A stretch of 64,000 nucleotides of DNA from contig JBBAKX010000003.1 of assembly GCA_040403315.1 (NCBI GenBank), positions 29,627-93,626 on the forward strand, read 5' to 3'. A program made the position numbers and the translations under genes. A model generated the notes under the pieces. That model did no database searches and had not been told where the DNA came from. It saw only the letters and a list, made by a program, of their open reading frames with translations. Numbering within the stretch: position 1 is the stretch's first letter; the number at the start of each line of letters is the position of its first letter. Positions 1 to 64,000 of the stretch are shown here, in pieces. Source of the DNA: Flavobacteriales bacterium. GTDB taxonomy: Bacteria; Bacteroidota; Bacteroidia; M30B66.

Positions 1-1165
1 CGTTGCCGTTAATCGGATGGATGCCTTTGCGCATTATTTGAGTCTAAATGGTTTTAGGGTTTCTGTAATTACATTGAGAGAAAATCTCAATGATTTAAAC
101 TATGAGGTTTTAGGCGGAATTACAATTTATAGGTTATCCAATAATGTTTTATTTAAAAGGTCTAAGTTTTATGCTGGTGAGGCAAAATGGAAGCATTTGA
201 TTAAAGTTGGATGGAACTTGATTTCTGCTCGAATGGATCCACTTCCCGAATCGGGATGGATGAAGGCTGTTTCGGCGCAATTATCCAAATTACATCAAGA
301 AAAGAAAATTGATTTGGTAATTAGCTCATTTTCTCCTGTAGAATCTCATTTGGCTGTAATACGTTTTCTCAATAAAAACAATGAGGTTAAGTGGATTGCC
401 GATATGCGGGATGAAATGTCGATGAACAAATTGCTGCCATCTTTAACTCGGAAAAAATTAGTGTATTATGAAAAGGAAATTGGTAAAAAAGCAGATGCTA
501 TCACATCAGTCAGTGCGCCGATTTTAGATCAATTTCGCTTATTGATGCCCAATGTTAAGTATTTTGAGGAGATTCGAAATGGCTTTAACCATGACTTGAA
601 CTTTGAAAATAAATTTAATCAAAAATTTACGATTGTTTATGCAGGTACTTTTTATGGCCTCATAAAACCAACAACTTTTTTTGAAGGATTAAAAGTTGCA
701 TTAAATCAAACGTATTTCGATTTCGAGATCTGTTTTATTGGTACGCATCGCAATTTTCAGATTCCTCAAGAATTTGTAAATCACTGTAAGTTTATTCCTA
801 AGGTTAGTCAGTTGCAATCAATTGTTTATATGGGCAATGCTGATGCGAATTTGCTGATTCTTCCAGCAGACGATCGTAAAGGTGTGTATTCAGGTAAATT
901 GTTTGATTACCTATCGGTTAAAAAGCCCATTATTGCGGTGATTGATCCTAATGATGTCGCAGCTCAATTGATTCGCCAACTTAATGCTGGATATGTTGCT
1001 GATTTTAGCAATCCTAATGAAATCGCATCCGCAATTTTGGCCGCATTTTCTTTGTGGAAGGCTAAGGACTCATTGGATTTAGACAAAGACAAATTTGAAT
1101 TACTTCACAGAAAACATCAGGTGAAAAAGTTGGAATTACTCATTCATAAAATACTCCAAAAATGA
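1..1165 (+). CDS. Glycosyltransferase (GT1/GT4-like), 5-prime partial at window edge
   Basis: ORF 17..1165 has no in-frame stop back to nt 2, so the N-terminus is probably upstream. C-terminal half (KPIIAVIDPNDVAAQL...GYVADFSNPNEIASAIL) resembles a GT-B group-1 C-terminal domain. Its stop overlaps the next start (ATGA at 1162-1165), suggesting an operon. Confidence 0.5.
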   Translation, partial: VAVNRMDAFAHYLSLNGFRVSVITLRENLNDLNYEVLGGITIYRLSNNVLFKRSKFYAGEAKWKHLIKVGWNLISARMDPLPESGWMKAVSAQLSKLHQEKKIDLVISSFSPVESHLAVIRFLNKNNEVKWIADMRDEMSMNKLLPSLTRKKLVYYEKEIGKKADAITSVSAPILDQFRLLMPNVKYFEEIRNGFNHDLNFENKFNQKFTIVYAGTFYGLIKPTTFFEGLKVALNQTYFDFEICFIGTHRNFQIPQEFVNHCKFIPKVSQLQSIVYMGNADANLLILPADDRKGVYSGKLFDYLSVKKPIIAVIDPNDVAAQLIRQLNAGYVADFSNPNEIASAILAAFSLWKAKDSLDLDKDKFELLHRKHQVKKLELLIHKILQK

Positions 1166-2184
1166 AGGTAATTCAAGTCGGACCCGAAGGCATCCACCTC
1201 TCTAATTATTGTTTCTCAATTTTACCAATCATAGATAATTTAGGATACATTGGAGAGACCAATTATAATATTTCAGGAACGAATTCTTCTGTTGTTGCGC
1301 CTTTTCGTGGCTCGAATGTTTTTATTTGGATAAAGTCTTATTTAAAAATTATAAAATATTTGAAAAGTGAAAATCCTGATATCATTCATATTCATCAGGT
1401 TAATCGATTGGCATTTTTTGTTTGTTTAGCTGCTAATAAAACCAAAGTTCCAATTGTTACAACTGCTTGGGGAAGTGATGTTTTACTAGTGCCCCAAAAA
1501 AGTTTTATTCATCGATTTATTGCCAAGTTTGTTCTCAAGAATAGTTTTGCGATAACTGGAGATTCGAAACAGATGATTTCGGCTATTCGTAATTTGGTTC
1601 CTAATCACAACAATCTACAATGTATTCAATATGGTATATTTCCTGTAAAGTCTTCCATTAAAGAGAATTTAGTTTATTCTAACCGCTTGCACAAACCATT
1701 GTATCGAATCAATTTAATTATCAAACTATTTGCAGAATTTTATTCTACTCACAAGGATTGGAAATTGGTGATTGGTGCAGAAGGTGATCAAACTGCATCT
1801 TTAAAGTTATTAGCTCACTCATTGTTACCTGAAACGGCTTTTGAATTTACGGGTTGGCTCAATGTTGAACAAAATGCATTTTGGTATTCCAAGTCATCAA
1901 TCTATATTTCATTGCCCGAAAGTGATGGAACTTCAGTGAGCCTGCTGGAAGCTATGTCGGCCGATTGCTTGCCTATCGTTCCTGATCTTCCTGTATCTGA
2001 AGAATGGATAAAATCGGGCATCAACGGTATTGTATACAATCCTGAATTAAATCCAATTGAAGAAGCTTTAAAATTGGATTCTGATGTTTGTCTTAAAACC
2101 AACCAAAAATTAATTGGAGAAAGGGCTTTAAAATCGACCACTACAAAGCAGTTTTATTCTATTTACGAATCTGCTTTGAAATGA
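1162..2184 (+). CDS. Glycosyltransferase family 4 (group 1)
   Basis: GT-B hallmarks: WGSDV near the N-terminal domain, and EAMSADCLPIVPD...GINGIVY (the E-x7-E region) in the C-terminal domain. 4-nt start/stop overlaps on both sides. Confidence 0.7.
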   Translation: MKVIQVGPEGIHLSNYCFSILPIIDNLGYIGETNYNISGTNSSVVAPFRGSNVFIWIKSYLKIIKYLKSENPDIIHIHQVNRLAFFVCLAANKTKVPIVTTAWGSDVLLVPQKSFIHRFIAKFVLKNSFAITGDSKQMISAIRNLVPNHNNLQCIQYGIFPVKSSIKENLVYSNRLHKPLYRINLIIKLFAEFYSTHKDWKLVIGAEGDQTASLKLLAHSLLPETAFEFTGWLNVEQNAFWYSKSSIYISLPESDGTSVSLLEAMSADCLPIVPDLPVSEEWIKSGINGIVYNPELNPIEEALKLDSDVCLKTNQKLIGERALKSTTTKQFYSIYESALK

Positions 2185-3383
2185 AAATGATCGCACCGAA
2201 GCATTTTCTTTTTTATTCCACTGCGATTTTGGCTGCATCTCTGCCGGTTTTTCCAGCGTGGATCCCATTGTTTATAGCTGTATTATTTCTTGTTTATCTT
2301 TTCACTAATGGTTGGAAGCTTCGATTCAATGAGCTTTTCACTTCTAAGTCGGCCATTACATTAATCGTTTTTTTTCTTTTCAATGTTATCGGCATTTTTT
2401 GGTCTGAGAATATTGATAAAGCAATTATGCACTTGGAAATAAAGTTGTCATTGCTGTTTTTCCCATTCCTATTATTTGCTCGACCCGACTTAAATAAAAT
2501 TACTGAGAAACGAATTCAATATGTATTTTGCTTTTCTAGTGCAGTGGTTGCATCATTTTTATTGTTGCGAAGTTTTTGGAGTGCTTTTTTTGTAGATGGA
2601 GTTGTATTAAGTTACGGAGCGTTTTCTCCAATTTTCCATCCATCTTATTTGTCGATGTATTTCATCCTAGCCATCATTTTATTGGTGGAGGGTTTTTTTG
2701 ATATACCTAAGAAGTATAATTTTCTGTTTGGAATTGCATTGGTGTCTCTTGCCACATCTGTCTTCTTCCTTGCCTCAAAGGTGAACATTATTTTATTGTT
2801 TGGTTTTTGCATATTTTATTTATTCAGATTTCTAAAGAATCGAATTTCAAATCTTAAGCAAATCATTGTTGCGGGATTTTTTGGCATTGCTTTCTTTTAT
2901 GCAATCTTTTTAAATCAAGCTATTTTCGAGCGCTTCTTAAAAGGGTTTGATACTGTTAAAAACATCAGTGAAATCGATGTGAATGACACAGAAAGCAATG
3001 CAGCGAGGATTTTAATTTGGAATTCTGCTCTTGATCTTATTACTGAGCATCCTTGGGGAGTTGGAACTGGAGATGTTAATATTGAACTCACAAAAAAATA
3101 CCATGAAAATGGTTTTACAGGAATTGAAAACCGCCAACTAAATGCCCACAATCAGTTTCTTCAAACTGCTGTTGCTCTCGGAATTTTAGGCATGATCAGC
3201 CTATTTTTTGTTTTTCTTGTTCCGATGTTTTATTCGATTGTTCAACGCGATTTTTCAATGGTGGGTTTTTTAATTCTAACTTTTGTAAACGCATTTGTTG
3301 AAGGTATTCTTGAAGCCCAAGCAGGTGTTGTTTTCTTTGCATTCTTTTACGCACTTTTGCTTCGAAATGTCAAGTCGTCTTAA
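2181..3383 (+). CDS. O-antigen ligase/polymerase-like membrane protein (Wzy_C / WaaL family)
   Basis: About 10 predicted TM helices. Periplasmic loop has the HPWGVGTGD...NAHNQFLQTAVALGILG motif typical of the Wzy_C (O-antigen ligase) family. Embedded between glycosyltransferases. Confidence 0.65.
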   Translation: MKMIAPKHFLFYSTAILAASLPVFPAWIPLFIAVLFLVYLFTNGWKLRFNELFTSKSAITLIVFFLFNVIGIFWSENIDKAIMHLEIKLSLLFFPFLLFARPDLNKITEKRIQYVFCFSSAVVASFLLLRSFWSAFFVDGVVLSYGAFSPIFHPSYLSMYFILAIILLVEGFFDIPKKYNFLFGIALVSLATSVFFLASKVNIILLFGFCIFYLFRFLKNRISNLKQIIVAGFFGIAFFYAIFLNQAIFERFLKGFDTVKNISEIDVNDTESNAARILIWNSALDLITEHPWGVGTGDVNIELTKKYHENGFTGIENRQLNAHNQFLQTAVALGILGMISLFFVFLVPMFYSIVQRDFSMVGFLILTFVNAFVEGILEAQAGVVFFAFFYALLLRNVKSS

Positions 3384-4386
3384 AGTTTCTGTCGTTATCC
3401 CTTGTCGCAATGAGGAAAAACACATCCAGCAATGTGTTGAGTCTGTTCTCGCTTCCGATTATCCGAAGGAATTACTGCATGTACTTGTTTGCGATGGCAG
3501 AAGCACCGATCACACCAGAGAAATAATTCAGCGGTTTGAATCCAATCCAATGGTTCAATTGGTTGATAATCCCGAACAAACCACTCCATTTGCACTCAAT
3601 TATGGTATCCAAGCAGTATTAACAGACGTAGTAATTATTTTGGGTGCTCATGCTGAAATTGCATCCGATTATGTGCGATTGTGTGTAGAAACTTTAAGCA
3701 ATCATCCCGATGCAGGCTGTGTTGGTGGAGTTCTCGATACCATCTCTGAAGATGAACAAACTGCTTCTATTGCGATTTCCATGTCGTCGTCTTTTGGCGT
3801 AGGAAATGCTTATTTCAGAACAGGTGAACGCTCTGGTTATGTTGATACTGTTGCTTTTGGAGCTTATCGGAGATCGGTTTTCGAACGTATCGGTTTGTTT
3901 AATCCTATTCTAGCTAGGAATCAGGACGATGAATTTAATTTCAGGCTACTAAAATCAGGATCGAAGATTTTTCTTAATCCTGAAATTCGTGCTAAATATT
4001 ACGTTCGTTCTTCATTTTCCAAGCTGTTTCGTCAATATCGCCAATATGGTTATTGGAAGGTTTTTGTGAATCGAGAACAAGCAACTGTTACTACTCTTCG
4101 CCAATTAATTCCACCTATTTGGGTGGCGTACTTATGCGCACTTCCAGTCGCATTTTTAGTAAATGAATATTTAGGATTATTTTGGGTTTTAGGCATCTTC
4201 GCTTACCTCGCGCTTTCGATTTATAGTGCTATTCGATTGGCTAAATCATTCATCCAATTTATTCAGGTTTGCTGGTCGTTTTATATTTTACATTTAAGCT
4301 ACGGAACGGGCTATATCGAAGGGATTTTCGATTTTATTCTTCTTCGAAAATCTGGAGGAAAGCAAAATACTTCTTTAAGTCGCTAA
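3367..4386 (+). CDS. Glycosyltransferase family 2 (membrane-associated, C-terminal TM helices)
   Basis: N-terminus MSSRLKVSVVIPCRNEEKHI...LVCDGRSTDHT is the classic GT2 nucleotide-sugar-binding start. A DDE/D-x-D-like QDDEF is present. Hydrophobic C-terminus. The ORF track begins at 3295, but the first ATG (3367) overlaps the upstream stop by 17 nt and is the likelier start. Confidence 0.75.
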   Translation: MSSRLKVSVVIPCRNEEKHIQQCVESVLASDYPKELLHVLVCDGRSTDHTREIIQRFESNPMVQLVDNPEQTTPFALNYGIQAVLTDVVIILGAHAEIASDYVRLCVETLSNHPDAGCVGGVLDTISEDEQTASIAISMSSSFGVGNAYFRTGERSGYVDTVAFGAYRRSVFERIGLFNPILARNQDDEFNFRLLKSGSKIFLNPEIRAKYYVRSSFSKLFRQYRQYGYWKVFVNREQATVTTLRQLIPPIWVAYLCALPVAFLVNEYLGLFWVLGIFAYLALSIYSAIRLAKSFIQFIQVCWSFYILHLSYGTGYIEGIFDFILLRKSGGKQNTSLSR

Positions 4387-4403
4387 TTATTTACTTTTCA
4401 CAA

Positions 4404-7400
4404 TTAAAATGCTTTTGACACTTTCGCCGATTGGCAAGATCCATTGTAAACAACCTGAATGGTATAAACACCTCGAGCCATTCCGTCTGCAGGAACATTA
4501 AAATGATTTATCCCTTCATTTGACGAAATAGTTTGTTGAAGAATCATTTTTCCATTCATATCGAAACAGAAAACCTTCACTTGTCCTTTCCCATTGTTGG
4601 TAAATGCACCACTCAAGCCTTTTCCATCTTCAAATGATGCATGCACAAGCTGAAACGAAGCTGATTGCTCAAATTGAACTGGAACAATTTCTGAATTACT
4701 GAATTCTCCGTTGAAATCTACTTGTTTCAATCGGTAATACAGCACTTCAGCGCGTTGCCGAGCAGCCATCGGATCTAATAATTCGTACTTAATTAGGTGA
4801 TTGGCATTTCCTGATCCATTAACACGACCAATTGGTGTAAATTTTAACGCGTCTGTTGATCGATACACTTCGAAATAATCATTGTTGATCTCCGAAACGG
4901 TTGTCCATTTTACTAATACGTCTTCTTGTATAGGTTCTGCTGAGAATTCGAGCAATTCAACTGGCAGTGCTGCATTGTCGAGTACGCCAAAAGTGAAAGG
5001 TCCAAATAAATTGGTTGCATCAGCAGTTATAGAACCTTCGGCCGTTGAACCTCCCGCATTTGATGCCACTGGCCCAATTTCCTTCCATTGTTGTTTGTCT
5101 GCCTGCCAAGCTGCAATTCGCAAACGCATCATAACATTGTTTTGCTCCGTGATGCCGCTTTCTGCTCCCCAGTTAAATGTAAATGTCGCGCTTTGTCCAG
5201 GCGATGGCGCAGGTGGTTGAATCATCCAGTATTCTAGGTTTTTTACTTCCATCGGATTTCCGTCCACATTGTTGGTATTGAATGATGAAGCAGCGCCGAA
5301 ATTGAAGTATTCCGCGGTGAGCGCGTTTCCTCCTTCATTTACTGCGTTTACAGGTCTAAATCTGCCATTTTTCCCTACGGGGAAGAGAAATTCTGCAGTG
5401 CCTGAGCTAAACTGCTTCATCACTGGGCCATCGATGTAATTATTGGAAGATCCAAAGCCCACAAGTTTAGCATTGTCGGCAACTGTGAGAAGATTGGTGG
5501 CTGATGTGTATAGAATTCCGGAGTTCATCACTAGGCTGTCGAGCACTGTTAATGGACTTCCTAGTCGCACCGAACCTTGCGTGTTTCTGTTTAGTTTGAG
5601 TGATTTTACTACGTTGTGACCAGGTTTGAATTTTAAATAGCCGATTACATTGGCTGAACCATTTACACGAAATCTTGTTGCTGGATCTGAAACTATGGTA
5701 CCGTCGGCCAAAGAATCAATTGTTCCATAAAGGTCAACATGACGACTGTTTGTGATCAATTCAGCGCCTGTGTTGAGGCGGATCACACCTGTCGACTTCA
5801 GTTTTAAGGTTAAGTTCGAATTTCCGTTCAACTGCATTTTTCCTGCGTTTCTAACGGTCAAGCTATTTAATTCAGCCATACTTGGAGTAGCACTGAACTT
5901 AATGCTGTCTTTCTGAGCATTGTAGCTGGCCATGAAGCTTCTCAAGCCAGTGTTATTGCTCCATTGCGACGATGAAGAATCGTTGTTAATGGTCCAATGT
6001 GAAGTGCCAGAGTTCAAAGTTCCTATAAGTTCTACATTTCCAGCCAACAAAGCCACACTGTTTTGCTGCGTCAATGTTCCGCGGATACGCGCCGAACCGT
6101 CGAACCAACAACCTTCGAGACTTGAATTTCCATTCATCGTAAGGATTGCCGATGGTTTAATGTCTATGCCTTTGAAAAATGCTTGTTGTCCTGCCGTCAT
6201 GATTGGTGCACGAACCACATTTACATTGCCCGCTGGCGTTGGTGTTGTGGAAGGAAATGCCGCAATGATGATGCTGTCGGCACAGGATGGTTTTTGTTTG
6301 AAATCCCAGTTGCTGTCGGTGTTCCAATCTGCGTTGGTTGCGCCCGTAAAGGTTTTTACATTGAACACTTCATCGGCGCCAATGTCGGTTCCGCGTCTGA
6401 ATTCGCCATCAATATCTGTATTTATTGCCAATGGTGACGTAACGACCATTCCTTTGCTGTTCACACGAATTTCGCACTGAGGAACGTGTAAATCGGCTGT
6501 GCCAGAAGATGTGAAAACGCTTGTAAAACAGGCTGTTTGAGAAGCCGAAACCGAAGCAATGTTTTCGAAATATGAATGTTGGTCTTTGCTTGTAAGTGAT
6601 TGCCAACCTGCCAAATTTTGAAAATTGCTTCCCCAGCGGGTCGAATTGCTTGCTATTGCTGCAAAAAGAATGTTGTTGTTCGATGCAGTAATTGCTGGTG
6701 ATGTAAGTTCTGAACCGAATCCGATGTGTCTTGAACTTCCCACTCTGGCGTTGCAGAAAATATTGTTTTGTACGTAAGCGGGCGCTGGAATGTTGATGCT
6801 CCAATTGTTGCCCCTGTAAAACGCATAAGTTGAATTGGATGCTCCCGATTCGGTTCCTCCGATAAACACTGTGTTGAAAGAGAATTGAACTGGGTTGTTC
6901 CGGGTGTCGTTGCCATGCCAAATGCCGATCATTCCAACTTTTTGGTTGTTGTTTGTGCCATTTGGAAATATACCTAATGTGATCATATTGTTGTAGATAT
7001 ACAATGAACCACCTGCTTCTTTGTCTCCACTGTTGATGGCCGAAACGATAGGCCCTTGATTATTCACATAAGTAGATCGATTCAGTAGATTGTAAATTCT
7101 GTTTCCATACACTTTCGAAATTCCTGGCGCTGCAGAAACAATTCCTGAAGTGTGCGATGCTATCGAAGTGGCAGAAGATGAACTGATTGTATGAATGATG
7201 TTGTTGTAGATATTGGCATCACCAGTATGCGTCAACATTAAAATTCCAGCAGCACCCTGGTTGGTTCCCCATTGATCGGAGGTAGAAAATGATTGCAGAT
7301 TGCAAATCGTATCGTTTCGAAGTATAACGCCCGCTGTACCATTGTGAAAAATACCTCTTGCGTAAGAATTTGAATGGGTAGAAGAATCACAAAGGCCCGA

Positions 7401-9638
7401 AATATAGTTCCCATAGATTTCTGCAATGTTTACACCATTGCTCATGCTGAGGATACCAGTAACGGTTTGTTTTTTAGTGCTGCTTCTGGTTCTTAAGCTT
7501 GCAGTTTGGATTCGATGGCCGATGGTATTGTTGCGAATTTGTATGCCCGAACCTGTTGCTCCAACGCGAATTCCTATAATATCGATTCCAAAATCACCAC
7601 CGCCTGAAACAGCTCCAACCATACCACGAATGGCGTTGCTTTCGACAATCCCTTCAGCGCCGTTAAATTCGATTCCTATGGCAGAAATTCCTCCAACGGT
7701 ATTGTTGGCTGAGGAGTTAAAAACCAACGAATCTCGGCTACCAATTGTGTTATTTCTAACGAATGCTTTTCCTTGGTTAATAAATATTCCTCTGAAACTG
7801 TATTCGTTGGTATTTGTAGTTCTTGTGAAGGTCATGTTGAAATTGTTGATCACATTTCCTTCAATAAATGCTGTTGAGGCTGCCGGAATTCGAATGTCAA
7901 TTGCACGAATTCGCATCGGCATATTGCTCGAAGTTGTCATTGTCCATGCTTGTCCAAGTGCAAATCTGGCCTTGCCGCCAATGTAATTGTTGGTGACAAA
8001 AATTGAGTCGCAATTGTTCGAATTCCCACCACTTTTTCCTCCTATAATTGAAACGTAGGTAGCTGAATTTCCTGGAGTTCCAGCCGAAACTTGGTACAAA
8101 TGGTTGTTGGTAATACGAACTGCTCGCAAATTGTCGCCAATAGCGATATAACCTGATGCAGAACTTGGTGTATAGATGTCGGTAATTTCGTTGCTGTTGA
8201 TCGCAATGTTTCTGCTTTCATAGCCAACCGTTCCGGCGATTAAAATGCCGTACCTCGGTGATGCGCTGGTAGCACTTGTTATCAAATTGTATTGAAAGGT
8301 TATGTCGCGGTTGGCAGCAGTTAAAGCAGCATCTCCTACTTGTAATAATCCTTGATTTGCATTGGTTGATGCACCTTCGATTCTGCAAAATTTAACTGCG
8401 CTATTGGATGATCCGTTTCTGAATTGAATAGTGGGACTGCCAGTATGGTTGTTTACAAAAATCAATCGTTTGGGCGTAGAGAAGCTTTCTGAAACATCAC
8501 CGATAGATCTACCGTCGATAAGAATATTGTCGGAACCATTGAAACAGAACATTCCATTTGTACTAACTGTGGTAGCGCTTGTGATGGTTCTGGTGGTTGT
8601 ATTGTTTGGACGAATGCTTACTTGATATTGATTCATTCCAGCAAGCTGGGGAAGGGAAAAAGTTCCTGTTTCACCGTTAATATCTGATACAACCTTCAGT
8701 GTTACATTGCTTGATATTCCTGAGTAATAGCTCATTTCTTGGAAAATTCCTCCACTGTTAGTGAACGACCTGAAATTGCCAGTGCTTCCAACGGTGTAAG
8801 CGCCTCCAGGAAATGATTGTGAAGGTGAATTGATTCGGAAGTTGTCAAGAAACATTTTCATTCCATTAGAACCTTTGTAAGTAATCTTGAAATGATTCGG
8901 AGAATTTGACGGTGTTTGAACATTTACTGCACTGTAAACCAAAGTAGTACCAACCCAAATGTCGGTTTTGTCGGTAGCCAATGTTCTTGGTAATCCATTT
9001 GGACCCGTATAGTTTAATGTGGTATTTGTGTTATTGATTACCCAAGTAAACTGAGTCATTGTTATCGCAGTTACATCAGAGTAATCATCGTCATCATCGT
9101 CGTCACTGTCATCTTCATCGTCCGAATCGTCGTCGTCATCGGTAATAGAAACACTGGTAAATGTGTTTGTAGATACCTGATTTCCTGTGATGTCGCGCAC
9201 TTTAAATTGTCCGTTTGAGGCAAGTGAATTGATGCCGAATTGTGCGTAAGTATTTGCGTTTGTTTCAGTAATTGCATTGTTGCTAAAGCCGCTTCCCAAT
9301 TGAAAAACGACAGCATCAGTTACGGCGCTTGAATTTCCTTGGAAACTGCAGTCGAATCGAATAAACATCGCTTGAGGATTGCCGCTAAAATTGGTGTTCC
9401 GAACGATGCTGCCTTGCTGGTTTCCGTTGCCAGTTTTTTGCACCCGAAGCCTTTGCTGATTGATCTGATAGTTTATTTGCGAAGGCCCGCCCATCCAAGT
9501 GAATTGGTTATTCGCCGGACTAGGATTAAAGTATGTGGATACACTTGATGATGTAGAGAAATTCTGAACGAAAGTTTGAGATTTTCCTAAGAACGCTAAA
9601 GTTATCACCAATGAAAGAAGAAGTAGGCGTTTTTTCAT
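4404..9638 (-). CDS. Giant secreted right-handed beta-helix repeat protein with T9SS C-terminal sorting domain (about 1745 aa)
   Basis: Signal peptide MKKRLLLLSLVITLAFLG (start moved to the ATG at 9636-9638 rather than ORF start 9683). Dozens of NNxI/GNxI/RNNTI parallel beta-helix-like repeats. Acidic tract DDDDDSDDEDDSDDDDDDD. C-terminal 80 aa (KVFCFDMNGKMILQQ...GVYTIQVVYNG...AKVSK) fits the Por/T9SS CTD pattern. Confidence 0.7.
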   Translation of the reverse strand: MKKRLLLLSLVITLAFLGKSQTFVQNFSTSSSVSTYFNPSPANNQFTWMGGPSQINYQINQQRLRVQKTGNGNQQGSIVRNTNFSGNPQAMFIRFDCSFQGNSSAVTDAVVFQLGSGFSNNAITETNANTYAQFGINSLASNGQFKVRDITGNQVSTNTFTSVSITDDDDDSDDEDDSDDDDDDDYSDVTAITMTQFTWVINNTNTTLNYTGPNGLPRTLATDKTDIWVGTTLVYSAVNVQTPSNSPNHFKITYKGSNGMKMFLDNFRINSPSQSFPGGAYTVGSTGNFRSFTNSGGIFQEMSYYSGISSNVTLKVVSDINGETGTFSLPQLAGMNQYQVSIRPNNTTTRTITSATTVSTNGMFCFNGSDNILIDGRSIGDVSESFSTPKRLIFVNNHTGSPTIQFRNGSSNSAVKFCRIEGASTNANQGLLQVGDAALTAANRDITFQYNLITSATSASPRYGILIAGTVGYESRNIAINSNEITDIYTPSSASGYIAIGDNLRAVRITNNHLYQVSAGTPGNSATYVSIIGGKSGGNSNNCDSIFVTNNYIGGKARFALGQAWTMTTSSNMPMRIRAIDIRIPAASTAFIEGNVINNFNMTFTRTTNTNEYSFRGIFINQGKAFVRNNTIGSRDSLVFNSSANNTVGGISAIGIEFNGAEGIVESNAIRGMVGAVSGGGDFGIDIIGIRVGATGSGIQIRNNTIGHRIQTASLRTRSSTKKQTVTGILSMSNGVNIAEIYGNYISGLCDSSTHSNSYARGIFHNGTAGVILRNDTICNLQSFSTSDQWGTNQGAAGILMLTHTGDANIYNNIIHTISSSSATSIASHTSGIVSAAPGISKVYGNRIYNLLNRSTYVNNQGPIVSAINSGDKEAGGSLYIYNNMITLGIFPNGTNNNQKVGMIGIWHGNDTRNNPVQFSFNTVFIGGTESGASNSTYAFYRGNNWSINIPAPAYVQNNIFCNARVGSSRHIGFGSELTSPAITASNNNILFAAIASNSTRWGSNFQNLAGWQSLTSKDQHSYFENIASVSASQTACFTSVFTSSGTADLHVPQCEIRVNSKGMVVTSPLAINTDIDGEFRRGTDIGADEVFNVKTFTGATNADWNTDSNWDFKQKPSCADSIIIAAFPSTTPTPAGNVNVVRAPIMTAGQQAFFKGIDIKPSAILTMNGNSSLEGCWFDGSARIRGTLTQQNSVALLAGNVELIGTLNSGTSHWTINNDSSSSQWSNNTGLRSFMASYNAQKDSIKFSATPSMAELNSLTVRNAGKMQLNGNSNLTLKLKSTGVIRLNTGAELITNSRHVDLYGTIDSLADGTIVSDPATRFRVNGSANVIGYLKFKPGHNVVKSLKLNRNTQGSVRLGSPLTVLDSLVMNSGILYTSATNLLTVADNAKLVGFGSSNNYIDGPVMKQFSSGTAEFLFPVGKNGRFRPVNAVNEGGNALTAEYFNFGAASSFNTNNVDGNPMEVKNLEYWMIQPPAPSPGQSATFTFNWGAESGITEQNNVMMRLRIAAWQADKQQWKEIGPVASNAGGSTAEGSITADATNLFGPFTFGVLDNAALPVELLEFSAEPIQEDVLVKWTTVSEINNDYFEVYRSTDALKFTPIGRVNGSGNANHLIKYELLDPMAARQRAEVLYYRLKQVDFNGEFSNSEIVPVQFEQSASFQLVHASFEDGKGLSGAFTNNGKGQVKVFCFDMNGKMILQQTISSNEGINHFNVPADGMARGVYTIQVVYNGSCQSAKVSKAF
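9072..9140 (-). repeat. GAT/GAC-rich low-complexity tract encoding poly-Asp/Ser/Glu linker inside the giant beta-helix protein
   Basis: Plus strand reads gtaatcatcgtcatcatcgtcgtcactgtcatcttcatcgtccgaatcgtcgtcgtcatc. Translated on minus it gives TDDDDDSDDEDDSDDDDDDDYSD (aa 181-203 of the ORF). Confidence 0.8.
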
Positions 9639-9826
9639 ATAGTGTTGAGTGTAATCAGATTCATATCGGGTGTTATAAGGCATCCTTTACTATCCAATTT
9701 TATAAGGGTTACTGAAGAAACATCGCATTAGAGCAGGAAAATTTTAATTAACACTAAATCAGGCACTTAAATAGGTTTTAATATTACATTATTTCTTACA
9801 TGCCTCTTTTTACCAATGTTTCAAGA

Positions 9827-9834
9827 TAAGTTTG
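9827..9834 (+). promoter_or_regulatory. Candidate Bacteroidota sigma-A -7 element (TAAGTTTG, consensus TAnnTTTG) upstream of the DegT-family gene
   Basis: TAAGTTTG lies 18 nt upstream of the ATG at 9852, in an AT-rich leader. Confidence 0.35.
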
Positions 9835-9851
9835 GGGAATAATACAGAACT

Positions 9852-11063
9852 ATGATTCCATTTTCACCGCCACATATCAGTCAGGAAGTAATTGATGAAG
9901 TAGTTGCAGCCCTGAAATCTGGCTGGATTACCACCGGGCCAAGAACCAAGGAATTAGAAAAACGACTAAGTGCTTATTGCGGAGTTCAATCAACATTGTG
10001 TTTAAATTCTGCTACAGCGGGATTAGAAATTATGTTGCGTTGGTATGGTGTTGGGCCGGGCGATGAAGTAATTTTGCCAGCTTACACGTATTCAGCAACT
10101 GCCAATGTTGTTGAGCATTGTGGAGCCAAAGTGGTTTTTGCGGATGTGAAATTGGACGATTTCAATATCAATCCGGATTGTATCAAGCATTTGATCAATT
10201 CGAAGACGAAGGTTGTTATGCCAGTAGATTTTGCGGGCTTGCCATGTGATTTTGATGCAATTAACCGTTTGGTGGCTTCGCCGGATGTGAAAGCGTTGTT
10301 CAAACCCAATCATCCGAATCAAGAAAAGTTAGGTAGGATTTTGGTGCTTTCGGATGCCGCACATTCTATAGGGGCTTTTTACCAAGGGAAGCATACCGGT
10401 GCGCTAACAGATGTATCGGTATTTTCGTTTCATGCCGTAAAGAATCTCACTACAGCCGAAGGCGGCGCTGTAGCATTGAATTTGCCTGAACCATTCGACA
10501 ATACAGAGATTTACAAAGCGCTGTGCATTTCAACCTTGCATGGCCAGAACAAAGATGCCTTAGCAAAAATGCAAAAGGGCAACTGGAAATACGATGTTAT
10601 CGAGCCAGGTTATAAGTGCAACATGACCGATATCATGGCTGCGATCGGTTTAGTAGAGTTAGATCGTTATGATCGAGAGGTTTTGCCTCGTAGAAAATTG
10701 ATCATGCACAAATACCATGAAGCATTTAAAGGGTATGATTGGGCAGAACTTCCTCCAACAGAATCAGACGAAAAAACGAGTTCATACCATCTGTATCCTT
10801 TGCGCATCAAAGGAATAGATGAGCCAACCCGCGACAGAATCATGCAAGCAATTTTCGATCAAGATGTGAGTGTGAATGTGCATTTCATTCCAGTTCCGAT
10901 GATGAGCTATTACAAATCGAAAGGATATGACATTCGAAATTATCCAATAACGTACTACAATTTTAGCAGGGAGATTAGTTTGCCTGTATACGAAGATTTG
11001 AACGACGAATTGGTTGATGAAGTAATTCGTGCTGTAGTAAAGGCAGTGGAATCGAATATTTGA
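9852..11063 (+). CDS. DegT/DnrJ/EryC1/StrS-family PLP-dependent sugar aminotransferase
   Basis: N-terminal MIPFSPPHISQEVIDEVVAALKSGWITTGP matches the family start. SFHAVKNLTTAEGG contains the PLP-binding lysine. Length 403 aa. Confidence 0.85.
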   Translation: MIPFSPPHISQEVIDEVVAALKSGWITTGPRTKELEKRLSAYCGVQSTLCLNSATAGLEIMLRWYGVGPGDEVILPAYTYSATANVVEHCGAKVVFADVKLDDFNINPDCIKHLINSKTKVVMPVDFAGLPCDFDAINRLVASPDVKALFKPNHPNQEKLGRILVLSDAAHSIGAFYQGKHTGALTDVSVFSFHAVKNLTTAEGGAVALNLPEPFDNTEIYKALCISTLHGQNKDALAKMQKGNWKYDVIEPGYKCNMTDIMAAIGLVELDRYDREVLPRRKLIMHKYHEAFKGYDWAELPPTESDEKTSSYHLYPLRIKGIDEPTRDRIMQAIFDQDVSVNVHFIPVPMMSYYKSKGYDIRNYPITYYNFSREISLPVYEDLNDELVDEVIRAVVKAVESNI

Positions 11064-11083
11064 GTTGATTTATGAAAAAGCAA

Positions 11084-11120
11084 AAGGGGAACAAGCTTTA
11101 ACACTTATTCCCCTTTTTTC
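11084..11120 (+). terminator. Rho-independent terminator after the DegT-family gene
   Basis: Stem AAGGGGA...TCCCCTT with an 18-nt loop, followed by TTTTTC. Confidence 0.5.
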
Positions 11121-11898
11121 TAGGTATTCAAATCGTAATTTGAAACCCTTGAGCTGCTTTTCCACAAGTCTTTTCACTTAATCTGCATGCCAAATAAATC
11201 AGTCCGAATTACTTTAGAACAATTGCCATCTCAGACATTTGTTTTGTATTTCTTCATCATGGTTCAAGTTTCGAATCAAATAGCATTGTCAGGATTCGTA
11301 AGCCAAAGTATCTCAACTTCTGCTCCGTTTAAACTGCGGCTCTTTCGATCTATACATTAACCATCTGCGATTTATCAGGATTTCTTGGTGTTCATAGGAT
11401 GTGATCTTTTGAACAGAAATCGATAAAGTTCCTTAACAGAACCACGTGCAGGTGTTCATTACTGAACTAAAGTTTAAAGAACTGTGCAACGCATTTCTTT
11501 ATCAAAGATGGAAATTATCTAATAGTATCGCTAAAAATCGATATCATTCTTATACACATGATATTCACTTAGTTATAAACTATCTAATTTGGCGCTAAGC
11601 CTTGTTATTGCTACAGACTTTCTTATTTGTTTGCAGGTTATAAACCGCTGTTGATAAGTGTAATAGTGAATAACTGGATGTTTTTTCTGCGATAAAGTAG
11701 ACTCCAAACGGCATTATTTACAAGAATTGGATGCGAAAGGATGATTTTAAGGAGTAGAATAATCAAATGGAGCAGTTTCGGCTTAACGGGTGAGGCAAAT
11801 ACCTTGTATGGCCGAACACGTGACCCCGGCTTTTTTTGACGGGGGAAGCCTATCCAATTTTTTAAATTGAATTTGGTTGTTCTGTGCAATTGTAAAAA

Positions 11899-11906
11899 TA
11901 TATTTG
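11899..11906 (+). promoter_or_regulatory. Candidate -7 element TATATTTG (TAnnTTTG) with upstream TTG, for ybaB
   Basis: TATATTTG sits 22 nt upstream of the ybaB ATG. TTG motifs about 20 nt further upstream fit the Bacteroidota -33/-7 architecture. Confidence 0.4.
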
Positions 11907-11928
11907 CATAAGAATTTAATTTCGGAAT

Positions 11929-12228
11929 ATGTTTGGTAAAATGATGGAAATGAAGCAGAAAATGGAAGAGATGAAGCAACGTCTCGATCAAATTTCTGTA
12001 ACTGGAAATTCGCCAGGTAGCGATATTGTTGTGCAAATGAATGGCAATAAAAAGCTTGTTGGCATTACTGTTTCGCCAGAATTGGCATCGCGTGGAGATG
12101 CTGAAGAAATTGCCGACTTGATGTTAATTGCATTTCAACGGGCAATGGAGCAGGCTGAAAGTGTAAATGAGTCGGAAATGCGCGCCGCTGCTGGAAATTT
12201 ACTTCCTGGGTTGGGTGGAATGTTCTAA
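11929..12228 (+). CDS. ybaB: YbaB/EbfC family nucleoid-associated DNA-binding protein
   Basis: 99 aa. MFGKMMEMKQKMEEMKQRL...VTG.SG.G.V...NG......I...L......E.LEDL...A...A parallels E. coli YbaB along its length. Ends LPGLGGMF, like the YbaB PGF(K)MPF tail. Confidence 0.8.
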   Translation: MFGKMMEMKQKMEEMKQRLDQISVTGNSPGSDIVVQMNGNKKLVGITVSPELASRGDAEEIADLMLIAFQRAMEQAESVNESEMRAAAGNLLPGLGGMF

Positions 12229-13524
12229 TTTATTCAGCAATTCTGCCAATACTCCCGATTGATGCTCGCGCGAAAATTGATCAGTGAAATTTCGATCTGG
12301 AATTTGACTGTCCGATTGACCGTTTAAATACCGCGCAAAGTGCTGTTTTAACTGGTCAAATGCCTCATCAACAGTGTTTGCAATACTGCCTAAATTATAA
12401 GGTTTAAATGTTTGGTCGAGAATATCATCATCGCCCGGACAAATCATAACTGGTTTTCCTAAACCCAAATATTCATAGATTTTACTTGACGGAATTCCTT
12501 TGGCTCCTTTGTGTGAGACCATCAATAAAATATGTGCTTTTGCTTGAATTTCGAGTACTTCGTTTCGTGAAATTCTCGGAGTCATAATGAGCATATCCTC
12601 ATATCCTTTCATATGATTCTTTACTCTTTCGGCTACTTCAACGAGAAATAAAATCCCAGGAAATCTCAGTTTAATGTGGCTTCTATGTTCTGGAAATGTA
12701 TCGGCTAATTTTTTAAATGCATCTAAAATTACTTCTATCGTTTGCGATTGATACAACATTCCATTGTAAACCACTGTGAACTCCTCGTATAACGGTAGAT
12801 TGAGATAGTTTTTATAATCTTCAGGAAAAAAACCATTCAACAAAACCTTTCCGTCAACTCCATTAAAATCGGCAATTTTATTTGTGTAAACTTCCGAAAC
12901 ACTTGTAATACAAAATGCTGTGGAAATGTACTTTTTCTCGCTTCGTATTTCAAGCTTTTTCAGTAATCCCTCTAATGGTCCTCTAGAGTATGTAACTGTT
13001 GATGTATTCCAATCGTCGCGATAATCAGCAATCCATGAAATTTGGTGTTTTTTATTTAATAAATAACCAAATCTGAATATTTCGAAAGGATTTCCAGTAA
13101 CAATAAGTGATTTAATTTCTGTGTGATTGCTTAAATATTGATCTGCGAAATGGTAAATATTCGAAAATGGAATAAATGATACTTTAAAATGAAGTCCGAA
13201 TAATTCTATAAATGACAAGGCTTTTCGCAAATATTTGAAACGCGTCTTACCATATTTTGTGTAAAGTCTATCGCGCAAATTTCCTTTGTAAGGCAAATAA
13301 TATACTGCATGCGTATCGAATTGTTCATGCACTATTTCTTTTCCAGACGGATGATGTATGTCTTCTGGTTTATTGATTTGGCGATCCCAATTTCTTGTAA
13401 TAATAATTGGATAGTAGCCAAATTTATTGAGGTATTTAGCCCAACCAAGACTTCTTTGTGATGCGGTGAGATTGCAAGGGGTAAAGAAGTAGCTTAGAAC
13501 TAAAACTTTTTTCAATTCTTCCAT
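12199..13524 (-). CDS. Glycosyltransferase family 4 (GT-B)
   Basis: N-terminus KKVLVLSYFFTPCNLTASQRSLGWAKYL matches the GT4 N-terminal domain signature (YFxP...). C-terminal GT1-like region GLGKPVMICPGDDD. The 3-prime end overlaps ybaB convergently by 30 nt. Confidence 0.6.
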   Translation of the reverse strand: MEELKKVLVLSYFFTPCNLTASQRSLGWAKYLNKFGYYPIIITRNWDRQINKPEDIHHPSGKEIVHEQFDTHAVYYLPYKGNLRDRLYTKYGKTRFKYLRKALSFIELFGLHFKVSFIPFSNIYHFADQYLSNHTEIKSLIVTGNPFEIFRFGYLLNKKHQISWIADYRDDWNTSTVTYSRGPLEGLLKKLEIRSEKKYISTAFCITSVSEVYTNKIADFNGVDGKVLLNGFFPEDYKNYLNLPLYEEFTVVYNGMLYQSQTIEVILDAFKKLADTFPEHRSHIKLRFPGILFLVEVAERVKNHMKGYEDMLIMTPRISRNEVLEIQAKAHILLMVSHKGAKGIPSSKIYEYLGLGKPVMICPGDDDILDQTFKPYNLGSIANTVDEAFDQLKQHFARYLNGQSDSQIPDRNFTDQFSREHQSGVLAELLNKLEHSTQPRK

Positions 13525-13525
13525 A

Positions 13526-14590
13526 TCATTGAAATAGTCTGATAAAATTATCAGAATTCGATTCTACAGAGTAGTGATCAATGATTTTTTTTCTGGTTTG
13601 TTTTGACATTTCCCTGAGCGCTTCCCTATTTTGAAGCACTGTTTCTATTGCCTTTTCCCATTGTTCAGGAGTTTCACAAATAAATCCATTCAATCCATGG
13701 TCAACAATGCGCGAATTTACTCCTACAGGCGAAACCAGAGCAGGAATCCCCAACGACATATATTGCAAGGCTTTAAAGCCACATTTTCCATTTGCCCATT
13801 TGTCGTTCACCAAAGGCATTATGCCAATATTGAAGCCCAAAAGATCTTCAATTTCGGTTTCCTTTTTCCACTTTACATATTCGAGACTTTCAAGTTCAAA
13901 TTCTGGTTTCAAATCTGAAATCACGCGAAAGGTAAAAGTGTATTTTTTCTCGAGAGCCGCAAGCACTTGAATAATTTCTCCGATGTAACGAATGGTTGAG
14001 TGTGAGCCAGTCCAGCCAATTACAAATTCATCGCCCGATTGATCTTTCACTCGGTTGTGGTAATTGTTGGTATCGATTGTTGTTGGATTGTAAACAACGT
14101 TGGAGTTGAATTTCCTTGCATAATCGCACAGAAATTCGTTTCCACAAGATACTTTCCAAGCGTACGTGCAGATTTTGTGCACATTTCCATACCCTTTCAA
14201 AAACGAGAAAAAGCTATTTGCTTCCGAATAATTGGGAATCCAAATTGCATCATCGAAGTCGTACACGATTTTTTTCTTCAGCCAACGAGAAGCAAAATAC
14301 TCGAAAAATGAGGGGCCGATGGGCGTTGCTTCCCGATGAATAAAGATGTAATCGTATTGCTTTAGCTTGAAAAGCAAGAAAAATCGCTTGATTAATCCAC
14401 CTAGAATGCCAGCTGCTTTTTTAGGAAATCTACCCGGAAGATAAAGTATGTCCCAAATCTCATTGCTGAGAAATGGTCTAATATCGTATGCTATACCCTT
14501 TTCGTTGAGCAAATTATAGTATTGCTCAAAACGAAAACGCTGACTAGGCGCTTTGTCGGTAGGATATGGAACAATAAAAAGTATCTTCAT
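13526..14590 (-). CDS. Glycosyltransferase family 1/4
   Basis: MKILFIVPYPTDKAPSQRFRFEQY start and a C-terminal GT1 motif region (FKALQYMSLGIPALVSPVGVNSRIVDHGLNGFIC). Only 1 nt from the downstream GT on the same strand. Confidence 0.7.
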   Translation of the reverse strand: MKILFIVPYPTDKAPSQRFRFEQYYNLLNEKGIAYDIRPFLSNEIWDILYLPGRFPKKAAGILGGLIKRFFLLFKLKQYDYIFIHREATPIGPSFFEYFASRWLKKKIVYDFDDAIWIPNYSEANSFFSFLKGYGNVHKICTYAWKVSCGNEFLCDYARKFNSNVVYNPTTIDTNNYHNRVKDQSGDEFVIGWTGSHSTIRYIGEIIQVLAALEKKYTFTFRVISDLKPEFELESLEYVKWKKETEIEDLLGFNIGIMPLVNDKWANGKCGFKALQYMSLGIPALVSPVGVNSRIVDHGLNGFICETPEQWEKAIETVLQNREALREMSKQTRKKIIDHYSVESNSDNFIRLFQ

Positions 14591-14737
14591 GCAAGTCGGT
14601 GAGCCGAACTGCGAAACTAAGAAAATCGATCAATGTGGATAGATTTATTGGCGGATTTCTGATAACAATTTTCAGCTTTTTCTAAGTTTTTCTTTTCGGC
14701 TGTTTCCAAATCATTACTGCATAAATGAAGGATTTAA

Positions 14738-15748
14738 TTAGATGATATTCACTTCCCTTTCGAGTGTAACGCCAAATTTATTTTGAACATCTTGTAGGAT
14801 GTCTTCAGACAATTGCCAGATTTCTTTTCCTGTAGCTTCTCCATAATTCACTAAAACCAATGCTTGCCTTGTGTGAACACCAGCATCGTTTCGGCGAAAT
14901 CCTTTCCAACCGGCCTTTTCAATCAACCAACCTGCTGCCAATTTCACAGCCGAATCGCCTGCAGGATAAAACACCAATTCGGGGTATTTTTCTTGAATAG
15001 TATCAGCCGTACCGGTTGACACTACCGGATTTTTGAAAAAGCTGCCCGCGTTTCCTAACTGGTTTGGGTCGGGCAATTTAGAACTTCTAATGGCTATTAC
15101 AGCGCGACTTATATCTTGAATAGTTGGATTAGTAATTGAAGCCATTTCAAGTTCCTTTTGAATGTCTCCGTAGCCAGTTTTTACCTTATGGTTTCGCTTA
15201 GTTAACCGAAATGAAACGGAAACAATAATGTATTGGTCTTTCAATTTCCGCTTAAATACACTTTCTCTGTAACCAAATGAACAAGAAAGATTGTCGAATT
15301 CTACCATTTCACCATCGGAAATTCGAATGGCTTGCAAACTTTCGAAGACATCTTTGATTTCAACGCCGTAAGCACCAATATTTTGCATCGGACTAGCGCC
15401 TACTTTTCCAGGTATAAGTGATAAATTTTCCAATCCGCCCCAATTGTTTCTCAAACAATGTATAACGAATTGATGCCAATTTTCTCCAGCTCCAGATCTA
15501 ACGATAACTTGGTCTTCATCTTCGTTAAGCAATTCGATGCCTTTGATTTCATTTTTCCAAAGCCAACCACTAGGATTTTGTGTAAAAAGTAGATTTGATC
15601 CACCGCCTAAAATCAATGATGGTAGGTTTGTTGTTTTTTCCATCAATGCTGGCAATTCTTCTGCAGATTGAAAAACAGCTAGATCACCAATTGCGTCGAT
15701 GCCGAATGTGTTGTGCGATTTTAGGCTTGCTGCCTTTTGGATATTCAT
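14738..15748 (-). CDS. murB: UDP-N-acetylenolpyruvoylglucosamine reductase (MurB)
   Basis: Collinear with E. coli MurB: SHNTFGID, ILGGGSNLLF, SGAGENWH, GLENLSLIPGKVGASPMQNIGAYGVEI, GNAGSFFKNPVV, VKLAAGWLIEKAGWKG, RQALVLVN. Confidence 0.9.
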   Translation of the reverse strand: MNIQKAASLKSHNTFGIDAIGDLAVFQSAEELPALMEKTTNLPSLILGGGSNLLFTQNPSGWLWKNEIKGIELLNEDEDQVIVRSGAGENWHQFVIHCLRNNWGGLENLSLIPGKVGASPMQNIGAYGVEIKDVFESLQAIRISDGEMVEFDNLSCSFGYRESVFKRKLKDQYIIVSVSFRLTKRNHKVKTGYGDIQKELEMASITNPTIQDISRAVIAIRSSKLPDPNQLGNAGSFFKNPVVSTGTADTIQEKYPELVFYPAGDSAVKLAAGWLIEKAGWKGFRRNDAGVHTRQALVLVNYGEATGKEIWQLSEDILQDVQNKFGVTLEREVNII

Positions 15749-15811
15749 ACTTGCGAAGCTAAGAAGAAGCTCGCCGCGGTTAGGTCGAAAAGTATAGAAT
15801 TTTCAACAAGA

Positions 15812-16354
15812 TCAATTAACAGTTTCTTTAGAAGAAGTTGCTAATAAAAGAGGCTTTTTTCTAATCAAAATGCTTAATACTATACTCAAACTGAGACAAA
15901 CCGCTAGGGCAAAAACGAAAGCTGAAGCGAGGTAAGAAACTGTCTCATAGCTTTTTCTAATTGCGTCTTCGCGTAGCATTAACGTATTGGCATCAATTTG
16001 TGAATCGCGAATTATTTTCAACTCGTTTTCCTGCTTAAACAGCAAAAAGGTTGGGTTTACTGCACCAATGTATAGCCAAACAAACAACGGGCTTATTAAA
16101 GAAACGGCAGCCGTAACAATTGAGCTAGAACGCAAGCTTTCGATAAATGTAATAGAACCTTGCTGCAGTTTGTCGCGCTTGTGTTTTAAGTTGAAATAGA
16201 TGCCTGTGAGAGGAACCAGGATGATTAACCAAAAAAACAATGGCTGCAACCCGAGATATTTGCCATGCAGCCCAAGTAGGTTCTCTAGTAATAACCAAAG
16301 AAATCCGCTAAAGGCAATCAAAATCCCGTTCCTAACTTCTAAAGATATTTGCAT
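15812..16354 (-). CDS. Small polytopic membrane protein (DUF4199-like)
   Basis: 180 aa with 4 predicted TM helices. Size and topology resemble Bacteroidota DUF4199 proteins. No catalytic motif recognised. Confidence 0.4.
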   Translation of the reverse strand: MQISLEVRNGILIAFSGFLWLLLENLLGLHGKYLGLQPLFFWLIILVPLTGIYFNLKHKRDKLQQGSITFIESLRSSSIVTAAVSLISPLFVWLYIGAVNPTFLLFKQENELKIIRDSQIDANTLMLREDAIRKSYETVSYLASAFVFALAVCLSLSIVLSILIRKKPLLLATSSKETVN

Positions 16355-16521
16355 AACTGAGTTGGGTTAAATGTAGGAAGGTTTGCTGTAAAACCATACT
16401 ATTGGTTTTCTCCTTTCGCAGTTATTCATATTCTGGGCTGGTGCAACATATTGATAATGATTGTTATAGGTTTTTTGGTTAGCTCTATGTAATTTATCTA
16501 AACTCCTCTTACCTTCGTCGG

Positions 16522-17634
16522 ATGCAGGTAATTGTAACTGTAAGCAACGATTTGTTCACCGATCAAAGGGTGCAGAAGGTTTGTAGCAGCATTATTCATC
16601 GTGGTCATTCGGTTATGCTTGTTGGCAGAGAGCTCCCGGAGAGCTTACCGCTTAATTTACCATACACCTCAAAACGATTCAAATTGTGGTTCAATTCGGG
16701 TCCACTTTTTTATATCAATTTGAATCTGAGACTCATGTTTTTTTTGTTGTTCAAAAGGTGCGATGCCATCCATTCGAACGATCTTGATACCTTATTGCCA
16801 TCATGGATTGTTGCAGGACTTCGTCGCAAAATGCTTGTGTACGATACCCATGAGTATTTCACGGGTGTACCTGAATTGCAAAAACGCCCCTTGGTTCGAC
16901 GCATTTGGGAATCCATTGAAGGACTAATTTTTCCAAAGCTAAAGCGTGTGATCACTGTAAACGATTCAATTGCTGAATTGTATCGAAAACGCTACGGAAG
17001 CGAGGCAATACAGGTGATGCGCAACATTCCTAACGCACAAGTAAATATTGAAACTAAGCAAGATTTTTCATCGGTTTTCCCTCCGGGGAAGTTTAGGATC
17101 ATCCTGCAAGGCAATGGCATCAACGTGGATAGAGGAGGGGAGGAGGCCGTTGAAATGATGAAAGATATTGATCGTGCGGTGCTCATCATTGCAGGAAATG
17201 GCGATGTTATTCAACAATTGAAAGACAATGTTATTGCAGCAAAGTTGGATGATCGGGTTATTTTTATTCCTCGAATGTCGTATTGTGAGCTGCTTGGCTT
17301 GACCCAGCTGTGTGATTTGGGCTTAACTTTAGACAAAGACACGAATATTAATTATCGTTTTAGTTTACCCAACAAATTGTTCGATTATTTACGCGCAGGA
17401 ATTCCTGTCTTGGCATCAGACTTACATGAAGTTCGAAAGATTGTTGAAACATATAAAACAGGCTGGATAGTAAAGGATGTTAATCCTAAGTTGTTAGCCG
17501 ATCATATAAATCTCCTGATTGATCAACCTGATGTTTACTTGCAAGTAAAATCAAATCTCTTAGAAGCATCAAATCAATTGTCTTGGGAGCAAGAATGCAA
17601 AGTTTTAGATAAATGGTATGGTAACGTAAAGTGA
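16522..17634 (+). CDS. Glycosyltransferase family 1/4
   Basis: C-terminal GT1 signature NKLFDYLRAGIPVLASDLHEVRKIVETYKTGWIV. Rossmann-like N-terminal domain. Divergently arranged with the murB-side operon. Confidence 0.6.
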   Translation: MQVIVTVSNDLFTDQRVQKVCSSIIHRGHSVMLVGRELPESLPLNLPYTSKRFKLWFNSGPLFYINLNLRLMFFLLFKRCDAIHSNDLDTLLPSWIVAGLRRKMLVYDTHEYFTGVPELQKRPLVRRIWESIEGLIFPKLKRVITVNDSIAELYRKRYGSEAIQVMRNIPNAQVNIETKQDFSSVFPPGKFRIILQGNGINVDRGGEEAVEMMKDIDRAVLIIAGNGDVIQQLKDNVIAAKLDDRVIFIPRMSYCELLGLTQLCDLGLTLDKDTNINYRFSLPNKLFDYLRAGIPVLASDLHEVRKIVETYKTGWIVKDVNPKLLADHINLLIDQPDVYLQVKSNLLEASNQLSWEQECKVLDKWYGNVK

Positions 17635-17822
17635 TACTTTCGGCCATAAAATATTATTCAGGATTATTTAATTATAATCGAAAAATATAGATTTTGGGTA
17701 TTCATTTAAAGGTGTTTTTACGGTACTGATTTGAATGATCCTGGCTATTTATAAATCAAATTTTGCTAATTATTTCGATCATTCAAATGCAATTCTATTT
17801 ATATTAATTTTGCCTAAAATAA

Positions 17823-18374
17823 TTGATCAAGACAATCATGAATAAATTAATTTCTACTTCGCTTATTTCGGCTTCGTTGTCTTTTTTGTTTCTTTCCTTC
17901 CAAACACCAACCGAATGGTTTAAAGGAGGGAATGCTGCAAAAAGCTATCAAATGGAAATTGATAAAACGAGTAAGGATGGATTAGCGATTTATAATCTAA
18001 AATCTATCGATTCGTTGATTACTGGCTTTGGATCGGTTATGAATTATATAGACCCTAAGCCCTTTCTTGGTAAGCGCGTTCGGATGACAGGTATGCTGAA
18101 AACCTTAGATATAAAGGAATGGTCAGGATTTTGGCTGCGAATTGATGAAAAGGATTCCAGATTACCCCTCGGCTTCGATAATATGCATGATGGTAGAACC
18201 GATCGATCCATTAAAGGAACTAACGATTGGAAGCGTTATGAAATCATTTTGGATGTACCTAAAGAATCTTATAAAATGGCTTATGGTGCTTTGATTTTTG
18301 GCGTTGGACAAATTTGGTTCAAGGATATCCAATTCGAAATTGTTGAAAAATCTATCAAAATTACTGGTCGTTAA
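17823..18374 (+). CDS. Hypothetical secreted protein (signal peptide, no recognised domain)
   Basis: N-terminal hydrophobic signal LISTSLISASLSFLFLSF. Beta-rich predicted mature region. Flanked by AT-rich non-coding DNA. Confidence 0.4.
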   Translation: MIKTIMNKLISTSLISASLSFLFLSFQTPTEWFKGGNAAKSYQMEIDKTSKDGLAIYNLKSIDSLITGFGSVMNYIDPKPFLGKRVRMTGMLKTLDIKEWSGFWLRIDEKDSRLPLGFDNMHDGRTDRSIKGTNDWKRYEIILDVPKESYKMAYGALIFGVGQIWFKDIQFEIVEKSIKITGR

Positions 18375-18886
18375 TGCATTTTTTTATATTCTTTAATTAT
18401 CATATCTTTAATTAATCATATTTAATTTGTGTAGTATTGATTCCGATTTCATCTGTCTAAATAAGATTATAGAATTTTCGAATTGGTTATGCTATAAATC
18501 ATACTAACGAGTGTGAATAATGTAAGTCAAATTTGATTTTATGTAATGCCGAATTCAAGACATTGTCTCTACTTTGTAATCCAAAAATAAACAATCCGAT
18601 TAGAGTTTTATTTAATAATATTTTCATTTAATTGAGTTTACTTGAGAATGTTCAATTCTGTTTTATTGCGTATTTATTTAAATTCAATATTTTTTCAGAA
18701 AAACAAACCATTTTCCATTAAAACCAGAGTTGTCTATCTCCTTATTTTTAAGCCTAATAAAATAGTTTGTTTTAATTTTAAGTTAAAGTAATAAACTGCT
18801 TGATGAGTAAATCATAATTAAAATTATTTTATAATTGGTCTATCGGATTATCCAAATTATTTTTAATCTAATTAATACAATCCACT

Positions 18887-19003
18887 ATGTCAAAAGAAAA
18901 ACAAGGCTCCAAGAAGTCCGATAAAACAACTGCTTCTAAAACTCCAAAAGAAAAGAAAACGCTTAAGGCATTAAAGAAAATTAGTAAAAATAACCAAGAG
19001 TAA
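18887..19003 (+). CDS. Candidate small ORF: 38-aa Lys/Ser/Thr-rich basic peptide
   Basis: ATG at 18887 to TAA at 19001-19003 gives MSKEKQGSKKSDKTTASKTPKEKKTLKALKKISKNNQE. Below the 60-aa ORF-track cutoff. Lies 12 nt upstream of the GH130-like gene in a 640-nt AT-rich spacer. Could be chance in AT-rich DNA. Confidence 0.25.
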   Translation: MSKEKQGSKKSDKTTASKTPKEKKTLKALKKISKNNQE

Positions 19004-19015
19004 ATAATTATTATT

Positions 19016-20056
19016 ATGTTGATTGTAGACAAACTTGGTATCGTGCTAGGTAAAACCTTAAATAGTTTTGAATGTGACGGCGTTTTAAACCCTGCGGTAA
19101 TAAAAGTGAATGATAAAATCCATATGTTTTATAGAGCTTTGGCAAAAGACAACTATTCTACAATAGGCTATTGTGTCTTGTCTTCCCCTATGGTCGTGGA
19201 AAGCAGAAATGAAATGCCATTACTTGTTCCACAAGCCGATTATGAGTATCAAGGTTTAGAAGATCCTAGAATTGTTCAAATTGATGGCCTTTATTATATG
19301 TCTTACACTGCATACAATGGTGTTAATGCATTGGGCGCTTTAGCTACCTCTACAGATTTAATGAAATGGAAAAAACACGGCATTATTGTTCCTCAAATTA
19401 CATATGATGAATTTAAACACTTTACCGAATCTAGTGGAGTAGTTCGCGAAAAATATAAACGATTCAATGCCCATCTATCTAGCCACGAAAAGCATGATCG
19501 TACAACTTTTATGTGGGATAAAAATCTTGTCTTTTTTCCTCGCAGAATTGATGGAAAACTCTTTTTTTTTCATAGAATAAAGCCAGATGTTCAAATTGTT
19601 GTTTCAATTAACTCGTTGGATGACTTAAACGTTGAATTTTGGCAAAGCTATTTCTTGAAATTTGATGATTACATAGTTCTATCTCCTAAATTTCAGCATG
19701 AAGTAAGCTATATCGGATGTGGATGTCCGCCAATTGAAACAGAGGCTGGCTGGCTTTTAATTTATCACGGCGTACATGATACAGTAAGAGGATATGTATA
19801 TACTGCTTGTGCAGCGTTGTTGGATTTAGATACACCTCAAAAAGAAATTGCACGACTACCTTACCCATTGTTTTTTCCCGAAAAAGAATGGGAGCTAAAA
19901 GGCGAAGTGAACAATGTTTGTTTCCCTACTGGTGCTATTCTTGAGGGAGATACTCTTTATATATATTATGGTGCAGCCGACGAAAGAATCGCAGTTGCGT
20001 CTTTAAAATTAAGTGAGTTATTGGCTGAATTGGCTTTAAATAAAATTAATAAATAA
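19016..20056 (+). CDS. GH130 / DUF377-family glycosidase or glycoside phosphorylase (beta-propeller fold)
   Basis: FECDGVLNPAVIK...HMFYRA...EDPRIVQIDGLYYMSYTAYNG...GWLLIYHGV...DTLYIYYGAADERIAVAS is the repeated pattern of GH130 mannoside phosphorylases and related DUF377 proteins. Confidence 0.7.
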   Translation: MLIVDKLGIVLGKTLNSFECDGVLNPAVIKVNDKIHMFYRALAKDNYSTIGYCVLSSPMVVESRNEMPLLVPQADYEYQGLEDPRIVQIDGLYYMSYTAYNGVNALGALATSTDLMKWKKHGIIVPQITYDEFKHFTESSGVVREKYKRFNAHLSSHEKHDRTTFMWDKNLVFFPRRIDGKLFFFHRIKPDVQIVVSINSLDDLNVEFWQSYFLKFDDYIVLSPKFQHEVSYIGCGCPPIETEAGWLLIYHGVHDTVRGYVYTACAALLDLDTPQKEIARLPYPLFFPEKEWELKGEVNNVCFPTGAILEGDTLYIYYGAADERIAVASLKLSELLAELALNKINK

Positions 20057-20059
20057 AAG

Positions 20060-22432
20060 ATGAGAACCGATATCGTATTGCATACGCCCAAAACAGAATT
20101 TTTAAGTCGCCCGCAAGTTTCTGTACAACTTTCAGTAAATCAAATGGATTCAATAGACGACGCGATTCTTCTTCCAGAAATACTCTTTGTTACATCATTT
20201 CCTTTTAGAGAATGTGGCATTGCAACATTTTCTCAAGATTTAATAGCTGCTTTACAAGATCAGTTTGAGCAATCTTTTAATTGTTCTATTTGTGCATTAG
20301 AATCTGATGCCGAGCAGCATGTTTACCCGATGCAGCCTCGCTTTATCTTAAATACCAGTCAACGAAATGCATTTGTAAAAACCGCATTTTTAATAAATCA
20401 TAGCGATAACATAGATTTAGTCGTAATTCAGCATGAATTTGGATTTTTTGCTGATAAAGAGCCTGATTTTAAGTTGTTTTTTGAAAGTATCCTGAAACCA
20501 GTAGTTTTTGTTTTTCACACTGTGCTTCCATCTCCTAGCAAGGAATTGCTTGATAAAATTCAAGATTTGGCTGCAATTTCTGCATCAATAGTTGTAATGA
20601 CAAATGATGCGGCAAAAATTCTTATCGATGATTACAATATTGCAGCTTATAAAATATCTGTAATTCCACATGGCACTCACTTAGTGCTGCCTTTAAATAA
20701 AAATACCTTAAAGAAAAAATATAATCTTACAGGTTTTAAAGTACTTTCAACTTTCGGTCTTTTAGGTAGTAGCAAGAGTATTGAAACCACTTTAATGGCT
20801 CTTCCAGAAATTCTTCTTCACCATCCTGATGTCTTGTTTTTGGTACTTGGGAAAACTCATCCTTCGATTGTAAAGAAAGATGGCGAAAAATATAGACATT
20901 ATTTAGAATCCTTGGTGTTTGAGTTAAAACTAGAGAACAATGTTAAGTTCGTGAACGAATACCTCTCATTACCTAATCTTTTGGAATATCTTCAATTAAC
21001 CGATATTTATTTGTTCACCTCTAAAGATCCTAACCAAGCTGTTAGTGGTACTTTTTCTTATGCAATTAGCAGTGGTTGCCCAGTAATATCAACTCCAATT
21101 CCTCATGCCAAAGAAGTTTTTCGAGATGGAGGAGGCGTAATAATAGGCTTTGAAGATAGCTTGCATCTCGCTGATGAAGCAATTGCTCTTCTCGATGACG
21201 AAGAACGTAGAATGGATATTTCATCAAATAGTTTCCATAAAATGGCATCCACAGTGTGGCAAAATTCAGCTATTTCTTATGGATTGTTGTTTGATAAATT
21301 AATTACTTCTGATTTTCATTTGAATTTTCGCATTCCAGTTTTTAATCTAAATCATATTCGCAGAATGACCACTGAATTAGGTATGATTCAATTCGCGAAA
21401 CTCTCGATCCCTGATTACAACTCTGGTTTTACTTTAGATGACAATGCAAGAGCGCTTATATCTATTGCACAGCATTATGAACTTTTTCATAGTGATAGTG
21501 ATTTAGAACTTATCAAAACATATTTGAATTTTATCGCTAGGTGCATGCAACCCAATGGTATATTTTTAAATTATGTTGATACCAACAAAGAATTTACTCA
21601 ACAAAACTACTCAGAGAACCTTGAAGATAGCAATGGTAGAGCCATTTGGGCATTAGGATACTTACATTCTCTTAAAAAAATTTTGCCAGATTCGCTACTT
21701 AATTTTTCCTTTGATTTAGTAAATAAAGCGTTGCCTCAATTACTGAAAATTCACTCTACTCGGGCGATGGCATTTATAATTAAGGGTTTACATTATATAG
21801 ATAATGAAGATTGTCAAATTGTATTAGAAGCACTTGCCAAACGGATGGCACTAATGTATAAACATGAAAAGAACAACCAATGGTTTTGGTTCGAACGTTA
21901 TATGACATATGCCAATGGACTTCTCCCCGAGGCTATGCTATGCGCTTACACAGCTACTTATGATGAAGAATATAGAATTATAGCATTAGAAAGTTTCGAT
22001 TTTTTATTGTCTATAATTTTGTCGGAGGATAAGATTAAGGTTATCTCTAATAAGGGATGGTTAATGAAAGATTCATTTAACCATTTGCAAATAGGTGGTG
22101 AGCAACCAATTGATGTAGCTTATACTATTTTAGCTCTTGAAAGATTCTACACTGTGTTTAAGAAGGATATTTACAAACAAAAGCTGAAAATTGCTTTTAA
22201 CTGGTTTTTAGGAGCTAATCATTTAAATCAAATAGTTTATAACCCTAGAACTGGTGGCTGTTATGATGGTTTAGAAGAAACGCACGTTAATCTTAATCAA
22301 GGTGCTGAATCTTCAATTAGTTATTTATTGTCTCGTTTAGCAATGAGTAGAATTTTAGAATCTGATAAAGGCAATTACATCTATGCAATTCCATCAACTG
22401 TTTTGATAATGGATGACACAGATATTTCTTGA
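20060..22432 (+). CDS. Two-domain protein: N-terminal GT4-family glycosyltransferase (about 400 aa) fused to a C-terminal (alpha/alpha)6-barrel glycoside-hydrolase-like domain (about 380 aa)
   Basis: N-terminal domain: ILFVTSFPFRECGIATFSQDL (GT4 N-terminal signature), then the GT1 core (STFGLLGSSKSIE...YLFTSKDPNQAVSGTFSYAISSGCPVISTPIPHAKE). C-terminal domain: DDNARALI, NGRAIWALGYL, WFERYMTYANGLLPEAM, LNQGAESSISYL, which resemble six-hairpin glycosidase/GDE-like folds. The fusion itself is directly visible as one uninterrupted ORF. Confidence 0.6.
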   Translation: MRTDIVLHTPKTEFLSRPQVSVQLSVNQMDSIDDAILLPEILFVTSFPFRECGIATFSQDLIAALQDQFEQSFNCSICALESDAEQHVYPMQPRFILNTSQRNAFVKTAFLINHSDNIDLVVIQHEFGFFADKEPDFKLFFESILKPVVFVFHTVLPSPSKELLDKIQDLAAISASIVVMTNDAAKILIDDYNIAAYKISVIPHGTHLVLPLNKNTLKKKYNLTGFKVLSTFGLLGSSKSIETTLMALPEILLHHPDVLFLVLGKTHPSIVKKDGEKYRHYLESLVFELKLENNVKFVNEYLSLPNLLEYLQLTDIYLFTSKDPNQAVSGTFSYAISSGCPVISTPIPHAKEVFRDGGGVIIGFEDSLHLADEAIALLDDEERRMDISSNSFHKMASTVWQNSAISYGLLFDKLITSDFHLNFRIPVFNLNHIRRMTTELGMIQFAKLSIPDYNSGFTLDDNARALISIAQHYELFHSDSDLELIKTYLNFIARCMQPNGIFLNYVDTNKEFTQQNYSENLEDSNGRAIWALGYLHSLKKILPDSLLNFSFDLVNKALPQLLKIHSTRAMAFIIKGLHYIDNEDCQIVLEALAKRMALMYKHEKNNQWFWFERYMTYANGLLPEAMLCAYTATYDEEYRIIALESFDFLLSIILSEDKIKVISNKGWLMKDSFNHLQIGGEQPIDVAYTILALERFYTVFKKDIYKQKLKIAFNWFLGANHLNQIVYNPRTGGCYDGLEETHVNLNQGAESSISYLLSRLAMSRILESDKGNYIYAIPSTVLIMDDTDIS

Positions 22433-22481
22433 ATCTATAATTAAGACTCCAGTTCCTAAATCATTATTGTATTATACCTTC

Positions 22482-22511
22482 AAAATGGAAGCAATAAAAA
22501 CTGCTTTCATT
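22482..22511. terminator. Candidate bidirectional hairpin between the convergent GT4-fusion and glgB genes
   Basis: AAATGGAAGCA-ATAAAAAC-TGCTTTCATTT. One mismatch in a 10-11 bp stem. U-rich on both sides. Confidence 0.4.
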
Positions 22512-24606
22512 TTGAATTATTTGCTTTTTTATCTGTTGTTTTCGTAGTTATTGATTTCAAGTTTTGTTTCAGAGGTTTCAAAACAATAACACTTAATGGA
22601 GGCAAATTTAAAGACACTGAATACTCACGGTTATTTCTAGCAATATTAGTAGCAGAATATTTGCGTATTTCGGAGTAATTGCTACCATTATATTTGGTAT
22701 CGTCGCTATTGAATATTACATCATAATCTCCACTTTTAGGCATCCCCATTCGGTAATTTTCATGTGGAACTGGAGTTAAATTCGCAACCACAACAACAAA
22801 ATCATTTTGATCTTCTGCTTTACGTAAATAAGATATAACACAATTTTTATAATCGCTTAGGTCTATCCATTCAAAACCTTTTGCATTAAAATCTAACTCA
22901 TACAAAGCCTTTTCTTTTTTGTACAATGCGTTTAATGATTTTATCAATTCTTGAATTCCTTTGTGCGGTGCGAATTCGAGCAAATGCCAATCTACCGAAC
23001 TTTTATAATTCCATTCACCATATTGCCCAATTTCCGAGCCCATAAATAATAATTTTGTTCCTGGATGTGTAAACATGCAGCTGTATAATGCACGTAAATT
23101 CGAAAATCGATGCCATTCATCACCCGGCATTCTTTGCAGCAAAGAGCCTTTCCCATGAACCACTTCGTCATGAGAAAGTGGCAACATGAAATTTTCATTA
23201 AATGCATAATACAATGAAAAGGTAATGTCGTTTTGATGGTGTTCGCGATAAATTGGATCAGTTCCAAAATACCGCAATGTATCATGCATCCAGCCCATCA
23301 TCCATTTCATTCCAAATCCGAGTCCGCCTAAATATACCGGACGAGAAACCATTGGCCACGAAGTTGATTCTTCTGCAATCATTTGGATTTCAGGAAAATG
23401 AGTATACATTGTTTCGTTTAATTCTTTCATAAACGAAATCGCCTCCAAATTCTCATTTCCACCGTGAATATTGGGCTCCCATTCTCCTTCTTTTCTTGAA
23501 TAATCCAAATAAAGCATCGATGCCACAGCGTCAACTCGAAGCCCATCAACATGGTAATATTCTGCCCAAAACATTGCAGAACTTATTAAAAATGCACGAA
23601 CTTCATGTCTACCGTAATTGAAAATTAACGACTTCCAATCAGGGTGGTAACCTTTCCGCGGATCTTCATGCTCATATAATCTAGTCCCGTCGAAATTCGC
23701 CAACGCAAATGTATCTTCTGGGAAATGTGAAGGCACCCAATCCATTATTACTCCAATTTCATTTTCATGAAAAATGTCAATCAAATACATCAGATCTTGC
23801 GGACTTCCGAATCTAGATGTAGGCGCGAAATAACCCGTAGTTTGATAGCCCCATGATCCTGAATAAGGATGTTCGGTAAGTGGCATAAATTCCACATGCG
23901 TGAAACCCATTTCTTTAATGTACGGAACCAATTCTTCTGCCATTTCGCGGTAACTGATGTAGGCATCTTCTGCATCTCCCGATTTTTTCCAAGAACCTGC
24001 ATGCAATTCGTAAACCGACCACGGTTGTTGCAAAGTGCCTCGTTTTTTTCGCGATGACCAACGATTGGCGTTCCAGGTATAATTCAAGTCCCAAACTATT
24101 GAAGCGCGCTTTGGCGGCAATTCGCTGAAAAATGCAAATGGGTCGAATTTTTCTAAAATGTAACCCGTTTGCGCGTTCCTAATCATGTATTTGTAAAGAC
24201 TTCCATGTGCAACGCCTGCAACAAAAGTTTCCCAAATCCCTGATCCATCTAACCTCGGTTGTAATTTGCCTTGTTCTGGATTCCAGCCATTAAAATCGCC
24301 GATTACGCTAACTGCCGCTCCATTCGGCGCCCAAACAGCAAAATAAGTTCCCTGAATTCCATTGTTTTCGCAAAGATGTGAACCTAATTTTTCATACAAT
24401 TTAAAATGCTTCCCTTGTTTGAATAAATAAATATCCATGTCAGAAAACAAACTGAAATGCGATTTAACACTGTTTAAATCAATATTATTTCCCTCCGGGG
24501 AAGGGGCCGATTCGATTGTTCTAGCCTTAGGTTTTAAAGCCTTTTTTTCGATTGGATCGGCTTCTTTTTTTGCCTTAGTTTTCTTGGATATTTTTTTTTC
24601 AATCAT
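22507..24606 (-). CDS. glgB: 1,4-alpha-glucan branching enzyme GlgB (GH13_9), with Lys-rich N-terminal extension
   Basis: GTYFAVWAPNGAAVSVIGDFNGWN (CBM48 region). GH13 catalytic regions GLRVDAVASMLY, EESTSWP, HDEVVHGK. About 50-aa N-terminal tail KKISKKTKAKKEADPIEKKALKPKAR. Confidence 0.9.
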   Translation of the reverse strand: MIEKKISKKTKAKKEADPIEKKALKPKARTIESAPSPEGNNIDLNSVKSHFSLFSDMDIYLFKQGKHFKLYEKLGSHLCENNGIQGTYFAVWAPNGAAVSVIGDFNGWNPEQGKLQPRLDGSGIWETFVAGVAHGSLYKYMIRNAQTGYILEKFDPFAFFSELPPKRASIVWDLNYTWNANRWSSRKKRGTLQQPWSVYELHAGSWKKSGDAEDAYISYREMAEELVPYIKEMGFTHVEFMPLTEHPYSGSWGYQTTGYFAPTSRFGSPQDLMYLIDIFHENEIGVIMDWVPSHFPEDTFALANFDGTRLYEHEDPRKGYHPDWKSLIFNYGRHEVRAFLISSAMFWAEYYHVDGLRVDAVASMLYLDYSRKEGEWEPNIHGGNENLEAISFMKELNETMYTHFPEIQMIAEESTSWPMVSRPVYLGGLGFGMKWMMGWMHDTLRYFGTDPIYREHHQNDITFSLYYAFNENFMLPLSHDEVVHGKGSLLQRMPGDEWHRFSNLRALYSCMFTHPGTKLLFMGSEIGQYGEWNYKSSVDWHLLEFAPHKGIQELIKSLNALYKKEKALYELDFNAKGFEWIDLSDYKNCVISYLRKAEDQNDFVVVVANLTPVPHENYRMGMPKSGDYDVIFNSDDTKYNGSNYSEIRKYSATNIARNNREYSVSLNLPPLSVIVLKPLKQNLKSITTKTTDKKANNSK

Positions 24607-24626
24607 AAGTTTAATGTTTACTGTAA

Positions 24627-26276
24627 TCAGGCATCCAAATAATGGCGTACAAATTTAACAAGACTTTGCAATGGAATTACTGTCCATTCTGGACGATTGT
24701 TTATTTCATACCCTAATTCATAAATTGCCTTTTTGAAAGAATACACCTGTAAAAGTGCATTGATTTTATCTTCATCTGGTAAAATATTACTTCCTGATGT
24801 TGTTTTGATGTATTCGCCTAGATAATAGCGACTTACATAATGATACCAGACATCAACTACCGCCATAAGTTTGTCTGTTAAATGCGGTTTATCAGCAAAT
24901 TCAGTAAATATTACAGAGTAAGCTGCATATCGAAATGATCTCATCATTCCAGCAACATCTTTTAGTGGTGGATATTTTAATCTCCTTTCATGGTGAGGCT
25001 TGTCGGGTTCTCCTTCAAAATCCAAAATAAAAAAATCATCCCCACTCATCAACACTTGTCCTAAATGATAATCACCGTGAATTCGGATTCTTTCTCCTTT
25101 CATTTCTCGCTGAAGCACCAAGTTAAAGAACCTTTTTACACGCTCTTTTCCTTTGATCATTTCTACAGCATCTTCACGCAGTTTTCCACTTATCCTTTCC
25201 AAATTGGCTTCGAGCATTCCAAATCTAGAATCAACAAGGTATTCGATGTCTTTTAGTAATTTATTTTGAAATGCTTCATCAATAGGTTCAGGATCAAAAT
25301 CAGAATGTCCTTGAGATTGGCTAAGTGCAAGATGCATTTCTGCAGTTCTTTTCCCCAAAAGGGATGCTTTTTTAAATACCGATTCACCCATCAACATTCT
25401 TAATTCTGAAGGTGTCTGTTCAAGGCCCAGCGACAGAGTATGAGGTTTAATTGGCAAAGGTTTTAAGTGGTAATCAATCTGAATTGCTCTTTCCAGAAAG
25501 TGCTTCACTTCTTGAGTGAAATATTTCCATGCATCACCATTATTCACAACCAATTCCTGTAACATCATTACTAACATTGGCCCCTTTTCAGGATGAATCA
25601 CCGAAATACTTCCAGCCAATTTTGGCAATTGATGAAAAGTGTTTTGTGCAGTCAACCGACTCACCATTTCATAGTCTGGATTGGTCATATATTCCACTTT
25701 TCTGAAAAGTTTCAGGAAGTACTTGTTGCCATAAATTATTGCCGAATTACTTTGGTCTGAATTTAAAACGGATGAAACTCCGAAATCTCCTGCTGAATCT
25801 TTTAATGATAGACCTTTATCTGCCGAAAGTGTGTAATGTTCACCTTTAATTTCGGTCGATTTTGATATCAAATTGGGCAATGTATTTCGAAAATCTTCGT
25901 CATATATAGCGTCAATAATATAGCCTGAATTAACTGAATTTTCAAGCCTACATAAAATGGAAATCGACGGCGAATGAAGTTGGTTTTCATTTACAAATGC
26001 CAGTGGGAGTGTGTAAATTTCTGTTGGCCCATCTGGATATCTTACTTTTAAAAGTAGGAAATGCACAAAATTCTTACCTGTTTGTACAGGAATATTTTGG
26101 TAAATTTTAATGGCACTGATCATCCTCGCCTTCCCTCCAAACCACCTGCATTTTCTGAGGTATGATGGTAGTAGCTGATTTTCTATTTGATGCACGTAAC
26201 GATCGTTCTGAAATAAATCATTCCATTCGCAATTCAATGTAGGTTGAATGGTGTCTTTAATCCTTGTATCCAGCAT
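24627..26276 (-). CDS. mak: Maltokinase (Mak/Pep2-like aminoglycoside-phosphotransferase-fold kinase) with N-terminal cap domain
   Basis: APH-type kinase motifs: IHGDYHLGQVL (HGD catalytic loop) and ILDFEGEP (DFG-like). Sits between glgE and glgB as in the GlgE pathway. I chose the ATG at 26274-26276 (MLDTRIK) as start. The ORF-track start 26327 would overlap the glgE 3-prime end by 40 nt. Confidence 0.6.
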   Translation of the reverse strand: MLDTRIKDTIQPTLNCEWNDLFQNDRYVHQIENQLLPSYLRKCRWFGGKARMISAIKIYQNIPVQTGKNFVHFLLLKVRYPDGPTEIYTLPLAFVNENQLHSPSISILCRLENSVNSGYIIDAIYDEDFRNTLPNLISKSTEIKGEHYTLSADKGLSLKDSAGDFGVSSVLNSDQSNSAIIYGNKYFLKLFRKVEYMTNPDYEMVSRLTAQNTFHQLPKLAGSISVIHPEKGPMLVMMLQELVVNNGDAWKYFTQEVKHFLERAIQIDYHLKPLPIKPHTLSLGLEQTPSELRMLMGESVFKKASLLGKRTAEMHLALSQSQGHSDFDPEPIDEAFQNKLLKDIEYLVDSRFGMLEANLERISGKLREDAVEMIKGKERVKRFFNLVLQREMKGERIRIHGDYHLGQVLMSGDDFFILDFEGEPDKPHHERRLKYPPLKDVAGMMRSFRYAAYSVIFTEFADKPHLTDKLMAVVDVWYHYVSRYYLGEYIKTTSGSNILPDEDKINALLQVYSFKKAIYELGYEINNRPEWTVIPLQSLVKFVRHYLDA

Positions 26277-26287
26277 AATTATTCGGA

Positions 26288-28246
26288 TTAAGAGATTGTG
26301 TTGATAGTTAATTTGAAAATGTGACAAGGCACCAGATCCGGTAAAAGTTCAACATAATTCCATTGTTTATTCCAATAATAATTAGAATTGTCCATCAAGT
26401 CTGTTAAATCTATCATTTCACCTTCAATTACTTGCATTTCTTTTAGTGGAAGTTTTACCCATCCACTTTGTTTGTTTGTCGGATCCATATTTATAATCAC
26501 TAGTATTTTGTTGCTCCCATCATCAGTCGACTTATAGAACGCCAATAACATGTCATTATCGGTTTCACAGAACTGAATGTTGAATGTACTGTGAAATGCC
26601 GAATTGTGATTACGTATAGAATTTATTTTTCCTATTAAATTGTGAATTGGAGATTCTAATCGCCAATCCCAATGGCGGACTTCATATTTTTCCGAATTGA
26701 AATATTCTTCCTTGCCTGCAACTGGTTCATTTACACAGTATTCATGAACAGGGCCGTACATACCATAATTGGATGATAGTGTAGCTGCCAAAACATACCG
26801 CATAGCCGCATGATTGGAGCTTGTGTTTTGCAAATATTCTGGCAGAATGTCGGGGGTATTTGGCCAAAAATTCGCTCTGAAATACTCCCGAAGTTCAGTT
26901 TGTGTTAATTGATTTAGATATTCTATTAATTCAGATTTGTCTTTTCGCCATGTAAAGTAGCTATATGATTGATGAAAACCAATTTTTGCCAATCGAGCCA
27001 TGATTTTTGGACGCGTAAAGGCTTCACTAAGAAACAAAACATCCGGATGATCGCGTCGCATTTCTGCCATAATCCATTCCCAAAAAACAAATGGTTTGGT
27101 ATGGGGATTATCAACTCTAAATATTCGAATTCCCTTTTCAATCCAAAATTTAATTACATATTTGAGCGCATTCCAAAGATTTTCCCAATCGTCGGTTTCA
27201 AAATGAATCGGTAAAACATCTTGGTATTTTTTCGGAGGATTTTCTGCGTATTGCACCGTCCCATCTGGCCGCCATTTAAACCATGATGGATGTTCTTTCA
27301 CCCATGGATGATCTGGTGAACATTGGTATGCCAAATCCATTGCAATTTCCACATTCAACGACTGAGCATGAATTATCAGGTTCTTAAATTCTTCTAAAGT
27401 GCCTAATGTGGGATTAATTGCAGTATGTCCACCTTCTGAAGCACCTATTGCCCATGGAGAGCCAGGTTCTCCCGGAAGTGCTGTAGTAGAATTGTTTTTG
27501 CCTTTTCGGTGCGAAACACCTATTGGATGAACAGGCGGAAAATAAACAGTATCAAAACCCAATTGAGCCAATCGAGAAATTATTGGCAAACAGTCGTTGA
27601 AGGTTCCCGGTCGATTTGTATCTGGCGAGGATGACCTAGGAAAAAATTCATACCAAGAACTAAATGAGGCTTTTAAACGATCTACTTGTACTGGATATGA
27701 TGCTGAACTACTAGCAAATTGCTTTAAAGGAAAATTTTCTATGACTTTATGCATCCTTTCGCTAGCTGCTGCCTCAACAGCTACCGCGTAATTGCCTGAT
27801 TCTAGCTTTGAAAGCAAATCCATAATCGCCTCCTTTTCCGCTCTTTTATTCGCTGCAGCTATTTCTTTTAAGAGTTCAGCACCAATGCGCAAGTCTAATG
27901 TAAGTTCATCTCCTGCTGCTAATTTCTTTTGAAAGCCTTTATACCAAGTCATCGCATGGTCGACCCATGCTATTACTGCATATTCGTAAGGAACTGTTTC
28001 TTCCACCCGAAATTCACCTTTCCAAATATCATTTTCAGTAATAAGAATTTGATTTTCAGACCACTTCTTGGTTCCCAGTTTTCTGTAAATCAATCTTGCT
28101 GAAATTATGTCATGCCCATCAGCAATTAGGTCTGCAGTAACGCATATAACCTCTCCAACTATCCTTTTAATTGGAAATTTCCCGCCTTCTACCTGTGGTG
28201 AAATATTTTCAATGACTACTCTCGCGCGTGCTTCGTATTTTTTCAT
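26288..28246 (-). CDS. glgE: Alpha-1,4-glucan:maltose-1-phosphate maltosyltransferase GlgE (GH13_3)
   Basis: N-terminus RARVVIENISPQVEGGKFPIKRIVGEVICVTADLIADGHD matches the GlgE domain-N signature (V.IE.VSP.VD.G.FP.KRVVGE...DGHD). GH13 catalytic core FRVDNPHTKP. Adjacent to mak and glgB. Confidence 0.85.
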   Translation of the reverse strand: MKKYEARARVVIENISPQVEGGKFPIKRIVGEVICVTADLIADGHDIISARLIYRKLGTKKWSENQILITENDIWKGEFRVEETVPYEYAVIAWVDHAMTWYKGFQKKLAAGDELTLDLRIGAELLKEIAAANKRAEKEAIMDLLSKLESGNYAVAVEAAASERMHKVIENFPLKQFASSSASYPVQVDRLKASFSSWYEFFPRSSSPDTNRPGTFNDCLPIISRLAQLGFDTVYFPPVHPIGVSHRKGKNNSTTALPGEPGSPWAIGASEGGHTAINPTLGTLEEFKNLIIHAQSLNVEIAMDLAYQCSPDHPWVKEHPSWFKWRPDGTVQYAENPPKKYQDVLPIHFETDDWENLWNALKYVIKFWIEKGIRIFRVDNPHTKPFVFWEWIMAEMRRDHPDVLFLSEAFTRPKIMARLAKIGFHQSYSYFTWRKDKSELIEYLNQLTQTELREYFRANFWPNTPDILPEYLQNTSSNHAAMRYVLAATLSSNYGMYGPVHEYCVNEPVAGKEEYFNSEKYEVRHWDWRLESPIHNLIGKINSIRNHNSAFHSTFNIQFCETDNDMLLAFYKSTDDGSNKILVIINMDPTNKQSGWVKLPLKEMQVIEGEMIDLTDLMDNSNYYWNKQWNYVELLPDLVPCHIFKLTINTIS

Positions 28247-28400
28247 AAGCTATTTGATGAATACCTAACGATGATACGCAATATAAGAATGTCAACAAGA
28301 CACTAAGTAAAAAAGTGAAATTTCTTAAGTTGTTCTTTATGAGATAAATAGGGATAAATCTCTGTTTTAATCTGTTGAGATGTACATACTGTAGCATGAT

Positions 28401-30308
28401 TTGGATTTGTTACATTTGCAAAATATGCGCTTCGAGAAATCCAGTATGCCAGTTTCGGTGCTATTTTTAATAGATCTTGGTATTTGCTTTATTTCGGTTT
28501 TAATATCCTATCTGCTCAGGTTTAATTTCAATATTCCTGCTGAGGAATTTAATTCTTTGTTCTGGGTAATTCCATCATTGCTTGCTATAAGAACTATCGC
28601 AAATCTGATATTTCAAACACACCGTGGAATTATTCGGCTAACCAATACTTCCGATGTGCAGAGGGTTTTTCTTTCTGTAGCATGTGGATCTATTTTTATA
28701 ATGCTTTTTAACCCAATACTTTTTGGGATTGTAGGAACTTATTTAATTCCCTATTCAATCACAGTTATTGAGGGTGTTTTTACCATTTTCTTAATGGTTA
28801 CAATGCGAATTGGTGTGAAAGTCCTGCTTATTGAATGGTTTAGCACTGGAAAGGAAAAAAATAAAGTGGTAATTGTAGGTTCTGGAGATACTGGCCTAAC
28901 GGCTAAACGTGCGATTGAACGTGATGCAGGAGCGAAATATGTTGTTGTTGCATTTATTGATGATGAGCCCGGACGAAGAGGAAAGAAAGTGCAAGGTGTT
29001 CATGTGAAGCAGCAAACGGAACTTTTCGAGATGATTAATGATCAGGAGATTCAATTGGTTATCCTAGCTCGAACTGAAATTGAAGCTGATCAAAAACAAA
29101 ATATTATTGATGCGTGTTTAATCAACAACATCAAGGTGTTTTCGGTTCCACCAGTAAGTTCTTGGATCAATGGAGAACTTAGCTTCAAGCAAATCAAGAA
29201 AGTCAATGTTAAGGATTTGCTCGAACGCTCTATAATCGATATCCACACCGAAAATATTCGTAAAGAGTTACAAGGTAAATGCGTACTTGTTACTGGCGCT
29301 GCAGGTTCAATTGGTTCTGAAATGGTAAAGCAAATTCTACCTTTCAAACCTTTAAAATTGATTTTGCTCGATCAAGCTGAAAGTCCGCTGTATGAACTTG
29401 AACGTGAGCTGCAAGATGAACTGAACTATTCAGGATTTGAAATAGTTGTGGGTGATATTCGAAATGAAGCCCGAATGCGCAATGTTTTTCAGCATTTCCA
29501 GCCCGAATATGTATTTCACGCTGCTGCATACAAACATGTTCCGTTGATGGAAAACAATCCATCAGAAGCTTTGCTCACAAATGTAAAAGGCACCCGTGTA
29601 TTGGCCGATTTGGCTTCAGAATTCGGAGCCAAAAAATTTGTTATGGTTTCCACCGATAAAGCCGTTCGTCCTACCAATGTGATGGGAGCCTCCAAACGTG
29701 TTGCTGAAATCTATGTTCAAAGCTTAGGGCAAGTGAGTCAAACAAAATTCATCACTACACGATTTGGGAATGTTCTAGGCAGCAATGGATCGGTGATTCC
29801 GATTTTTGCTCGTCAGATCGAACGCGGAGGACCAGTTACAGTAACACATCCCGATGTTACGCGTTTTTTCATGACGATTCCTGAGGCCTGTTTGTTGGTG
29901 CTCGAAGCAGGAACTTATGGTCAAGGAGGCGAGATTTTCTTATTTGATATGGGAAAATCTGTAAAAATCAAAGACCTAGTTGAGAAGATGATAAAATTGT
30001 CTGGGCTCACGCTCAACAAGGACATTACCATAAAATACACAGGTTTGCGCCCAGGCGAGAAGCTTTACGAAGAACTGCTCAACGACAAAGAAAATACCGT
30101 AGAAACACACCACAAACGAATCATGAAAGCGCTTGTTCAGGAATTCGATTTTAAAATAGTCGAACAAGCAATCAATGAAATGATTCCATTCTTCGAAACA
30201 CAAAATAATGAAGAAATTGTAAAGCGAATGAAACTTTTGGTTCCTGAATACAAGTCCAAAAACAGCATTTTTGAACAACTCGATCAGGAGGAAACCAATA
30301 CTAATTAA
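28401..30308 (+). CDS. Membrane-anchored NDP-sugar 4,6-dehydratase/epimerase (CapD/PglF/WbpM family)
   Basis: N-terminal TM segments, then a Rossmann fold VLVTGAAGSIGSEMVKQIL. Extended SDR active site (STDKAV...YKHV). Family-typical about 630 aa length. Confidence 0.85.
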   Translation: MDLLHLQNMRFEKSSMPVSVLFLIDLGICFISVLISYLLRFNFNIPAEEFNSLFWVIPSLLAIRTIANLIFQTHRGIIRLTNTSDVQRVFLSVACGSIFIMLFNPILFGIVGTYLIPYSITVIEGVFTIFLMVTMRIGVKVLLIEWFSTGKEKNKVVIVGSGDTGLTAKRAIERDAGAKYVVVAFIDDEPGRRGKKVQGVHVKQQTELFEMINDQEIQLVILARTEIEADQKQNIIDACLINNIKVFSVPPVSSWINGELSFKQIKKVNVKDLLERSIIDIHTENIRKELQGKCVLVTGAAGSIGSEMVKQILPFKPLKLILLDQAESPLYELERELQDELNYSGFEIVVGDIRNEARMRNVFQHFQPEYVFHAAAYKHVPLMENNPSEALLTNVKGTRVLADLASEFGAKKFVMVSTDKAVRPTNVMGASKRVAEIYVQSLGQVSQTKFITTRFGNVLGSNGSVIPIFARQIERGGPVTVTHPDVTRFFMTIPEACLLVLEAGTYGQGGEIFLFDMGKSVKIKDLVEKMIKLSGLTLNKDITIKYTGLRPGEKLYEELLNDKENTVETHHKRIMKALVQEFDFKIVEQAINEMIPFFETQNNEEIVKRMKLLVPEYKSKNSIFEQLDQEETNTN

Positions 30309-30320
30309 TCATAAAATTCC

Positions 30321-30746
30321 ATGAGTCAAAAGGTACATAAAACTAAAATCCAACTCCGTTTTTCAGACATTGATATGCTGAGGCATGTGAACAATGCAAA
30401 GTTCGCAACCTTTATGGAAACCGCGCGGATGCAGTTTTATAAAGACCTTGTTGCCCCGCAAAATGATTGGTCTGAAACGGGATTAATTATTGCTCGACTC
30501 GAATTTGATTTTAAAATCCCAGTATTTTTGAACGATGATTTTTATGTTGAATCTTGGGTAAGTGCAGTTGGAACAAAAAGCCTCACATTCGATTATCGTT
30601 TCATGGTTGATACCGATACAGGATCAATTGTAAAAGCAACAGGTAAATCTATCATAGTTTGTTACCATTACAAAAATGAAACAACGATTTCAGTGCCTCA
30701 AATCTGGAAAGATAAAATCAACCAATTTCAAGGATCTGATTTTTAA
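30321..30746 (+). CDS. Acyl-CoA thioesterase (hotdog fold, YbgC/4HBT-like)
   Basis: RFSDIDMLRHVNNAKFATFMETAR is the hotdog thioesterase N-terminal motif. 141 aa. Confidence 0.7.
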   Translation: MSQKVHKTKIQLRFSDIDMLRHVNNAKFATFMETARMQFYKDLVAPQNDWSETGLIIARLEFDFKIPVFLNDDFYVESWVSAVGTKSLTFDYRFMVDTDTGSIVKATGKSIIVCYHYKNETTISVPQIWKDKINQFQGSDF

Positions 30747-30989
30747 TTTAACGCTCCATTGCGCTTCAAACAGATTGAGAATACTAGGTTTTAGTTAAAT
30801 TGAATTGTTAATGATTTCTTAGGCAATTCGATAAATCATTTTAATTTTAGTTGTCGATTAAATCGGTTAACTTTTACGGTTTTCAAATTCTATCATGGAT
30901 TTAATCATGATCAGTTCGATTTAGTAGCTTTTTGAAACGAGAAAATTTCGACGCAACTTCACATTGTCTTCACTTTCATTTAATGTATA

Positions 30990-31397
30990 TTGCGAAATAA
31001 TTTAGGGAAAATGATAGTTCGAGTTGTTCTGAATTTGTTTATTGTTGTTTGTTTGGCTTCCTGTGCTAAAGATGCAGGAGAAGGCGGAACATCCTCTATA
31101 CAAGGAAAGATTTTTGGGTATGATATAAATGCAGCTGGAGTCGTAACCGATAGCGCATACGTTCAGGATGCTCGCGTTTACATCAGCTATGGAGACGGTA
31201 CAACAGTCGATAATGATGTTAGAACATCCTACACTGGAGATTACATTTTCCGTGGCCTAAGAAAGGGCATTTATACAATTTTCGTTTATTCGCAATGTAA
31301 TGATTGCCCATTCAATCAAGAGGTTGTGAAGCAAACTTTTGAAATTACTGAAAACAAACAGGAAGTTATTGTTCCTGATTTAAAGATTTTCGATTAA
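30990..31397 (+). CDS. Lipoprotein with carboxypeptidase-regulatory-like (transthyretin-like) beta-sandwich domain
   Basis: Lipobox LASC after a hydrophobic stretch. The internal ATG at 31011 (MIVRVV) is the likelier start. GKIFGYD...ARVYISYGDGTTVDNDVRTSYTGDYIFRGLRKGIYTIFVY matches CarbopepD_reg-like repeats. Confidence 0.4.
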   Translation: MRNNLGKMIVRVVLNLFIVVCLASCAKDAGEGGTSSIQGKIFGYDINAAGVVTDSAYVQDARVYISYGDGTTVDNDVRTSYTGDYIFRGLRKGIYTIFVYSQCNDCPFNQEVVKQTFEITENKQEVIVPDLKIFD

Positions 31398-32179
31398 TGA
31401 CAGAAGATCAGAATTCATTTTCTGCCCTTCATGATTTTGAAGCAGTAAGCCTACAGCAACTCGATGGTGTAAAGCTTATGAATCGAGTAGATCAAAAGTT
31501 TATTCTGCATCAGAGAGAGCTTAATTCTTTATTATTGGAAATTCAAGCATATTACAATGTTTTAGAAATAAAAAACAAAAGGATTTTCCGCTACAGCAGT
31601 TTATATTACGATACAGATGAGCAAAATTTTTATTCTGATCACCACAACGGGAAACCCAATCGAATTAAAATTCGAAGTCGTGAATACTTAGACACAGGAA
31701 CTGCATTCTTCGAAATAAAGAAAAAAATTAAAGGATTTCGTACAGAAAAATATCGTGTTGAAAAATCAGGTGATAAATTGAATGATCAACTTTCAGAACG
31801 AGAATTACTAAAAACTCATCGTCTAGATCATATTTCTCTAGTGCCTTCAATTATTGTTGAATATTCGAGAATTTCAATCATCGCAAAAGATTTTTCTGAG
31901 CGAGTAACAATCGACACAGATCTCTCTTTTAAAAAGGAAAGTGGAGAAGAGTCAATGAGAGGTCTCGTTATCATTGAGGTGAAGCAAGATCAAGTAAAAC
32001 GTGAAAGCCCAATCGTTGAAGCACTTCGGAAACGAAGAAACAGACCTTTTGGAATTTCTAAATACGCTATGGGCATGGTGCTCATGAATGCAGCAATAAA
32101 AACGAATGCTTTTAGACATAAAGTATCCAAAATCAAACAACTGATTTCAAGAAATGGAGCCAATAGACGCAGTGAATGA
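31397..32179 (+). CDS. VTC-domain protein (CYTH-like triphosphate tunnel; polyphosphate-polymerase-like domain)
   Basis: 260 aa, cytoplasmic. NRVDQKFIL...YYDTDEQNFYSDHHNGKPNRIKIRSREYLDTGTAFFEIKKK...EKYRV resembles bacterial VTC-domain proteins. Start overlaps the upstream stop (TAATGA). Confidence 0.55.
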   Translation: MTEDQNSFSALHDFEAVSLQQLDGVKLMNRVDQKFILHQRELNSLLLEIQAYYNVLEIKNKRIFRYSSLYYDTDEQNFYSDHHNGKPNRIKIRSREYLDTGTAFFEIKKKIKGFRTEKYRVEKSGDKLNDQLSERELLKTHRLDHISLVPSIIVEYSRISIIAKDFSERVTIDTDLSFKKESGEESMRGLVIIEVKQDQVKRESPIVEALRKRRNRPFGISKYAMGMVLMNAAIKTNAFRHKVSKIKQLISRNGANRRSE

Positions 32180-32816
32180 AAGCCTTAGCGCATCTGGTGC
32201 GCATAGCTTAACCGATTTTGCTATTCGATTCGGTATTAACTTATTTGTGATTTTTGTACTGGTTAGGTTATTGTACTATCCTCTGCGAAAAAATCGTGAT
32301 TTTCTTTTCACGTTTTTCCTCTTTAATATCATCAATTTCCTCATCTGCTTTTTACTGAGCAGCGCTAAATTAAAAATGGGATTTGCCTTCGGGCTCTTCG
32401 CTATTTTCTCGATTCTTCGCTATAGAACAGTAACAGTGCCTGTTAGAGAAATGGGCTATTTTTTTATCTCTGTTACCCTTGGTATCATAAATGCCTTAAC
32501 TACCAACGAACAAGGAATGGTTATGTTGGTGATTGCAAATTTGGTGATCCTCAGTGTAGCTTGGATTATTGATCATAAAGTAAAGGTAACTCACGAAAAT
32601 TTTAAGGAGGTAATTTACGATCGAATTGATTTAATTTCTCCTGATAAACGAGAGGAAATGATAAATGATCTGCGACAAAGAACTGGATTAAACATTCACA
32701 GAGTGGAGTTTTCAAGAATCGATTTTTTTAAAGACACAGCTCGGATTTTCGTTTTTTACAACGATTATAGAAATGATGCCGAAGTTGCTGTTAGTGAAGG
32801 CGGAGATGATGATTAA
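32154..32816 (+). CDS. DUF4956-like polytopic membrane protein (usual partner of bacterial VTC-domain proteins)
   Basis: 220 aa with 4-5 TM helices followed by a soluble C-terminal domain. Overlaps the VTC gene by 26 nt. Known co-occurrence pattern. Confidence 0.5.
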   Translation: MEPIDAVNESLSASGAHSLTDFAIRFGINLFVIFVLVRLLYYPLRKNRDFLFTFFLFNIINFLICFLLSSAKLKMGFAFGLFAIFSILRYRTVTVPVREMGYFFISVTLGIINALTTNEQGMVMLVIANLVILSVAWIIDHKVKVTHENFKEVIYDRIDLISPDKREEMINDLRQRTGLNIHRVEFSRIDFFKDTARIFVFYNDYRNDAEVAVSEGGDDD

Positions 32817-33519
32817 TAAAATAATAGTTTTAGCTTTTCTTATTGCTTCAACAACCGTTGTTTCTGCTCAGGCTGATCTACGTGATCTTCATCTATGGAC
32901 AGCCATAGAAATCAACCACAAACTCAACAAAAAGATTGAACTCTCCGTGCAGTTTCAATCTCGTTTCGACCGTGAGGTAAATCGCCTTCGCGGCAATTAT
33001 TTTAGCATTGATGCATCTCGAAAACTTGGAAATGGATTCAGACTTTTGTTAGATGCACGATTTGCAACTTCCAGCAGATGGGATAAGTGCCGCTTCGGGA
33101 TTGGCTTGCAGAAAAATATCAAGTTCGATGAAAAAGGAAACTCTGAATTAAAATTAAGAGCCCTTTATCAATACCAGTTTTTCCCAACAGCTGATGTTCA
33201 ATATAGCATCGATATTCCACAACAGAACTACCGATTTAGGGCTTCATTCACCACGAAAATCATCAAAAAAACTTACTTAACCATCCAATCTGAACCCATG
33301 TGGAGAGCAGAAGCAGGCAGCTTTTTCTTCCGCAGAGTGCGTTCAACAGTTAGTGTGAAAAGATCTTTGCCCGGACCATGGGCAATTCAAGTTGGTTATA
33401 CACGCCAATTAAACTTTAACAACCCAGTCGATATCCAAATTATTTCGACAACGTTATCATACGACTGGAAGCGAAAAGCGAAAGCTGAAAAAAGAACTAT
33501 CACCACTCCTGCCTTCTAG
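32806..33519 (+). CDS. Secreted beta-rich protein (DUF2490-like, putative outer-membrane beta-barrel)
   Basis: Signal peptide MMINKIIVLAFLIASTTVVSAQA. Alternating hydrophobic beta-strand pattern. Start ATGATGATT overlaps the upstream TAA stop. Family assignment is from memory and tentative. Confidence 0.4.
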   Translation: MMINKIIVLAFLIASTTVVSAQADLRDLHLWTAIEINHKLNKKIELSVQFQSRFDREVNRLRGNYFSIDASRKLGNGFRLLLDARFATSSRWDKCRFGIGLQKNIKFDEKGNSELKLRALYQYQFFPTADVQYSIDIPQQNYRFRASFTTKIIKKTYLTIQSEPMWRAEAGSFFFRRVRSTVSVKRSLPGPWAIQVGYTRQLNFNNPVDIQIISTTLSYDWKRKAKAEKRTITTPAF

Positions 33520-33646
33520 TAGTATTTTGCAATACCTTAGTTTATCGATGATTTTAAATCGTTCGGTTGATTTTTTTCTTTTTATCAATCAATAAACAAG
33601 AGCGCTCTTTTGGTGTTTCCTTGGTAGATTTCGAATAAACGCAACC

Positions 33647-34207
33647 ATGAAAAAACTATTCATCCTTCTGCTTTCCGCTACAATTTTTACTTCCTGCGTG
33701 AATGTGGTATCTAGCCCGAATAATATGCCAACTCCTTCTACTTCCATCTACGATTTCAAACTTAAGTCTATCGACGGCAAAACAATTGATTTTTCCTCTT
33801 TCAAAGGGAAGAAACTTTTAATTGTAAATACAGCATCCGAATGTGGCTACACTCCTCAATATGAAGGTTTGCAAGAACTTCAATCCAAGTTTGGGGATAA
33901 AATTAATATCGTGGGTTTCCCATGTAACGATTTTGGAGGGCAAGAACCTGGTGCAAATTCTGAGATTCAGTCTTTCTGCTCAAAAAATTACGGAGTTACT
34001 TTTCAAATGATGGAAAAAGTATCTGTGAAAGGTGAAAGTACTGCTCCTCTTTATAAATGGCTAGCCGACCCAGCTTTAAACGGTTGGAACAGCGAAAAAC
34101 CCAATTGGAATTTTTGCAAGTATCTCATCAACGAAGAAGGGAAACTAACCAATTTCTTTAATTCTGCTGTTAAGCCAATGAGCGACGATATTGTTAATAA
34201 GCTCTAG
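33647..34207 (+). CDS. Glutathione peroxidase (Cys-type), lipoprotein-anchored
   Basis: NTASECGYTPQYEGLQELQ...FPCNDFGGQEPG...FLIN are the GPx signatures. Catalytic residue is Cys (TGT), not Sec. N-terminal signal with Cys. Confidence 0.85.
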   Translation: MKKLFILLLSATIFTSCVNVVSSPNNMPTPSTSIYDFKLKSIDGKTIDFSSFKGKKLLIVNTASECGYTPQYEGLQELQSKFGDKINIVGFPCNDFGGQEPGANSEIQSFCSKNYGVTFQMMEKVSVKGESTAPLYKWLADPALNGWNSEKPNWNFCKYLINEEGKLTNFFNSAVKPMSDDIVNKL

Positions 34208-34227
34208 CCAAACCCTATTTTATTTAT

Positions 34228-34260
34228 AGCCCGAATAGCATTCTCTATTCGGGCTTTTTC
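34228..34260 (+). terminator. Rho-independent terminator after the glutathione peroxidase gene
   Basis: AGCCCGAATAG-cattct-CTATTCGGGCT followed by TTTTC. Perfect 11-bp stem. Confidence 0.65.
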
Positions 34261-34266
34261 TTGTTT

Positions 34267-36681
34267 ATGACCGATTTCTCCCAATTAGATGATTGGTTCA
34301 ATAAGAATGGTTGGACCGTCTTTCCTTTCCAAAAATCTTGTTGGAATTCTATTGATCAAGGAAACTCTGGTCTTTTAAATGCACCAACTGGCAGTGGAAA
34401 AACATTTGCCATTTGGTTAGGATTGCTCAATCGACTTCGAGCGCAGCAAACAGGACTTAAAGTGCTTTGGATAACTCCACTTCGCGCATTGTCGAAGGAT
34501 ATTTCTAATGCCATGCAAGATTCTGCTAATTCGCTCAATACGGGTTGGAGAGTGGGTTTGCGCAGCGGCGATACAGATGCAAAAACTCGCGAAGCGCTTC
34601 GAAGGAAACCGCCCGATGCTTTGGTTACAACTCCCGAAAGCTTGCATTTGATGCTGGCCTCTAAAAATTACCCAGATTATTTCAAAAATCTCGATGCTGT
34701 TGTTGTAGACGAATGGCACGAATTAATTGGATCTAAGCGTGGTGTACAGATCGAGTTGGCACTCTCAAAACTGAATTCAATCCAACCAAAATTGTTGATT
34801 TGGGGAATTTCTGCAACTATCGGAAACCTCGACGAAGCTATGAGCGTGCTCCTTGGAATCAACAATTCGGGGGTTATGATTCGTGCCACAAACAGCCGCT
34901 TCCCAGAAATTAAAACTGTTTTTCCCGATGAACTCGAGAAACTCCCTTGGGCGGGTCACCTTGGAATTCACCTTCTCCCCAAAATTCTTCCGATTTTACA
35001 AGACAATCAAAGCACTTTACTTTTTACAAATACAAGGTCGCAAGCCGAAATTTGGTACCAAGAACTGTTAAATGCCGATCCATCATTGGCCGGACAAATC
35101 GCTATGCACCACGGTTCGATTTCCCAAGAACTGCGAACATGGGTTGAGAATGCCTTGCATGATGGTTTGTTGCGTGTTGTGGTTTGCACTTCTAGCCTCG
35201 ATTTAGGGGTCGATTTCAGACCTGTCGATAATATTATCCAAGTTGGAAGCCCCAAAGGTGTCGCGCGTTTCATCCAACGTGCAGGTAGATCAGGCCATCG
35301 CCCAGGTGCTATCAGTAAGATCTGGTTTGTACCTACGCATTCGCTTGAATTGATTGAAATTGCTGCCATACGTGAGGCTGTAGCAACCAATGCAGTTGAA
35401 GCTAGAATTCCAATTTTACTTTCAATGGATGTTTTGGTGCAATATCTCGTCACACTGGCGGTTTCAGACGGTTTTGCACCAGATGAATTGTACAAAGAAT
35501 TGATCCAAACGCATGCTTATCAGGATCTTTCAGAAGGTGCATTTCAGTGGGCAATCAAGTTCATAACATCAGGTGGTGAAGCACTTTCTGCATATCCCGA
35601 CTTTGCCAAAGCAGTGTTTGAGGATGGAAAATTAAAGGTGAAAGACAAGCGAACTGCTATGCGACATCGCTTACAAATAGGAACAATTGTCAGCGATCCA
35701 ATGCTAACGGTTAAATACCTTGGAGGTGGAAGGCTGGGAACCATAGAGGAATGGTTTGTTGCGAAACTCAAACCGGGCGATATTTTTTGGTTTGGTGGAA
35801 AAGTTTTGGAACTGATCCAGGTTCGTGATATGGTGGTAAGTGTGAAGCGATCTAACAAAAAGCAAGGCCAAGTTCCACAATGGATGGGTGGAAGGATGCC
35901 TCTTTCATCTCAACTTTCGGACTTGATTCGAAAGGAACTCGATAAAGTGCATCACCGAAGTCCCGATCTATATGAGGAAACGCAATTTTTAATGCCACTT
36001 TTCGAACTTCAACATATGCGTTCTGCCTTACCAAGCAATGGGCAATTTTTAATCGAAGTGATGAAAAGCCGAGATGGTCACCATGTGTTTTTTTATCCTT
36101 TCGAAGGTCGACTTGTGCACGAAGGACTAGCATCTTTGTTCAGCTACAGGATTTCGAAACTCACGCCGATCACTTGTTCATTTGCGATGAATGATTATGG
36201 CTTCGAATTGCTATCAGATCAGGAAATTCCCATCCGTGAAGCGCTTGAAGAAGATCTATTCACGATGAACGGTTTGCATGAAGACATTTTGGAAAGCATC
36301 AATTCATCGGAGCTTGCGAGAAGAAGGTTTAGAGATATTTCGAGCATTGCAGGTTTAGTTTTCCAAGGATACCCGGGGAAAATTGCTGGAACGAAACATC
36401 TTCAAACTTCATCTAGGTTGCTATTCGATGTATTTAAACAATATGATCCATCAAATGAATTAATGGCACAAGCTTATCGAGAAGTTTTTTCGGATCAGCT
36501 CGAAGAGAAACGTTTGCGAATGGCATTAGAACGGATCAACACACAGGAAATCATCCTTAATTATCCAACGCAATACACACCTTTTGCTTTCCCAATTTTG
36601 GTGGATCGATTGAGAAGTAAAATGAGTACAGAAACCATCGAAGATCGGGTAAAGAAAATGCTGGCCAAGTCTCTCGAATAA
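34267..36681 (+). CDS. Lhr-core-like DEXH-box helicase (ligase-associated DNA-damage-response helicase family)
   Basis: Walker A APTGSGKT, DEWHE(L) box, SAT, HHGS, and QRAGRSGH motif VI. About 800 aa with a winged-helix C-terminal region. ATG at 34267 preferred over the TTG at 34261 used by the ORF track. Confidence 0.75.
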   Translation: MTDFSQLDDWFNKNGWTVFPFQKSCWNSIDQGNSGLLNAPTGSGKTFAIWLGLLNRLRAQQTGLKVLWITPLRALSKDISNAMQDSANSLNTGWRVGLRSGDTDAKTREALRRKPPDALVTTPESLHLMLASKNYPDYFKNLDAVVVDEWHELIGSKRGVQIELALSKLNSIQPKLLIWGISATIGNLDEAMSVLLGINNSGVMIRATNSRFPEIKTVFPDELEKLPWAGHLGIHLLPKILPILQDNQSTLLFTNTRSQAEIWYQELLNADPSLAGQIAMHHGSISQELRTWVENALHDGLLRVVVCTSSLDLGVDFRPVDNIIQVGSPKGVARFIQRAGRSGHRPGAISKIWFVPTHSLELIEIAAIREAVATNAVEARIPILLSMDVLVQYLVTLAVSDGFAPDELYKELIQTHAYQDLSEGAFQWAIKFITSGGEALSAYPDFAKAVFEDGKLKVKDKRTAMRHRLQIGTIVSDPMLTVKYLGGGRLGTIEEWFVAKLKPGDIFWFGGKVLELIQVRDMVVSVKRSNKKQGQVPQWMGGRMPLSSQLSDLIRKELDKVHHRSPDLYEETQFLMPLFELQHMRSALPSNGQFLIEVMKSRDGHHVFFYPFEGRLVHEGLASLFSYRISKLTPITCSFAMNDYGFELLSDQEIPIREALEEDLFTMNGLHEDILESINSSELARRRFRDISSIAGLVFQGYPGKIAGTKHLQTSSRLLFDVFKQYDPSNELMAQAYREVFSDQLEEKRLRMALERINTQEIILNYPTQYTPFAFPILVDRLRSKMSTETIEDRVKKMLAKSLE

Positions 36682-36707
36682 AGACTAAACAATAAATTTA
36701 TGGCGAT

Positions 36708-37760
36708 TTATTTTGCGCCTAATATCTCTAGGTACCTCAATAGAGCTTGGTTTTCCTGCTCCAAGATAAAGGCTACGAATTCTTGTTTTTGGTTTTCTGT
36801 TTGGGCCTGTTCTAATGCATGATAATATTTCTTTCTAGTGTTTAAGTCGCCTTTAATATTGGCAATTACGAAACCGTAGCGCAGTAATATTAGGTTCATG
36901 AGTAACCTTGAAGTGCGGCCGTTTCCATCAATAAAGGGGTGGATTGTAACCAAGCGCTGATGTGCCTCAGCCGCTAGGACCACTGGATGTAGTTGAGATT
37001 CTGACTTGCTAAGCCATGCAAAAAAATCTTCCATTTGTATAGGCACCAAATAGGGTGGAGGAGGCATGTGTTTACTTCCAGTTATCATTACTTGAACCTG
37101 CCTGTAACGACCTGCATTTTCTGGATCGATTCCACGAAGGATTAAATTGTGCAATGCAAGCACATCCCTTTCACGAATGGGCGTGTTTTTCGAAGCCAAA
37201 TCTTTCATGTAAACGATTGCTTCTTGGTGATTTATTGCTTCCAGATGCTCGCGCATACTTTTTCCAGAAATAGTAAGCCCTTCATTAACAACTAAGTCTG
37301 TTTCTTGAAGTGTAAGTGTATTTCCTTCAATCCGATTGCTTTCGAAGGTGTATTCTAGTTCAAGGGCTTGTGTAATTCTGTAACTATCGAATTTCCTAAA
37401 TTCTTGAAGTTTACTTCTGTGATCTTCAAGTGCACTTAGTATGTCATCAAATGCTCTGTAAGGTGCAATTGGCTCGCGAAGTGCCGAAACTGTTTCTTCA
37501 GAAAACAAGGCAAGCACATCGGGTAGTAGTTGAATATCAGAGCCCAATTCACGGTTGATTTTTTCTTTCAACCAATGGGTGATTAGTTGCTTCGTAGGAA
37601 TCTCGAGCAAGTTCGCTAAATCTAAGATTTGGTTCCTGGTTGGAAGCCTGCTGCCGGTTTCAAATTTACTAACCAATGCTTGGTCAATACCCAATTGCTG
37701 TGCTACTTCGCGAACGAGCAGCCTTTTCTTTTCTCTAGCGTTTTTTAGGATTGTTTGCAT
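36708..37760 (-). CDS. HTH(XRE)-Fic domain protein (AMPylation / adenylyltransferase family)
   Basis: N-terminal HTH LVREVAQQLGIDQALVSKFETG. Canonical Fic motif HPFIDGNGRTSRLLMN. Confidence 0.8.
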   Translation of the reverse strand: MQTILKNAREKKRLLVREVAQQLGIDQALVSKFETGSRLPTRNQILDLANLLEIPTKQLITHWLKEKINRELGSDIQLLPDVLALFSEETVSALREPIAPYRAFDDILSALEDHRSKLQEFRKFDSYRITQALELEYTFESNRIEGNTLTLQETDLVVNEGLTISGKSMREHLEAINHQEAIVYMKDLASKNTPIRERDVLALHNLILRGIDPENAGRYRQVQVMITGSKHMPPPPYLVPIQMEDFFAWLSKSESQLHPVVLAAEAHQRLVTIHPFIDGNGRTSRLLMNLILLRYGFVIANIKGDLNTRKKYYHALEQAQTENQKQEFVAFILEQENQALLRYLEILGAK

Positions 37761-37786
37761 GACGCATTCATCTTGTCAAGACAAAT

Positions 37787-39055
37787 TTAGTCATTTTCTT
37801 TGATGCTTTCAACATATTTCTCCCAACTCAGATTTTTTTTAAATGCTGCGACATTTTCCTCTAAAATTGGTTGATGAATAAATCGTTCCATCGCAGCTGT
37901 CATGCTTTCAATGTTGTCAGCTTCTGCCAAATAGCCATTTTTTCCATCTTCTATGGCATTCGCAAAATGACCGACACGTGTGGCTAAAATGGGTTTATTG
38001 AAATTGTAGGCTATAGATTCTACTCCGCTTGGTGTCGCGTATTCATAGTAATTTACTACAACATCGCTGAGTTGAAAAAAACGATACACTTCTTCGTTTG
38101 CAATAAATCGATTAGCTACTAAAACCCGATTTTGAATTCCAAATTTTTCGATCAATTCCAATGGACGATAATCATTTTCTTGGTCGTTGCTTTTGATAAA
38201 AATCGACTTCAGCATTTTAAATATGGCCGATTTTAATTTCACATGCCATTTCTTTTTATCTACCGTATCCCAAAATGATTCTCCTGCGATAATTAAACTT
38301 GCATCAGGATACTTCTCAGCAATTCTTGAAAATGCTTCAATGGTATAATGAAGTCCTTTGTATTTCCGGATAAATCCAAAAAACAAAAACACTGTTGTTC
38401 CGAGTTTTTCCTTTTTTCGTTCTAGCTTAATATTGAAGTGTTCGTCAGGAGCGAAGATGTCATAAATAGGATGAAACAACCTCAGGATGGTTTTCATCTC
38501 TTTTGATCTTGCTCCATCGGTGCTCACTGCGAATTGAACTTCTGGCATAAATGCACTAAACTCATCAATTGTAATTTGGCCATGCATGATAAAGGTGTCG
38601 GCCTTTTTAAGCGCAAACCGGGTGAGCATTTTATCGAGTTCGCCCGTTTCTTTTTGTACAACATTGTGCACATCAAAAATGATTTCACATTTGGGCAGTT
38701 TCCGTTTCACGCTTTGAGCAATCACTCCCATTGGAAGTCCTTGGATGGCAATGGCCCACTGAAAAATCACTTTTTTAGGTGCAATTTTCGCAATTAGATT
38801 TGCCGTTTTAAACCAACTAATCGGATTGTTGTAATTGGTGATGTAGTGCACCTGTATTTTGCTTCCTTCTAACAAATTGGTTCGAGAGTTCCTATCGATA
38901 AAGTCGCGGGGAATGATTGCAGGATATTGTTGGGTCCAAGAAACCAAATGAACCTCATTTCCTTGTTTTTCCAATGCTTTGCAAAGGGAAACCGTAAAGT
39001 TGGAAATACCTCCTTTAAACTGAGGTCCAGGACCGAATACGACAACTTTTTGCAC
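37787..39055 (-). CDS. Glycosyltransferase family 4
   Basis: MQKVVVFGPGPQFKGGISNFTVSL start and a C-terminal GT1 core (GVESIAYNFNKPILATRVGHFANAIEDGKNGYL). Confidence 0.7.
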   Translation of the reverse strand: MQKVVVFGPGPQFKGGISNFTVSLCKALEKQGNEVHLVSWTQQYPAIIPRDFIDRNSRTNLLEGSKIQVHYITNYNNPISWFKTANLIAKIAPKKVIFQWAIAIQGLPMGVIAQSVKRKLPKCEIIFDVHNVVQKETGELDKMLTRFALKKADTFIMHGQITIDEFSAFMPEVQFAVSTDGARSKEMKTILRLFHPIYDIFAPDEHFNIKLERKKEKLGTTVFLFFGFIRKYKGLHYTIEAFSRIAEKYPDASLIIAGESFWDTVDKKKWHVKLKSAIFKMLKSIFIKSNDQENDYRPLELIEKFGIQNRVLVANRFIANEEVYRFFQLSDVVVNYYEYATPSGVESIAYNFNKPILATRVGHFANAIEDGKNGYLAEADNIESMTAAMERFIHQPILEENVAAFKKNLSWEKYVESIKEND

Positions 39056-39399
39056 GTTGCGAATATAACGGGTATTTCAATTATATATGTAGCGCACTCA
39101 TGCTGGTTTAGATTGCTGGAATTCAACAATTAAAAACTTCTTTTCACAGCTCCAAGCAAGTTTATTCGGGATTCGTGCATTGAAAAACACCGTAATTATC
39201 AGACATTCAGTTTTCTATAACCAACAGTTGTGCGACTTTTCAAAATTTCAGCTGTAAGCATTCTATTAAATTTGCAGGAACAATCATTCAGCATTTAAGG
39301 TATTAACATACAAATCAGATTTTGGAAAACGTTGTTCAAAAGACGCGCAACATTCTTGAAAACTGAAACGTCACACACACGATCTTTAACCTTAAAAAT

Positions 39400-40215
39400 A
39401 TGATTAGCAAACTTTTCGCCCCAGTTTTAGGCCTTATTCTAATGGCAGGGCAACTTTCGGCAGCAGAAAGCATCGTTCGGGTATCTCAATCATTGTCTCA
39501 ACAAAAGGCTTATGCAGGTGGTACATTTTTGGTGAAAATTCGCATCGAACGACGAAATCTCGACAGTTACTTCCAGATTCAACAAGATCTTCCTAAAGGA
39601 ATGGAAGCAACAGGCGTAGAAAGTCAAGGTGCTACTTTCACCTTTAAGGATGGAAAAGTAAAATATACTTGGCTTCGTTTGCCAGCAACTGAAGAAGTTC
39701 AGGTAATGTACAAGGTAACTGTACCTTTCGAAATGCGCGGTGCACAAGCCATTAAAGGCAACTACTACTACATTCGTGAGGAAGAAAAGGAATCATATCC
39801 TCTTCCAGTTAACAATATTGAAGTTATCGAGAATGCGGCACCTTCTGATTCTTTGGCAGAAAAAACTTTGCTCGGCATTATTAATAATGACGCAAATAAG
39901 CCTTCCTACACTTCAGAAGAAAAGCCAGATTTGTTATTCAAAGTGCAAATCTTGAGTTCTACACGTAAACTCAATCGTGATTCGCTGAGCAAAGAATACA
40001 ATGTAAAAGATGTTGTGGATGAAGAGAATTTTAACGGTTTGTTCAAATACACTGTTGGGAACTTCAAGACCTACGAATCAGCGCGAGATTTCAAAAATCG
40101 ACTCGATTTCCAAAAATATATTCCATTCGTAATTGCATACAACCGTGGTGCACGAATTACTGTTGGAGAAGCGATGCAACTGGCATCTAAACGTAAAACA
40201 GTAGCGAAAAACTAA
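39400..40215 (+). CDS. Secreted SPOR-domain (septal peptidoglycan-binding) protein, paralog A
   Basis: Signal peptide. N-terminal beta-sandwich-like domain (QQDLPKGMEATGVES...KYTWLRLP). C-terminal SPOR domain FKVQILSSTRKLNRDSL...NGLFKYTVGNFKTYESARDFKNRL...VIAYNRGARI. Confidence 0.6.
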   Translation: MISKLFAPVLGLILMAGQLSAAESIVRVSQSLSQQKAYAGGTFLVKIRIERRNLDSYFQIQQDLPKGMEATGVESQGATFTFKDGKVKYTWLRLPATEEVQVMYKVTVPFEMRGAQAIKGNYYYIREEEKESYPLPVNNIEVIENAAPSDSLAEKTLLGIINNDANKPSYTSEEKPDLLFKVQILSSTRKLNRDSLSKEYNVKDVVDEENFNGLFKYTVGNFKTYESARDFKNRLDFQKYIPFVIAYNRGARITVGEAMQLASKRKTVAKN

Positions 40216-40324
40216 GAAGATTTTTATTCGAATTTATTAACGCTCCGTTGGTCTTCCATCGGAGCGTTAATTTTTTACAATTAACTCAAGTAAAGTTTCA
40301 GCTTGTTTTTGCGAACTTCGCAGG

Positions 40325-41344
40325 ATGAAGCATCTGTTATGTTTCGCATGGCTGTTACTTTTTCAGCAGGCTGCGCAAAGTCAGAAACTAAATTACCAAT
40401 TGCCCAAAGAATTTAAATCGGGCGAGGAAATCGTTGTATCAATCGCCATTCCTATCAAGGATCTCAAAGGAATTGCCAGATTTCAACAAGAGTTTCCGAA
40501 AGGTTTCGAAGTAAGTGAGTTGAAAAATGACGGCTCTATTATTTCCTTTTCCAATAGCCTCCTTCAATTTTTGTGGATTCAGCTTCCACTAAAAGATAGC
40601 CTAAGTGTTTCTTATAAGTTGCGCTGTTTGCCTGGCTTTGGAGGAAAAATAGAGGTTCCTTCGAGATTCTTCTTCCTTAATGGTTCCGTGCGTGAAGAAT
40701 CGGTTTTCAATCCGATGCCGCTATCTGTTAGTGGAGAGGTCTCTAAAAAATTCCAAGCATACAAACAAGATAAGCCAACCGATGCTTCACCAGTAAAGCC
40801 TGATGCAAAATCTTCAACCATTACCTCCGATAAATCTACCCCAGTAAAGTCCTCCACAACTCAGCCGAAATCTGTAGCACCCTCAAATGAGAAGGAAGAG
40901 AAACCTTCGGCTACAGCTACAAAAAAAGAGAATGCCGCGAATTCAACTGCAGTCAAAGAAGCGCCTGTTGCGAAAAAAGAAACAGCACCTGTTCCTGATA
41001 AAATATCAACGACCCAAACGAATGCCATTCCAGTTTCCAACAAACCCAAAGTGGAAGGCGCTGCTTCTGGAGATAAAATATCTTTTCGCATTCAACTTGC
41101 AGCTTCTTCAGAAAAGGGCAATCTAAAAGATCTGTCTAGCAAATTCGGTGTTCCAGAAAAGGATATCCGTGAGGAAACCCACAACGGTCTTTTCAAATAC
41201 ACCACAGGAGAATTTAACTCGCTAGCTGAGGCTCGAAAATCTATGTCGGCAAACCCCAAAATGAAGCAAGGTGCTTTTGTAGCTGGATACAACAAAGGAA
41301 TTCGAATCGATCTTGAAGAAGCCATTAGAATGAGTAAGAAATAA
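40325..41344 (+). CDS. Secreted SPOR-domain protein, paralog B, with Pro/Lys/Ser/Thr-rich linker
   Basis: Same architecture as paralog A (QQEFPKGFEVSEL...FLWIQLP; SPOR FRIQLAASSEKGNLKDL...NGLFKYTTGEFNSLAEARKSMS...VAGYNKGIRI). About 90-aa low-complexity linker between the two domains. Confidence 0.6.
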   Translation: MKHLLCFAWLLLFQQAAQSQKLNYQLPKEFKSGEEIVVSIAIPIKDLKGIARFQQEFPKGFEVSELKNDGSIISFSNSLLQFLWIQLPLKDSLSVSYKLRCLPGFGGKIEVPSRFFFLNGSVREESVFNPMPLSVSGEVSKKFQAYKQDKPTDASPVKPDAKSSTITSDKSTPVKSSTTQPKSVAPSNEKEEKPSATATKKENAANSTAVKEAPVAKKETAPVPDKISTTQTNAIPVSNKPKVEGAASGDKISFRIQLAASSEKGNLKDLSSKFGVPEKDIREETHNGLFKYTTGEFNSLAEARKSMSANPKMKQGAFVAGYNKGIRIDLEEAIRMSKK

Positions 41345-42351
41345 TGAGCATATATACTGAGCGACAACGACGACAGCTTGTCATTATCATAACGGTGATA
41401 ATGGGGGCTTTTTTGTTTTGGTTAATGCGTGATATTATTCCTGCATTTCTTGGTGCCGTTGTGATGTATGTTTTATTTCGCCCACTTTTTGCCGTTTTTT
41501 TAATCAAGTGGAATTTCCCAAAATGGTTAGCCACTTTGTCGGTTGTAATGCTGTCGTTCTTACTATTGGTTTTACCTTTTGTAGTTGTCGGTTTTATGAT
41601 CACCGACAAGGTGAAACTGTTGCTTCAACAAACCGATTCTATCAATGCCATTTTGTATCGAGTGCAAGATTATATCGGGTACGATTTCCATGATCCAGCA
41701 ACTTTGAACAAGCTTATTCAATCGGTGCAGGGAAGCCTTTTTGGAAGCGTGAGTTCGATAATCAGTGGAGTAGGAGGGATGTTTCTTACTGTGGCTATCA
41801 TGTATTTCATTCTTTGGTTCATGTGGATGAATTACAATAAATTTGAAAAGACACTTGTCAAGATTGTCCCTTTTTCTCGAATCGAGTCGGATCAATTTGC
41901 CGATGAACTGAAGAGTTCAACTTTTGGAAATGTTCTAGGTCAAGGCGCAATTTGTTTGGTGCAAGCAACTTTACTTTCTATCGGATTTGTAATTTTTGGT
42001 TTGGAAGATCCAATCTTCTGGGGCACTATTACCTTTTTTGTTTCATTCCTTCCAGTTGTGGGTGCTCCTCTGGTTTTTGTGCCAGCAGGACTTATCGCTT
42101 TAGCCTACGGAGATTCTTATGGAGGCTATGGTATAATGATTTATGGTTTTGTATTGGTTACTAACATCGACAATGTATTGCGACTTTTTATTTCACGCTA
42201 TTTTGCGGATACACATCCTTTAATCACCATTTTGGGCGTTATAGCTGGCATTCCTGTTTTTGGCATTTTGGGATTGGTGTTTGGTCCTTTGTTAATTTCT
42301 TGGTTTTTACTTTTAACCCGCATACTAATTAAGACTGAAACCAAGGTTTAA
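41344..42351 (+). CDS. AI-2E family transporter (PerM / UPF0118)
   Basis: 8 TM helices. Family-typical N-terminus (RQLVIIITVIMGAFLFWLMRDIIPAFLGAVVMYVLFRPLF). Start overlaps the upstream stop (TAATG). Confidence 0.8.
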   Translation: MSIYTERQRRQLVIIITVIMGAFLFWLMRDIIPAFLGAVVMYVLFRPLFAVFLIKWNFPKWLATLSVVMLSFLLLVLPFVVVGFMITDKVKLLLQQTDSINAILYRVQDYIGYDFHDPATLNKLIQSVQGSLFGSVSSIISGVGGMFLTVAIMYFILWFMWMNYNKFEKTLVKIVPFSRIESDQFADELKSSTFGNVLGQGAICLVQATLLSIGFVIFGLEDPIFWGTITFFVSFLPVVGAPLVFVPAGLIALAYGDSYGGYGIMIYGFVLVTNIDNVLRLFISRYFADTHPLITILGVIAGIPVFGILGLVFGPLLISWFLLLTRILIKTETKV

Positions 42352-42548
42352 TTAATTTAGTTTGTAATTTGAATTTCAGATAATTAAGGCCAATAAATAC
42401 TTTTTGTGTTTTATAATAACTGTCGTAGAATCAATAAATAGAGATGTAGAAAGTAACTATTGTCAATAGGGAATTTGCACTAATAATGGATGACAATATT
42501 TAGCTGATTCCTGTATTTTAACTTGTAATTTTTACGAACTTGCCTCCA

Positions 42549-42929
42549 ATGATAAAGACTTTTGTAAATATCTCTCTGCTTTGTGTGGCAATTTTGAGTC
42601 TTTCAGGCTGCTACTATGATGTAGAAGACGAACTATACCCTGATAACAATGTTTCATGCGATACTATAGCAGTAAATTTTTCTGTTGTAAAGCCAATTTT
42701 TGATTCGAAATGCGTTGGCTGCCATGGCGGTGCCTCACCATTAGCAGGAATCAAATTGGATACTTACTTAGATACCAAAGCCTATTTAGATGGCGCTGCT
42801 GCAACTTTGGTTTCTTCAGTAAAACGCGATGGAAATGCATCGAATATGCCTCAAGGCCAGCCGAAATTGGAAGCTTGCGACATAAGCAAAATATCTGCTT
42901 GGGTGGCTGCTGGATACCCCGAGAATTAA
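42549..42929 (+). CDS. Small lipoprotein with CxxCH heme-binding motif (PSCyt1-like cytochrome c domain)
   Basis: Lipobox LSGC. FDSKCVGCHGGASPLAGIKLDTY matches the planctomycete-type cytochrome c (PSCyt1) pattern I..PI....C..CHG......gL.L. Confidence 0.5.
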   Translation: MIKTFVNISLLCVAILSLSGCYYDVEDELYPDNNVSCDTIAVNFSVVKPIFDSKCVGCHGGASPLAGIKLDTYLDTKAYLDGAAATLVSSVKRDGNASNMPQGQPKLEACDISKISAWVAAGYPEN

Positions 42930-42974
42930 TTTTGGCACTGTTTTTATCTCCCATTCATAAAAATCCCTTCTCAC

Positions 42975-43532
42975 ATGAAAATCAATAAATTATTTGCTGG
43001 AATCCTCATTCTAGCCGGAGCATTTCAGGTAAATGCTCAAGACATGCATCAAACTAGAACTGCAAAAATTCAATTCTTCTCCAAAACATCAGTTGAAAAT
43101 ATTGATGCAGTGAATAAGGAAGCAACATCTTTCTTGAATACAAAAACTGGAGATGTTGTTTTTGCTTCGTTAATTAAAAGCTTCCGTTTTGAAAAAGCAC
43201 TTATGGAAGAGCATTTTAACGAGAATTACATGGAAAGCACCAAATTTCCTAAATCAGATTTCAAAGGAAAAATAGCCAATCTAGCAGATGTTGATTTTTC
43301 TAAAGATGGCATGTACAAAGCAAAAGTTACAGGAAACCTTACCATGCATGGTGTAACCCAACCTGCTACTGCTGATGCAATCATCACTGTTAAAGGCGGT
43401 AAAATCTCAGCTTCATCTAAATTCAAAGTAAAACTTGCCGATTACAAGATCGAACGTCCTGTTGTTGTAGCTGATAAAATCTCCGATACAATTGAAATTT
43501 CAGTTGACGCGGCTTACGAGCCAAAGAAATAA
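42975..43532 (+). CDS. YceI-like periplasmic (polyisoprenoid-binding) protein
   Basis: Signal peptide, then the YceI pattern (KIQFFSKTSVENI...F.G.......D.S...Y...G.LT.HGVT.P......I). Confidence 0.75.
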   Translation: MKINKLFAGILILAGAFQVNAQDMHQTRTAKIQFFSKTSVENIDAVNKEATSFLNTKTGDVVFASLIKSFRFEKALMEEHFNENYMESTKFPKSDFKGKIANLADVDFSKDGMYKAKVTGNLTMHGVTQPATADAIITVKGGKISASSKFKVKLADYKIERPVVVADKISDTIEISVDAAYEPKK

Positions 43533-43550
43533 CCTACAATTATCATTCAA

Positions 43551-43579
43551 GGCCGGAGTTTTTCCGGCCTTTATTTTTG
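43551..43579 (+). terminator. Rho-independent terminator after the yceI-like gene
   Basis: GGCCGGA-gttttt-TCCGGCC followed by TTTATTTTT. Confidence 0.65.
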
Positions 43580-43583
43580 CCCT

Positions 43584-44483
43584 ATGCTAAGCCAATCTAG
43601 ATTTCTTTTGCTTTCTATTTTACTGTTAACATCAGCCGCATTTGCACAACCGGTTGATGATGAAATGGCTAAGCTCCTCGAAGCTTCATTGGCAGAGCAA
43701 GAAACGCCTGAATACGCAGCAGCAACCTTCAAAACTACCCGTTTGGTGAATGGGCACACCAACGAACAAGTGGCCGCAGGTGTTTTGGATTTTCGAATTT
43801 CTCACCGATTCGGTGCCTTTAATACAGGAGCTTACAACTTTTTCGGACTCGATGTGGCATCCATGCGAATGGCGCTCGAATACGGATTAACGCCTTGGCT
43901 TACAATTGGCGGAGGAAGAAGTACTTACGAAAAAACTTATGATGGATTCGCAAAGTTTCGCTTATTGCGCCAAAGCTCAGGTAAAAAAGTGATGCCTTTT
44001 TCACTTAATTATTTCTCATCATGGGCAGTGAAAACGCTCAAATTTTCAAATCCTGACCTCAAAAATTATTACACATCAAACTTCTATTTCACCAATCAAA
44101 TCATAATTGCTCGAAAATTCTCCGATAGCTTTTCGTTCATGCTTGCACCAACAGTTGTGCACAGGAATTTGGTTGCCTCGGTTAATGATGACAATGACCT
44201 AATCTCTTTGGGTGTTGGTGGTCGATTGAAGCTAACCCGCCGCATGAGCATTAATGCAGAGTATTATTACCAATTTAACAAGCCCGAAGGCTCAGTTAAT
44301 AGTTTATCGATAGGGTTTGATATTGAAACCGGCGGACACGTATTTCAGATTTCTTTCACCAACTCACCAGCAATGATTGAACGCGCTTTCATTAACGAAA
44401 CAACTGGTCGTTGGGACAAAGGCGATATCATCGGAGGTTTCTGTATCTCCAGAAATTTCACACTTTTCGATCCTCGCAAATAA
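43584..44483 (+). CDS. Secreted putative outer-membrane beta-barrel protein (DUF5777-like)
   Basis: Signal peptide LLLSILLLTSAAFAQ. Alternating amphipathic beta-strand pattern with aromatic residues. Ends in F. Family assignment tentative. Confidence 0.4.
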   Translation: MLSQSRFLLLSILLLTSAAFAQPVDDEMAKLLEASLAEQETPEYAAATFKTTRLVNGHTNEQVAAGVLDFRISHRFGAFNTGAYNFFGLDVASMRMALEYGLTPWLTIGGGRSTYEKTYDGFAKFRLLRQSSGKKVMPFSLNYFSSWAVKTLKFSNPDLKNYYTSNFYFTNQIIIARKFSDSFSFMLAPTVVHRNLVASVNDDNDLISLGVGGRLKLTRRMSINAEYYYQFNKPEGSVNSLSIGFDIETGGHVFQISFTNSPAMIERAFINETTGRWDKGDIIGGFCISRNFTLFDPRK

Positions 44484-44488
44484 TAGTC

Positions 44489-45991
44489 TTAGTTTAAATT
44501 GTAGTCCTCTTCATCTGCATCGAAGTCTTCATCGCTGAATACGCTCGACATAAGATCTTTAAACAATACGTTACTATCTAGCGCCATTCGATTGATCAAC
44601 GAAAAGGATGCTAAACCGTAAAGTGTAAATTCCATCAACAACAACTTCTCATCTTCGTTTGCTTCCTTGTGGAATTGCTTCACAAGTGCCTCCAATCCTT
44701 CAACCAACAACAATTTCTCTCTCCAACCCGCATTTGGTTCATCTAGAAGAAGATCAACCTCATTGTTTTGGTTAAACCAGAGAATTACTTGTTCGTACGG
44801 GTTTTTCTCTTTTGCACGTTTGATGCGCTCAGGATCGGGAAAGTAATTTACAAATTGAGTGCGTATTGCCTTCGAAATGAGGAATTTCGCCACATTAACC
44901 GGGCCTTCTTGCTCGCCTTCATAAACCAACTCGATTTTACCGTTGATGGCAGGAATGGTTCCCCACAAGTCGCTCACGCGTGCAATCGTTTTCTTTTCGC
45001 CATTGATCAATGCTCTGCGTTCTGCAGTGCTCACCAAATTCTCGAATGCCGAAATGCTCAATCGTGCAGAAACCCCACTTTTAGGATCCACAAAATCTGA
45101 ACTTCTTGCCTCGAATCCAATTTGTTCCACTAAATCGCGAAGCATTTCCGGAACTTCAACCAAATCGGTTTGTTCTTTTGGCAAATTAGCCTCTTGCGCG
45201 GTGATGGTTTTTGCAATCTTGATGCTTTTCGGGTAGTGCGTTACGATTTGACTTTCGATCCTGTCTTTCAACGGAGTCACAATCGAACCTCTATTGGTGT
45301 AATCTTCTGGGTTTGCTGTGAAGATAAAGCGAATGTCGAGTGCCAAGCGCATTCTGAATCCTCTGATCTGAATATCGCCTTCCTGTAAGATATTGAACAA
45401 CGCAACTTGAATTCTGGCTTGAAGATCCGGCAACTCGTTGATCACGAAAATGCATCTGTTCGATCTTGGAATCAATCCGAAGTGAATTGCGCGTTCGTCG
45501 GAATAAGATATTTTAAGGTTTGCAGCTTTGATCGGATCAATATCGCCAATCAAATCGGCTACTGTAACATCAGGTGTGGCAAGCTTTTCAACGAAACGAT
45601 CATCCCGATGCATCCAGAAAATTTCGGTTTGGTCGCCATGAATTGAAATGTACTCTTTTGCCGAATTGGTGAGTGGCTGCAATGGATCTTCATTGATTTC
45701 TGAACCCTTCAAAACAGGAATATACTCATCCAACAGCGATGTCATTTGGCGCGCAATTCTCGTTTTTGCCTGTCCGCGCAACCCCAATAAATTGATGTTG
45801 TGCCCCGAAAGTATTGCCCGTTGAATATCTGGCATCACCGTTTTTTCGTAGCCCAAAATCCCCGGAAACGGGTTACGGTTGTTGCGGATGGCATCGATCA
45901 AGTTTTCGCGCAATTCGGAACTAATTGATCTGCTTTTGTAACCACTGGCTTTTAATTCGCCAAGGGTTTTCATTTTGAGGAGTTCGTTCAT
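44489..45991 (-). CDS. ChlI/BchI-like AAA+ ATPase (Mg-chelatase subunit I homolog, non-photosynthetic)
   Basis: Walker A LGLRGQAKT. Walker B region CIFVINELPDL. Follows the ChlI layout (ALFNILQEGDIQIRGF, FIFTANPEDYTNRGSIVTPLKDR). Acidic C-terminal tail. Confidence 0.7.
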   Translation of the reverse strand: MNELLKMKTLGELKASGYKSRSISSELRENLIDAIRNNRNPFPGILGYEKTVMPDIQRAILSGHNINLLGLRGQAKTRIARQMTSLLDEYIPVLKGSEINEDPLQPLTNSAKEYISIHGDQTEIFWMHRDDRFVEKLATPDVTVADLIGDIDPIKAANLKISYSDERAIHFGLIPRSNRCIFVINELPDLQARIQVALFNILQEGDIQIRGFRMRLALDIRFIFTANPEDYTNRGSIVTPLKDRIESQIVTHYPKSIKIAKTITAQEANLPKEQTDLVEVPEMLRDLVEQIGFEARSSDFVDPKSGVSARLSISAFENLVSTAERRALINGEKKTIARVSDLWGTIPAINGKIELVYEGEQEGPVNVAKFLISKAIRTQFVNYFPDPERIKRAKEKNPYEQVILWFNQNNEVDLLLDEPNAGWREKLLLVEGLEALVKQFHKEANEDEKLLLMEFTLYGLASFSLINRMALDSNVLFKDLMSSVFSDEDFDADEEDYNLN

Positions 45992-45997
45992 CAGAAC

Positions 45998-47086
45998 TTA
46001 AAGTTTTTTATTTCGGTTACGTTCAAAGTCGGCAAAAACAAGATCTCCTAGGCCTTTTAACCCTGTGAAGAATGCCTTACCTCCATTTGCTTCCGTGAAT
46101 TCATTTACAAAATCCTGCAACCAGGAATCAGTGGCCACCATAAATGTGGTTACTGGAATTTTTAGTTTTTTACACTGCACTGCGAGTGCGAGTGTGCGGT
46201 TCACAATCTTACGATCGAGTCCGTTCGAGTTTTTATAGTACGAATCACCAACTTTCAAACAGGTAGGTTTGCCATCGGTGATCATGAAAATCTGCTTGTT
46301 CTGATTTTTTCTTCTGCGCAACAAATCCATCGAGAGCTCCAAACCTGCAACTGTGTTAGTGTGGAAGGGACCAACCTGTAAATACGGAATATCTTTTACC
46401 TCAATTTGCCAAGCATCATTTCCAAATACGATCACATCGAGTGTGTCTTTTGGATACTTAATTCTGATCAGTTCTGCCAGAGCCAAGGCAACACGTTTTG
46501 CAGGAGTGATTCGGTCTTCACCGTAAAGAATCATCGAGTGTGAAATATCGATCATCAAAACAGTGGATGTTTGCGTTTTGTATTCACGCTCCATCACTTC
46601 CAAGTCTTTCTCTTCGAGGATTAAATCTCCGATGCCATGGTTCACTTGTGCGTTTCTGATCGAATCGGTTAACGAAATGCTCTCGGCAGGATCGCCAAAT
46701 TCGTAGGCTCTGCGGCCTGTTCCGGATTCGTCGCCGTTGCCACTGTAACGCGTCGACCTTTGACCTTCCTTGCCCTTTTTTAACTTTCCGAAAATCTGAT
46801 CGAGTGCTCCACGGCGAATTTCACCTTCCGTTTTGGGTGTCATCTGCAAGTTTCCTGGCTCATCTTCTTTGAGATAACCTTTGCGCTTGAGGTCTTCCAC
46901 AAAATCACCCATTCCATAATCGTCGTCGGTGAGTTTGTGTTGACGATCGATCTCGTTCATCCAACTTAATGCTTCGCCTACATCACCGGAGGTATGTAAG
47001 AGAATTTCCTTGAATAGATCAAACAGCCGTGTAAACGGATCTTGTTCATCATCAGGATCATACCGGGCAAATCGAAATCCTTCCAT
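45998..47086 (-). CDS. VWA-domain protein (ChlD-like partner of the AAA+ ATPase)
   Basis: C-terminal von Willebrand A domain with MIDAS-like VLMIDISHSM...ITDGKPT. 6 nt from the ChlI-like gene on the same strand. Confidence 0.7.
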   Translation of the reverse strand: MEGFRFARYDPDDEQDPFTRLFDLFKEILLHTSGDVGEALSWMNEIDRQHKLTDDDYGMGDFVEDLKRKGYLKEDEPGNLQMTPKTEGEIRRGALDQIFGKLKKGKEGQRSTRYSGNGDESGTGRRAYEFGDPAESISLTDSIRNAQVNHGIGDLILEEKDLEVMEREYKTQTSTVLMIDISHSMILYGEDRITPAKRVALALAELIRIKYPKDTLDVIVFGNDAWQIEVKDIPYLQVGPFHTNTVAGLELSMDLLRRRKNQNKQIFMITDGKPTCLKVGDSYYKNSNGLDRKIVNRTLALAVQCKKLKIPVTTFMVATDSWLQDFVNEFTEANGGKAFFTGLKGLGDLVFADFERNRNKKL

Positions 47087-47221
47087 CGTTCAGTAAGATA
47101 TAGAACAATTGCGGGTTCGTAAGGTTCGATTTTTCTTAGAACGTGAAATAATCGTGAAGCCAAAATGAAAAATCCCGCAACCATCAAAAGACGATTGCAG
47201 GATTTAATTTTTGATGACATT

Positions 47222-50200
47222 TTATCGAATCACTTGAATCTTTTCTGTCCAATGTTGGCTTTCTGACTCAACTTTCAAAAAGTAGGTGCCATTGGCTAGA
47301 TGACTCACCTGAATTTGGTTCGAGTTGTTTGTTTGTGCTACCAACCGACCGCTTAGATCAACAATAAATAGTCGATCTGCTGCTGCCTGATCTGGAATTC
47401 TCACCTGAAGAAATTCTTGGGCTGGATTCGGATAAACTTGCAATTGATCATCTTGATTCAGCACAGAAACGGTTGTTCCAACTTCAATCACAATGCTTAA
47501 ACTATCAGAACAATCACTATTTGACGCGTAACATATCACGCTGTAAGTTCCAGCTTCGGTGAATGTGTGGGTTGGATTTTCTAGGTTTGAAGTATTTCCA
47601 TCCCCAAAGTTCCAGAGGTAATCTGTTGCACCTTCAGTAACAATGGTAAAATCCACCATTGCATCAGGTAACATTAGAATTTCTGCTGAAGCTGCAATTT
47701 CAACAAATACAATTGGGTCGGTGTTTTCGATCGTGAAGTCGACCGTTGATGACGTTCCATCGAAGAAATCAAAGCCCAATGTGTAATCTCCAGCAGGCAT
47801 TCCTGCATAGTTGAAGCTGCTCTCAATAATATCTTGCCCTGTGAGTTCAACACCATCCGAATTAAACAGCAACAGTTGTGCTGTGCCTGGTTGCAACACA
47901 TTCAATTGCAAAGTCCCATCGTTTTCTGCGCAGCTTTCGGCTGTAACTTCCAATGAAATCTGCATTTGATTGAGGTTCCAATTGGCTTGAGCATTGGCTG
48001 CCGATTCTTCAATTTCTGCCAACGAATTGCCTCCCAAAATGGCGAAGGCATAAATGGCAGAATCGCCTGGTGCGATGGTTTCTCCCCAAGTACCTATGAA
48101 CGCAGCCACATCTCCAACGTTGCTGTTATTTCTGGTTGCATTTCCTGAAAGCACATTGAATTTCTCTTGGTTCGTGAATCCATCATACAACTGAATACTT
48201 CCGCCAGTTCCGTCGCTGTTGAAGCAATAAGCGCTACCATCTTGCCAGCTGAGGAGTTTCACTGCCATATATCGGTTGGTTTGAGACGCATCATAGGCAT
48301 AAACCATTTTACGAATCGGATCCCAAGTACACACATTCGATGCAGCATTTTGGATGTCCCAATCGGTGAAAATGCCACCGAAAACATCTGAAGCTACTGC
48401 ATTTCCTGTGTTTTTTACTATGTATTCCATCACCACATGGTTCGAAAGTTCACCTTCGGTAGATGCATAAGCACGCTGCCGAATTGAAAGTGGTTGCGCA
48501 CCCGCAGCATTGGTGCTAAACTTCGATACAATTTCTTTGTCGCCCGCGGAAGGATTTTCGATTTCTCGAACTGCATCGATCCGCGTGAAGTTATTGTCGT
48601 AGCCTGGAATCACTTCTGCATACACGTTGTCTGCAACTAGTCCGTCGCTGCCCAACATAAATCCCGAAGCATACATCTGACTGCCACTGTTGTTGAGCGA
48701 AACGCCCAATCCATCTGTAGCGTAATCGGCGTTATAACCGATACTTCCACGCGAGGTAACTGTGGTATGTAAGTTGTTGATTGCAAGATCCATGTAATCT
48801 TTGTTCACCCGAACGCTGATGTATTCGAATGCTGAGTAATTGGTTGCTGGATCGGTGTAGGTAAGTTTGAAAATCACATCTTCATTGATGGATGCGCTGT
48901 TCAGAACAACAATTTCGAATGGTGAAGCAGTGTTGCTTACCGATTGAAGGGTGTTGATTACGCCAGCATTGTGGCCTCCTTGAAGGATCTGTATGTTTGG
49001 ATTTTCGGTGCTGATTTGAACAGCAAGTGCGTTTGTCGGACTAAGATAATTGAAGAAATCGCCCACCACTTCCATCGTATCGCCTGCCACAATGAAATAA
49101 CTTCCATTGCTACTAAACTGATAGTTTTGGAAGCGTACAGATGGGATTTCCGGATCATTCAGCGCACGAAGAGTATTCAATCGGCCTGAACCTAACAGAT
49201 GGTAACGGTTTTCATTCCCCGGAAGGGTATAGATTGATGTATCGGATGTAACGCGCAAACGTTCAGCGATTTGCTGAGCAGTATAGGATGGGAAATGGCT
49301 TTTCACTAGAGCCGCAGCGCCGGCCACAAGTGGGGCAGAGAAGGACGTTCCAGAACTGATGTCGTATCCATTAAATGGCGAGCATGAAAGAAGCAATTCT
49401 CCTGGAGCAACAATATCGAGCATCGGACCATAAGTAGAAAGCGACCAAGCCAAATCGGTTGATCCCGTTGCGCCAACGCTCATCACGCCTTCGTATGATG
49501 CTGGATAATAGTTCTCGTTAATCCCAGAATTACCAGCTGCAGCAATGATCAGTGCATCATTGTTGGTGATGGCATACTGAATAACTTCTTCAGCGAATGG
49601 ACTTGGGAAGGTGCTTCCCCAGCTAGCGTTGATGATTTTACAACCAAGATCACTTAAATATACTATGCCTTCATAGCCAAAATTAAATCCGTTGGCATCG
49701 TCGATTCTCACAGGTACAAATTTGCAGCGGTAAGCATTTCCTGAGATTCCGATTCCATTGTTGGTGGTTGCGGAACTCATTCCGGTAGTGAACATTCCAT
49801 GCGGCGACAATGTGGCCGTTGGATCGTTGGTGTTTGAAACAGTATTCCAACCTCGATAATCGTCGATATAACCGTTGTTGTCGTCGTCGATTCCATTGAT
49901 AGGATCGGCAATGTTGAAGCGAACGTTTCCAAGATCTTGGTGGTCGAACTGAATACCTGCATCGGTAATTCCGATATAAACACTTGAATCGCCTTCTTCA
50001 ATATCGAAGGCTTCGAATGTTTTAATTAAAGCATGATGATATTGCTGACTAATTTGTGGATCGTTAGGCGTGAACATCGGTTTGTGCACGTAGCGCGGCT
50101 GAACCCATTCGAACAATCCGGTTTTATTAAGAAGCATAGCCACTTCACGAAAGTCCTTGTCGGACTGGTATTTCAGTGAAAGGATGAGACTCAAATCGAC

Positions 50201-50485
50201 CAGTTTTTTACCTGAACTATTGGTTTCCTTACGCAGCTTGTTTATGTGCATGAAAATCTTCTTGGAAGAAGTTACACCAAGCTGACTCGTTACGTTTTTT
50301 AACGCCGCAATTTCTGAAGGATCAGTGTTGATAAGGTTTCTGTAGGATTCTTTGTATTTTAGAATCATTTCGCCTGGCACCACATCCGAAGCTTGAACAG
50401 CTTGAGGAATAGTGTATGATTGTGCATCCGATAGCATCGGAGACATTAGTAAAGAAAGGCAAAGTAGTAAGTTGAGGTTCTTCAT
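47222..50485 (-). CDS. Subtilisin-like S8 serine peptidase with PKD domain and T9SS C-terminal sorting domain (1087 aa)
   Basis: Signal peptide. S8 triad regions (GITDAGI, HGMFTTG, GTSFSAPLVAGAAALV). PKD-like WNFGDGNTSNLENPTHTFTEAGTYSV. C-terminal LQVYPNPAQEFLQV...LANGTYFLKVES...KIQVIR T9SS CTD. Confidence 0.85.
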   Translation of the reverse strand: MKNLNLLLCLSLLMSPMLSDAQSYTIPQAVQASDVVPGEMILKYKESYRNLINTDPSEIAALKNVTSQLGVTSSKKIFMHINKLRKETNSSGKKLVDLSLILSLKYQSDKDFREVAMLLNKTGLFEWVQPRYVHKPMFTPNDPQISQQYHHALIKTFEAFDIEEGDSSVYIGITDAGIQFDHQDLGNVRFNIADPINGIDDDNNGYIDDYRGWNTVSNTNDPTATLSPHGMFTTGMSSATTNNGIGISGNAYRCKFVPVRIDDANGFNFGYEGIVYLSDLGCKIINASWGSTFPSPFAEEVIQYAITNNDALIIAAAGNSGINENYYPASYEGVMSVGATGSTDLAWSLSTYGPMLDIVAPGELLLSCSPFNGYDISSGTSFSAPLVAGAAALVKSHFPSYTAQQIAERLRVTSDTSIYTLPGNENRYHLLGSGRLNTLRALNDPEIPSVRFQNYQFSSNGSYFIVAGDTMEVVGDFFNYLSPTNALAVQISTENPNIQILQGGHNAGVINTLQSVSNTASPFEIVVLNSASINEDVIFKLTYTDPATNYSAFEYISVRVNKDYMDLAINNLHTTVTSRGSIGYNADYATDGLGVSLNNSGSQMYASGFMLGSDGLVADNVYAEVIPGYDNNFTRIDAVREIENPSAGDKEIVSKFSTNAAGAQPLSIRQRAYASTEGELSNHVVMEYIVKNTGNAVASDVFGGIFTDWDIQNAASNVCTWDPIRKMVYAYDASQTNRYMAVKLLSWQDGSAYCFNSDGTGGSIQLYDGFTNQEKFNVLSGNATRNNSNVGDVAAFIGTWGETIAPGDSAIYAFAILGGNSLAEIEESAANAQANWNLNQMQISLEVTAESCAENDGTLQLNVLQPGTAQLLLFNSDGVELTGQDIIESSFNYAGMPAGDYTLGFDFFDGTSSTVDFTIENTDPIVFVEIAASAEILMLPDAMVDFTIVTEGATDYLWNFGDGNTSNLENPTHTFTEAGTYSVICYASNSDCSDSLSIVIEVGTTVSVLNQDDQLQVYPNPAQEFLQVRIPDQAAADRLFIVDLSGRLVAQTNNSNQIQVSHLANGTYFLKVESESQHWTEKIQVIR

Positions 50486-50594
50486 GAACTTCGAATGATT
50501 AATGGATTTAACGACTGAATCTTGAATTCGTTTGTTTAACCATGAATGAGCTTGAAGGGTTATCGAAGAAATAGAATCTTACTTACATAACAAA

Positions 50595-51263
50595 TTAATC
50601 GCGCCAGAGGAATGGAAATAGCATGTAAGCCAATGCGACTACAATCAGGTTGATCGATAGCAATGCGAAAATGTAAGGACTTTGGATGCTGTGATCTAAA
50701 CCATCAACGGCATTTTTAGAAAATCGAATCAAAACAATCAACATAGGAATTACCACAGGGAAACTCAAAATGGCCATGAGCGTGCTGTTTTGGCGCGTTT
50801 TAGCAGCTATTGCAGCTACAAGCGTAAGGATCGATGAAAATCCTGAACTTCCTAATACCAATGCCCAAAAGAAGTAGAGTTGATCTTGAACCAGATTACC
50901 GATTAAAAGGCTGTAAATGATGTATCCGACCAAAGTGATAACAAGCATGAGCAGTGCATTGTAAATAATTCTAGAAAGAATTATCGCTTGCGCTGAAGCC
51001 AATGTGTAATAATAAAGCAATCGTCCACGGCTTTCGGTACTAAAGCTTTTCGAAGTTGCATTTACTGCAGTAAACAAAATGATGATCCAAAAAAGCGCGT
51101 TCCAAGTGGGCACATCCACCAAGGTTTTGAACGACAAATAGCAAACAAATACAGTTGAAACTACATACAACAAAATGGCATTCAAGGCGTAACGCTGCTT
51201 GAGTTCCAAGGTGATTTCCCTTTTGAGGAGTTGAATAATTTCGCGGCCAACATGCGACTTCAT
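50595..51263 (-). CDS. CcmB-like heme-exporter-type ABC permease (6 TM)
   Basis: 222 aa. Collinear resemblance to E. coli CcmB (charged N-terminus LELKQRYALNAILLYV; FPVVIPMLIV; C-terminal hydrophobic segment). No ccmA or ccmC neighbour in the window. Confidence 0.45.
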   Translation of the reverse strand: MKSHVGREIIQLLKREITLELKQRYALNAILLYVVSTVFVCYLSFKTLVDVPTWNALFWIIILFTAVNATSKSFSTESRGRLLYYYTLASAQAIILSRIIYNALLMLVITLVGYIIYSLLIGNLVQDQLYFFWALVLGSSGFSSILTLVAAIAAKTRQNSTLMAILSFPVVIPMLIVLIRFSKNAVDGLDHSIQSPYIFALLSINLIVVALAYMLFPFLWRD

Positions 51264-51431
51264 AGGTCAAATGTACTGCCTAATCGGAAATTTCAATTAC
51301 GCTGTTTAGACTAATGAAAGCTTATGTATTCAGAATCATCATAAAATTGCTCACTACTTAGCTATTGGAACACATAAATAAGTGCAGAGGAGATTGGCAG
51401 AGATTGCTTTAATTTGTGGCAAATTTTTAAA

Positions 51432-52142
51432 ATGAAACTTGATATTCTGGCTTTCGGCGCGCATCCGGATGATATTGAAATCTCTGTGGGCGGTACGTTG
51501 ATTTCTGAAGTTCGACAAGGAAAGAAGCTTGGTTTGATAGATCTCACCAGAGGTGAAATGGGAACCCGAGGCACTGTTGAAATTAGAAATCAGGAATCAG
51601 AAGAGGCTAAGAAGATTATAGGTGCTATGGTTCGGGAAAATCTCGAAATGCCTGATGCTTTTCTGGAAACGAACGCTATGAATTTGGAGAAGGTTATTCG
51701 TGTGATTCGCAAGTATCAACCAGATATTGTGATAACCAATGCGCCTTCTGATCGCCACCCAGACCATGGCCATGCTACGTCTTTGGTGGTTGAAGCATGC
51801 TTTAAAGCGGGTTTAAGGAAGTATATTGTTGATGGCACTGGTGAGAATGCTTGGAGGCCTAAAGTGGTTTATCAGTATATGCAGTTTTACCACCACAAGC
51901 CCGATTTTGTATACGATATTAGTGCTGTAATTGATCAAAAATTAGCGTGTGTTTTAGCACACAAATCTCAGTTTTACAACCCAGATTCAAACGAACCCGA
52001 AACGGTGATCGCCTCTCCACAGTTTAAAGAAAACATTAGGGCACGCGCTTCAGAATATGGCCTACAAGCAGGTTTTGAATTTGGAGAACCTTTGATGGTG
52101 ATTCGATTTCTAGGCGTACGCAGTCTCAGCGATCTCTATTAA
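51432..52142 (+). CDS. PIG-L/LmbE-family N-acetylglucosaminyl deacetylase (bacillithiol BshB1-like)
   Basis: LAFGAHPDDIEISVGGT...DLTRGEMGTRGT...PDHGHA are the zinc-binding LmbE motifs. ATG at 51432 preferred over the TTG at 51414 used by the ORF track. Confidence 0.75.
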   Translation: MKLDILAFGAHPDDIEISVGGTLISEVRQGKKLGLIDLTRGEMGTRGTVEIRNQESEEAKKIIGAMVRENLEMPDAFLETNAMNLEKVIRVIRKYQPDIVITNAPSDRHPDHGHATSLVVEACFKAGLRKYIVDGTGENAWRPKVVYQYMQFYHHKPDFVYDISAVIDQKLACVLAHKSQFYNPDSNEPETVIASPQFKENIRARASEYGLQAGFEFGEPLMVIRFLGVRSLSDLY

Positions 52143-52164
52143 AAGGTTCGGGATAACACAAAAA

Positions 52165-52200
52165 AGTCCCGGCTGATTAGATCAACCGGGACTTTTCGTT
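52165..52200. terminator. Bidirectional rho-independent terminator between the convergent bshB1-like and ppiD-like genes
   Basis: AGTCCCGG-13 nt loop-CCGGGACT with A-rich 5-prime and T-rich 3-prime flanks. Confidence 0.55.
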
Positions 52201-52213
52201 TATTCTATAATCT

Positions 52214-54340
52214 CTAGAAGAAGCGGTAGCGTCTGTCTTCAACGCCTGCTTTTTTCTGCAAGCTTGTGTAAACACCCATGTCAACACGGCCTTGACTACT
52301 TCCGATTAATTGTCTTTTAAGTTCTTTGATGTCGCCAGTCATTGGAGGTGCTTCTGTAATTGTTTCAACAACATACACAAAAACACCTGCATTTCCGCGA
52401 ACTGGACCATTCAAAACATTGATTTTTGAGTAAGGAATTATCCCAGCCAATTTTGGTTCATAACCATAATTAGGTAAAGAATAAGACGCGAAATTTACTG
52501 AGTTAGGCGCATCAACATTTAGTTTTACACGCGCAGCAAAAGCATCAATAGTTGTTGCACCTGCTAAAGCAAATTCTTTTTCGAACAACTCGCCTTTTTT
52601 CATGCGTTTCACCAACGGTTCGATATCCTCTTTCACTTGATCAAGTGGAGGAACGCCTTTATCGCGCTTTCCTGTAAGAGCAGCAACCACGTATTTACCG
52701 TCAAGTTCAAGCACTTTAGTAACGGTGTTTAAATCTGTTTCATCATTGAATGCCCATGTTACCAACTCGCGAGAATTTGCTAAGTCGTTTACTTGACGGT
52801 CTGTTGGACGAATACTGTTTGCTTTTACAATGAAGATTTTCTTTTCGTCAGCCTTCTTTTTAAATGCTTCGTAGTTCTCAGCAGTTACTGCGAAATCGTT
52901 TGCAGAATTGAAAACTGCTTCGTTGGTTTTGTTTGAAGGCTCAACCGGACGACTAATGAATACCAATGATGCTTTGTTGGTTGGCTTCGTTTTGTCTTGG
53001 ATATTGATCAAGTGTGTACCGAATTGCGTTTTAACAACAACTAAGTCGCCAACTTTTCCATCAAAGCATGCGCTGTTAAATTCTGGAACCATTGCTCCTT
53101 CAGGGAAAAAACCTAGATCTCCACCTTTGATTTTCGAACCAGGATCGTCAGAAAGCATCGTTGCAAGAGCAGCAAAATCTCCACCCGCTTGGATGACCTT
53201 TTTCAACGAATCAGCTTTCGCCATCGCTGCAATTTCAGTAATTCCTTTTTGTGTTGAGATAAGGATGTGTCGTGCTTTTACAGAATCAGATGCAGATTTG
53301 AAGCCACGTAGTTTTACAACTTTCACATCGTTACCATCCACGAAAGGACCGTAGACTGTTCCTGGCGTTCCAGCAAACACTGCAGAGTCGATTTGGATAT
53401 TTAAGCTTCCACGTTTTACACTTTCTTCGCGGAAACCGCTTGAAGAGTTAGCGTTAGCGAAAAGTGTATCGTTTGCAGCTGCTTGGAATTGTGTTTTGAT
53501 TTGCTCCATTGAGCCCATTAATTCAGCACGGTCTTCTGGAGTTGGGTTTACTTGGAAAACGACATATTCAAGCTTACGGGTTTCATCCTGTTGCTCAAGT
53601 TCATGTTTGTGCTCGTCGTAGTATTTTTTGTAATCGTCGTCTGAAATTTTCACCAACGAATCAGCTAACAAATCGTAGCTTTTACCAACCATACGGTAAG
53701 TTACTGAACGACCTCTTTCATTGTATGAATTTTTCGCCTGAGCGGTAGTAACATACATTGCCTTTTTGATCAGGTTGTTGTACTTCGCTTTTCTTCTAGC
53801 TTTCATCAACGATTGTTCGAAGTCAGACCATGATTCGCGGAATTTACCGTCAGGATCATTTTCTTCAGATAGTTGTGTTTTCAAAAAGCGAATTACACGG
53901 TTGCGATCGAATTGACGTGTAATTGAATCTTGGAATAATGGAATTTGCTGAACTTGAGGATCGACATTGTCACCTTGAACCATGTCGAAAAGTTCATCTT
54001 CAGCCACATTAACACCTGTGCTGTTAAATTCTTTATCGAAAAGATACTGATCTAAATATTCGTTCCAAAGATCGTTGATGAGTTGTTGGCGAACATTTTC
54101 ATCAACGCTTGAGGCATTTTGATTGCGTTTGTATTTTTCTTCAGCTGCATTTAAGCGACTTGCGAACTCCTCTCCAGAAACACTGTTTCCATTGATTTCG
54201 CCAATAGTGTTGGCGCCACCTCTGAACATAGAATTTCCTGAGGAAAACAAATCCTGAAGGACAAATGATACAAGTGCAAGTCCAATTACAATTACAACGA
54301 TAGTACCTGCGCGTGAACGGATTCTTTCTAAAACGGCCAT
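52214..54340 (-). CDS. Periplasmic chaperone / peptidyl-prolyl cis-trans isomerase (PpiD/SurA-like, parvulin domain)
   Basis: N-terminal membrane anchor (RAGTIVVIVIGLALVSFVL). SurA-N-like chaperone region. Parvulin motif VKARHILIST...GGDLGFF. 708 aa. Confidence 0.75.
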   Translation of the reverse strand: MAVLERIRSRAGTIVVIVIGLALVSFVLQDLFSSGNSMFRGGANTIGEINGNSVSGEEFASRLNAAEEKYKRNQNASSVDENVRQQLINDLWNEYLDQYLFDKEFNSTGVNVAEDELFDMVQGDNVDPQVQQIPLFQDSITRQFDRNRVIRFLKTQLSEENDPDGKFRESWSDFEQSLMKARRKAKYNNLIKKAMYVTTAQAKNSYNERGRSVTYRMVGKSYDLLADSLVKISDDDYKKYYDEHKHELEQQDETRKLEYVVFQVNPTPEDRAELMGSMEQIKTQFQAAANDTLFANANSSSGFREESVKRGSLNIQIDSAVFAGTPGTVYGPFVDGNDVKVVKLRGFKSASDSVKARHILISTQKGITEIAAMAKADSLKKVIQAGGDFAALATMLSDDPGSKIKGGDLGFFPEGAMVPEFNSACFDGKVGDLVVVKTQFGTHLINIQDKTKPTNKASLVFISRPVEPSNKTNEAVFNSANDFAVTAENYEAFKKKADEKKIFIVKANSIRPTDRQVNDLANSRELVTWAFNDETDLNTVTKVLELDGKYVVAALTGKRDKGVPPLDQVKEDIEPLVKRMKKGELFEKEFALAGATTIDAFAARVKLNVDAPNSVNFASYSLPNYGYEPKLAGIIPYSKINVLNGPVRGNAGVFVYVVETITEAPPMTGDIKELKRQLIGSSQGRVDMGVYTSLQKKAGVEDRRYRFF

Positions 54341-54445
54341 TTTAAGTTTATTGGTCTTTTATTTTCGGGCTGCGAATATAAGGATTCTTCCATTAATTCT
54401 AAATCCGAAAAATTGGTTTTGAAAATTGTATATTAAATATGAAGA

Positions 54446-54673
54446 TTAAGCATCGCCTTTATTTTCAATGCTGCTGTTATTCATTTTCTCTATTTTTCTT
54501 CTTTGATATCTGCGCAGTGCAAATAATGCTGAAGCTGCAAAAGTTGCAAACAAGGGCATCCTGGCTGAATCGAACTTTTGTTCTACCATTAACCAAATGC
54601 TTAAAACGGCCATCATTCCAGCTACAACCAGCCAGAAGATTTCCATCACTCTGAAAATTTTGTGATTATTCAT
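54446..54673 (-). CDS. Small 2-TM membrane protein, translationally coupled to lptC-like gene
   Basis: 75 aa with two hydrophobic helices. Its start overlaps the upstream gene's stop by 8 nt. The opposite-strand ORF 54439..54654 looks like an artefact (Cys/Phe-rich, no context). Confidence 0.3.
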   Translation of the reverse strand: MNNHKIFRVMEIFWLVVAGMMAVLSIWLMVEQKFDSARMPLFATFAASALFALRRYQRRKIEKMNNSSIENKGDA

Positions 54674-55205
54674 TTTTAACGCTTACGATTCCACTGATAT
54701 TGACAATTCTGTATTTACTGAAATCTTGATCCGATTCGAAACCATCCCCATAGATTACTTCAGAAGGCGATGTGATTTTAGAGAACTTCTCAGAATGAAT
54801 TCGACCCGTTTTCTGGTCCCAGATTAATTCTTCAGTATTCAATCTTTTTCCTTCTGCATTCCACAACTGTACGTCGTTTCGAGCAATCATTTGTTCCTTT
54901 TTGTTGTAACTGATTGCATATTTGGCTACCATGTGTCCCGATTCTTTTCCATCCACATCATAGAAAATCATGTCGACTCCTTTGATAAATTCGATGTATT
55001 CTTCTTCTCCCAAATAGGTATCGCGCTGCGGAGCCTTAATTTTCGCGCGCAGTTTAGCGGAATCAGAATACAACATTTCTATGTTTTTGGTGGATGAAAC
55101 CGGAAGTATTTTATCTGAATTGATTTTTCTTACTTCAACAGGATCATTCGTACATGAAACCATGCAGAAGCTCAGCCAACAAAGGAAAATGAAAATTCGA
55201 AGCAT
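54666..55205 (-). CDS. LptC-like LPS-export periplasmic lipoprotein
   Basis: N-terminal lipobox (VSCTN). About 180 aa beta-jellyroll-like sequence with the LptC-type pattern (SAKLRAKIKAP...IEFIKGVDMIFYD). Start overlaps the upstream stop by 1 nt. Confidence 0.5.
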   Translation of the reverse strand: MLRIFIFLCWLSFCMVSCTNDPVEVRKINSDKILPVSSTKNIEMLYSDSAKLRAKIKAPQRDTYLGEEEYIEFIKGVDMIFYDVDGKESGHMVAKYAISYNKKEQMIARNDVQLWNAEGKRLNTEELIWDQKTGRIHSEKFSKITSPSEVIYGDGFESDQDFSKYRIVNISGIVSVKNE

Positions 55206-56596
55206 TATTCAAATCGCGTTCTAACAAACCACCGGTCGTTTAGTGAAAAGGAAATGCTTACTCTGAATATTTGTTCTGACAATAAATTAGGATTAATGCT
55301 TCCCCTCTGTCCGTAAGACAAAGCAATATTCATCATACTCGTAACAGGCTTTCTATAATATGTAGGAATCGTGAATGGAAGTCCAACGCCTAAACTCAAT
55401 CCAAATTCAGCAACGTTGTTTCCATTGATTCTGAGCATTCCATCCGAATAGTATCCACCCAAGCGGTAGGCAGCGTTTCTAAAAGTGCCAGTTTTATTCG
55501 GTTGTGGGATAAACTGAAAGCCAGCAGAAGCAGTATAGCATGAACGTACCGAATCGGAATTGTTGAACAGTCTAAATGACGACCAGTCTGTGTAACGGTA
55601 ATCGGCTGTGAACATCCATTTTTTATTTGAGTTCGACAAGCTAAGCCCAGCGCCATATTGCATAGGCATCACAATTTGCCCTTTAAGACTTTCCTTATTC
55701 AGAACGGTATCGATAACCGTAGCAAAGTCACTCGTTCCGAAGAATGATTCAGCAGTATAATTGTAGTTGCCCGTTAAATTGAGCGATGGTTTAAAGGTGA
55801 ATCCGAACTTTAAGTGAAGAGAATCTTTATTGCTTTTTTGCTTTTGAACAATTCCCTGCTCAAGTACTAAATTGCTTTTGATTTTTGGAGTTTTGCTCCT
55901 AAATCGAATTTGGTAAGTAAGTCCAAATTTGGCATCAAAATCCTTCACTTGATTGGTAGCAGTTGTTTTACTCGACCGAATTTGTAGTTGCTGATCAGGG
56001 AAATTAACTTCAGTAACATAGTTCGATTTTCCGAAAATATATCTGAATTCTGCTCCGATGGCTAGATCTTTATAAATCTGAATTGAATTGGTGAGTCCAA
56101 CTGCAGAAATTCCACCTTTCCCGTTGTAATTGTAACTGATCAGGCCTTCCGCTTCGGTTTCGATACTGTCGCGCAGGGTATAGCCCATATTTGTAATCGG
56201 CATTAAATGCACTGCGGCGGTCCAACGTTTTTTGATCAATGGAAACGCGAGCGCTACCGAACTATATCCAGCTGTTGTACCTCTATTTTTCAATTTGGCA
56301 GTCGAATAATCAACCAATCCACCCGAAATTGATCCTTCAAAAATACTTACCCCACGGGCGATGCTCGTTAATGAGGCAGGTTGGGCAAGGTTAAGTACTG
56401 AAGAGTCATTTGCCGCGTGGTAACTTCCACCGAGCGACTGGCTCCAAGCTGAAGGATTCGGTAGATTGTCGCCAAGAGCATATCTGCCGTAAGGCGACTG
56501 ACTAAGGTTTTGAGCATTAATTCCAATAGATGGAATCAAAATCAAACCTAATAAGTAGATTGAAAAATTAAGCTTTCTGATGGAGAAGAATTTCAT
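55205..56596 (-). CDS. Putative outer-membrane beta-barrel protein (signal peptide, ends in aromatic/F)
   Basis: 463 aa. Signal peptide LLGLILIPSIGINAQ. Amphipathic beta-strand periodicity. C-terminal RTRFE. Sits in the coaX-lptC neighbourhood. Confidence 0.45.
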   Translation of the reverse strand: MKFFSIRKLNFSIYLLGLILIPSIGINAQNLSQSPYGRYALGDNLPNPSAWSQSLGGSYHAANDSSVLNLAQPASLTSIARGVSIFEGSISGGLVDYSTAKLKNRGTTAGYSSVALAFPLIKKRWTAAVHLMPITNMGYTLRDSIETEAEGLISYNYNGKGGISAVGLTNSIQIYKDLAIGAEFRYIFGKSNYVTEVNFPDQQLQIRSSKTTATNQVKDFDAKFGLTYQIRFRSKTPKIKSNLVLEQGIVQKQKSNKDSLHLKFGFTFKPSLNLTGNYNYTAESFFGTSDFATVIDTVLNKESLKGQIVMPMQYGAGLSLSNSNKKWMFTADYRYTDWSSFRLFNNSDSVRSCYTASAGFQFIPQPNKTGTFRNAAYRLGGYYSDGMLRINGNNVAEFGLSLGVGLPFTIPTYYRKPVTSMMNIALSYGQRGSINPNLLSEQIFRVSISFSLNDRWFVRTRFE

Positions 56597-57305
56597 TGAG
56601 TCCTTTCAAAGTTAGCCAAGGTTCTGGCTGTACGCTGGTTTTAAGATTGCGCTCCAGCAGGGCGAAGTCGCCTCCAGTAATAATTACCTGAAGGTCTTTG
56701 TGTGTCATTTGATATTGTTCAAGTATACCTTTCACTTCGGCCAAAGCTCCATTGATTACTCCGGATTGAATGGCTTCTCGTGTGTTTTTGCCGATCAAAT
56801 AAATTGTATCGGTTCTGTTAAGCAATGGCAATCGTGCAGTGAATTCGTGTAAAGCCCTAAAACGCATATCGATTCCTGGTGAAATAGATCCACCAAAATA
56901 TTCATTTTTACGGGTGATGAAATCAAACTTAATGCAAGTTCCAGCATCTATAACCACAACTGGTTTGTCTGGGAAAATCATGTTAGCAGCAACTGCATTT
57001 GAAATACGATCATGGCCAAGTGTTTCTGGTGATTCGTATTTGTTTTCAATTGGCAATTGTGTGTCTGGTGTGAAATAGCTAAACGGAATTTCAGCGCGTT
57101 TCAAGAAAGCTTCGAGTTCTGGCTGGCCTTGAGCTACGTTACTAATAAATGCACGGGTAGGTTCAGATGGTATTAACTTGAGCAATGATTCTTCCAACTC
57201 CTGCGCATCGCTGCGAGATGCTCTAACAGCGCGAATCAGCTGACGGTCCCTAAAACAGGCCGCCTTGATAGCTGTATTCCCAACATCGATCAGTAAGTTT
57301 ACCAT
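56568..57305 (-). CDS. coaX: Type III pantothenate kinase
   Basis: MVNLLIDVGNTAIKAA start (ASKHA fold phosphate-1 motif). VIDAGTCIKFD. GGDFALL region. 245 aa. Confidence 0.85.
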   Translation of the reverse strand: MVNLLIDVGNTAIKAACFRDRQLIRAVRASRSDAQELEESLLKLIPSEPTRAFISNVAQGQPELEAFLKRAEIPFSYFTPDTQLPIENKYESPETLGHDRISNAVAANMIFPDKPVVVIDAGTCIKFDFITRKNEYFGGSISPGIDMRFRALHEFTARLPLLNRTDTIYLIGKNTREAIQSGVINGALAEVKGILEQYQMTHKDLQVIITGGDFALLERNLKTSVQPEPWLTLKGLNEILLHQKA

Positions 57306-57375
57306 AATCTGAATATGCCGCGCAAAGATAAAATTAGATGAACGCAGCAGGGCATTCTTTTAATATATGTATCAA

Positions 57376-57404
57376 CAAAAAAAGACTACCGTTTCCGATA
57401 GTCT
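57376..57404 (-). terminator. Rho-independent terminator downstream of tRNA-Phe (minus strand)
   Basis: Minus-strand RNA AGACUAUCG-GAAA-CGGUAGUCU (9-bp stem with one G-U, GNRA-like loop) followed by UUUUUUU. Confidence 0.55.
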
Positions 57405-57417
57405 TCTTTTTCTTGTG

Positions 57418-57490
57418 TGGTGCCTCCAGGGATCGAACCAGGGACACAAGGATTTTCAGTCCTTTGCTCTACCATCTGAGCTAAGGCACC
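57418..57490 (-). tRNA. tRNA-Phe (anticodon GAA)
   Basis: Reverse complement GGTGCCTTAGCTCAGATGGTAGAGCAAAGGACTGAAAATCCTTGTGTCCCTGGTTCGATCCCTGGAGGCACCA. Canonical D-arm, anticodon loop CUGAAAA, T-loop TTCGATC, 7-bp acceptor stem. CCA not encoded. One U-U in the T-stem as read. Confidence 0.85.
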
Positions 57491-57515
57491 AACCGTAGCG
57501 CTCGAAAGCGGGATG

Positions 57516-57523
57516 CAAAAATA
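57516..57523 (-). promoter_or_regulatory. Candidate -7 element (TATTTTTG on minus strand) for tRNA-Phe
   Basis: Minus strand reads TATTTTTG about 26 nt upstream of the tRNA 5-prime end. Confidence 0.3.
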
Positions 57524-57644
57524 GTATGATTTTCTTTCATTGCAAGTGTTTTTGAATTTTCTTGTGCAAATGCCAATAAATCAAGGCGTCAAAATAATTT
57601 AAACACGATTTTTTCGTTCCTTTTTCTCATTTTACACACAAATT

Positions 57645-58388
57645 TTGAAGCCGCTTCTCACCGTTTTCTGCTTAATGATTTCAATTTTTTCAGAAGGACA
57701 AGATTTTCTATCCGCGCAACTTAAGCATGTTAGGGTTTCTGAAGCATGGAAAGTAGAAAATGCTTCCATTGTCTCAAAGTTAAAAGCTGTTGGAGTTTCA
57801 AGTGCTAAATTTTACCTCTTTTTAAGAGCTTTCAAGCAAGAAAAGCAACTAGAGGCTTGGGTTTCGGCTTCGCCTGATGGGCCATATACTTTATTAGCAG
57901 CTTATAATGTTTGTGCAGCATCCGGAAGTCTTGGTCCGAAAATCAAGCAAGGTGATCAACAAGTGCCTGAAGGTGTTTATTGCATCGATCGTTTTAATCC
58001 TTCGTCGGCATTTCACCTTTCACTTGGTATTGATTATCCTAATGCGGCCGACAAAAAGCGAAGTACTAACCAAAACCCTGGAGGCGACATCTTTATTCAT
58101 GGCGCGTGTGCAAGCATTGGTTGTTTAGCTATCACAAATACTTATATCAATGAGTTGTATATGATCGCGGTATTAGCACGAAACGGCGGACAAACAAAAA
58201 TCCCCGTGCATATTTTCCCTTTTCATATGGATGAAAATGCGATGCACCTCGTTGATAGAATCCAGTCAACAAACCAATGGAAGCCTTTTTGGGAAAACCT
58301 TGCAATTGTTTATCGTTTCTTTGAGGAACAATCGAAGCCAGGTGTTTGGAAGTCGAACTCTTCGGGAAAATTTATACTTTCAAAGTAA
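57645..58388 (+). CDS. L,D-transpeptidase family protein (YkuD-like)
   Basis: Signal peptide. Catalytic motif FIHGACASIGCLAITN (His...Cys of L,D-transpeptidases). Confidence 0.65.
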   Translation: MKPLLTVFCLMISIFSEGQDFLSAQLKHVRVSEAWKVENASIVSKLKAVGVSSAKFYLFLRAFKQEKQLEAWVSASPDGPYTLLAAYNVCAASGSLGPKIKQGDQQVPEGVYCIDRFNPSSAFHLSLGIDYPNAADKKRSTNQNPGGDIFIHGACASIGCLAITNTYINELYMIAVLARNGGQTKIPVHIFPFHMDENAMHLVDRIQSTNQWKPFWENLAIVYRFFEEQSKPGVWKSNSSGKFILSK

Positions 58389-58424
58389 TGTTTTGGAAGA
58401 TATTTTTATATTTGGTAGTTCAAC

Positions 58425-59018
58425 ATGGTACAATTGAAATCTGCCCTCGACATTTTCCGGTCGCAACTTAATGACTTGCACACGCTTCCTTTGGCCGATT
58501 GGAAGAGGTTTTCCAGTATTTGGCATTTGCATGAAATGGGCAGAAAAGAATTGATGACCCGTCAAGGAGAATCTGAACGTTATGCCTATTTTGTTTTAGA
58601 AGGTTTGCAACGTGCCTTTTATTCTGATGATCGTGGAAAAGAGCACACTGTGGTTTTTACTTATCCAAACTCATTTTCGGGTGTCGCTGATTCATTTTTG
58701 CTAGGGAAGCCAGCCTTGTACGATATGGAAACCCTTACCAAGAGTAAGTTTCTTCGTGCCGATCGGGTGGCAGTTTTAGATCTTTGTCATTCGCATCCCG
58801 AAATTCTAAAACTTATTCATCAAGCTACTTCTATTGCGCTCCGACTTGCAGTGCAAAGGCAAATCGAACTCATGGCATGTTCTGCAGAAGAAAAATTTAG
58901 ATTGATCATGGGAAGAAGTCCACAATTGCTTAATCTTTCTCCACAGAAGTACATAGCATCCTATTTAGGGATGGATCCTGCAACATTTTCGAAGCTAATC
59001 AGTCGAGTAGAATTCTAG
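58425..59018 (+). CDS. Crp/Fnr-family transcriptional regulator (cNMP-binding domain + C-terminal HTH)
   Basis: Beta-roll region YFVLEGLQRAFYSDDRGKEHTV. C-terminal HTH YIASYLGMDPATFSKLISR. Confidence 0.75.
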   Translation: MVQLKSALDIFRSQLNDLHTLPLADWKRFSSIWHLHEMGRKELMTRQGESERYAYFVLEGLQRAFYSDDRGKEHTVVFTYPNSFSGVADSFLLGKPALYDMETLTKSKFLRADRVAVLDLCHSHPEILKLIHQATSIALRLAVQRQIELMACSAEEKFRLIMGRSPQLLNLSPQKYIASYLGMDPATFSKLISRVEF

Positions 59019-59358
59019 CATTATTAAAAGCATAGACTTTAAAAATACTCTCCGATTTTCAATTGAACACAAGAAAAGTCATCCTCCCAAAAAATGGCTC
59101 TTGGGTGATAATTTCCTACCGATTCTTTGAGAGAATTCGATATTTAACCCCTATTTGAAGCTAATAATTTCCTGAAACCTTCCTAAAAAGGGATCGATAA
59201 CATCAACTTTACAATTCCTTAATCGACATTGATTTTGGTTCACAGGAATCTCAATTTACCTTTTTTTGCACCTTTGTCAACTAGCCAGCAAATTAGTCGA
59301 ACGGTCGAAATCGGAAATTTTAAGAAATGTAAATCGCTGATAATTAAGACAAAAAGAA

Positions 59359-59395
59359 AGGGCGTCCTAAAAATAGAACGCCCTTTTATCTTTTT
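59359..59395 (-). terminator. Hairpin terminator immediately downstream of tRNA-His (minus strand); stem also readable on plus strand
   Basis: AGGGCGT-12 nt-ACGCCCT with T-tracts on both flanks. Confidence 0.5.
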
Positions 59396-59472
59396 GGGTG
59401 GCTAATGGGGCTCGAACCCACGACCTCTAGATCCACAAACTAGCGCTCTAACCGCCTGAGCTATAACCACCG
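59396..59472 (-). tRNA. tRNA-His (anticodon GTG) with encoded G-1
   Basis: Reverse complement G-GTGGTTATAGCTCAGGCGGTTAGAGCGCTAGTTTGTGGATCTAGAGGTCGTGGGTTCGAGCCCCATTAGCCCACCCA. D-arm, anticodon loop UUGUGGA and T-arm closely parallel E. coli tRNA-His, including the extra 5-prime G. The acceptor 3-prime strand has an extra C relative to a perfect stem; ends are approximate. Confidence 0.75.
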
Positions 59473-59484
59473 TATCGAGGGCGC

Positions 59485-59492
59485 AAATATAG
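59485..59492 (-). promoter_or_regulatory. Candidate -7 element TATATTTG (minus strand) with -33 TTG for tRNA-His
   Basis: Minus strand reads TTGAAATTAATGAATTGCTATATTTG, then 12 nt, then the tRNA 5-prime end. Confidence 0.4.
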
Positions 59493-59688
59493 CAATTCAT
59501 TAATTTCAAAAAATCGGTTCAAAAACTTTATTGTAATTTTGTCGCAGAATTCAGGATTTTGAAACGACCTCCCTAAATGTAGGACCAAGTGATCTACAAC
59601 GACTGTGAATATTTCGTTGCAATTACGCACGATGCATTTGTGTAACGAATCGTTTCTCTCATTTATCTTAATCCTGTAGTTTTTTTTC

Positions 59689-60999
59689 ATGTTAATACAA
59701 ATACTGATTACCCTTTTACTTGTTGTACTGAACGGTTTTTTCGTTGCAGCTGAATTCGCTATCGTCAAAGTTCGTCATTCACAAGTTGAACTCCGAGCTA
59801 CACAAGGCAGCGGCGTTGCTAAAATAGCAAAGCATATACTCGATCATCTCGATGGTTACCTCAGTGCCTGTCAACTCGGAATTACCATTGCCAGTCTTGC
59901 ACTTGGTTGGATTGGCGAAGCTGTTGTGAATGATATTGTTCTTTCGATTATGGATAATCTAGGTTATACCATGACAGTAGAAGCATCACATGCCATTTCA
60001 ATACCGATTGCCTTTTCACTCATCACTGTATTACATATAGTATTGGGCGAACAAGTGCCAAAAACTGCCGCTATCCGCAAGCCGCTTCCAACAACTTTCT
60101 TTGTTGCCGTTCCACTTCGTGTAATTTATTTTGTCTTTCGTCCGTTAATCTGGGCGCTCAATGGCTTGTCGATCCTCACCTTGAAAATTTTTGGTTTGGC
60201 AGGTGCCGACCACGTTGAAATTCACACCGAAGAGGAACTTCGAATGATACTCACCGAATCGGAAGAAGGTGGAGCTATCAAGCCATCCGAGCACGAACTT
60301 ATCCAGAACGTTTTTGAATTCGACGATCGAATTGTACGTCAGATCTATATCCCACGTACACGTGTAATGGCGATTGACATTGACGACGACCTCGAAAAGA
60401 ATATCGAGAAAGTGATCGAAGAAGGATATTCAAGAATGCCAGTTTACAAAGACAGCATCGACAATATTCTTGGAATCGTTCACGCAAAAGACCTTATTCG
60501 ACTGATACATAAAAAGCAAATCATCGATCTTGAAGGCATGTTGCGCCCTGCTTATTATGTTCCGATGAGTAAGCAAGTGAATGATTTACTGCGTGAATTG
60601 CAACGTCAGCATATACAAATGGCTATCGTTACAAACGAATTTGGTGGAACTGAAGGAATTGTAACAATGGAAGATATCATCGAAGAACTCGTGGGTGAAA
60701 TCCAAGATGAGCACGATGAGGAAAAACCTGCAGTGGAGAAGAAATCCGAAATGGAATACTTAGTAAATGCAACTGCTAACATTTCTGATGTAAACGATCT
60801 GCTTCCTATTTCCTTAGAAGAAGGAACGGATTACGAAACCGTTTCAGGCTTGGTGAACAAAATTTTTGGTGGAATTCCCGCTGTGAACGAAGGTGTTGAT
60901 TATGGCGGCTATCGATTCACAATTACAAAGCGCTTCAAGCACAGCGTAGAACAAGTGCGGCTTACTGTTATAGACACAGACGCCGTGCACAACGATTAA
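59689..60999 (+). CDS. CNNM/CorC/HlyC-family transporter (DUF21 + CBS pair + CorC_HlyC)
   Basis: N-terminal DUF21 with the conserved NGFFVAAEFAIVKVR motif, tandem CBS domains, and a C-terminal transporter-associated domain. Confidence 0.85.
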   Translation: MLIQILITLLLVVLNGFFVAAEFAIVKVRHSQVELRATQGSGVAKIAKHILDHLDGYLSACQLGITIASLALGWIGEAVVNDIVLSIMDNLGYTMTVEASHAISIPIAFSLITVLHIVLGEQVPKTAAIRKPLPTTFFVAVPLRVIYFVFRPLIWALNGLSILTLKIFGLAGADHVEIHTEEELRMILTESEEGGAIKPSEHELIQNVFEFDDRIVRQIYIPRTRVMAIDIDDDLEKNIEKVIEEGYSRMPVYKDSIDNILGIVHAKDLIRLIHKKQIIDLEGMLRPAYYVPMSKQVNDLLRELQRQHIQMAIVTNEFGGTEGIVTMEDIIEELVGEIQDEHDEEKPAVEKKSEMEYLVNATANISDVNDLLPISLEEGTDYETVSGLVNKIFGGIPAVNEGVDYGGYRFTITKRFKHSVEQVRLTVIDTDAVHND

Positions 61000-61003
61000 A
61001 ATA

Positions 61004-63142
61004 ATGATGCTGCAAAGCCCGTCGAAGTTGGAGGCTCCGGAAATCGTCTGGAAAGTCGACGGGATGACTTGCGCAAATTGTGCTCAAGGAATTCGAAAAG
61101 TATTGGTAAAAAAAGGCTTGGAAGACGCCCATGCGAGCTTCGCAAATGGAGAGGTGTCTTTCACACAAGTCGAAGATTATGCGTTAGATCAAGTTAAGAT
61201 CGACATTGAAAATCTCGGTTACTCTGTGCAAATTGAGCAGAATAATCAACCTAAACCACGGTTTTCAGCACTCGAGAAACGCCTTCTCTTTTCGATCATT
61301 TTTACGATTCCTTTGCTGTTGCACATGGTGGTTGATCTTCCAATTTTGCACAAGCCAATTGTCCAATTGCTACTGAGCATTCCGGTAATGTTAGTTGGTC
61401 TAGATTATTTTGGAAGAAGTGCTTGGAACTCATTAAAAACCGGCATTCCCAATATGGATGTGCTGATTACCATTGGTTCAACATCCGCGTTTCTATATAG
61501 TGTTTTTGGTGCCTTTGTGCTTGATCCATCGCAAGCCCACAATTATTTGTTTTTTGAAACTGCAGCCAGCATCATTACTTTGGTGTTGCTTGGAAATGTG
61601 CTCGAACAGCGCTCTGTAAAACAAACTGGAAGTGCTCTCAGAGCTTTGGCCGCCTTGATCCCTTTAGAAGCCATCCGCGTAGATCTTTCTCATGGTCATG
61701 AAAATTTGGAAACCATTTCGGTCGACAAAATCAAAACCGCTGATCTGCTGCGCGTAAACGAAGGTGGAAGAGTTCCATCAGATGGTATTGTGTTTCAAGG
61801 TGAAGGTTTGGTTGATGAAAGCATGATCACAGGCGAAAGCCTCCCAGTGCAAAAAAATCTCAACCAAGAAATTATAGGTGGAACCTTATTAATCAGTGGC
61901 AATATTCTGATGAAAGTCACCAGAACTGGAAAACAAACTACATTGTCTAGTATTGTTGAAATGGTTCGTAAGGCTCAAAACGACAAGCCACCAGTGCAAA
62001 AGCTTGGCGACAAAATCAGCTCAGTGTTCGTGCCTGCAGTTTTACTTATTGCACTGGTTACGCTTATTGTTTCCAAATCTTTAGGGCTTACTTGGAGCGA
62101 TAGTCTGATGCATTCGATCGCAGTGCTTGTTATTTCTTGTCCTTGTGCAATGGGTCTTGCTACTCCAACAGCAATAATGGCTGGATTGGGAAGCGCTGCT
62201 CAAAAAGGTGTGCTCTTTCGCAGTGGTACTGATGTGGAAATGTTAGCCAAAACACAAATCTTGGTTTTCGATAAAACGGGTACACTTACCGAGGGCCGCT
62301 TCAGTCTCCAACAACTAAAAATCTACAATGAAACCTACAAAGATTCAGTAGATTCGATAGTAATAGCACTCGAAAATGCCTCCAATCATCCTTTGGCAGC
62401 TTCATTAAGAGAGATTTTTAAAGGGGTGATCCCCGTGGCAATGACCGATATTTTAGAAGTGAAAGGTATCGGTATGCAAGGAGTGCTTTCGGATGGCAGC
62501 ATCGTGAAACTTGGTTCTGGGAAAGTCTTGAATCAAACAAATAAGGCTTCACATGATTTGTATCTTACTGTTAACAACGAACTAATTGCAGGATTAGACT
62601 TGATGGATGTGCTCAAGCCAGATGCAGCTTCAACAATTTCAACATTGAAAGAGTTAGGTTACCGCGTGGTTATGCTAAGTGGCGATCGAAATTCGACCTG
62701 CGAAAGGGTAGGGCAGGCCGCTGGAATCGATGAAATTATCAGTGAATGCTTACCTAGCGATAAAGTGCGCATTATTGGAGAGTTGAAAAAGGAAGCCAAA
62801 GTGGCCATGATTGGCGATGGAATAAATGATGCACCTGCTCTCCATGCCGCTGATGTCTCAGTTTCGATGAGCGCTGCAAGTCAGATAGCGATTGATTCTG
62901 CGGGAGTTATCCTCACTTCAGGCAATAATCTTTCAGAGATTCTTACAGCGCTGAAGATTAGTAAATTAACCCTCCGAACTATTCGGCAAAATCTATTTTG
63001 GGCATTCTTTTACAATGTTGTCGCGATTCCCGTTGCCGCAGTTGGATTTTTAAGTCCGATGATTGCCGCATTTTCGATGGCATTTTCTGACGTGGTCGTA
63101 ATTGGAAATTCTATCAGATTGAAACTACGACGTATCAATTAA
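61004..63142 (+). CDS. Heavy-metal (Cu+-type) translocating P1B-type ATPase
   Basis: N-terminal HMA domain GMTCANCAQGI. TM6 CPC (SCPCAMGLATP). DKTGTLT phosphorylation site. GDGINDAP. TM7 YN and TM8 MAFSDV (MxxS) favour a Cu+ subclass. Confidence 0.8.
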   Translation: MMLQSPSKLEAPEIVWKVDGMTCANCAQGIRKVLVKKGLEDAHASFANGEVSFTQVEDYALDQVKIDIENLGYSVQIEQNNQPKPRFSALEKRLLFSIIFTIPLLLHMVVDLPILHKPIVQLLLSIPVMLVGLDYFGRSAWNSLKTGIPNMDVLITIGSTSAFLYSVFGAFVLDPSQAHNYLFFETAASIITLVLLGNVLEQRSVKQTGSALRALAALIPLEAIRVDLSHGHENLETISVDKIKTADLLRVNEGGRVPSDGIVFQGEGLVDESMITGESLPVQKNLNQEIIGGTLLISGNILMKVTRTGKQTTLSSIVEMVRKAQNDKPPVQKLGDKISSVFVPAVLLIALVTLIVSKSLGLTWSDSLMHSIAVLVISCPCAMGLATPTAIMAGLGSAAQKGVLFRSGTDVEMLAKTQILVFDKTGTLTEGRFSLQQLKIYNETYKDSVDSIVIALENASNHPLAASLREIFKGVIPVAMTDILEVKGIGMQGVLSDGSIVKLGSGKVLNQTNKASHDLYLTVNNELIAGLDLMDVLKPDAASTISTLKELGYRVVMLSGDRNSTCERVGQAAGIDEIISECLPSDKVRIIGELKKEAKVAMIGDGINDAPALHAADVSVSMSAASQIAIDSAGVILTSGNNLSEILTALKISKLTLRTIRQNLFWAFFYNVVAIPVAAVGFLSPMIAAFSMAFSDVVVIGNSIRLKLRRIN

Positions 63143-63179
63143 CGATTAAATCATATACTTTCACCGAAGAATTTTTACT

Positions 63180-64000
63180 TTGAGCGACAGTCCGGAATTT
63201 CACATAGTTTTTCTAGCTTCCTGGTATCCGGGACCTAAACATCCATTGCTTGGTATTTTTATCCGGCGACATGCCGAAGCTGTAGCCCAACAACAAAAGG
63301 TTACTGTGCTTCATGCCGTTCCGGACCTTTCGATGAAAGAAGGTGAGTTTCGCATTGAAAAACACGAAAACGGAAACCTTCGTGAAGTGATAATGCATTA
63401 CGGAAAAAAAACCAGAAGGAACAAGTTTTTGCAAGCTATTGCCCATTTCAAGCTATTGAAAAAGCATTATCGTTTTGGTGCTGAAAAAGTGGAGCAATGG
63501 TACGGTAAACCAGATCTTCTTCACCTTCATGTCGCGTGGCCACTTGGTGCTATTGCAAAGCGCTTGGCGCGGATGTGGAAGATTCCATATGTTGTTACTG
63601 AACATTGGACTGGTTATCAGCCCGAAGATGATCGCTACCGTGGATACGCGATGCGAAGTCTCACAAGAAAAACGTTGCGAAGTGCTAAAGCCATCCTCCC
63701 TGTGAGTGAAAGCTTGAAAAATGCGATGATCAGCCATGGTTTGAAGGGAAATTATATAGTTGTTCCCAATGTGGTGGACGATGAGCTTTTTTATCCAGCC
63801 AATGAACCCATTGAAGGCTTGAAATTGCTTCACGTTTCATCGCTCGATGATGCACAAAAAAATGTAAGTGGATTGCTTCGGCAGTTTGTACAAATCAAAC
63901 GTCAACATCCACAAGCTGAACTGAATATTGTGGGCTCAGGTGCAGATGAATCGGCAATAAAACGTTTGTCTAACGAGCTTGGCCTCACATTTAGAGGTGT
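63180..64000 (+). CDS. Glycosyltransferase family 4, 3-prime partial at window edge (probable TTG start)
   Basis: The frame opens after a TAA at 63147-63149 and has no ATG before residue 60. TTG at 63180 gives MSDSPEFHIVFLASWYPGPKHPLLGIF, a GT4 N-terminal-domain start. Runs off the window end. Confidence 0.55.
   Translation, partial: MSDSPEFHIVFLASWYPGPKHPLLGIFIRRHAEAVAQQQKVTVLHAVPDLSMKEGEFRIEKHENGNLREVIMHYGKKTRRNKFLQAIAHFKLLKKHYRFGAEKVEQWYGKPDLLHLHVAWPLGAIAKRLARMWKIPYVVTEHWTGYQPEDDRYRGYAMRSLTRKTLRSAKAILPVSESLKNAMISHGLKGNYIVVPNVVDDELFYPANEPIEGLKLLHVSSLDDAQKNVSGLLRQFVQIKRQHPQAELNIVGSGADESAIKRLSNELGLTFRG

What the first reader, a model, noticed from the sequence alone, without database searches (positions are those of the whole stretch)
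30990..33519. VTC (CYTH-like) domain protein, DUF4956 membrane protein and DUF2490-like secreted beta-protein with overlapping reading frames, preceded by a small lipoprotein
Three consecutive genes overlap each other (26-nt and 11-nt overlaps), implying tight translational coupling. The first is a soluble VTC/CYTH-like triphosphate-tunnel domain, homologous to the catalytic domain of eukaryotic polyphosphate polymerase Vtc4. The second is a polytopic membrane protein of the DUF4956 type. The third is a secreted beta-rich protein. The bacterial VTC plus DUF4956 pairing is recurrent but functionally uncharacterised. Here it extends to an exported third component and an upstream CarbopepD_reg-like lipoprotein, suggesting an envelope-spanning module, for example polyphosphate or phospho-substrate synthesis coupled to export.
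Basis: partly seen in the sequence, partly recalled or inferred. Interest (0 to 1): 0.55.

Follow-up and report, generated by a model that had tools for sequence, protein, structure and literature searches.

The report
Bacterial Vtc4-like polyphosphate polymerase operon
This is a tightly packed four-gene operon that pairs a bacterial look-alike of the yeast polyphosphate-making enzyme Vtc4 with a highly conserved inner-membrane protein, an outer-membrane barrel and a small lipoprotein; the gene set is widespread in Bacteroidota, nobody has studied it, and it may make polyphosphate and pass it out of the cell.

Summary
Four same-strand genes sit at 31011-33519: a lipoprotein, a VTC protein, a DUF4956 protein and a DUF2490 protein. 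They overlap by 1, 26 and 8-11 nt.

Pfam confirms VTC (95 bits), DUF4956 (171 bits) and DUF2490 (35.8 bits, just above cut-off). The CarboxypepD_reg call for the lipoprotein is below cut-off.

The VTC protein models confidently (pLDDT 90.8), and its best structural match is the yeast Vtc4 catalytic domain. It has an equivalent for every Vtc4 catalytic residue, including the lysine (K458) that separates active Vtc4 from inactive Vtc2/3.

In 80 distant genomes VTC is followed by DUF4956 in 77, DUF2490 follows in 48, and the lipoprotein precedes in 21. A syntenic relative carries that gene exactly where this window has a 226-nt gap.

Best reading (confidence 0.42): a VTC-like polyphosphate polymerase docked on a DUF4956 inner-membrane conduit, with DUF2490 as the outer-membrane exit. 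No biochemistry exists for any part.

The window's copy is an ordinary, CotH-less member of a large uncharacterised family.

The parts
30747..31010 (+). AT-rich intergenic region upstream of the operon. It is the presumed promoter region and also the site where a syntenic relative carries a 2.6-kb CotH kinase gene.
   Evidence: blastn of the window against L081: window 30749-30974 replaces L081 2955-5579, which encodes an 800-aa CotH+LTD+Por_Secre_tail protein. No CotH remnant remains. There are only near-matches to the Bacteroidota TAnnTTTG motif, and the sigma-70-like hits are not above the shuffle level.
31011..31397 (+). Small lipoprotein of 128 aa (the ORF is open from TTG 30990). It has a signal peptide with lipobox LASC and a beta-rich body that weakly resembles CarboxypepD_reg.
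   Evidence: Sequence MIVRVVLNLFIVVCLASC. Pfam PF13620 scores 21.9 bits, below the cut-off of 32.3. A homologue lies upstream of VTC in 21 of 80 loci. It is called as 128 aa in the same genome and in relatives.
31397..32179 (+). Stand-alone cytoplasmic VTC-domain protein (260 aa). It is a triphosphate-tunnel fold closest to the Vtc4 polyphosphate polymerase catalytic domain.
   Evidence: PF09359 95 bits. AF2 pLDDT 90.8. The best Foldseek hits are Vtc4 entries 3g3r/8i6v/5iig, E 2e-12. hhalign to Vtc4 gives E 1.5e-5. Catalytic equivalents K34, R93, R95, K108, R158, E194, S221 and K222 are invariant in 40 homologues; Y156 is Y or F.
32154..32816 (+). DUF4956 inner-membrane protein (220 aa). It has about five TM helices with many invariant polar or charged residues, a cytoplasmic beta-alpha-beta-beta (ACT-like) domain and an acidic C-terminal tail.
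32806..33519 (+). DUF2490 predicted outer-membrane beta-barrel (237 aa from ATG 32806). It has signal peptide MMINKIIVLAFLIASTTVVSAQA and near-invariant arginines that appear to face the barrel lumen.
   Evidence: PF10677 35.8 bits (cut-off 29.8) and a weak YaiO barrel hit. The family is listed as putative porin TC 1.B.81 (PMC4827864). Conserved R53, R85, R96, R118, R143, R179 and E163 are flanked by hydrophobic columns. It follows DUF4956 in 48 of 80 loci.
33647..34255 (+). Glutathione peroxidase with a lipoprotein-type signal, followed by the first strong terminator-like hairpin. It may be co-transcribed with the operon and is conserved only in close relatives.
   Evidence: PF00255 131.7 bits. 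N-terminus MKKLFILLLSATIFTSC. Terminator-like site at 34228-34255, with none predicted on the + strand between 33519 and 33647. The same neighbour is present in L081-L086.

Best explanation
The four genes form one operon that encodes a bacterial counterpart of the eukaryotic VTC machine.

Proposed mechanism:
- The 260-aa cytoplasmic tunnel enzyme takes the gamma-phosphate of ATP (Mn2+/Mg2+-dependent) and extends an inorganic polyphosphate chain, as Vtc4 does.
- It works docked on an oligomer of the DUF4956 inner-membrane protein. That protein's invariant cytoplasmic Arg-rich loop and polar TM core receive the nascent chain and pass it to the periplasm.
- The DUF2490 barrel, lined with conserved arginines, lets the chain cross the outer membrane.
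- The small lipoprotein is an envelope accessory.
- In many relatives the product is presumably used or modified outside the cell together with a T9SS-secreted CotH kinase and calcium- or carbohydrate-binding secreted proteins. This window's lineage lacks the adjacent CotH gene.

Shown here: the gene order and its conservation, the family assignments, the Vtc4-like fold and the full catalytic residue set. Inferred: polymerase activity, physical docking, translocation, the direction of transport, and the role of DUF2490.
For: Enzyme:
- PF09359 at 95 bits.
- A confident model whose 13 best PDB matches are all Vtc4/Vtc3/Vtc2 tunnel domains, ahead of TTM hydrolases.
- Alignment to Vtc4, whose sequence was verified against 3g3q, gives K34=K200, R93=R264, R95=R266, K108=K281, Y156=Y359, R158=R361, R169=R373, E194=E426, S221=S457 and K222=K458.
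- All of these are invariant in 40 homologues of 37-92% identity, except Y/F at position 156.
- These are exactly the residues whose mutation lowers polyP in yeast, and K458 is the one residue lost in the inactive Vtc2/Vtc3 (bioRxiv 10.1101/2023.01.27.525886; PMC9911596).

Membrane partner:
- VTC is followed by DUF4956 on the same strand in 77 of 80 loci from several phyla, and the other three loci are cut short or ambiguous.
- DUF4956 is at least as conserved as the enzyme, with many invariant polar or charged residues inside and between TM helices. That is not expected of a mere anchor.

Envelope reach:
- DUF2490 has a signal peptide, belongs to a putative porin family, has six near-invariant arginines in a lumen-facing register, and immediately follows DUF4956 in 48 of 80 diderm loci.
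- Neither description of the Gram-positive Pel-associated gene sets lists a DUF2490 gene (bioRxiv 10.1101/768473; 10.1101/2024.04.20.589940).
- Recurrent operon partners are secreted: CotH with a T9SS tail (about 29 loci), other T9SS-tailed proteins (11), YHYH+EF-hand (5 loci) and Cthe_2159 (3).

Operon: overlaps of 1, 26 and 8-11 nt leave no room for internal promoters and are kept in relatives at 81-92% identity.
Against: - No member of the bacterial VTC, DUF4956 or DUF2490 families has any biochemical or genetic characterisation in the searched literature.
- The protein lacks the SPX sensor and the fused three-helix TM domain of Vtc4.
- DUF4956 shows no detectable similarity to Vtc1-type TM domains.
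- The first strand reads R-V-D-Q-K with an invariant Asp, where Vtc4 has Thr, so the chemistry could differ.
- The Y359 equivalent is Phe in 23 of 40 homologues, although Y359F lowers polyP in yeast.
- The DUF4956 model is only moderate (pLDDT 69) and shows no obvious pore.
- About 40% of diderm loci have no DUF2490 next to the pair, so an outer-membrane exit is not obligatory.
- A 2026 preprint reads conserved charged residues in some DUF2490 models as a buried network, not an open pore (10.64898/2026.07.29.741452).
- The S. intermedius authors suggested that the polyP stays cytoplasmic.
Confidence: 0.42

Rival explanations
1. The enzyme is a polyphosphate polymerase, but the product stays in the cytoplasm. 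DUF4956 only tethers and regulates the enzyme through its ACT-like domain, which would sense a small ligand such as phosphate or an amino acid. DUF2490 and the lipoprotein serve another purpose, for example anion or phosphate uptake to feed synthesis.
For: The catalytic residue set is the same as in the best explanation. The C-terminal domain of DUF4956 weakly resembles ACT/NikR-type ligand-binding domains. The S. intermedius preprint proposes cytoplasmic polyP. About 40% of loci lack DUF2490.
Against: The extreme conservation of polar residues in the TM core of DUF4956 is hard to explain for a tether. The recurrent partners are secreted or outer-membrane proteins, not cytoplasmic ones. From general knowledge, bacteria commonly make cytoplasmic polyP with PPK1/PPK2; this genome was not checked for those genes.
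Confidence: 0.2
2. The system runs inwards. DUF2490 admits environmental polyphosphate or pyrophosphate, DUF4956 carries it across the inner membrane, and the tunnel enzyme threads and cleaves it (or runs the Vtc4 reaction backwards to make ATP). It would then be a phosphorus-scavenging system.
For: The arginine-rich barrel is compatible with anion uptake. Other tunnel enzymes such as YgiF and archaeal TTMs, also matched by the model, are tri- or polyphosphatases. An invariant Asp in the first strand is closer to the acidic motif of the hydrolases.
Against: The best structural matches and the K458 equivalent point to the polymerase branch. No Pho-type transporter or phosphatase genes are linked to the module. 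The link with secreted CotH kinases is not explained by uptake.
Confidence: 0.12
3. The tunnel enzyme does not handle free polyphosphate. Instead it supplies or transfers phosphate or pyrophosphate groups to an envelope polymer (exopolysaccharide, LPS or a surface protein) that is being exported, working with CotH-type kinases as a surface-modification module.
For: In Gram-positive bacteria cotH, VTC and DUF4956 genes are contiguous with Pel exopolysaccharide operons. In this window the operon lies in a region rich in polysaccharide-biosynthesis genes: CapD-like at 28401-30308, and glycosyltransferases, Wzy and DegT at 1-22 kb and 37.8-39 kb. Carbohydrate-binding Cthe_2159 and GH26 partners occur in relatives.
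Against: The polysaccharide context is not general among the 80 loci. No glycosyl or lipid-carrier binding domain is present in the four proteins. The catalytic residues match those that hold a free triphosphate or polyP chain in Vtc4.
Confidence: 0.12
4. The four genes are only neighbours by chance or by local synteny and do not work together.
For: Overlapping genes are common in this genome. The lipoprotein is present in only 21 of 80 loci and DUF2490 in 48 of 80.
Against: VTC is followed by DUF4956 in 77 of 80 loci across Bacteroidota orders and in Planctomycetota. DUF2490, when present, is always immediately downstream, and the flanks are otherwise unrelated between lineages.
Confidence: 0.03

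Closest known systems
Eukaryotic VTC complex (yeast Vtc4/Vtc3/Vtc1), a polyphosphate polymerase coupled to a membrane channel
   Same: The catalytic domain is the same family (PF09359) and fold. All residues that hold the triphosphate and Mn2+ are conserved, including the Vtc4-specific K458. The enzyme is genetically tied to a small multi-helix membrane protein, so synthesis coupled to membrane transit is the natural analogy.
   Different: There is no SPX sensor domain, no fused C-terminal three-helix TM domain, and no Vtc1-like subunit. The membrane partner is DUF4956, which shows no detectable similarity. The enzyme is a separate 260-aa polypeptide. The target compartment would be the periplasm or the exterior, not a vacuole, and an outer-membrane barrel is added. 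The first-strand motif is R-x-D-x-K, not R-x-T-x-K.
cotH / polyphosphate-polymerase-like / DUF4956 / DUF4832 accessory genes of Gram-positive Pel loci (Streptococcus, Clostridium, Bifidobacterium; bioRxiv 10.1101/768473, 10.1101/2024.04.20.589940) and C. perfringens NELoc-2 (PMC11677781)
   Same: The same VTC + DUF4956 pair occurs, with a secreted CotH-like kinase as a frequent third partner. The function is equally unknown.
   Different: Those are monoderm bacteria without DUF2490 or the lipoprotein, and their sets are tied to Pel operons. Here the set is diderm, has an outer-membrane barrel, and in this window has no CotH.
Bacteroides thetaiotaomicron BT3498-BT3499 (DUF4956 + DUF2490)
   Same: The same adjacent DUF4956 and DUF2490 genes are present in a cultivated, genetically tractable Bacteroidota species.
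   Different: They are only listed in a transcriptome table (down 7.6-fold in low iron, p 0.175; PMC10434189). No functional study exists, and sequence relatedness to the window was not measured here.
CYTH / triphosphate tunnel metalloenzymes (E. coli YgiF, Sulfolobus TTM, plant TTM3, thiamine triphosphatase)
   Same: They share the eight-stranded tunnel fold with inward-facing basic residues, and they are second-tier structural matches (E 1e-8 to 1e-4).
   Different: They carry the ExExK acidic motif and hydrolyse tri- or polyphosphates. The window protein has R-V-D-Q-K and matches Vtc4 better.
Phosphate- and pyrophosphate-selective porins OprP/OprO of Pseudomonas (own knowledge, not tested)
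   Same: They are outer-membrane barrels whose lumen carries a ladder of arginines that selects phosphate anions. DUF2490 has six near-invariant arginines in a lumen-facing register.
   Different: No sequence or fold relationship was shown. DUF2490 is much smaller (about 215 mature residues). Its oligomeric state and conductance are unknown.
PPK1 / PPK2 polyphosphate kinases
   Same: They would share the end product (polyP from a nucleoside triphosphate).
   Different: They have unrelated folds, are cytoplasmic or peripheral, and have no dedicated membrane or outer-membrane partners.

Membership tests
VTC domain / Vtc4-type polyphosphate polymerase | Match to Pfam PF09359 above the gathering score | tested here: met
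   95 bits against a cut-off of 23, covering profile positions 1-234 of 235.
VTC domain / Vtc4-type polyphosphate polymerase | Triphosphate-tunnel beta-barrel fold closest to Vtc4 | tested here: met
   AF2 model pLDDT 90.8. Foldseek ranks 1-13 are all Vtc4/Vtc3/Vtc2 tunnel domains, best E 2.2e-12 with TM 0.62-0.65; the hydrolase TTMs come after.
VTC domain / Vtc4-type polyphosphate polymerase | Triphosphate-binding residues K200, R264, R266, K281, R361, S457 and Y359, and the Mn2+ ligand E426 | tested here: met
   K34, R93, R95, K108, R158, S221, Y156 and E194 align by hhalign, HMM and pairwise alignment. All are invariant in 40 homologues except position 156, which is Y in 17 and F in 23. The alignment of the C-terminal third is weak (13 of 500 shuffles reach its score).
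VTC domain / Vtc4-type polyphosphate polymerase | Lysine at the K458 position, which is Ile/Leu in the inactive paralogues Vtc2/Vtc3 | tested here: met
   K222 in the motif SKY aligns to SKF of Vtc4 and is invariant in 40 of 40 homologues. The criterion comes from bioRxiv 10.1101/2023.01.27.525886.
VTC domain / Vtc4-type polyphosphate polymerase | N-terminal SPX domain and C-terminal three-helix membrane domain on the same chain, and assembly with Vtc1 | tested here: not met
   The protein is 260 aa with a single Pfam domain. The 150 best family representatives are all stand-alone proteins of 230-322 aa. No Vtc1-like gene lies in the operon.
VTC domain / Vtc4-type polyphosphate polymerase | Synthesis of polyphosphate from ATP | not testable with these tools
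   This needs an enzyme assay. No published assay of any bacterial member was found.
CYTH / TTM hydrolases | ExExK motif on the first strand | tested here: not met
   The first strand reads R30-V-D32-Q-K34, with R, D and K invariant.
DUF4956 (PF16316) | Pfam match above the gathering score, with a multi-helix membrane core plus a small C-terminal soluble domain | tested here: met
   171.5 bits against 30.6, full-length match. The model has five helices and a beta-alpha-beta-beta domain at residues 147-204.
DUF2490 (PF10677; putative porin family TC 1.B.81) | Pfam match above the gathering score | tested here: met
   35.8 bits against 29.8, a narrow margin. Precomputed hits in close relatives are 'weak' or absent, but an iterated profile recovers 48 homologues in the same operon position.
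DUF2490 (PF10677; putative porin family TC 1.B.81) | Signal peptide and outer-membrane beta-barrel architecture | tested here: inconclusive
   A signal peptide and Gln at +1 are seen in the window and in the 47 homologues. Nine segments show alternating hydrophobicity, and many homologues have a C-terminal aromatic residue. The barrel is asserted by PMC4827864 and 10.64898/2026.07.29.741452.
CarboxypepD_reg-like domain (PF13620) | Pfam match above the gathering score | tested here: not met
   21.9 bits against 32.3. In relatives the hit is 'weak' only. The lipobox is clear from the sequence.
CotH-associated VTC/DUF4956 module | A CotH kinase gene adjacent to the pair | tested here: not met
   Profiles built from 29 neighbouring CotH genes find nothing in the 64-kb window. 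A syntenic relative has CotH between the thioesterase and the lipoprotein.

The most novel reading that the evidence does not exclude
The operon is a complete trans-envelope polyphosphate synthase-exporter. It would be a third, PPK-independent route to polyP in bacteria, built from a Vtc4-like polymerase, a new type of inner-membrane polyanion conduit (DUF4956) and an arginine-lined outer-membrane pore (DUF2490). Its extracellular polyP would serve as matrix material, as a calcium chelator, or as the phosphoryl donor for T9SS-secreted CotH kinases, which otherwise lack ATP outside the cell. The family could also represent the bacterial ancestor of the eukaryotic VTC polymerase.
Probability: 0.2. 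Interest if true: 0.85.

Novelty: new variant of a known kind. Interest (0 to 1): 0.55.

Why it matters
Bacterial polyphosphate is currently attributed to PPK1 and PPK2, which are cytoplasmic enzymes. VTC-type synthesis coupled to membrane transit is regarded as a eukaryotic invention.

This family is large. A profile search finds about 9,300 clusters at 50% identity, 2,370 of them at E<=1e-30. Its members keep every catalytic residue of Vtc4 and are nearly always paired with one extremely conserved membrane protein.

If these proteins do make and export polyP, several things follow:
- It would add a new route for polyP into the periplasm, biofilm matrix or surrounding water. That bears on phosphorus cycling by aquatic Flavobacteriia and on gut Bacteroides.
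- It would give a function to three domain-of-unknown-function families.
- It would offer an explanation for secreted CotH kinases.
- It would inform the origin of the eukaryotic VTC complex.

The hypothesis is directly testable in cultivated relatives, for example the BT3498-99 region of B. thetaiotaomicron or Flavobacterium and Polaribacter strains. The window itself is an ordinary member, so the value lies in the family and not in this particular locus.

Tried and rejected
- Direct sequence search of the VTC protein against PDB found nothing relevant. A profile found only Vtc2, at E 8e-5. The link to Vtc4 needed profile-profile and structure comparison.
- hhalign of the C-terminal third alone was weak (E 0.074). 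A pairwise alignment with a shuffle control was added.
- NCBIfam gave no hit for any of the four proteins except a sub-threshold YaiO barrel match.
- A search for fused VTC-DUF4956 proteins among the 150 best representatives found none.
- A CotH gene elsewhere in the window was searched for and not found. No CotH remnant is present in the 264-nt upstream spacer.
- Promoter and terminator scans were uninformative upstream: counts were at shuffle level and there is no exact TAnnTTTG.
- A general link to polysaccharide loci was considered and is not supported across the 80 loci.
- Literature searches for DUF4956, DUF2490, bacterial VTC, CotH+polyphosphate and the BT3497-99 locus tags found no functional work.
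- The organism could not be named. The genome is in NCBI on a 371-kb contig without a name in the tools. The best species-representative genomes are only 48% identical.


Full report
**What is there**

I read the junctions directly from the DNA:
- The first gene ends TAA and shares one base with the ATG of the second (TAATG at 31397).
- The ATG of the third gene, at 32154, lies 26 nt upstream of the end of the second gene's TGA at 32177-32179.
- The fourth gene can start at ATG 32806 or 32809, which is 11 or 8 nt before the end of the third gene's TAA at 32814-32816.

The most likely start of the first gene is ATG 31011. This gives MIVRVVLNLFIVVCLASC, a signal peptide with a lipobox. Gene calls in the same genome and in relatives use this start (128 aa).

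The start of the third gene at 32154 is supported by the conserved N-terminus M-E-P/T in homologues.

For the fourth gene, the public call in this genome uses an upstream ATG (247 aa). The MMINK start gives a canonical signal peptide, and close relatives use the corresponding start.

Overlaps between same-strand genes are frequent in this window. They indicate compaction and not something improbable.

**Family assignments**

Pfam gives:
- VTC PF09359, 95 bits, for the 260-aa protein.
- DUF4956 PF16316, 171.5 bits, for the 220-aa protein.
- DUF2490 PF10677, 35.8 bits (cut-off 29.8), for the last protein, plus a sub-threshold YaiO barrel hit.
- CarboxypepD_reg, only 21.9 bits (cut-off 32.3), for the lipoprotein.

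NCBIfam has no model for any of the four.

The flanking genes are:
- Upstream: a CapD/WbpM-like polysaccharide enzyme (28401-30308) and a 4HBT thioesterase.
- Downstream: a lipoprotein-type glutathione peroxidase, an Lhr-type helicase, a Fic protein and a glycosyltransferase.

**The tunnel enzyme**

A 40-sequence alignment of homologues (37-92% identity) has 35 invariant columns. They are dominated by Arg, Lys, Glu and Asp in an alternating strand pattern.

AlphaFold2 gives a confident model (pLDDT 90.8). Its 13 best PDB matches are all tunnel domains of yeast Vtc4, Vtc3 and Vtc2 (best E 2.2e-12, TM 0.62-0.65). E. coli YgiF and other triphosphate tunnel hydrolases come next.

I recalled the Vtc4 sequence from memory and verified residues 189-480 as 100% identical to PDB chain 3g3q_A.

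Profile-profile alignment (E 1.5e-5) and HMM alignment give these equivalences:
- K34 = K200
- R93 = R264
- R95 = R266
- K108 = K281
- Y156 = Y359
- R158 = R361
- R169 = R373

For the C-terminal third, hhalign alone aligns SKY to SKF (E 0.074). A local pairwise alignment then lines up IIEVK with VLEVK and SKY with SKF at the same time. Its score is 30, and 13 of 500 shuffles reach it. This gives E194 = E426, S221 = S457 and K222 = K458.

According to the cryo-EM study of VTC (bioRxiv 10.1101/2023.01.27.525886), these are the residues that hold the triphosphate and Mn2+ and whose mutation lowers polyP. K458 is the only one replaced (by Ile or Leu) in the inactive Vtc2 and Vtc3. R264A/R266A/E426N is the standard catalytically impaired mutant (PMC9911596).

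In the 40 bacterial homologues all these positions are invariant, except the Tyr, which is Y in 17 and F in 23.

Three differences from Vtc4 remain:
- There is no SPX domain.
- There is no fused membrane domain.
- The first strand reads R-V-D-Q-K with an invariant Asp. That is neither the CYTH ExExK motif nor Vtc4's R-Q-T-T-K.

**The membrane protein**

DUF4956 has more than 3,500 detectable relatives and a strikingly invariant core, NRDFLFTFFLFNIINFLICFLLSSAKLKMGFAFGLFAIFSILRYRTVTVPVREMGYFF.

The model is moderate (pLDDT 68.9). It has five helices and a C-terminal beta-alpha-beta-beta domain at residues 147-204, and the sequence ends in an acidic tail, GGDDD.

By the positive-inside rule (my reading of the sequence):
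- The N-terminus is outside.
- The Arg-rich loops PLRKNRD and RYRTVTVPVRE are cytoplasmic.
- The C-terminal domain is cytoplasmic, which is where the VTC enzyme is.

Vtc3 has an acidic regulatory loop that contacts the basic exit of the Vtc4 tunnel. The conserved acidic tail of DUF4956 could do something similar, but that is speculation.

**The barrel**

DUF2490 is listed as a putative outer-membrane porin family of unknown function, TC 1.B.81 (PMC4827864). A 2026 preprint describes its predicted structures as outer-membrane beta-barrels with Sec signal peptides.

I aligned the window protein with 47 homologues taken from the same operon position. This shows:
- Every one has a signal peptide, with Gln as the first mature residue in 96%.
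- R53, R85, R96, R118, R143 and R179 are near-invariant, as is E163.
- Each of these arginines sits between hydrophobic columns. That is the register expected for side chains pointing into a barrel lumen.

This fits an anion-selective interior. However, the same preprint reports that in some members such residues form a buried charge network, so an open pore is not established.

**Neighbourhood survey**

A scan of one genome per species returned 589 relatives. I analysed the 80 best (35-48% identity). They are mostly from Bacteroidota orders, plus three Planctomycetota contigs. Iterated profiles gave these counts:

| Feature | Loci |
|---|---|
| DUF4956 immediately downstream of VTC, same strand | 77 of 80 (two of the other three reach a contig end; L041 places a DUF2490-like ORF directly after VTC) |
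| DUF2490 immediately after DUF4956 | 48 |
| Lipoprotein upstream of VTC | 21 |
| A 135-188-aa repeat protein between lipoprotein and VTC | 8 |

The commonest additional neighbour is a CotH kinase with a lamin-tail domain and a type IX secretion sorting domain. It occurs in 25 + 4 loci. Of those 29 loci, 25 also have DUF2490.

A Pfam census of 117 other same-strand, closely spaced neighbours found:
- T9SS-tailed proteins: 11
- EF-hand proteins fused to YHYH domains: 5-6
- Thioredoxin/peroxiredoxin-like proteins: 4
- Cthe_2159 carbohydrate-binding proteins: 3
- A LytTR two-component pair: 3

Using heuristic start sites, the gaps between genes are as follows:

| Junction | Overlapping | Overlapping or gap of 20 nt or less |
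|---|---|---|
| VTC / DUF4956 | 22 of 77 | 47 of 77 |
| DUF4956 / DUF2490 | 13 of 46 | 33 of 46 |

Close relatives (81-92% protein identity) keep overlaps of 1, 23-26 and 8 nt.

**The missing kinase**

A syntenic relative (GCA_947460255.1 and an ENA contig, about 79% nucleotide identity) has the order thioesterase, CotH (800 aa), lipoprotein, VTC, DUF4956, DUF2490, peroxidase, helicase.

In the window, and in a 92%-identical relative, 226 nt (30749-30974) stand where that genome has 2.6 kb. No remnant is left. No CotH is detectable anywhere in the 64 kb.

The window therefore carries the CotH-less form of a module whose fuller form includes a secreted kinase.

**Literature**

I found no functional study of bacterial VTC, DUF4956 or DUF2490 proteins. 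What exists is this:
- Gram-positive Pel operons carry cotH, a polyphosphate-polymerase-like gene, DUF4956 and DUF4832 (bioRxiv 10.1101/768473).
- A Streptococcus intermedius preprint describes the same trio. It models the DUF4956 protein as four TM segments plus an ACT domain and suggests that polyP may remain cytoplasmic.
- C. perfringens NELoc-2 has a CotH gene and VTC-domain genes.
- BT3498-99 of B. thetaiotaomicron appear in an iron-limitation table.

**Interpretation**

The best-supported model is a VTC-like polymerase working on a DUF4956 conduit, with DUF2490 as the outer-membrane passage (confidence 0.42). The rivals are:
- Cytoplasmic polyP with DUF4956 as regulator or anchor (0.20).
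- Inward transport and cleavage of environmental polyP (0.12).
- Phospho-modification of an exported polymer (0.12).
- Unrelated neighbours (0.03).

Established here: the operon, its conservation, the families, the fold and the catalytic residue set. Inferred: enzyme activity, docking, transport, direction of transport, and the roles of the barrel and the lipoprotein.

**Novelty and score**

The pairing is recurrent, and others have noticed parts of it, so the locus is not a discovery in itself. This copy is an ordinary, CotH-less member.

The family as a whole (about 9,300 clusters at 50% identity) remains uncharacterised. If the model holds, it would be a new bacterial variant of the VTC principle with unrelated membrane parts. 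I rate interest at 0.55.

Noticed in passing
window 30749-30974, against L081 2955-5579: There is a clean presence/absence polymorphism of an 800-aa T9SS-secreted CotH kinase gene between closely related genomes (about 79% nucleotide identity on both flanks). The window and a 92%-identical relative lack it, with no remnant.
   Followed up: yes
window 32154-32816 (C-terminus, residues 214-220): All 32 aligned DUF4956 proteins end in a short acidic tail (GGDDD, SDED, DDD). This recalls the acidic regulatory loop of Vtc3 that contacts the basic exit of the Vtc4 tunnel. It could be a tether or a pseudo-substrate.
   Followed up: partly
window 32806-33519 and the DUF2490 genes of 47 loci: The first mature residue after the signal peptide is Gln in 96% of DUF2490 homologues. 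Six arginines are near-invariant while overall identity is only about 23%.
   Followed up: partly
window 22507-28246 (- strand): Three adjacent genes match GlgB-like branching enzyme (CBM_48/alpha-amylase), maltokinase (Mak_N_cap) and GlgE maltosyltransferase. This is the maltose-1-phosphate route to alpha-glucan, which is best known from actinobacteria.
   Followed up: no
window 4404-9683 (- strand): A 1759-aa ORF with no Pfam match at E<=1e-5 sits inside a polysaccharide-biosynthesis region (GT4, Wzy_C, GT2, DegT and GT1 genes at 1-22 kb).
   Followed up: no
window 33647-34207: The glutathione peroxidase downstream has a lipoprotein-type signal (…IFTSC), so it is probably periplasmic. No terminator-like site separates it from the operon. 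Thioredoxin/peroxiredoxin-like genes also occur in operon-like position in 4 of the distant loci.
   Followed up: partly
window 36708-37760 (- strand): A Fic-domain protein with an N-terminal HTH domain lies between the Lhr-type helicase and a glycosyltransferase.
   Followed up: no
window 44489-47086 (- strand) and 47222-50485 (- strand): An AAA_5 ATPase is paired with a VWA-domain protein. Next to them is a 1087-aa S8 subtilase with PKD domains and a T9SS sorting tail, which shows that the organism uses type IX secretion.
   Followed up: no
window 42540-44483: A small cytochrome c-like protein, a YceI protein and a DUF5777 membrane beta-barrel (299 bits) lie in a row. Two upstream ORFs (39400-40215 and 40325-41344) have no Pfam match.
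   Followed up: no
L019, L024, L031, L036, L044, L045, L048 and L014, L023, L045, L051, L053, L056, L075: In several Flavobacteriales-type loci the VTC-DUF4956 pair sits directly beside a conserved 2,474-aa ORF (cluster c6, not Pfam-scanned; I read it as SprA-like) or beside a PorV gene (confirmed by Pfam). Both would be type IX secretion components. This may be lineage synteny or a functional link.
   Followed up: partly

Follow-up and report, generated by a model that had tools for sequence, protein, structure and literature searches.

Tandem SPOR-type paralogs and an AI-2E family permease gene form a conserved triad in an uncultured freshwater Bacteroidota lineage

SPOR domains are the best-understood bacterial route for targeting proteins to the dividing septum, and knowledge of them comes almost wholly from Proteobacteria and Firmicutes. 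AI-2E permeases are widespread, and we know of a proposed substrate for just two of them. The 64-kb window analysed here, from a Flavobacteriales bacterium, carries two adjacent genes for SPOR-type proteins (ORF1 and ORF2) beside a gene for such a permease, which raises the question of what the two proteins do and whether the transporter belongs with them.

Two predicted exported paralogs with an Ig-like domain

ORF1 (39400..40215, + strand, 271 aa) and ORF2 (40325..41344, + strand, 339 aa) had been described in the initial annotation as tandem paralogs with a common two-domain layout, for which a pairwise alignment was proposed. BLASTP of one protein against the other gave two separate significant segments, with 35% identity over 102 aa for the C-terminal domains (E 2e-14) and 23% over 103 aa for the N-terminal ones (E 3e-11). 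The two proteins are thus paralogous in both domains, from an ancient duplication. The N-terminal motif reported as common to both, QQ[DE][LF]PKG[MF]E, reads QQDLPKGME in ORF1 and QQEFPKGFE in ORF2, and its Pro and Gly are invariant across the two ortholog families.

Signal peptides, cleavage sites and lipobox were judged by eye. Both proteins have a predicted Sec signal peptide, at residues 1-21 in ORF1 (predicted cut between LSA and AES) and residues 1-19 in ORF2 (between AQS and QK). The earlier designation "lipoprotein-like" had to be dropped, as inspection found the lipobox [LVI][ASTVI][GAS]C in neither protein: ORF1 has no Cys within residues 1-30, its signal peptide included, and Cys6 of ORF2 (in MKHLLCF) lies outside any lipobox, with no preceding hydrophobic region and no Gly, Ala or Ser at -1, and is not conserved among orthologs. 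The proteins also differ from the bitopic division proteins DedD, DamX and FtsN: they possess short, cleavable signal peptides with AxA-type or AQS/Q cleavage motifs (inspection), are predicted to lack both a cytoplasmic tail and a transmembrane anchor, and in the models have a folded sandwich between the N-terminus and the linker.

The AlphaFold2 models showed a confident Ig-like beta-sandwich at the N-terminus of both proteins, spanning residues 25-143 of ORF1 (nt 39472-39828) and 23-142 of ORF2 (nt 40391-40750). It matched the CLIPPER domain (9ifr), YcnI (7me6), cohesins, Gram-positive pilin domains and the MG/RBD domains of alpha-2-macroglobulin at 7-16% sequence identity, a likeness that goes no further than a very widespread fold. 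The domain reached no Pfam family, nor did it show an identifiable copper-binding, isopeptide or thioester signature. The linker that follows is about 30 aa in ORF1, with a short disordered stretch at residues 148-168, and 104 aa in ORF2 (residues 146-249, nt 40760-41071; K17 A14 S14 T13 P12), where disorder is predicted in the model for residues 149-249. The added linker noted earlier in ORF2 is thus present, but its description as 90 aa rich in Pro, Lys, Ser and Thr is corrected to about 100 aa rich in Lys, Ala, Ser, Thr and Pro.

A divergent SPOR-type domain at the C-terminus

The C-terminal domains, at residues 178-263 of ORF1 (nt 39931-40188) and 252-338 of ORF2 (nt 41078-41338), had been assigned to SPOR. 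In the HMM scan, both window proteins scored below the Pfam gathering threshold of 21 bits for SPOR (PF05036; 17.1 bits for ORF1 and 17.8 bits for ORF2), whereas the assignment held for orthologs, one of which (P0210) reached 25.3 bits while eight others (P0030, P0058, P0065, P0082, P0083, P0085, P0086, P0091) carry precomputed PF05036 matches. SPOR was detected at E <= 0.01 in 18 of 31 members of the ORF1 family (best 3e-7) and 18 of 33 members of the ORF2 family (best 9e-6), and was the sole recurrent Pfam match in this region of both. Aligned with hhalign against the SPOR domains of FtsN, DamX, DedD, RlpA and CwlC, the C-terminal profile (A3) gave 91.9% probability and E 7e-7 over 73 columns. 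Its top PDB sequence match was the CwlC SPOR domain (1x60, E 0.003), followed by RRM proteins, as expected from the RNP-like fold of SPOR domains. A further homolog search with this profile yielded chiefly fragments from within the family, a few of them labelled PF05036 or "SPOR domain-containing", and no distant SPOR proteins.

Both models place a beta-alpha-beta-beta-alpha-beta domain at the C-terminus (ORF1 178-253; ORF2 252-328, pLDDT 85-95), an order of secondary structure that fits SPOR; the fold-search lists were filled by matches to the sandwich. Compared with the SPOR domains of E. coli and B. subtilis, an invariant strand and helix are added, the helix being terminal in both models, and the corresponding extension (N-x-G-x-R-I-[TD]-[VL]-x-E-A), invariant in the family and absent from classical SPOR domains, could alter ligand specificity. 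Four positions of FtsN contact the glycan, Q251, S254, W283 and R285 (PMC6895207). They align with Q183, S186, L214 and K216 of ORF1 (hhalign) and with Q257, A260, L289 and K291 of ORF2 (alignments A2 and A3). The Gln is kept, the basic residue is Lys, and both are invariant in the two families. At the position of W283 the window proteins both have Leu, and their two-repeat relatives Trp; RlpA carries A273 and L307 at the positions of S254 and W283 (PMC6895207), and CwlC, like RlpA, has Leu at the latter.

The sub-threshold Pfam scores, the RRM proteins behind CwlC and the unusual invariant extension would also suit a merely RNP-like fold with a non-peptidoglycan ligand and a superficial likeness to SPOR. 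We consider this highly improbable given the significant hhalign match over the whole domain, the close orthologs above the curated cut-off and the invariance of the key Gln and basic residues; moreover, export of the two proteins makes RNA binding implausible. The comparisons support a divergent SPOR-type domain in both proteins, from which we infer glycan binding and septal localisation.

Among characterised proteins, the SPOR-type domain likewise stands at the extreme C-terminus in E. coli DedD, DamX, FtsN and RlpA and in B. subtilis CwlC, and E. coli SPOR proteins share with ORF2 a long, low-complexity, Pro-rich periplasmic linker before it. None of the five has the N-terminal Ig-like sandwich. 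RlpA is a lipoprotein, unlike ORF1 and ORF2, and both RlpA and CwlC carry an enzymatic domain that the window proteins lack.

The permease junction and conservation of the locus

The third gene (41344..42351, + strand, 335 aa) encodes an integral membrane permease whose assignment to the AI-2E family, made in the initial annotation, is solid: PF01594 matched with 140.1 bits (cut-off 34.3; E 1e-40) over profile positions 2-318 of 327. The protein is a full-length member of the family that includes the AI-2E transporters (TC 2.A.86) TqsA, YdiK, YhhT and PerM of E. coli and YtvI of B. subtilis. Among solved structures, YdiK of E. coli (7ot9, E 1e-7) comes closest to it. The similarity to YdiK and YtvI is detectable, but with scores far below their equivalog cut-offs (NF008216, 28.9 vs 305 bits; TIGR02872, 63.6 vs 198 bits) it is the equivalog of neither.

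The stop codon of ORF2 overlaps the start codon of the permease gene by one base in TAATG (41342..41346, + strand), as had been read. At the 12 related loci the distance between the two genes is -4, -1, 0 or +1 to +4 nt, and the two have the features of a coupled pair, being on the same strand, abutting or overlapping, and kept together across species despite changing flanks. Between ORF1 and ORF2, folding revealed a strong GC-rich hairpin, its stem of 12+3 bp, with a U-run behind it (40236..40277, + strand; MFE -31.6 kcal/mol, z -5.2), equalled by 0 of 200 shuffled sequences and missed by a consensus terminator scan owing to one internal mismatch. Equivalent hairpins with U-runs and different stem sequences occur at L002, L003, L004, L006, L010 and L012, making seven loci with the window. 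The structure resembles an intrinsic terminator or an attenuator, and because of it coupling to the permease would be limited to ORF2. The earlier statement that the SPOR pair feeds directly into the transporter gene is therefore overstated and applies to ORF2, which the hairpin and U-run separate from ORF1.

Checked in relatives as had been suggested, the SPOR-SPOR-AI-2E order recurred in 12 species-level genomes, all from a single clade, and its flanks differed in at least four ways. ORF1 and ORF2 were adjacent at all 14 clade loci extending far enough, and the permease gene followed ORF2 at 12; lineage L005 is an exception, possessing the pair without AI-2E. A metagenome scan from the AI-2E protein returned only three near-identical short contigs. 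The triad is confirmed as real and conserved, and its range is a single lineage of uncultured freshwater Bacteroidota.

Beyond this clade, the sandwich domain defines a family of 931 cluster representatives, with a SPOR-like C-terminus in 133 of the best 149 and Bacteroidota labels on all but one of 80 named genome hits. This uncharacterised family (e.g. P0063-P0070, P0123-P0128, loci L018-L082) shares with ORF1 and ORF2 the QQxLPxGF sandwich and the SPOR subtype with C-terminal extension, at 25-40% identity per domain. The usual member is a single protein of about 450 aa in which a hydrophobic anchor at the N-terminus precedes two sandwich repeats, a linker and SPOR, and three-repeat forms reach 600-650 aa, whereas the window has two single-repeat genes with cleavable signal peptides. 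Outside the clade, 65 loci have the family gene tightly followed by a gene encoding an outer-membrane beta-barrel with thrombospondin-type-3 repeats (TSP3), which in Flavobacteriales itself has terminal SPOR domains, and at none of them does an AI-2E gene lie within 6 kb. In the window lineage the AI-2E gene takes that place, and the barrel/TSP3 partner is absent from the locus and from the 64-kb window. An origin of the pair by gene fission, in which repeat 1 of a two-repeat ancestor would have given ORF2 and repeat 2 ORF1, appears less likely: in most relatives both window sandwiches score better against repeat 1, which favours duplication of a one-repeat gene.

Candidate roles of the pair and its permease

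The reading we prefer, with a probability of roughly 0.55, is that ORF1 and ORF2 act as periplasmic peptidoglycan-binding scaffolds, probably septal, and that ORF2 is made together with the AI-2E permease. Both paralogs, presumed single-repeat and clade-specific derivatives of the Bacteroidota-wide two-repeat anchored family, would be exported to the periplasm via cleavable Sec signal peptides. Their SPOR domains would dock on the peptide-free ("denuded") glycan strands left by amidases, that is, chiefly at the division septum, while the sandwich would hold a protein or glycan partner, and the flexible 100-aa linker of ORF2 would let its two ends bridge a periplasmic distance. ORF1 may be a separately terminated, more conserved unit that is probably more highly expressed. 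ORF2 would be co-transcribed and translationally coupled with the permease, so that the two are produced together; this arrangement suggests that ORF2 positions or modulates the permease relative to the cell wall, any physical or functional link between them being inferred.

The initial annotation had gone further in proposing a septum-localised export or signalling unit, an idea for which gene adjacency was the only basis and which is not supported. Essentially the same idea, as a physical complex that would make the permease a wall-tethered or septum-restricted transporter, appears unlikely. AI-2E proteins assemble as pentamers, have a wide basin on the periplasmic side and act on mostly unknown substrates (PMC9475539), and the ORF2 sandwich could sit on that basin with its SPOR domain anchored to septal peptidoglycan. 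The linker of about 100 aa would be enough to reach from membrane to wall, and the stop/start overlap or abutment persists in 12 species-level genomes while the flanks change. Yet the evidence for contact is adjacency alone, prediction places ORF2 free in the periplasm, L005 retains ORF2 but not AI-2E, and in the far larger parent family the partner is an outer-membrane barrel protein and never, within 6 kb, AI-2E. That this AI-2E subfamily as such is wall-tethered or septum-restricted, with ORF2 as a dedicated periplasmic partner reading denuded peptidoglycan, is distinctly doubtful. It is likewise improbable that the two proteins serve as tethers or spacers of the envelope in general, joining peptidoglycan to another layer all around the cell, with AI-2E an unrelated gene on the same transcript. 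The barrel/TSP3 partnership at 65 loci outside the clade, with SPOR-ended partners in Flavobacteriales, does point to an inner membrane-peptidoglycan-outer membrane module, and the sandwich resembles adhesin, cohesin and pilin modules that serve protein-protein contacts; however, the window lineage has no such partner at the locus or within the 64 kb, and its proteins retain the residues by which septal SPOR domains contact the glycan. To our knowledge, all SPOR domains tested so far, including one from Cytophaga, are septal, which also speaks against general tethers.

In the literature, no described AI-2E member with a dedicated peptidoglycan-binding partner gene was found, nor any paper tying SPOR proteins or domains to AI-2E transporters, co-mentions being incidental. 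Every component can be assigned to a known class and the basis is genomic, so the practical impact would be modest unless a physical link is demonstrated. If the doubtful reading of a wall-tethered or septum-restricted AI-2E subfamily is true, ORF2 would be an accessory subunit of a kind not described before for any AI-2E transporter, and the locus would offer a clue that some AI-2E members serve cell-envelope or division physiology; a conserved, coupled peptidoglycan-binding partner would give a testable handle on one AI-2E subfamily. The unnamed family that includes this locus, with about 900 cluster representatives, combines Ig-like sandwich repeats with a distinct SPOR subtype.

As a minor observation, a promoter-like CGAACTTTA-like box upstream of ORF1 is conserved across loci, and the window as a whole shows no enrichment of such boxes (25 matches vs 20 expected).

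Two-domain architecture of the tandem paralogs

This locus represents a variant, specific to one clade, of a sizeable, uncharacterised Bacteroidota SPOR family. It comprises ORF1 (39400-40215; 271 aa), ORF2 (40325-41344; 339 aa) and an AI-2E family permease gene (41344-42351; 335 aa; PF01594, 140 bits), all on the same strand, the ORF2 stop overlapping the AI-2E start in the sequence TAATG. The window had a G+C content of ~38-43%, and the nearest database loci were freshwater MAGs labelled as Bacteroidetes, Bacteroidia or Flavobacteriales.

The paralogy of the tandem pair, proposed in the initial annotation, was borne out by BLASTP, which returned two independent significant segments between ORF1 and ORF2, corresponding to the N-terminal domains (23% identity, E = 3e-11) and the C-terminal domains (35% identity, E = 2e-14). 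The common QQ-PKG-E motif noted at the same time was present in both proteins (QQDLPKGME in ORF1, QQEFPKGFE in ORF2), with Pro and Gly invariant across both ortholog families. AlphaFold2 models based on the family alignments agreed in layout. After the helix of the signal peptide comes a beta-sandwich modelled with confidence (residues 25-143 in ORF1, 23-142 in ORF2), then a disordered linker (148-168 and 149-249, respectively) and, towards the C-terminus, a beta-alpha-beta-beta-alpha-beta domain to which a short strand and a final helix are added. At 104 aa, the linker of ORF2 was rich in Lys, Ala, Ser, Thr and Pro.

For the C-terminal domains, also reported initially as SPOR, a strict Pfam scan was borderline, both window proteins scoring below the gathering score (17.1 and 17.8 bits compared to 21 bits). 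However, SPOR was the sole recurrent C-terminal Pfam match in the two families (18 of 31 ORF1-family and 18 of 33 ORF2-family members, E <= 0.01), and several orthologs scored above threshold, including P0210 (25.3 bits). The top PDB match of a C-terminal-only profile was the CwlC SPOR domain (1x60, E = 0.003), followed by RRM proteins, as expected of an RNP-like fold. Using hhalign, the whole domain (73 columns) aligned to a reference alignment of the SPOR domains of E. coli FtsN, DamX, DedD and RlpA and of CwlC (91.9% probability, E = 7e-7). ORF1 Q183, L214 and K216 were thereby paired with FtsN Q251, W283 and R285, positions in denuded-glycan contact or required for septal localisation (PMC6895207); FtsN W283 and S254 correspond to Leu and Ala, respectively, in RlpA (PMC6895207). 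The Gln and Lys (Q183 and K216 in ORF1) were invariant in both families. Based on the consistent family-level matches, the hhalign result and the kept contact residues, the domain was accepted as a divergent SPOR subtype, set apart by the invariant extension N-x-G-x-R-I-[TD]-[VL]-x-E-A at its C-terminal end.

The description of both proteins as lipoprotein-like was rejected, as neither possessed a lipobox by inspection. The ORF1 N-terminal region had no Cys and a cleavage motif LSA↓AES, while Cys6 of ORF2 lay ahead of the hydrophobic core, outside any lipobox, and was not conserved. The ORF2 cleavage site was AQS↓QK (by inspection), and Gln at +1 was recurrent in most ORF2 orthologs, in agreement with the pyroglutamate 'Q-rule' of Bacteroidetes signal peptidase I substrates.

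Conservation, coupling and neighbours of the triad

The synteny scan, using one genome per GTDB species (146 relatives, 80 kept), placed 17 loci in the window's clade (L001-L017), two of them from protein look-ups. ORF1 and ORF2 were adjacent in all 14 clade loci extending far enough, and in 12 of these 14 AI-2E came next, with an ORF2-AI-2E junction of -4 to +4 nt, confirming the SPOR-SPOR-AI-2E arrangement in relatives. At least four different configurations of flanking genes were found around the triad, which argues for its maintenance by selection. Locus L005 (5965-9031) kept ORF1 and ORF2 without AI-2E; an unrelated convergent gene (384 aa, no Pfam match) abutted the ORF2 stop.

Coupling to the permease, initially attributed to the pair, holds for ORF2, whose overlapping or closely abutting junction with AI-2E is kept in most clade loci, but not for ORF1; the coupled pair is ORF2 and AI-2E. 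The ORF1-ORF2 spacer (109 nt) contained a terminator-like GC-rich hairpin of 15 bp with a trailing U-run (40236-40277; -31.6 kcal/mol, z = -5.2), and for this reason ORF1 is probably its own, possibly attenuated, transcription unit. Equivalent hairpins with differing stem sequences occurred in the spacers of L002, L003, L004, L006, L010 and L012, so that hairpin and U-run were kept in seven loci, window included, whose stems show four or more different sequences. They were absent from L007, L008, L011 and L014-L015, where the spacers were 18-80 nt. Across the clade, ORF1 was much more conserved (57-97% identity) than ORF2 (roughly 35-89%).

A CGA(A/T)CTTTA-like box was located 10-15 nt upstream of the ORF1 start (39380-39388 in the window) and a CGAnnTTCG-like box 4-6 nt upstream of the ORF2 start (40311-40320), both conserved at equivalent positions in many clade loci (L002-L016). 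The motif was not enriched across the window as a whole. These boxes could be Bacteroidota -7 promoter elements of short or leaderless mRNAs, or a common regulatory site.

In one sub-lineage (L003, L004, L007, L008), AI-2E was followed by three genes (42540-44483 in the window), one for a small lipoprotein resembling cytochrome c, with the lipobox LSGC and the haem motif CVGCH, one for a YceI-like protein and one for a DUF5777 beta-barrel. The cytochrome c-like gene was present in two copies in L004, and in L008 it formed a single 427-aa ORF with AI-2E, through either fusion or an assembly frameshift. A GT4-family glycosyltransferase gene (37787-39055, minus strand) adjoined ORF1 in six loci (the window, L003, L004, L007, L008 and L009) as a weaker second synteny layer; in the window it diverged from ORF1, and in L007-L009 it had the same orientation. 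According to Pfam labels, the minus strand also carried genes for an HTH-Fic protein (36708-37760), an AAA_5 (faint match)/VWA pair (44489-47086) and an S8 peptidase (47222-50485; 1087 aa) whose sequence includes PKD repeats and a C-terminal type IX secretion domain, none conserved with the triad beyond the closest relatives.

Possible role of the locus

Direct support extends to exported two-domain proteins, SPOR homology with contact residues, ORF2-AI-2E coupling and clade-level conservation. The SPOR domains would bind peptide-free glycan strands and hence gather at the septum, as do, to our knowledge, all SPOR domains tested, one from Cytophaga among them. The sandwich domains may hold a partner, the ORF2 linker may bridge a distance in the periplasm, and ORF2 may be functionally tied to the co-translated permease. 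Given that AI-2E proteins form bowl-shaped pentamers with a wide basin on the periplasmic side, and that a function has been assigned to just two members (PMC9475539), a permease with a periplasmic partner is conceivable but unsupported; the literature search returned no paper linking SPOR proteins with AI-2E permeases. Of the septal export or signalling unit proposed earlier, what stands is the pair of SPOR paralogs and, for ORF2 alone, the conserved coupling; a part in export or signalling is speculative.

The parent family outside the clade

At the other 65 loci (L018-L082; Bacteroidales, Marinilabiliales, Flavobacteriales and others), the family was represented by one ~450-aa gene, whose product has a hydrophobic anchor at the N-terminus and two copies of the sandwich repeat, and no AI-2E gene was found within 6 kb. 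Both window sandwich domains were closer to repeat 1 than to repeat 2 of these relatives, which favours duplication of a one-repeat gene over the splitting of a two-repeat gene.

The ~450-aa gene was followed within ~20 nt by a gene for an outer-membrane beta-barrel and thrombospondin-type-3 (TSP3) repeat protein (e.g. L060:5482-8179; L039:5884-9493), matching OMP_b-brl, DUF6089 and (sub-threshold) PorG, with EF-hand-like motifs or, in Flavobacteriales, two SPOR domains. No such partner was found within the 64-kb window. The two-repeat SPOR protein and its barrel partner appear to form a module, so far uncharacterised, that connects the inner and outer membranes with the peptidoglycan between them; it is arguably of greater interest than the variant present in the window. 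An SLT lytic transglycosylase gene was often located upstream in these loci.
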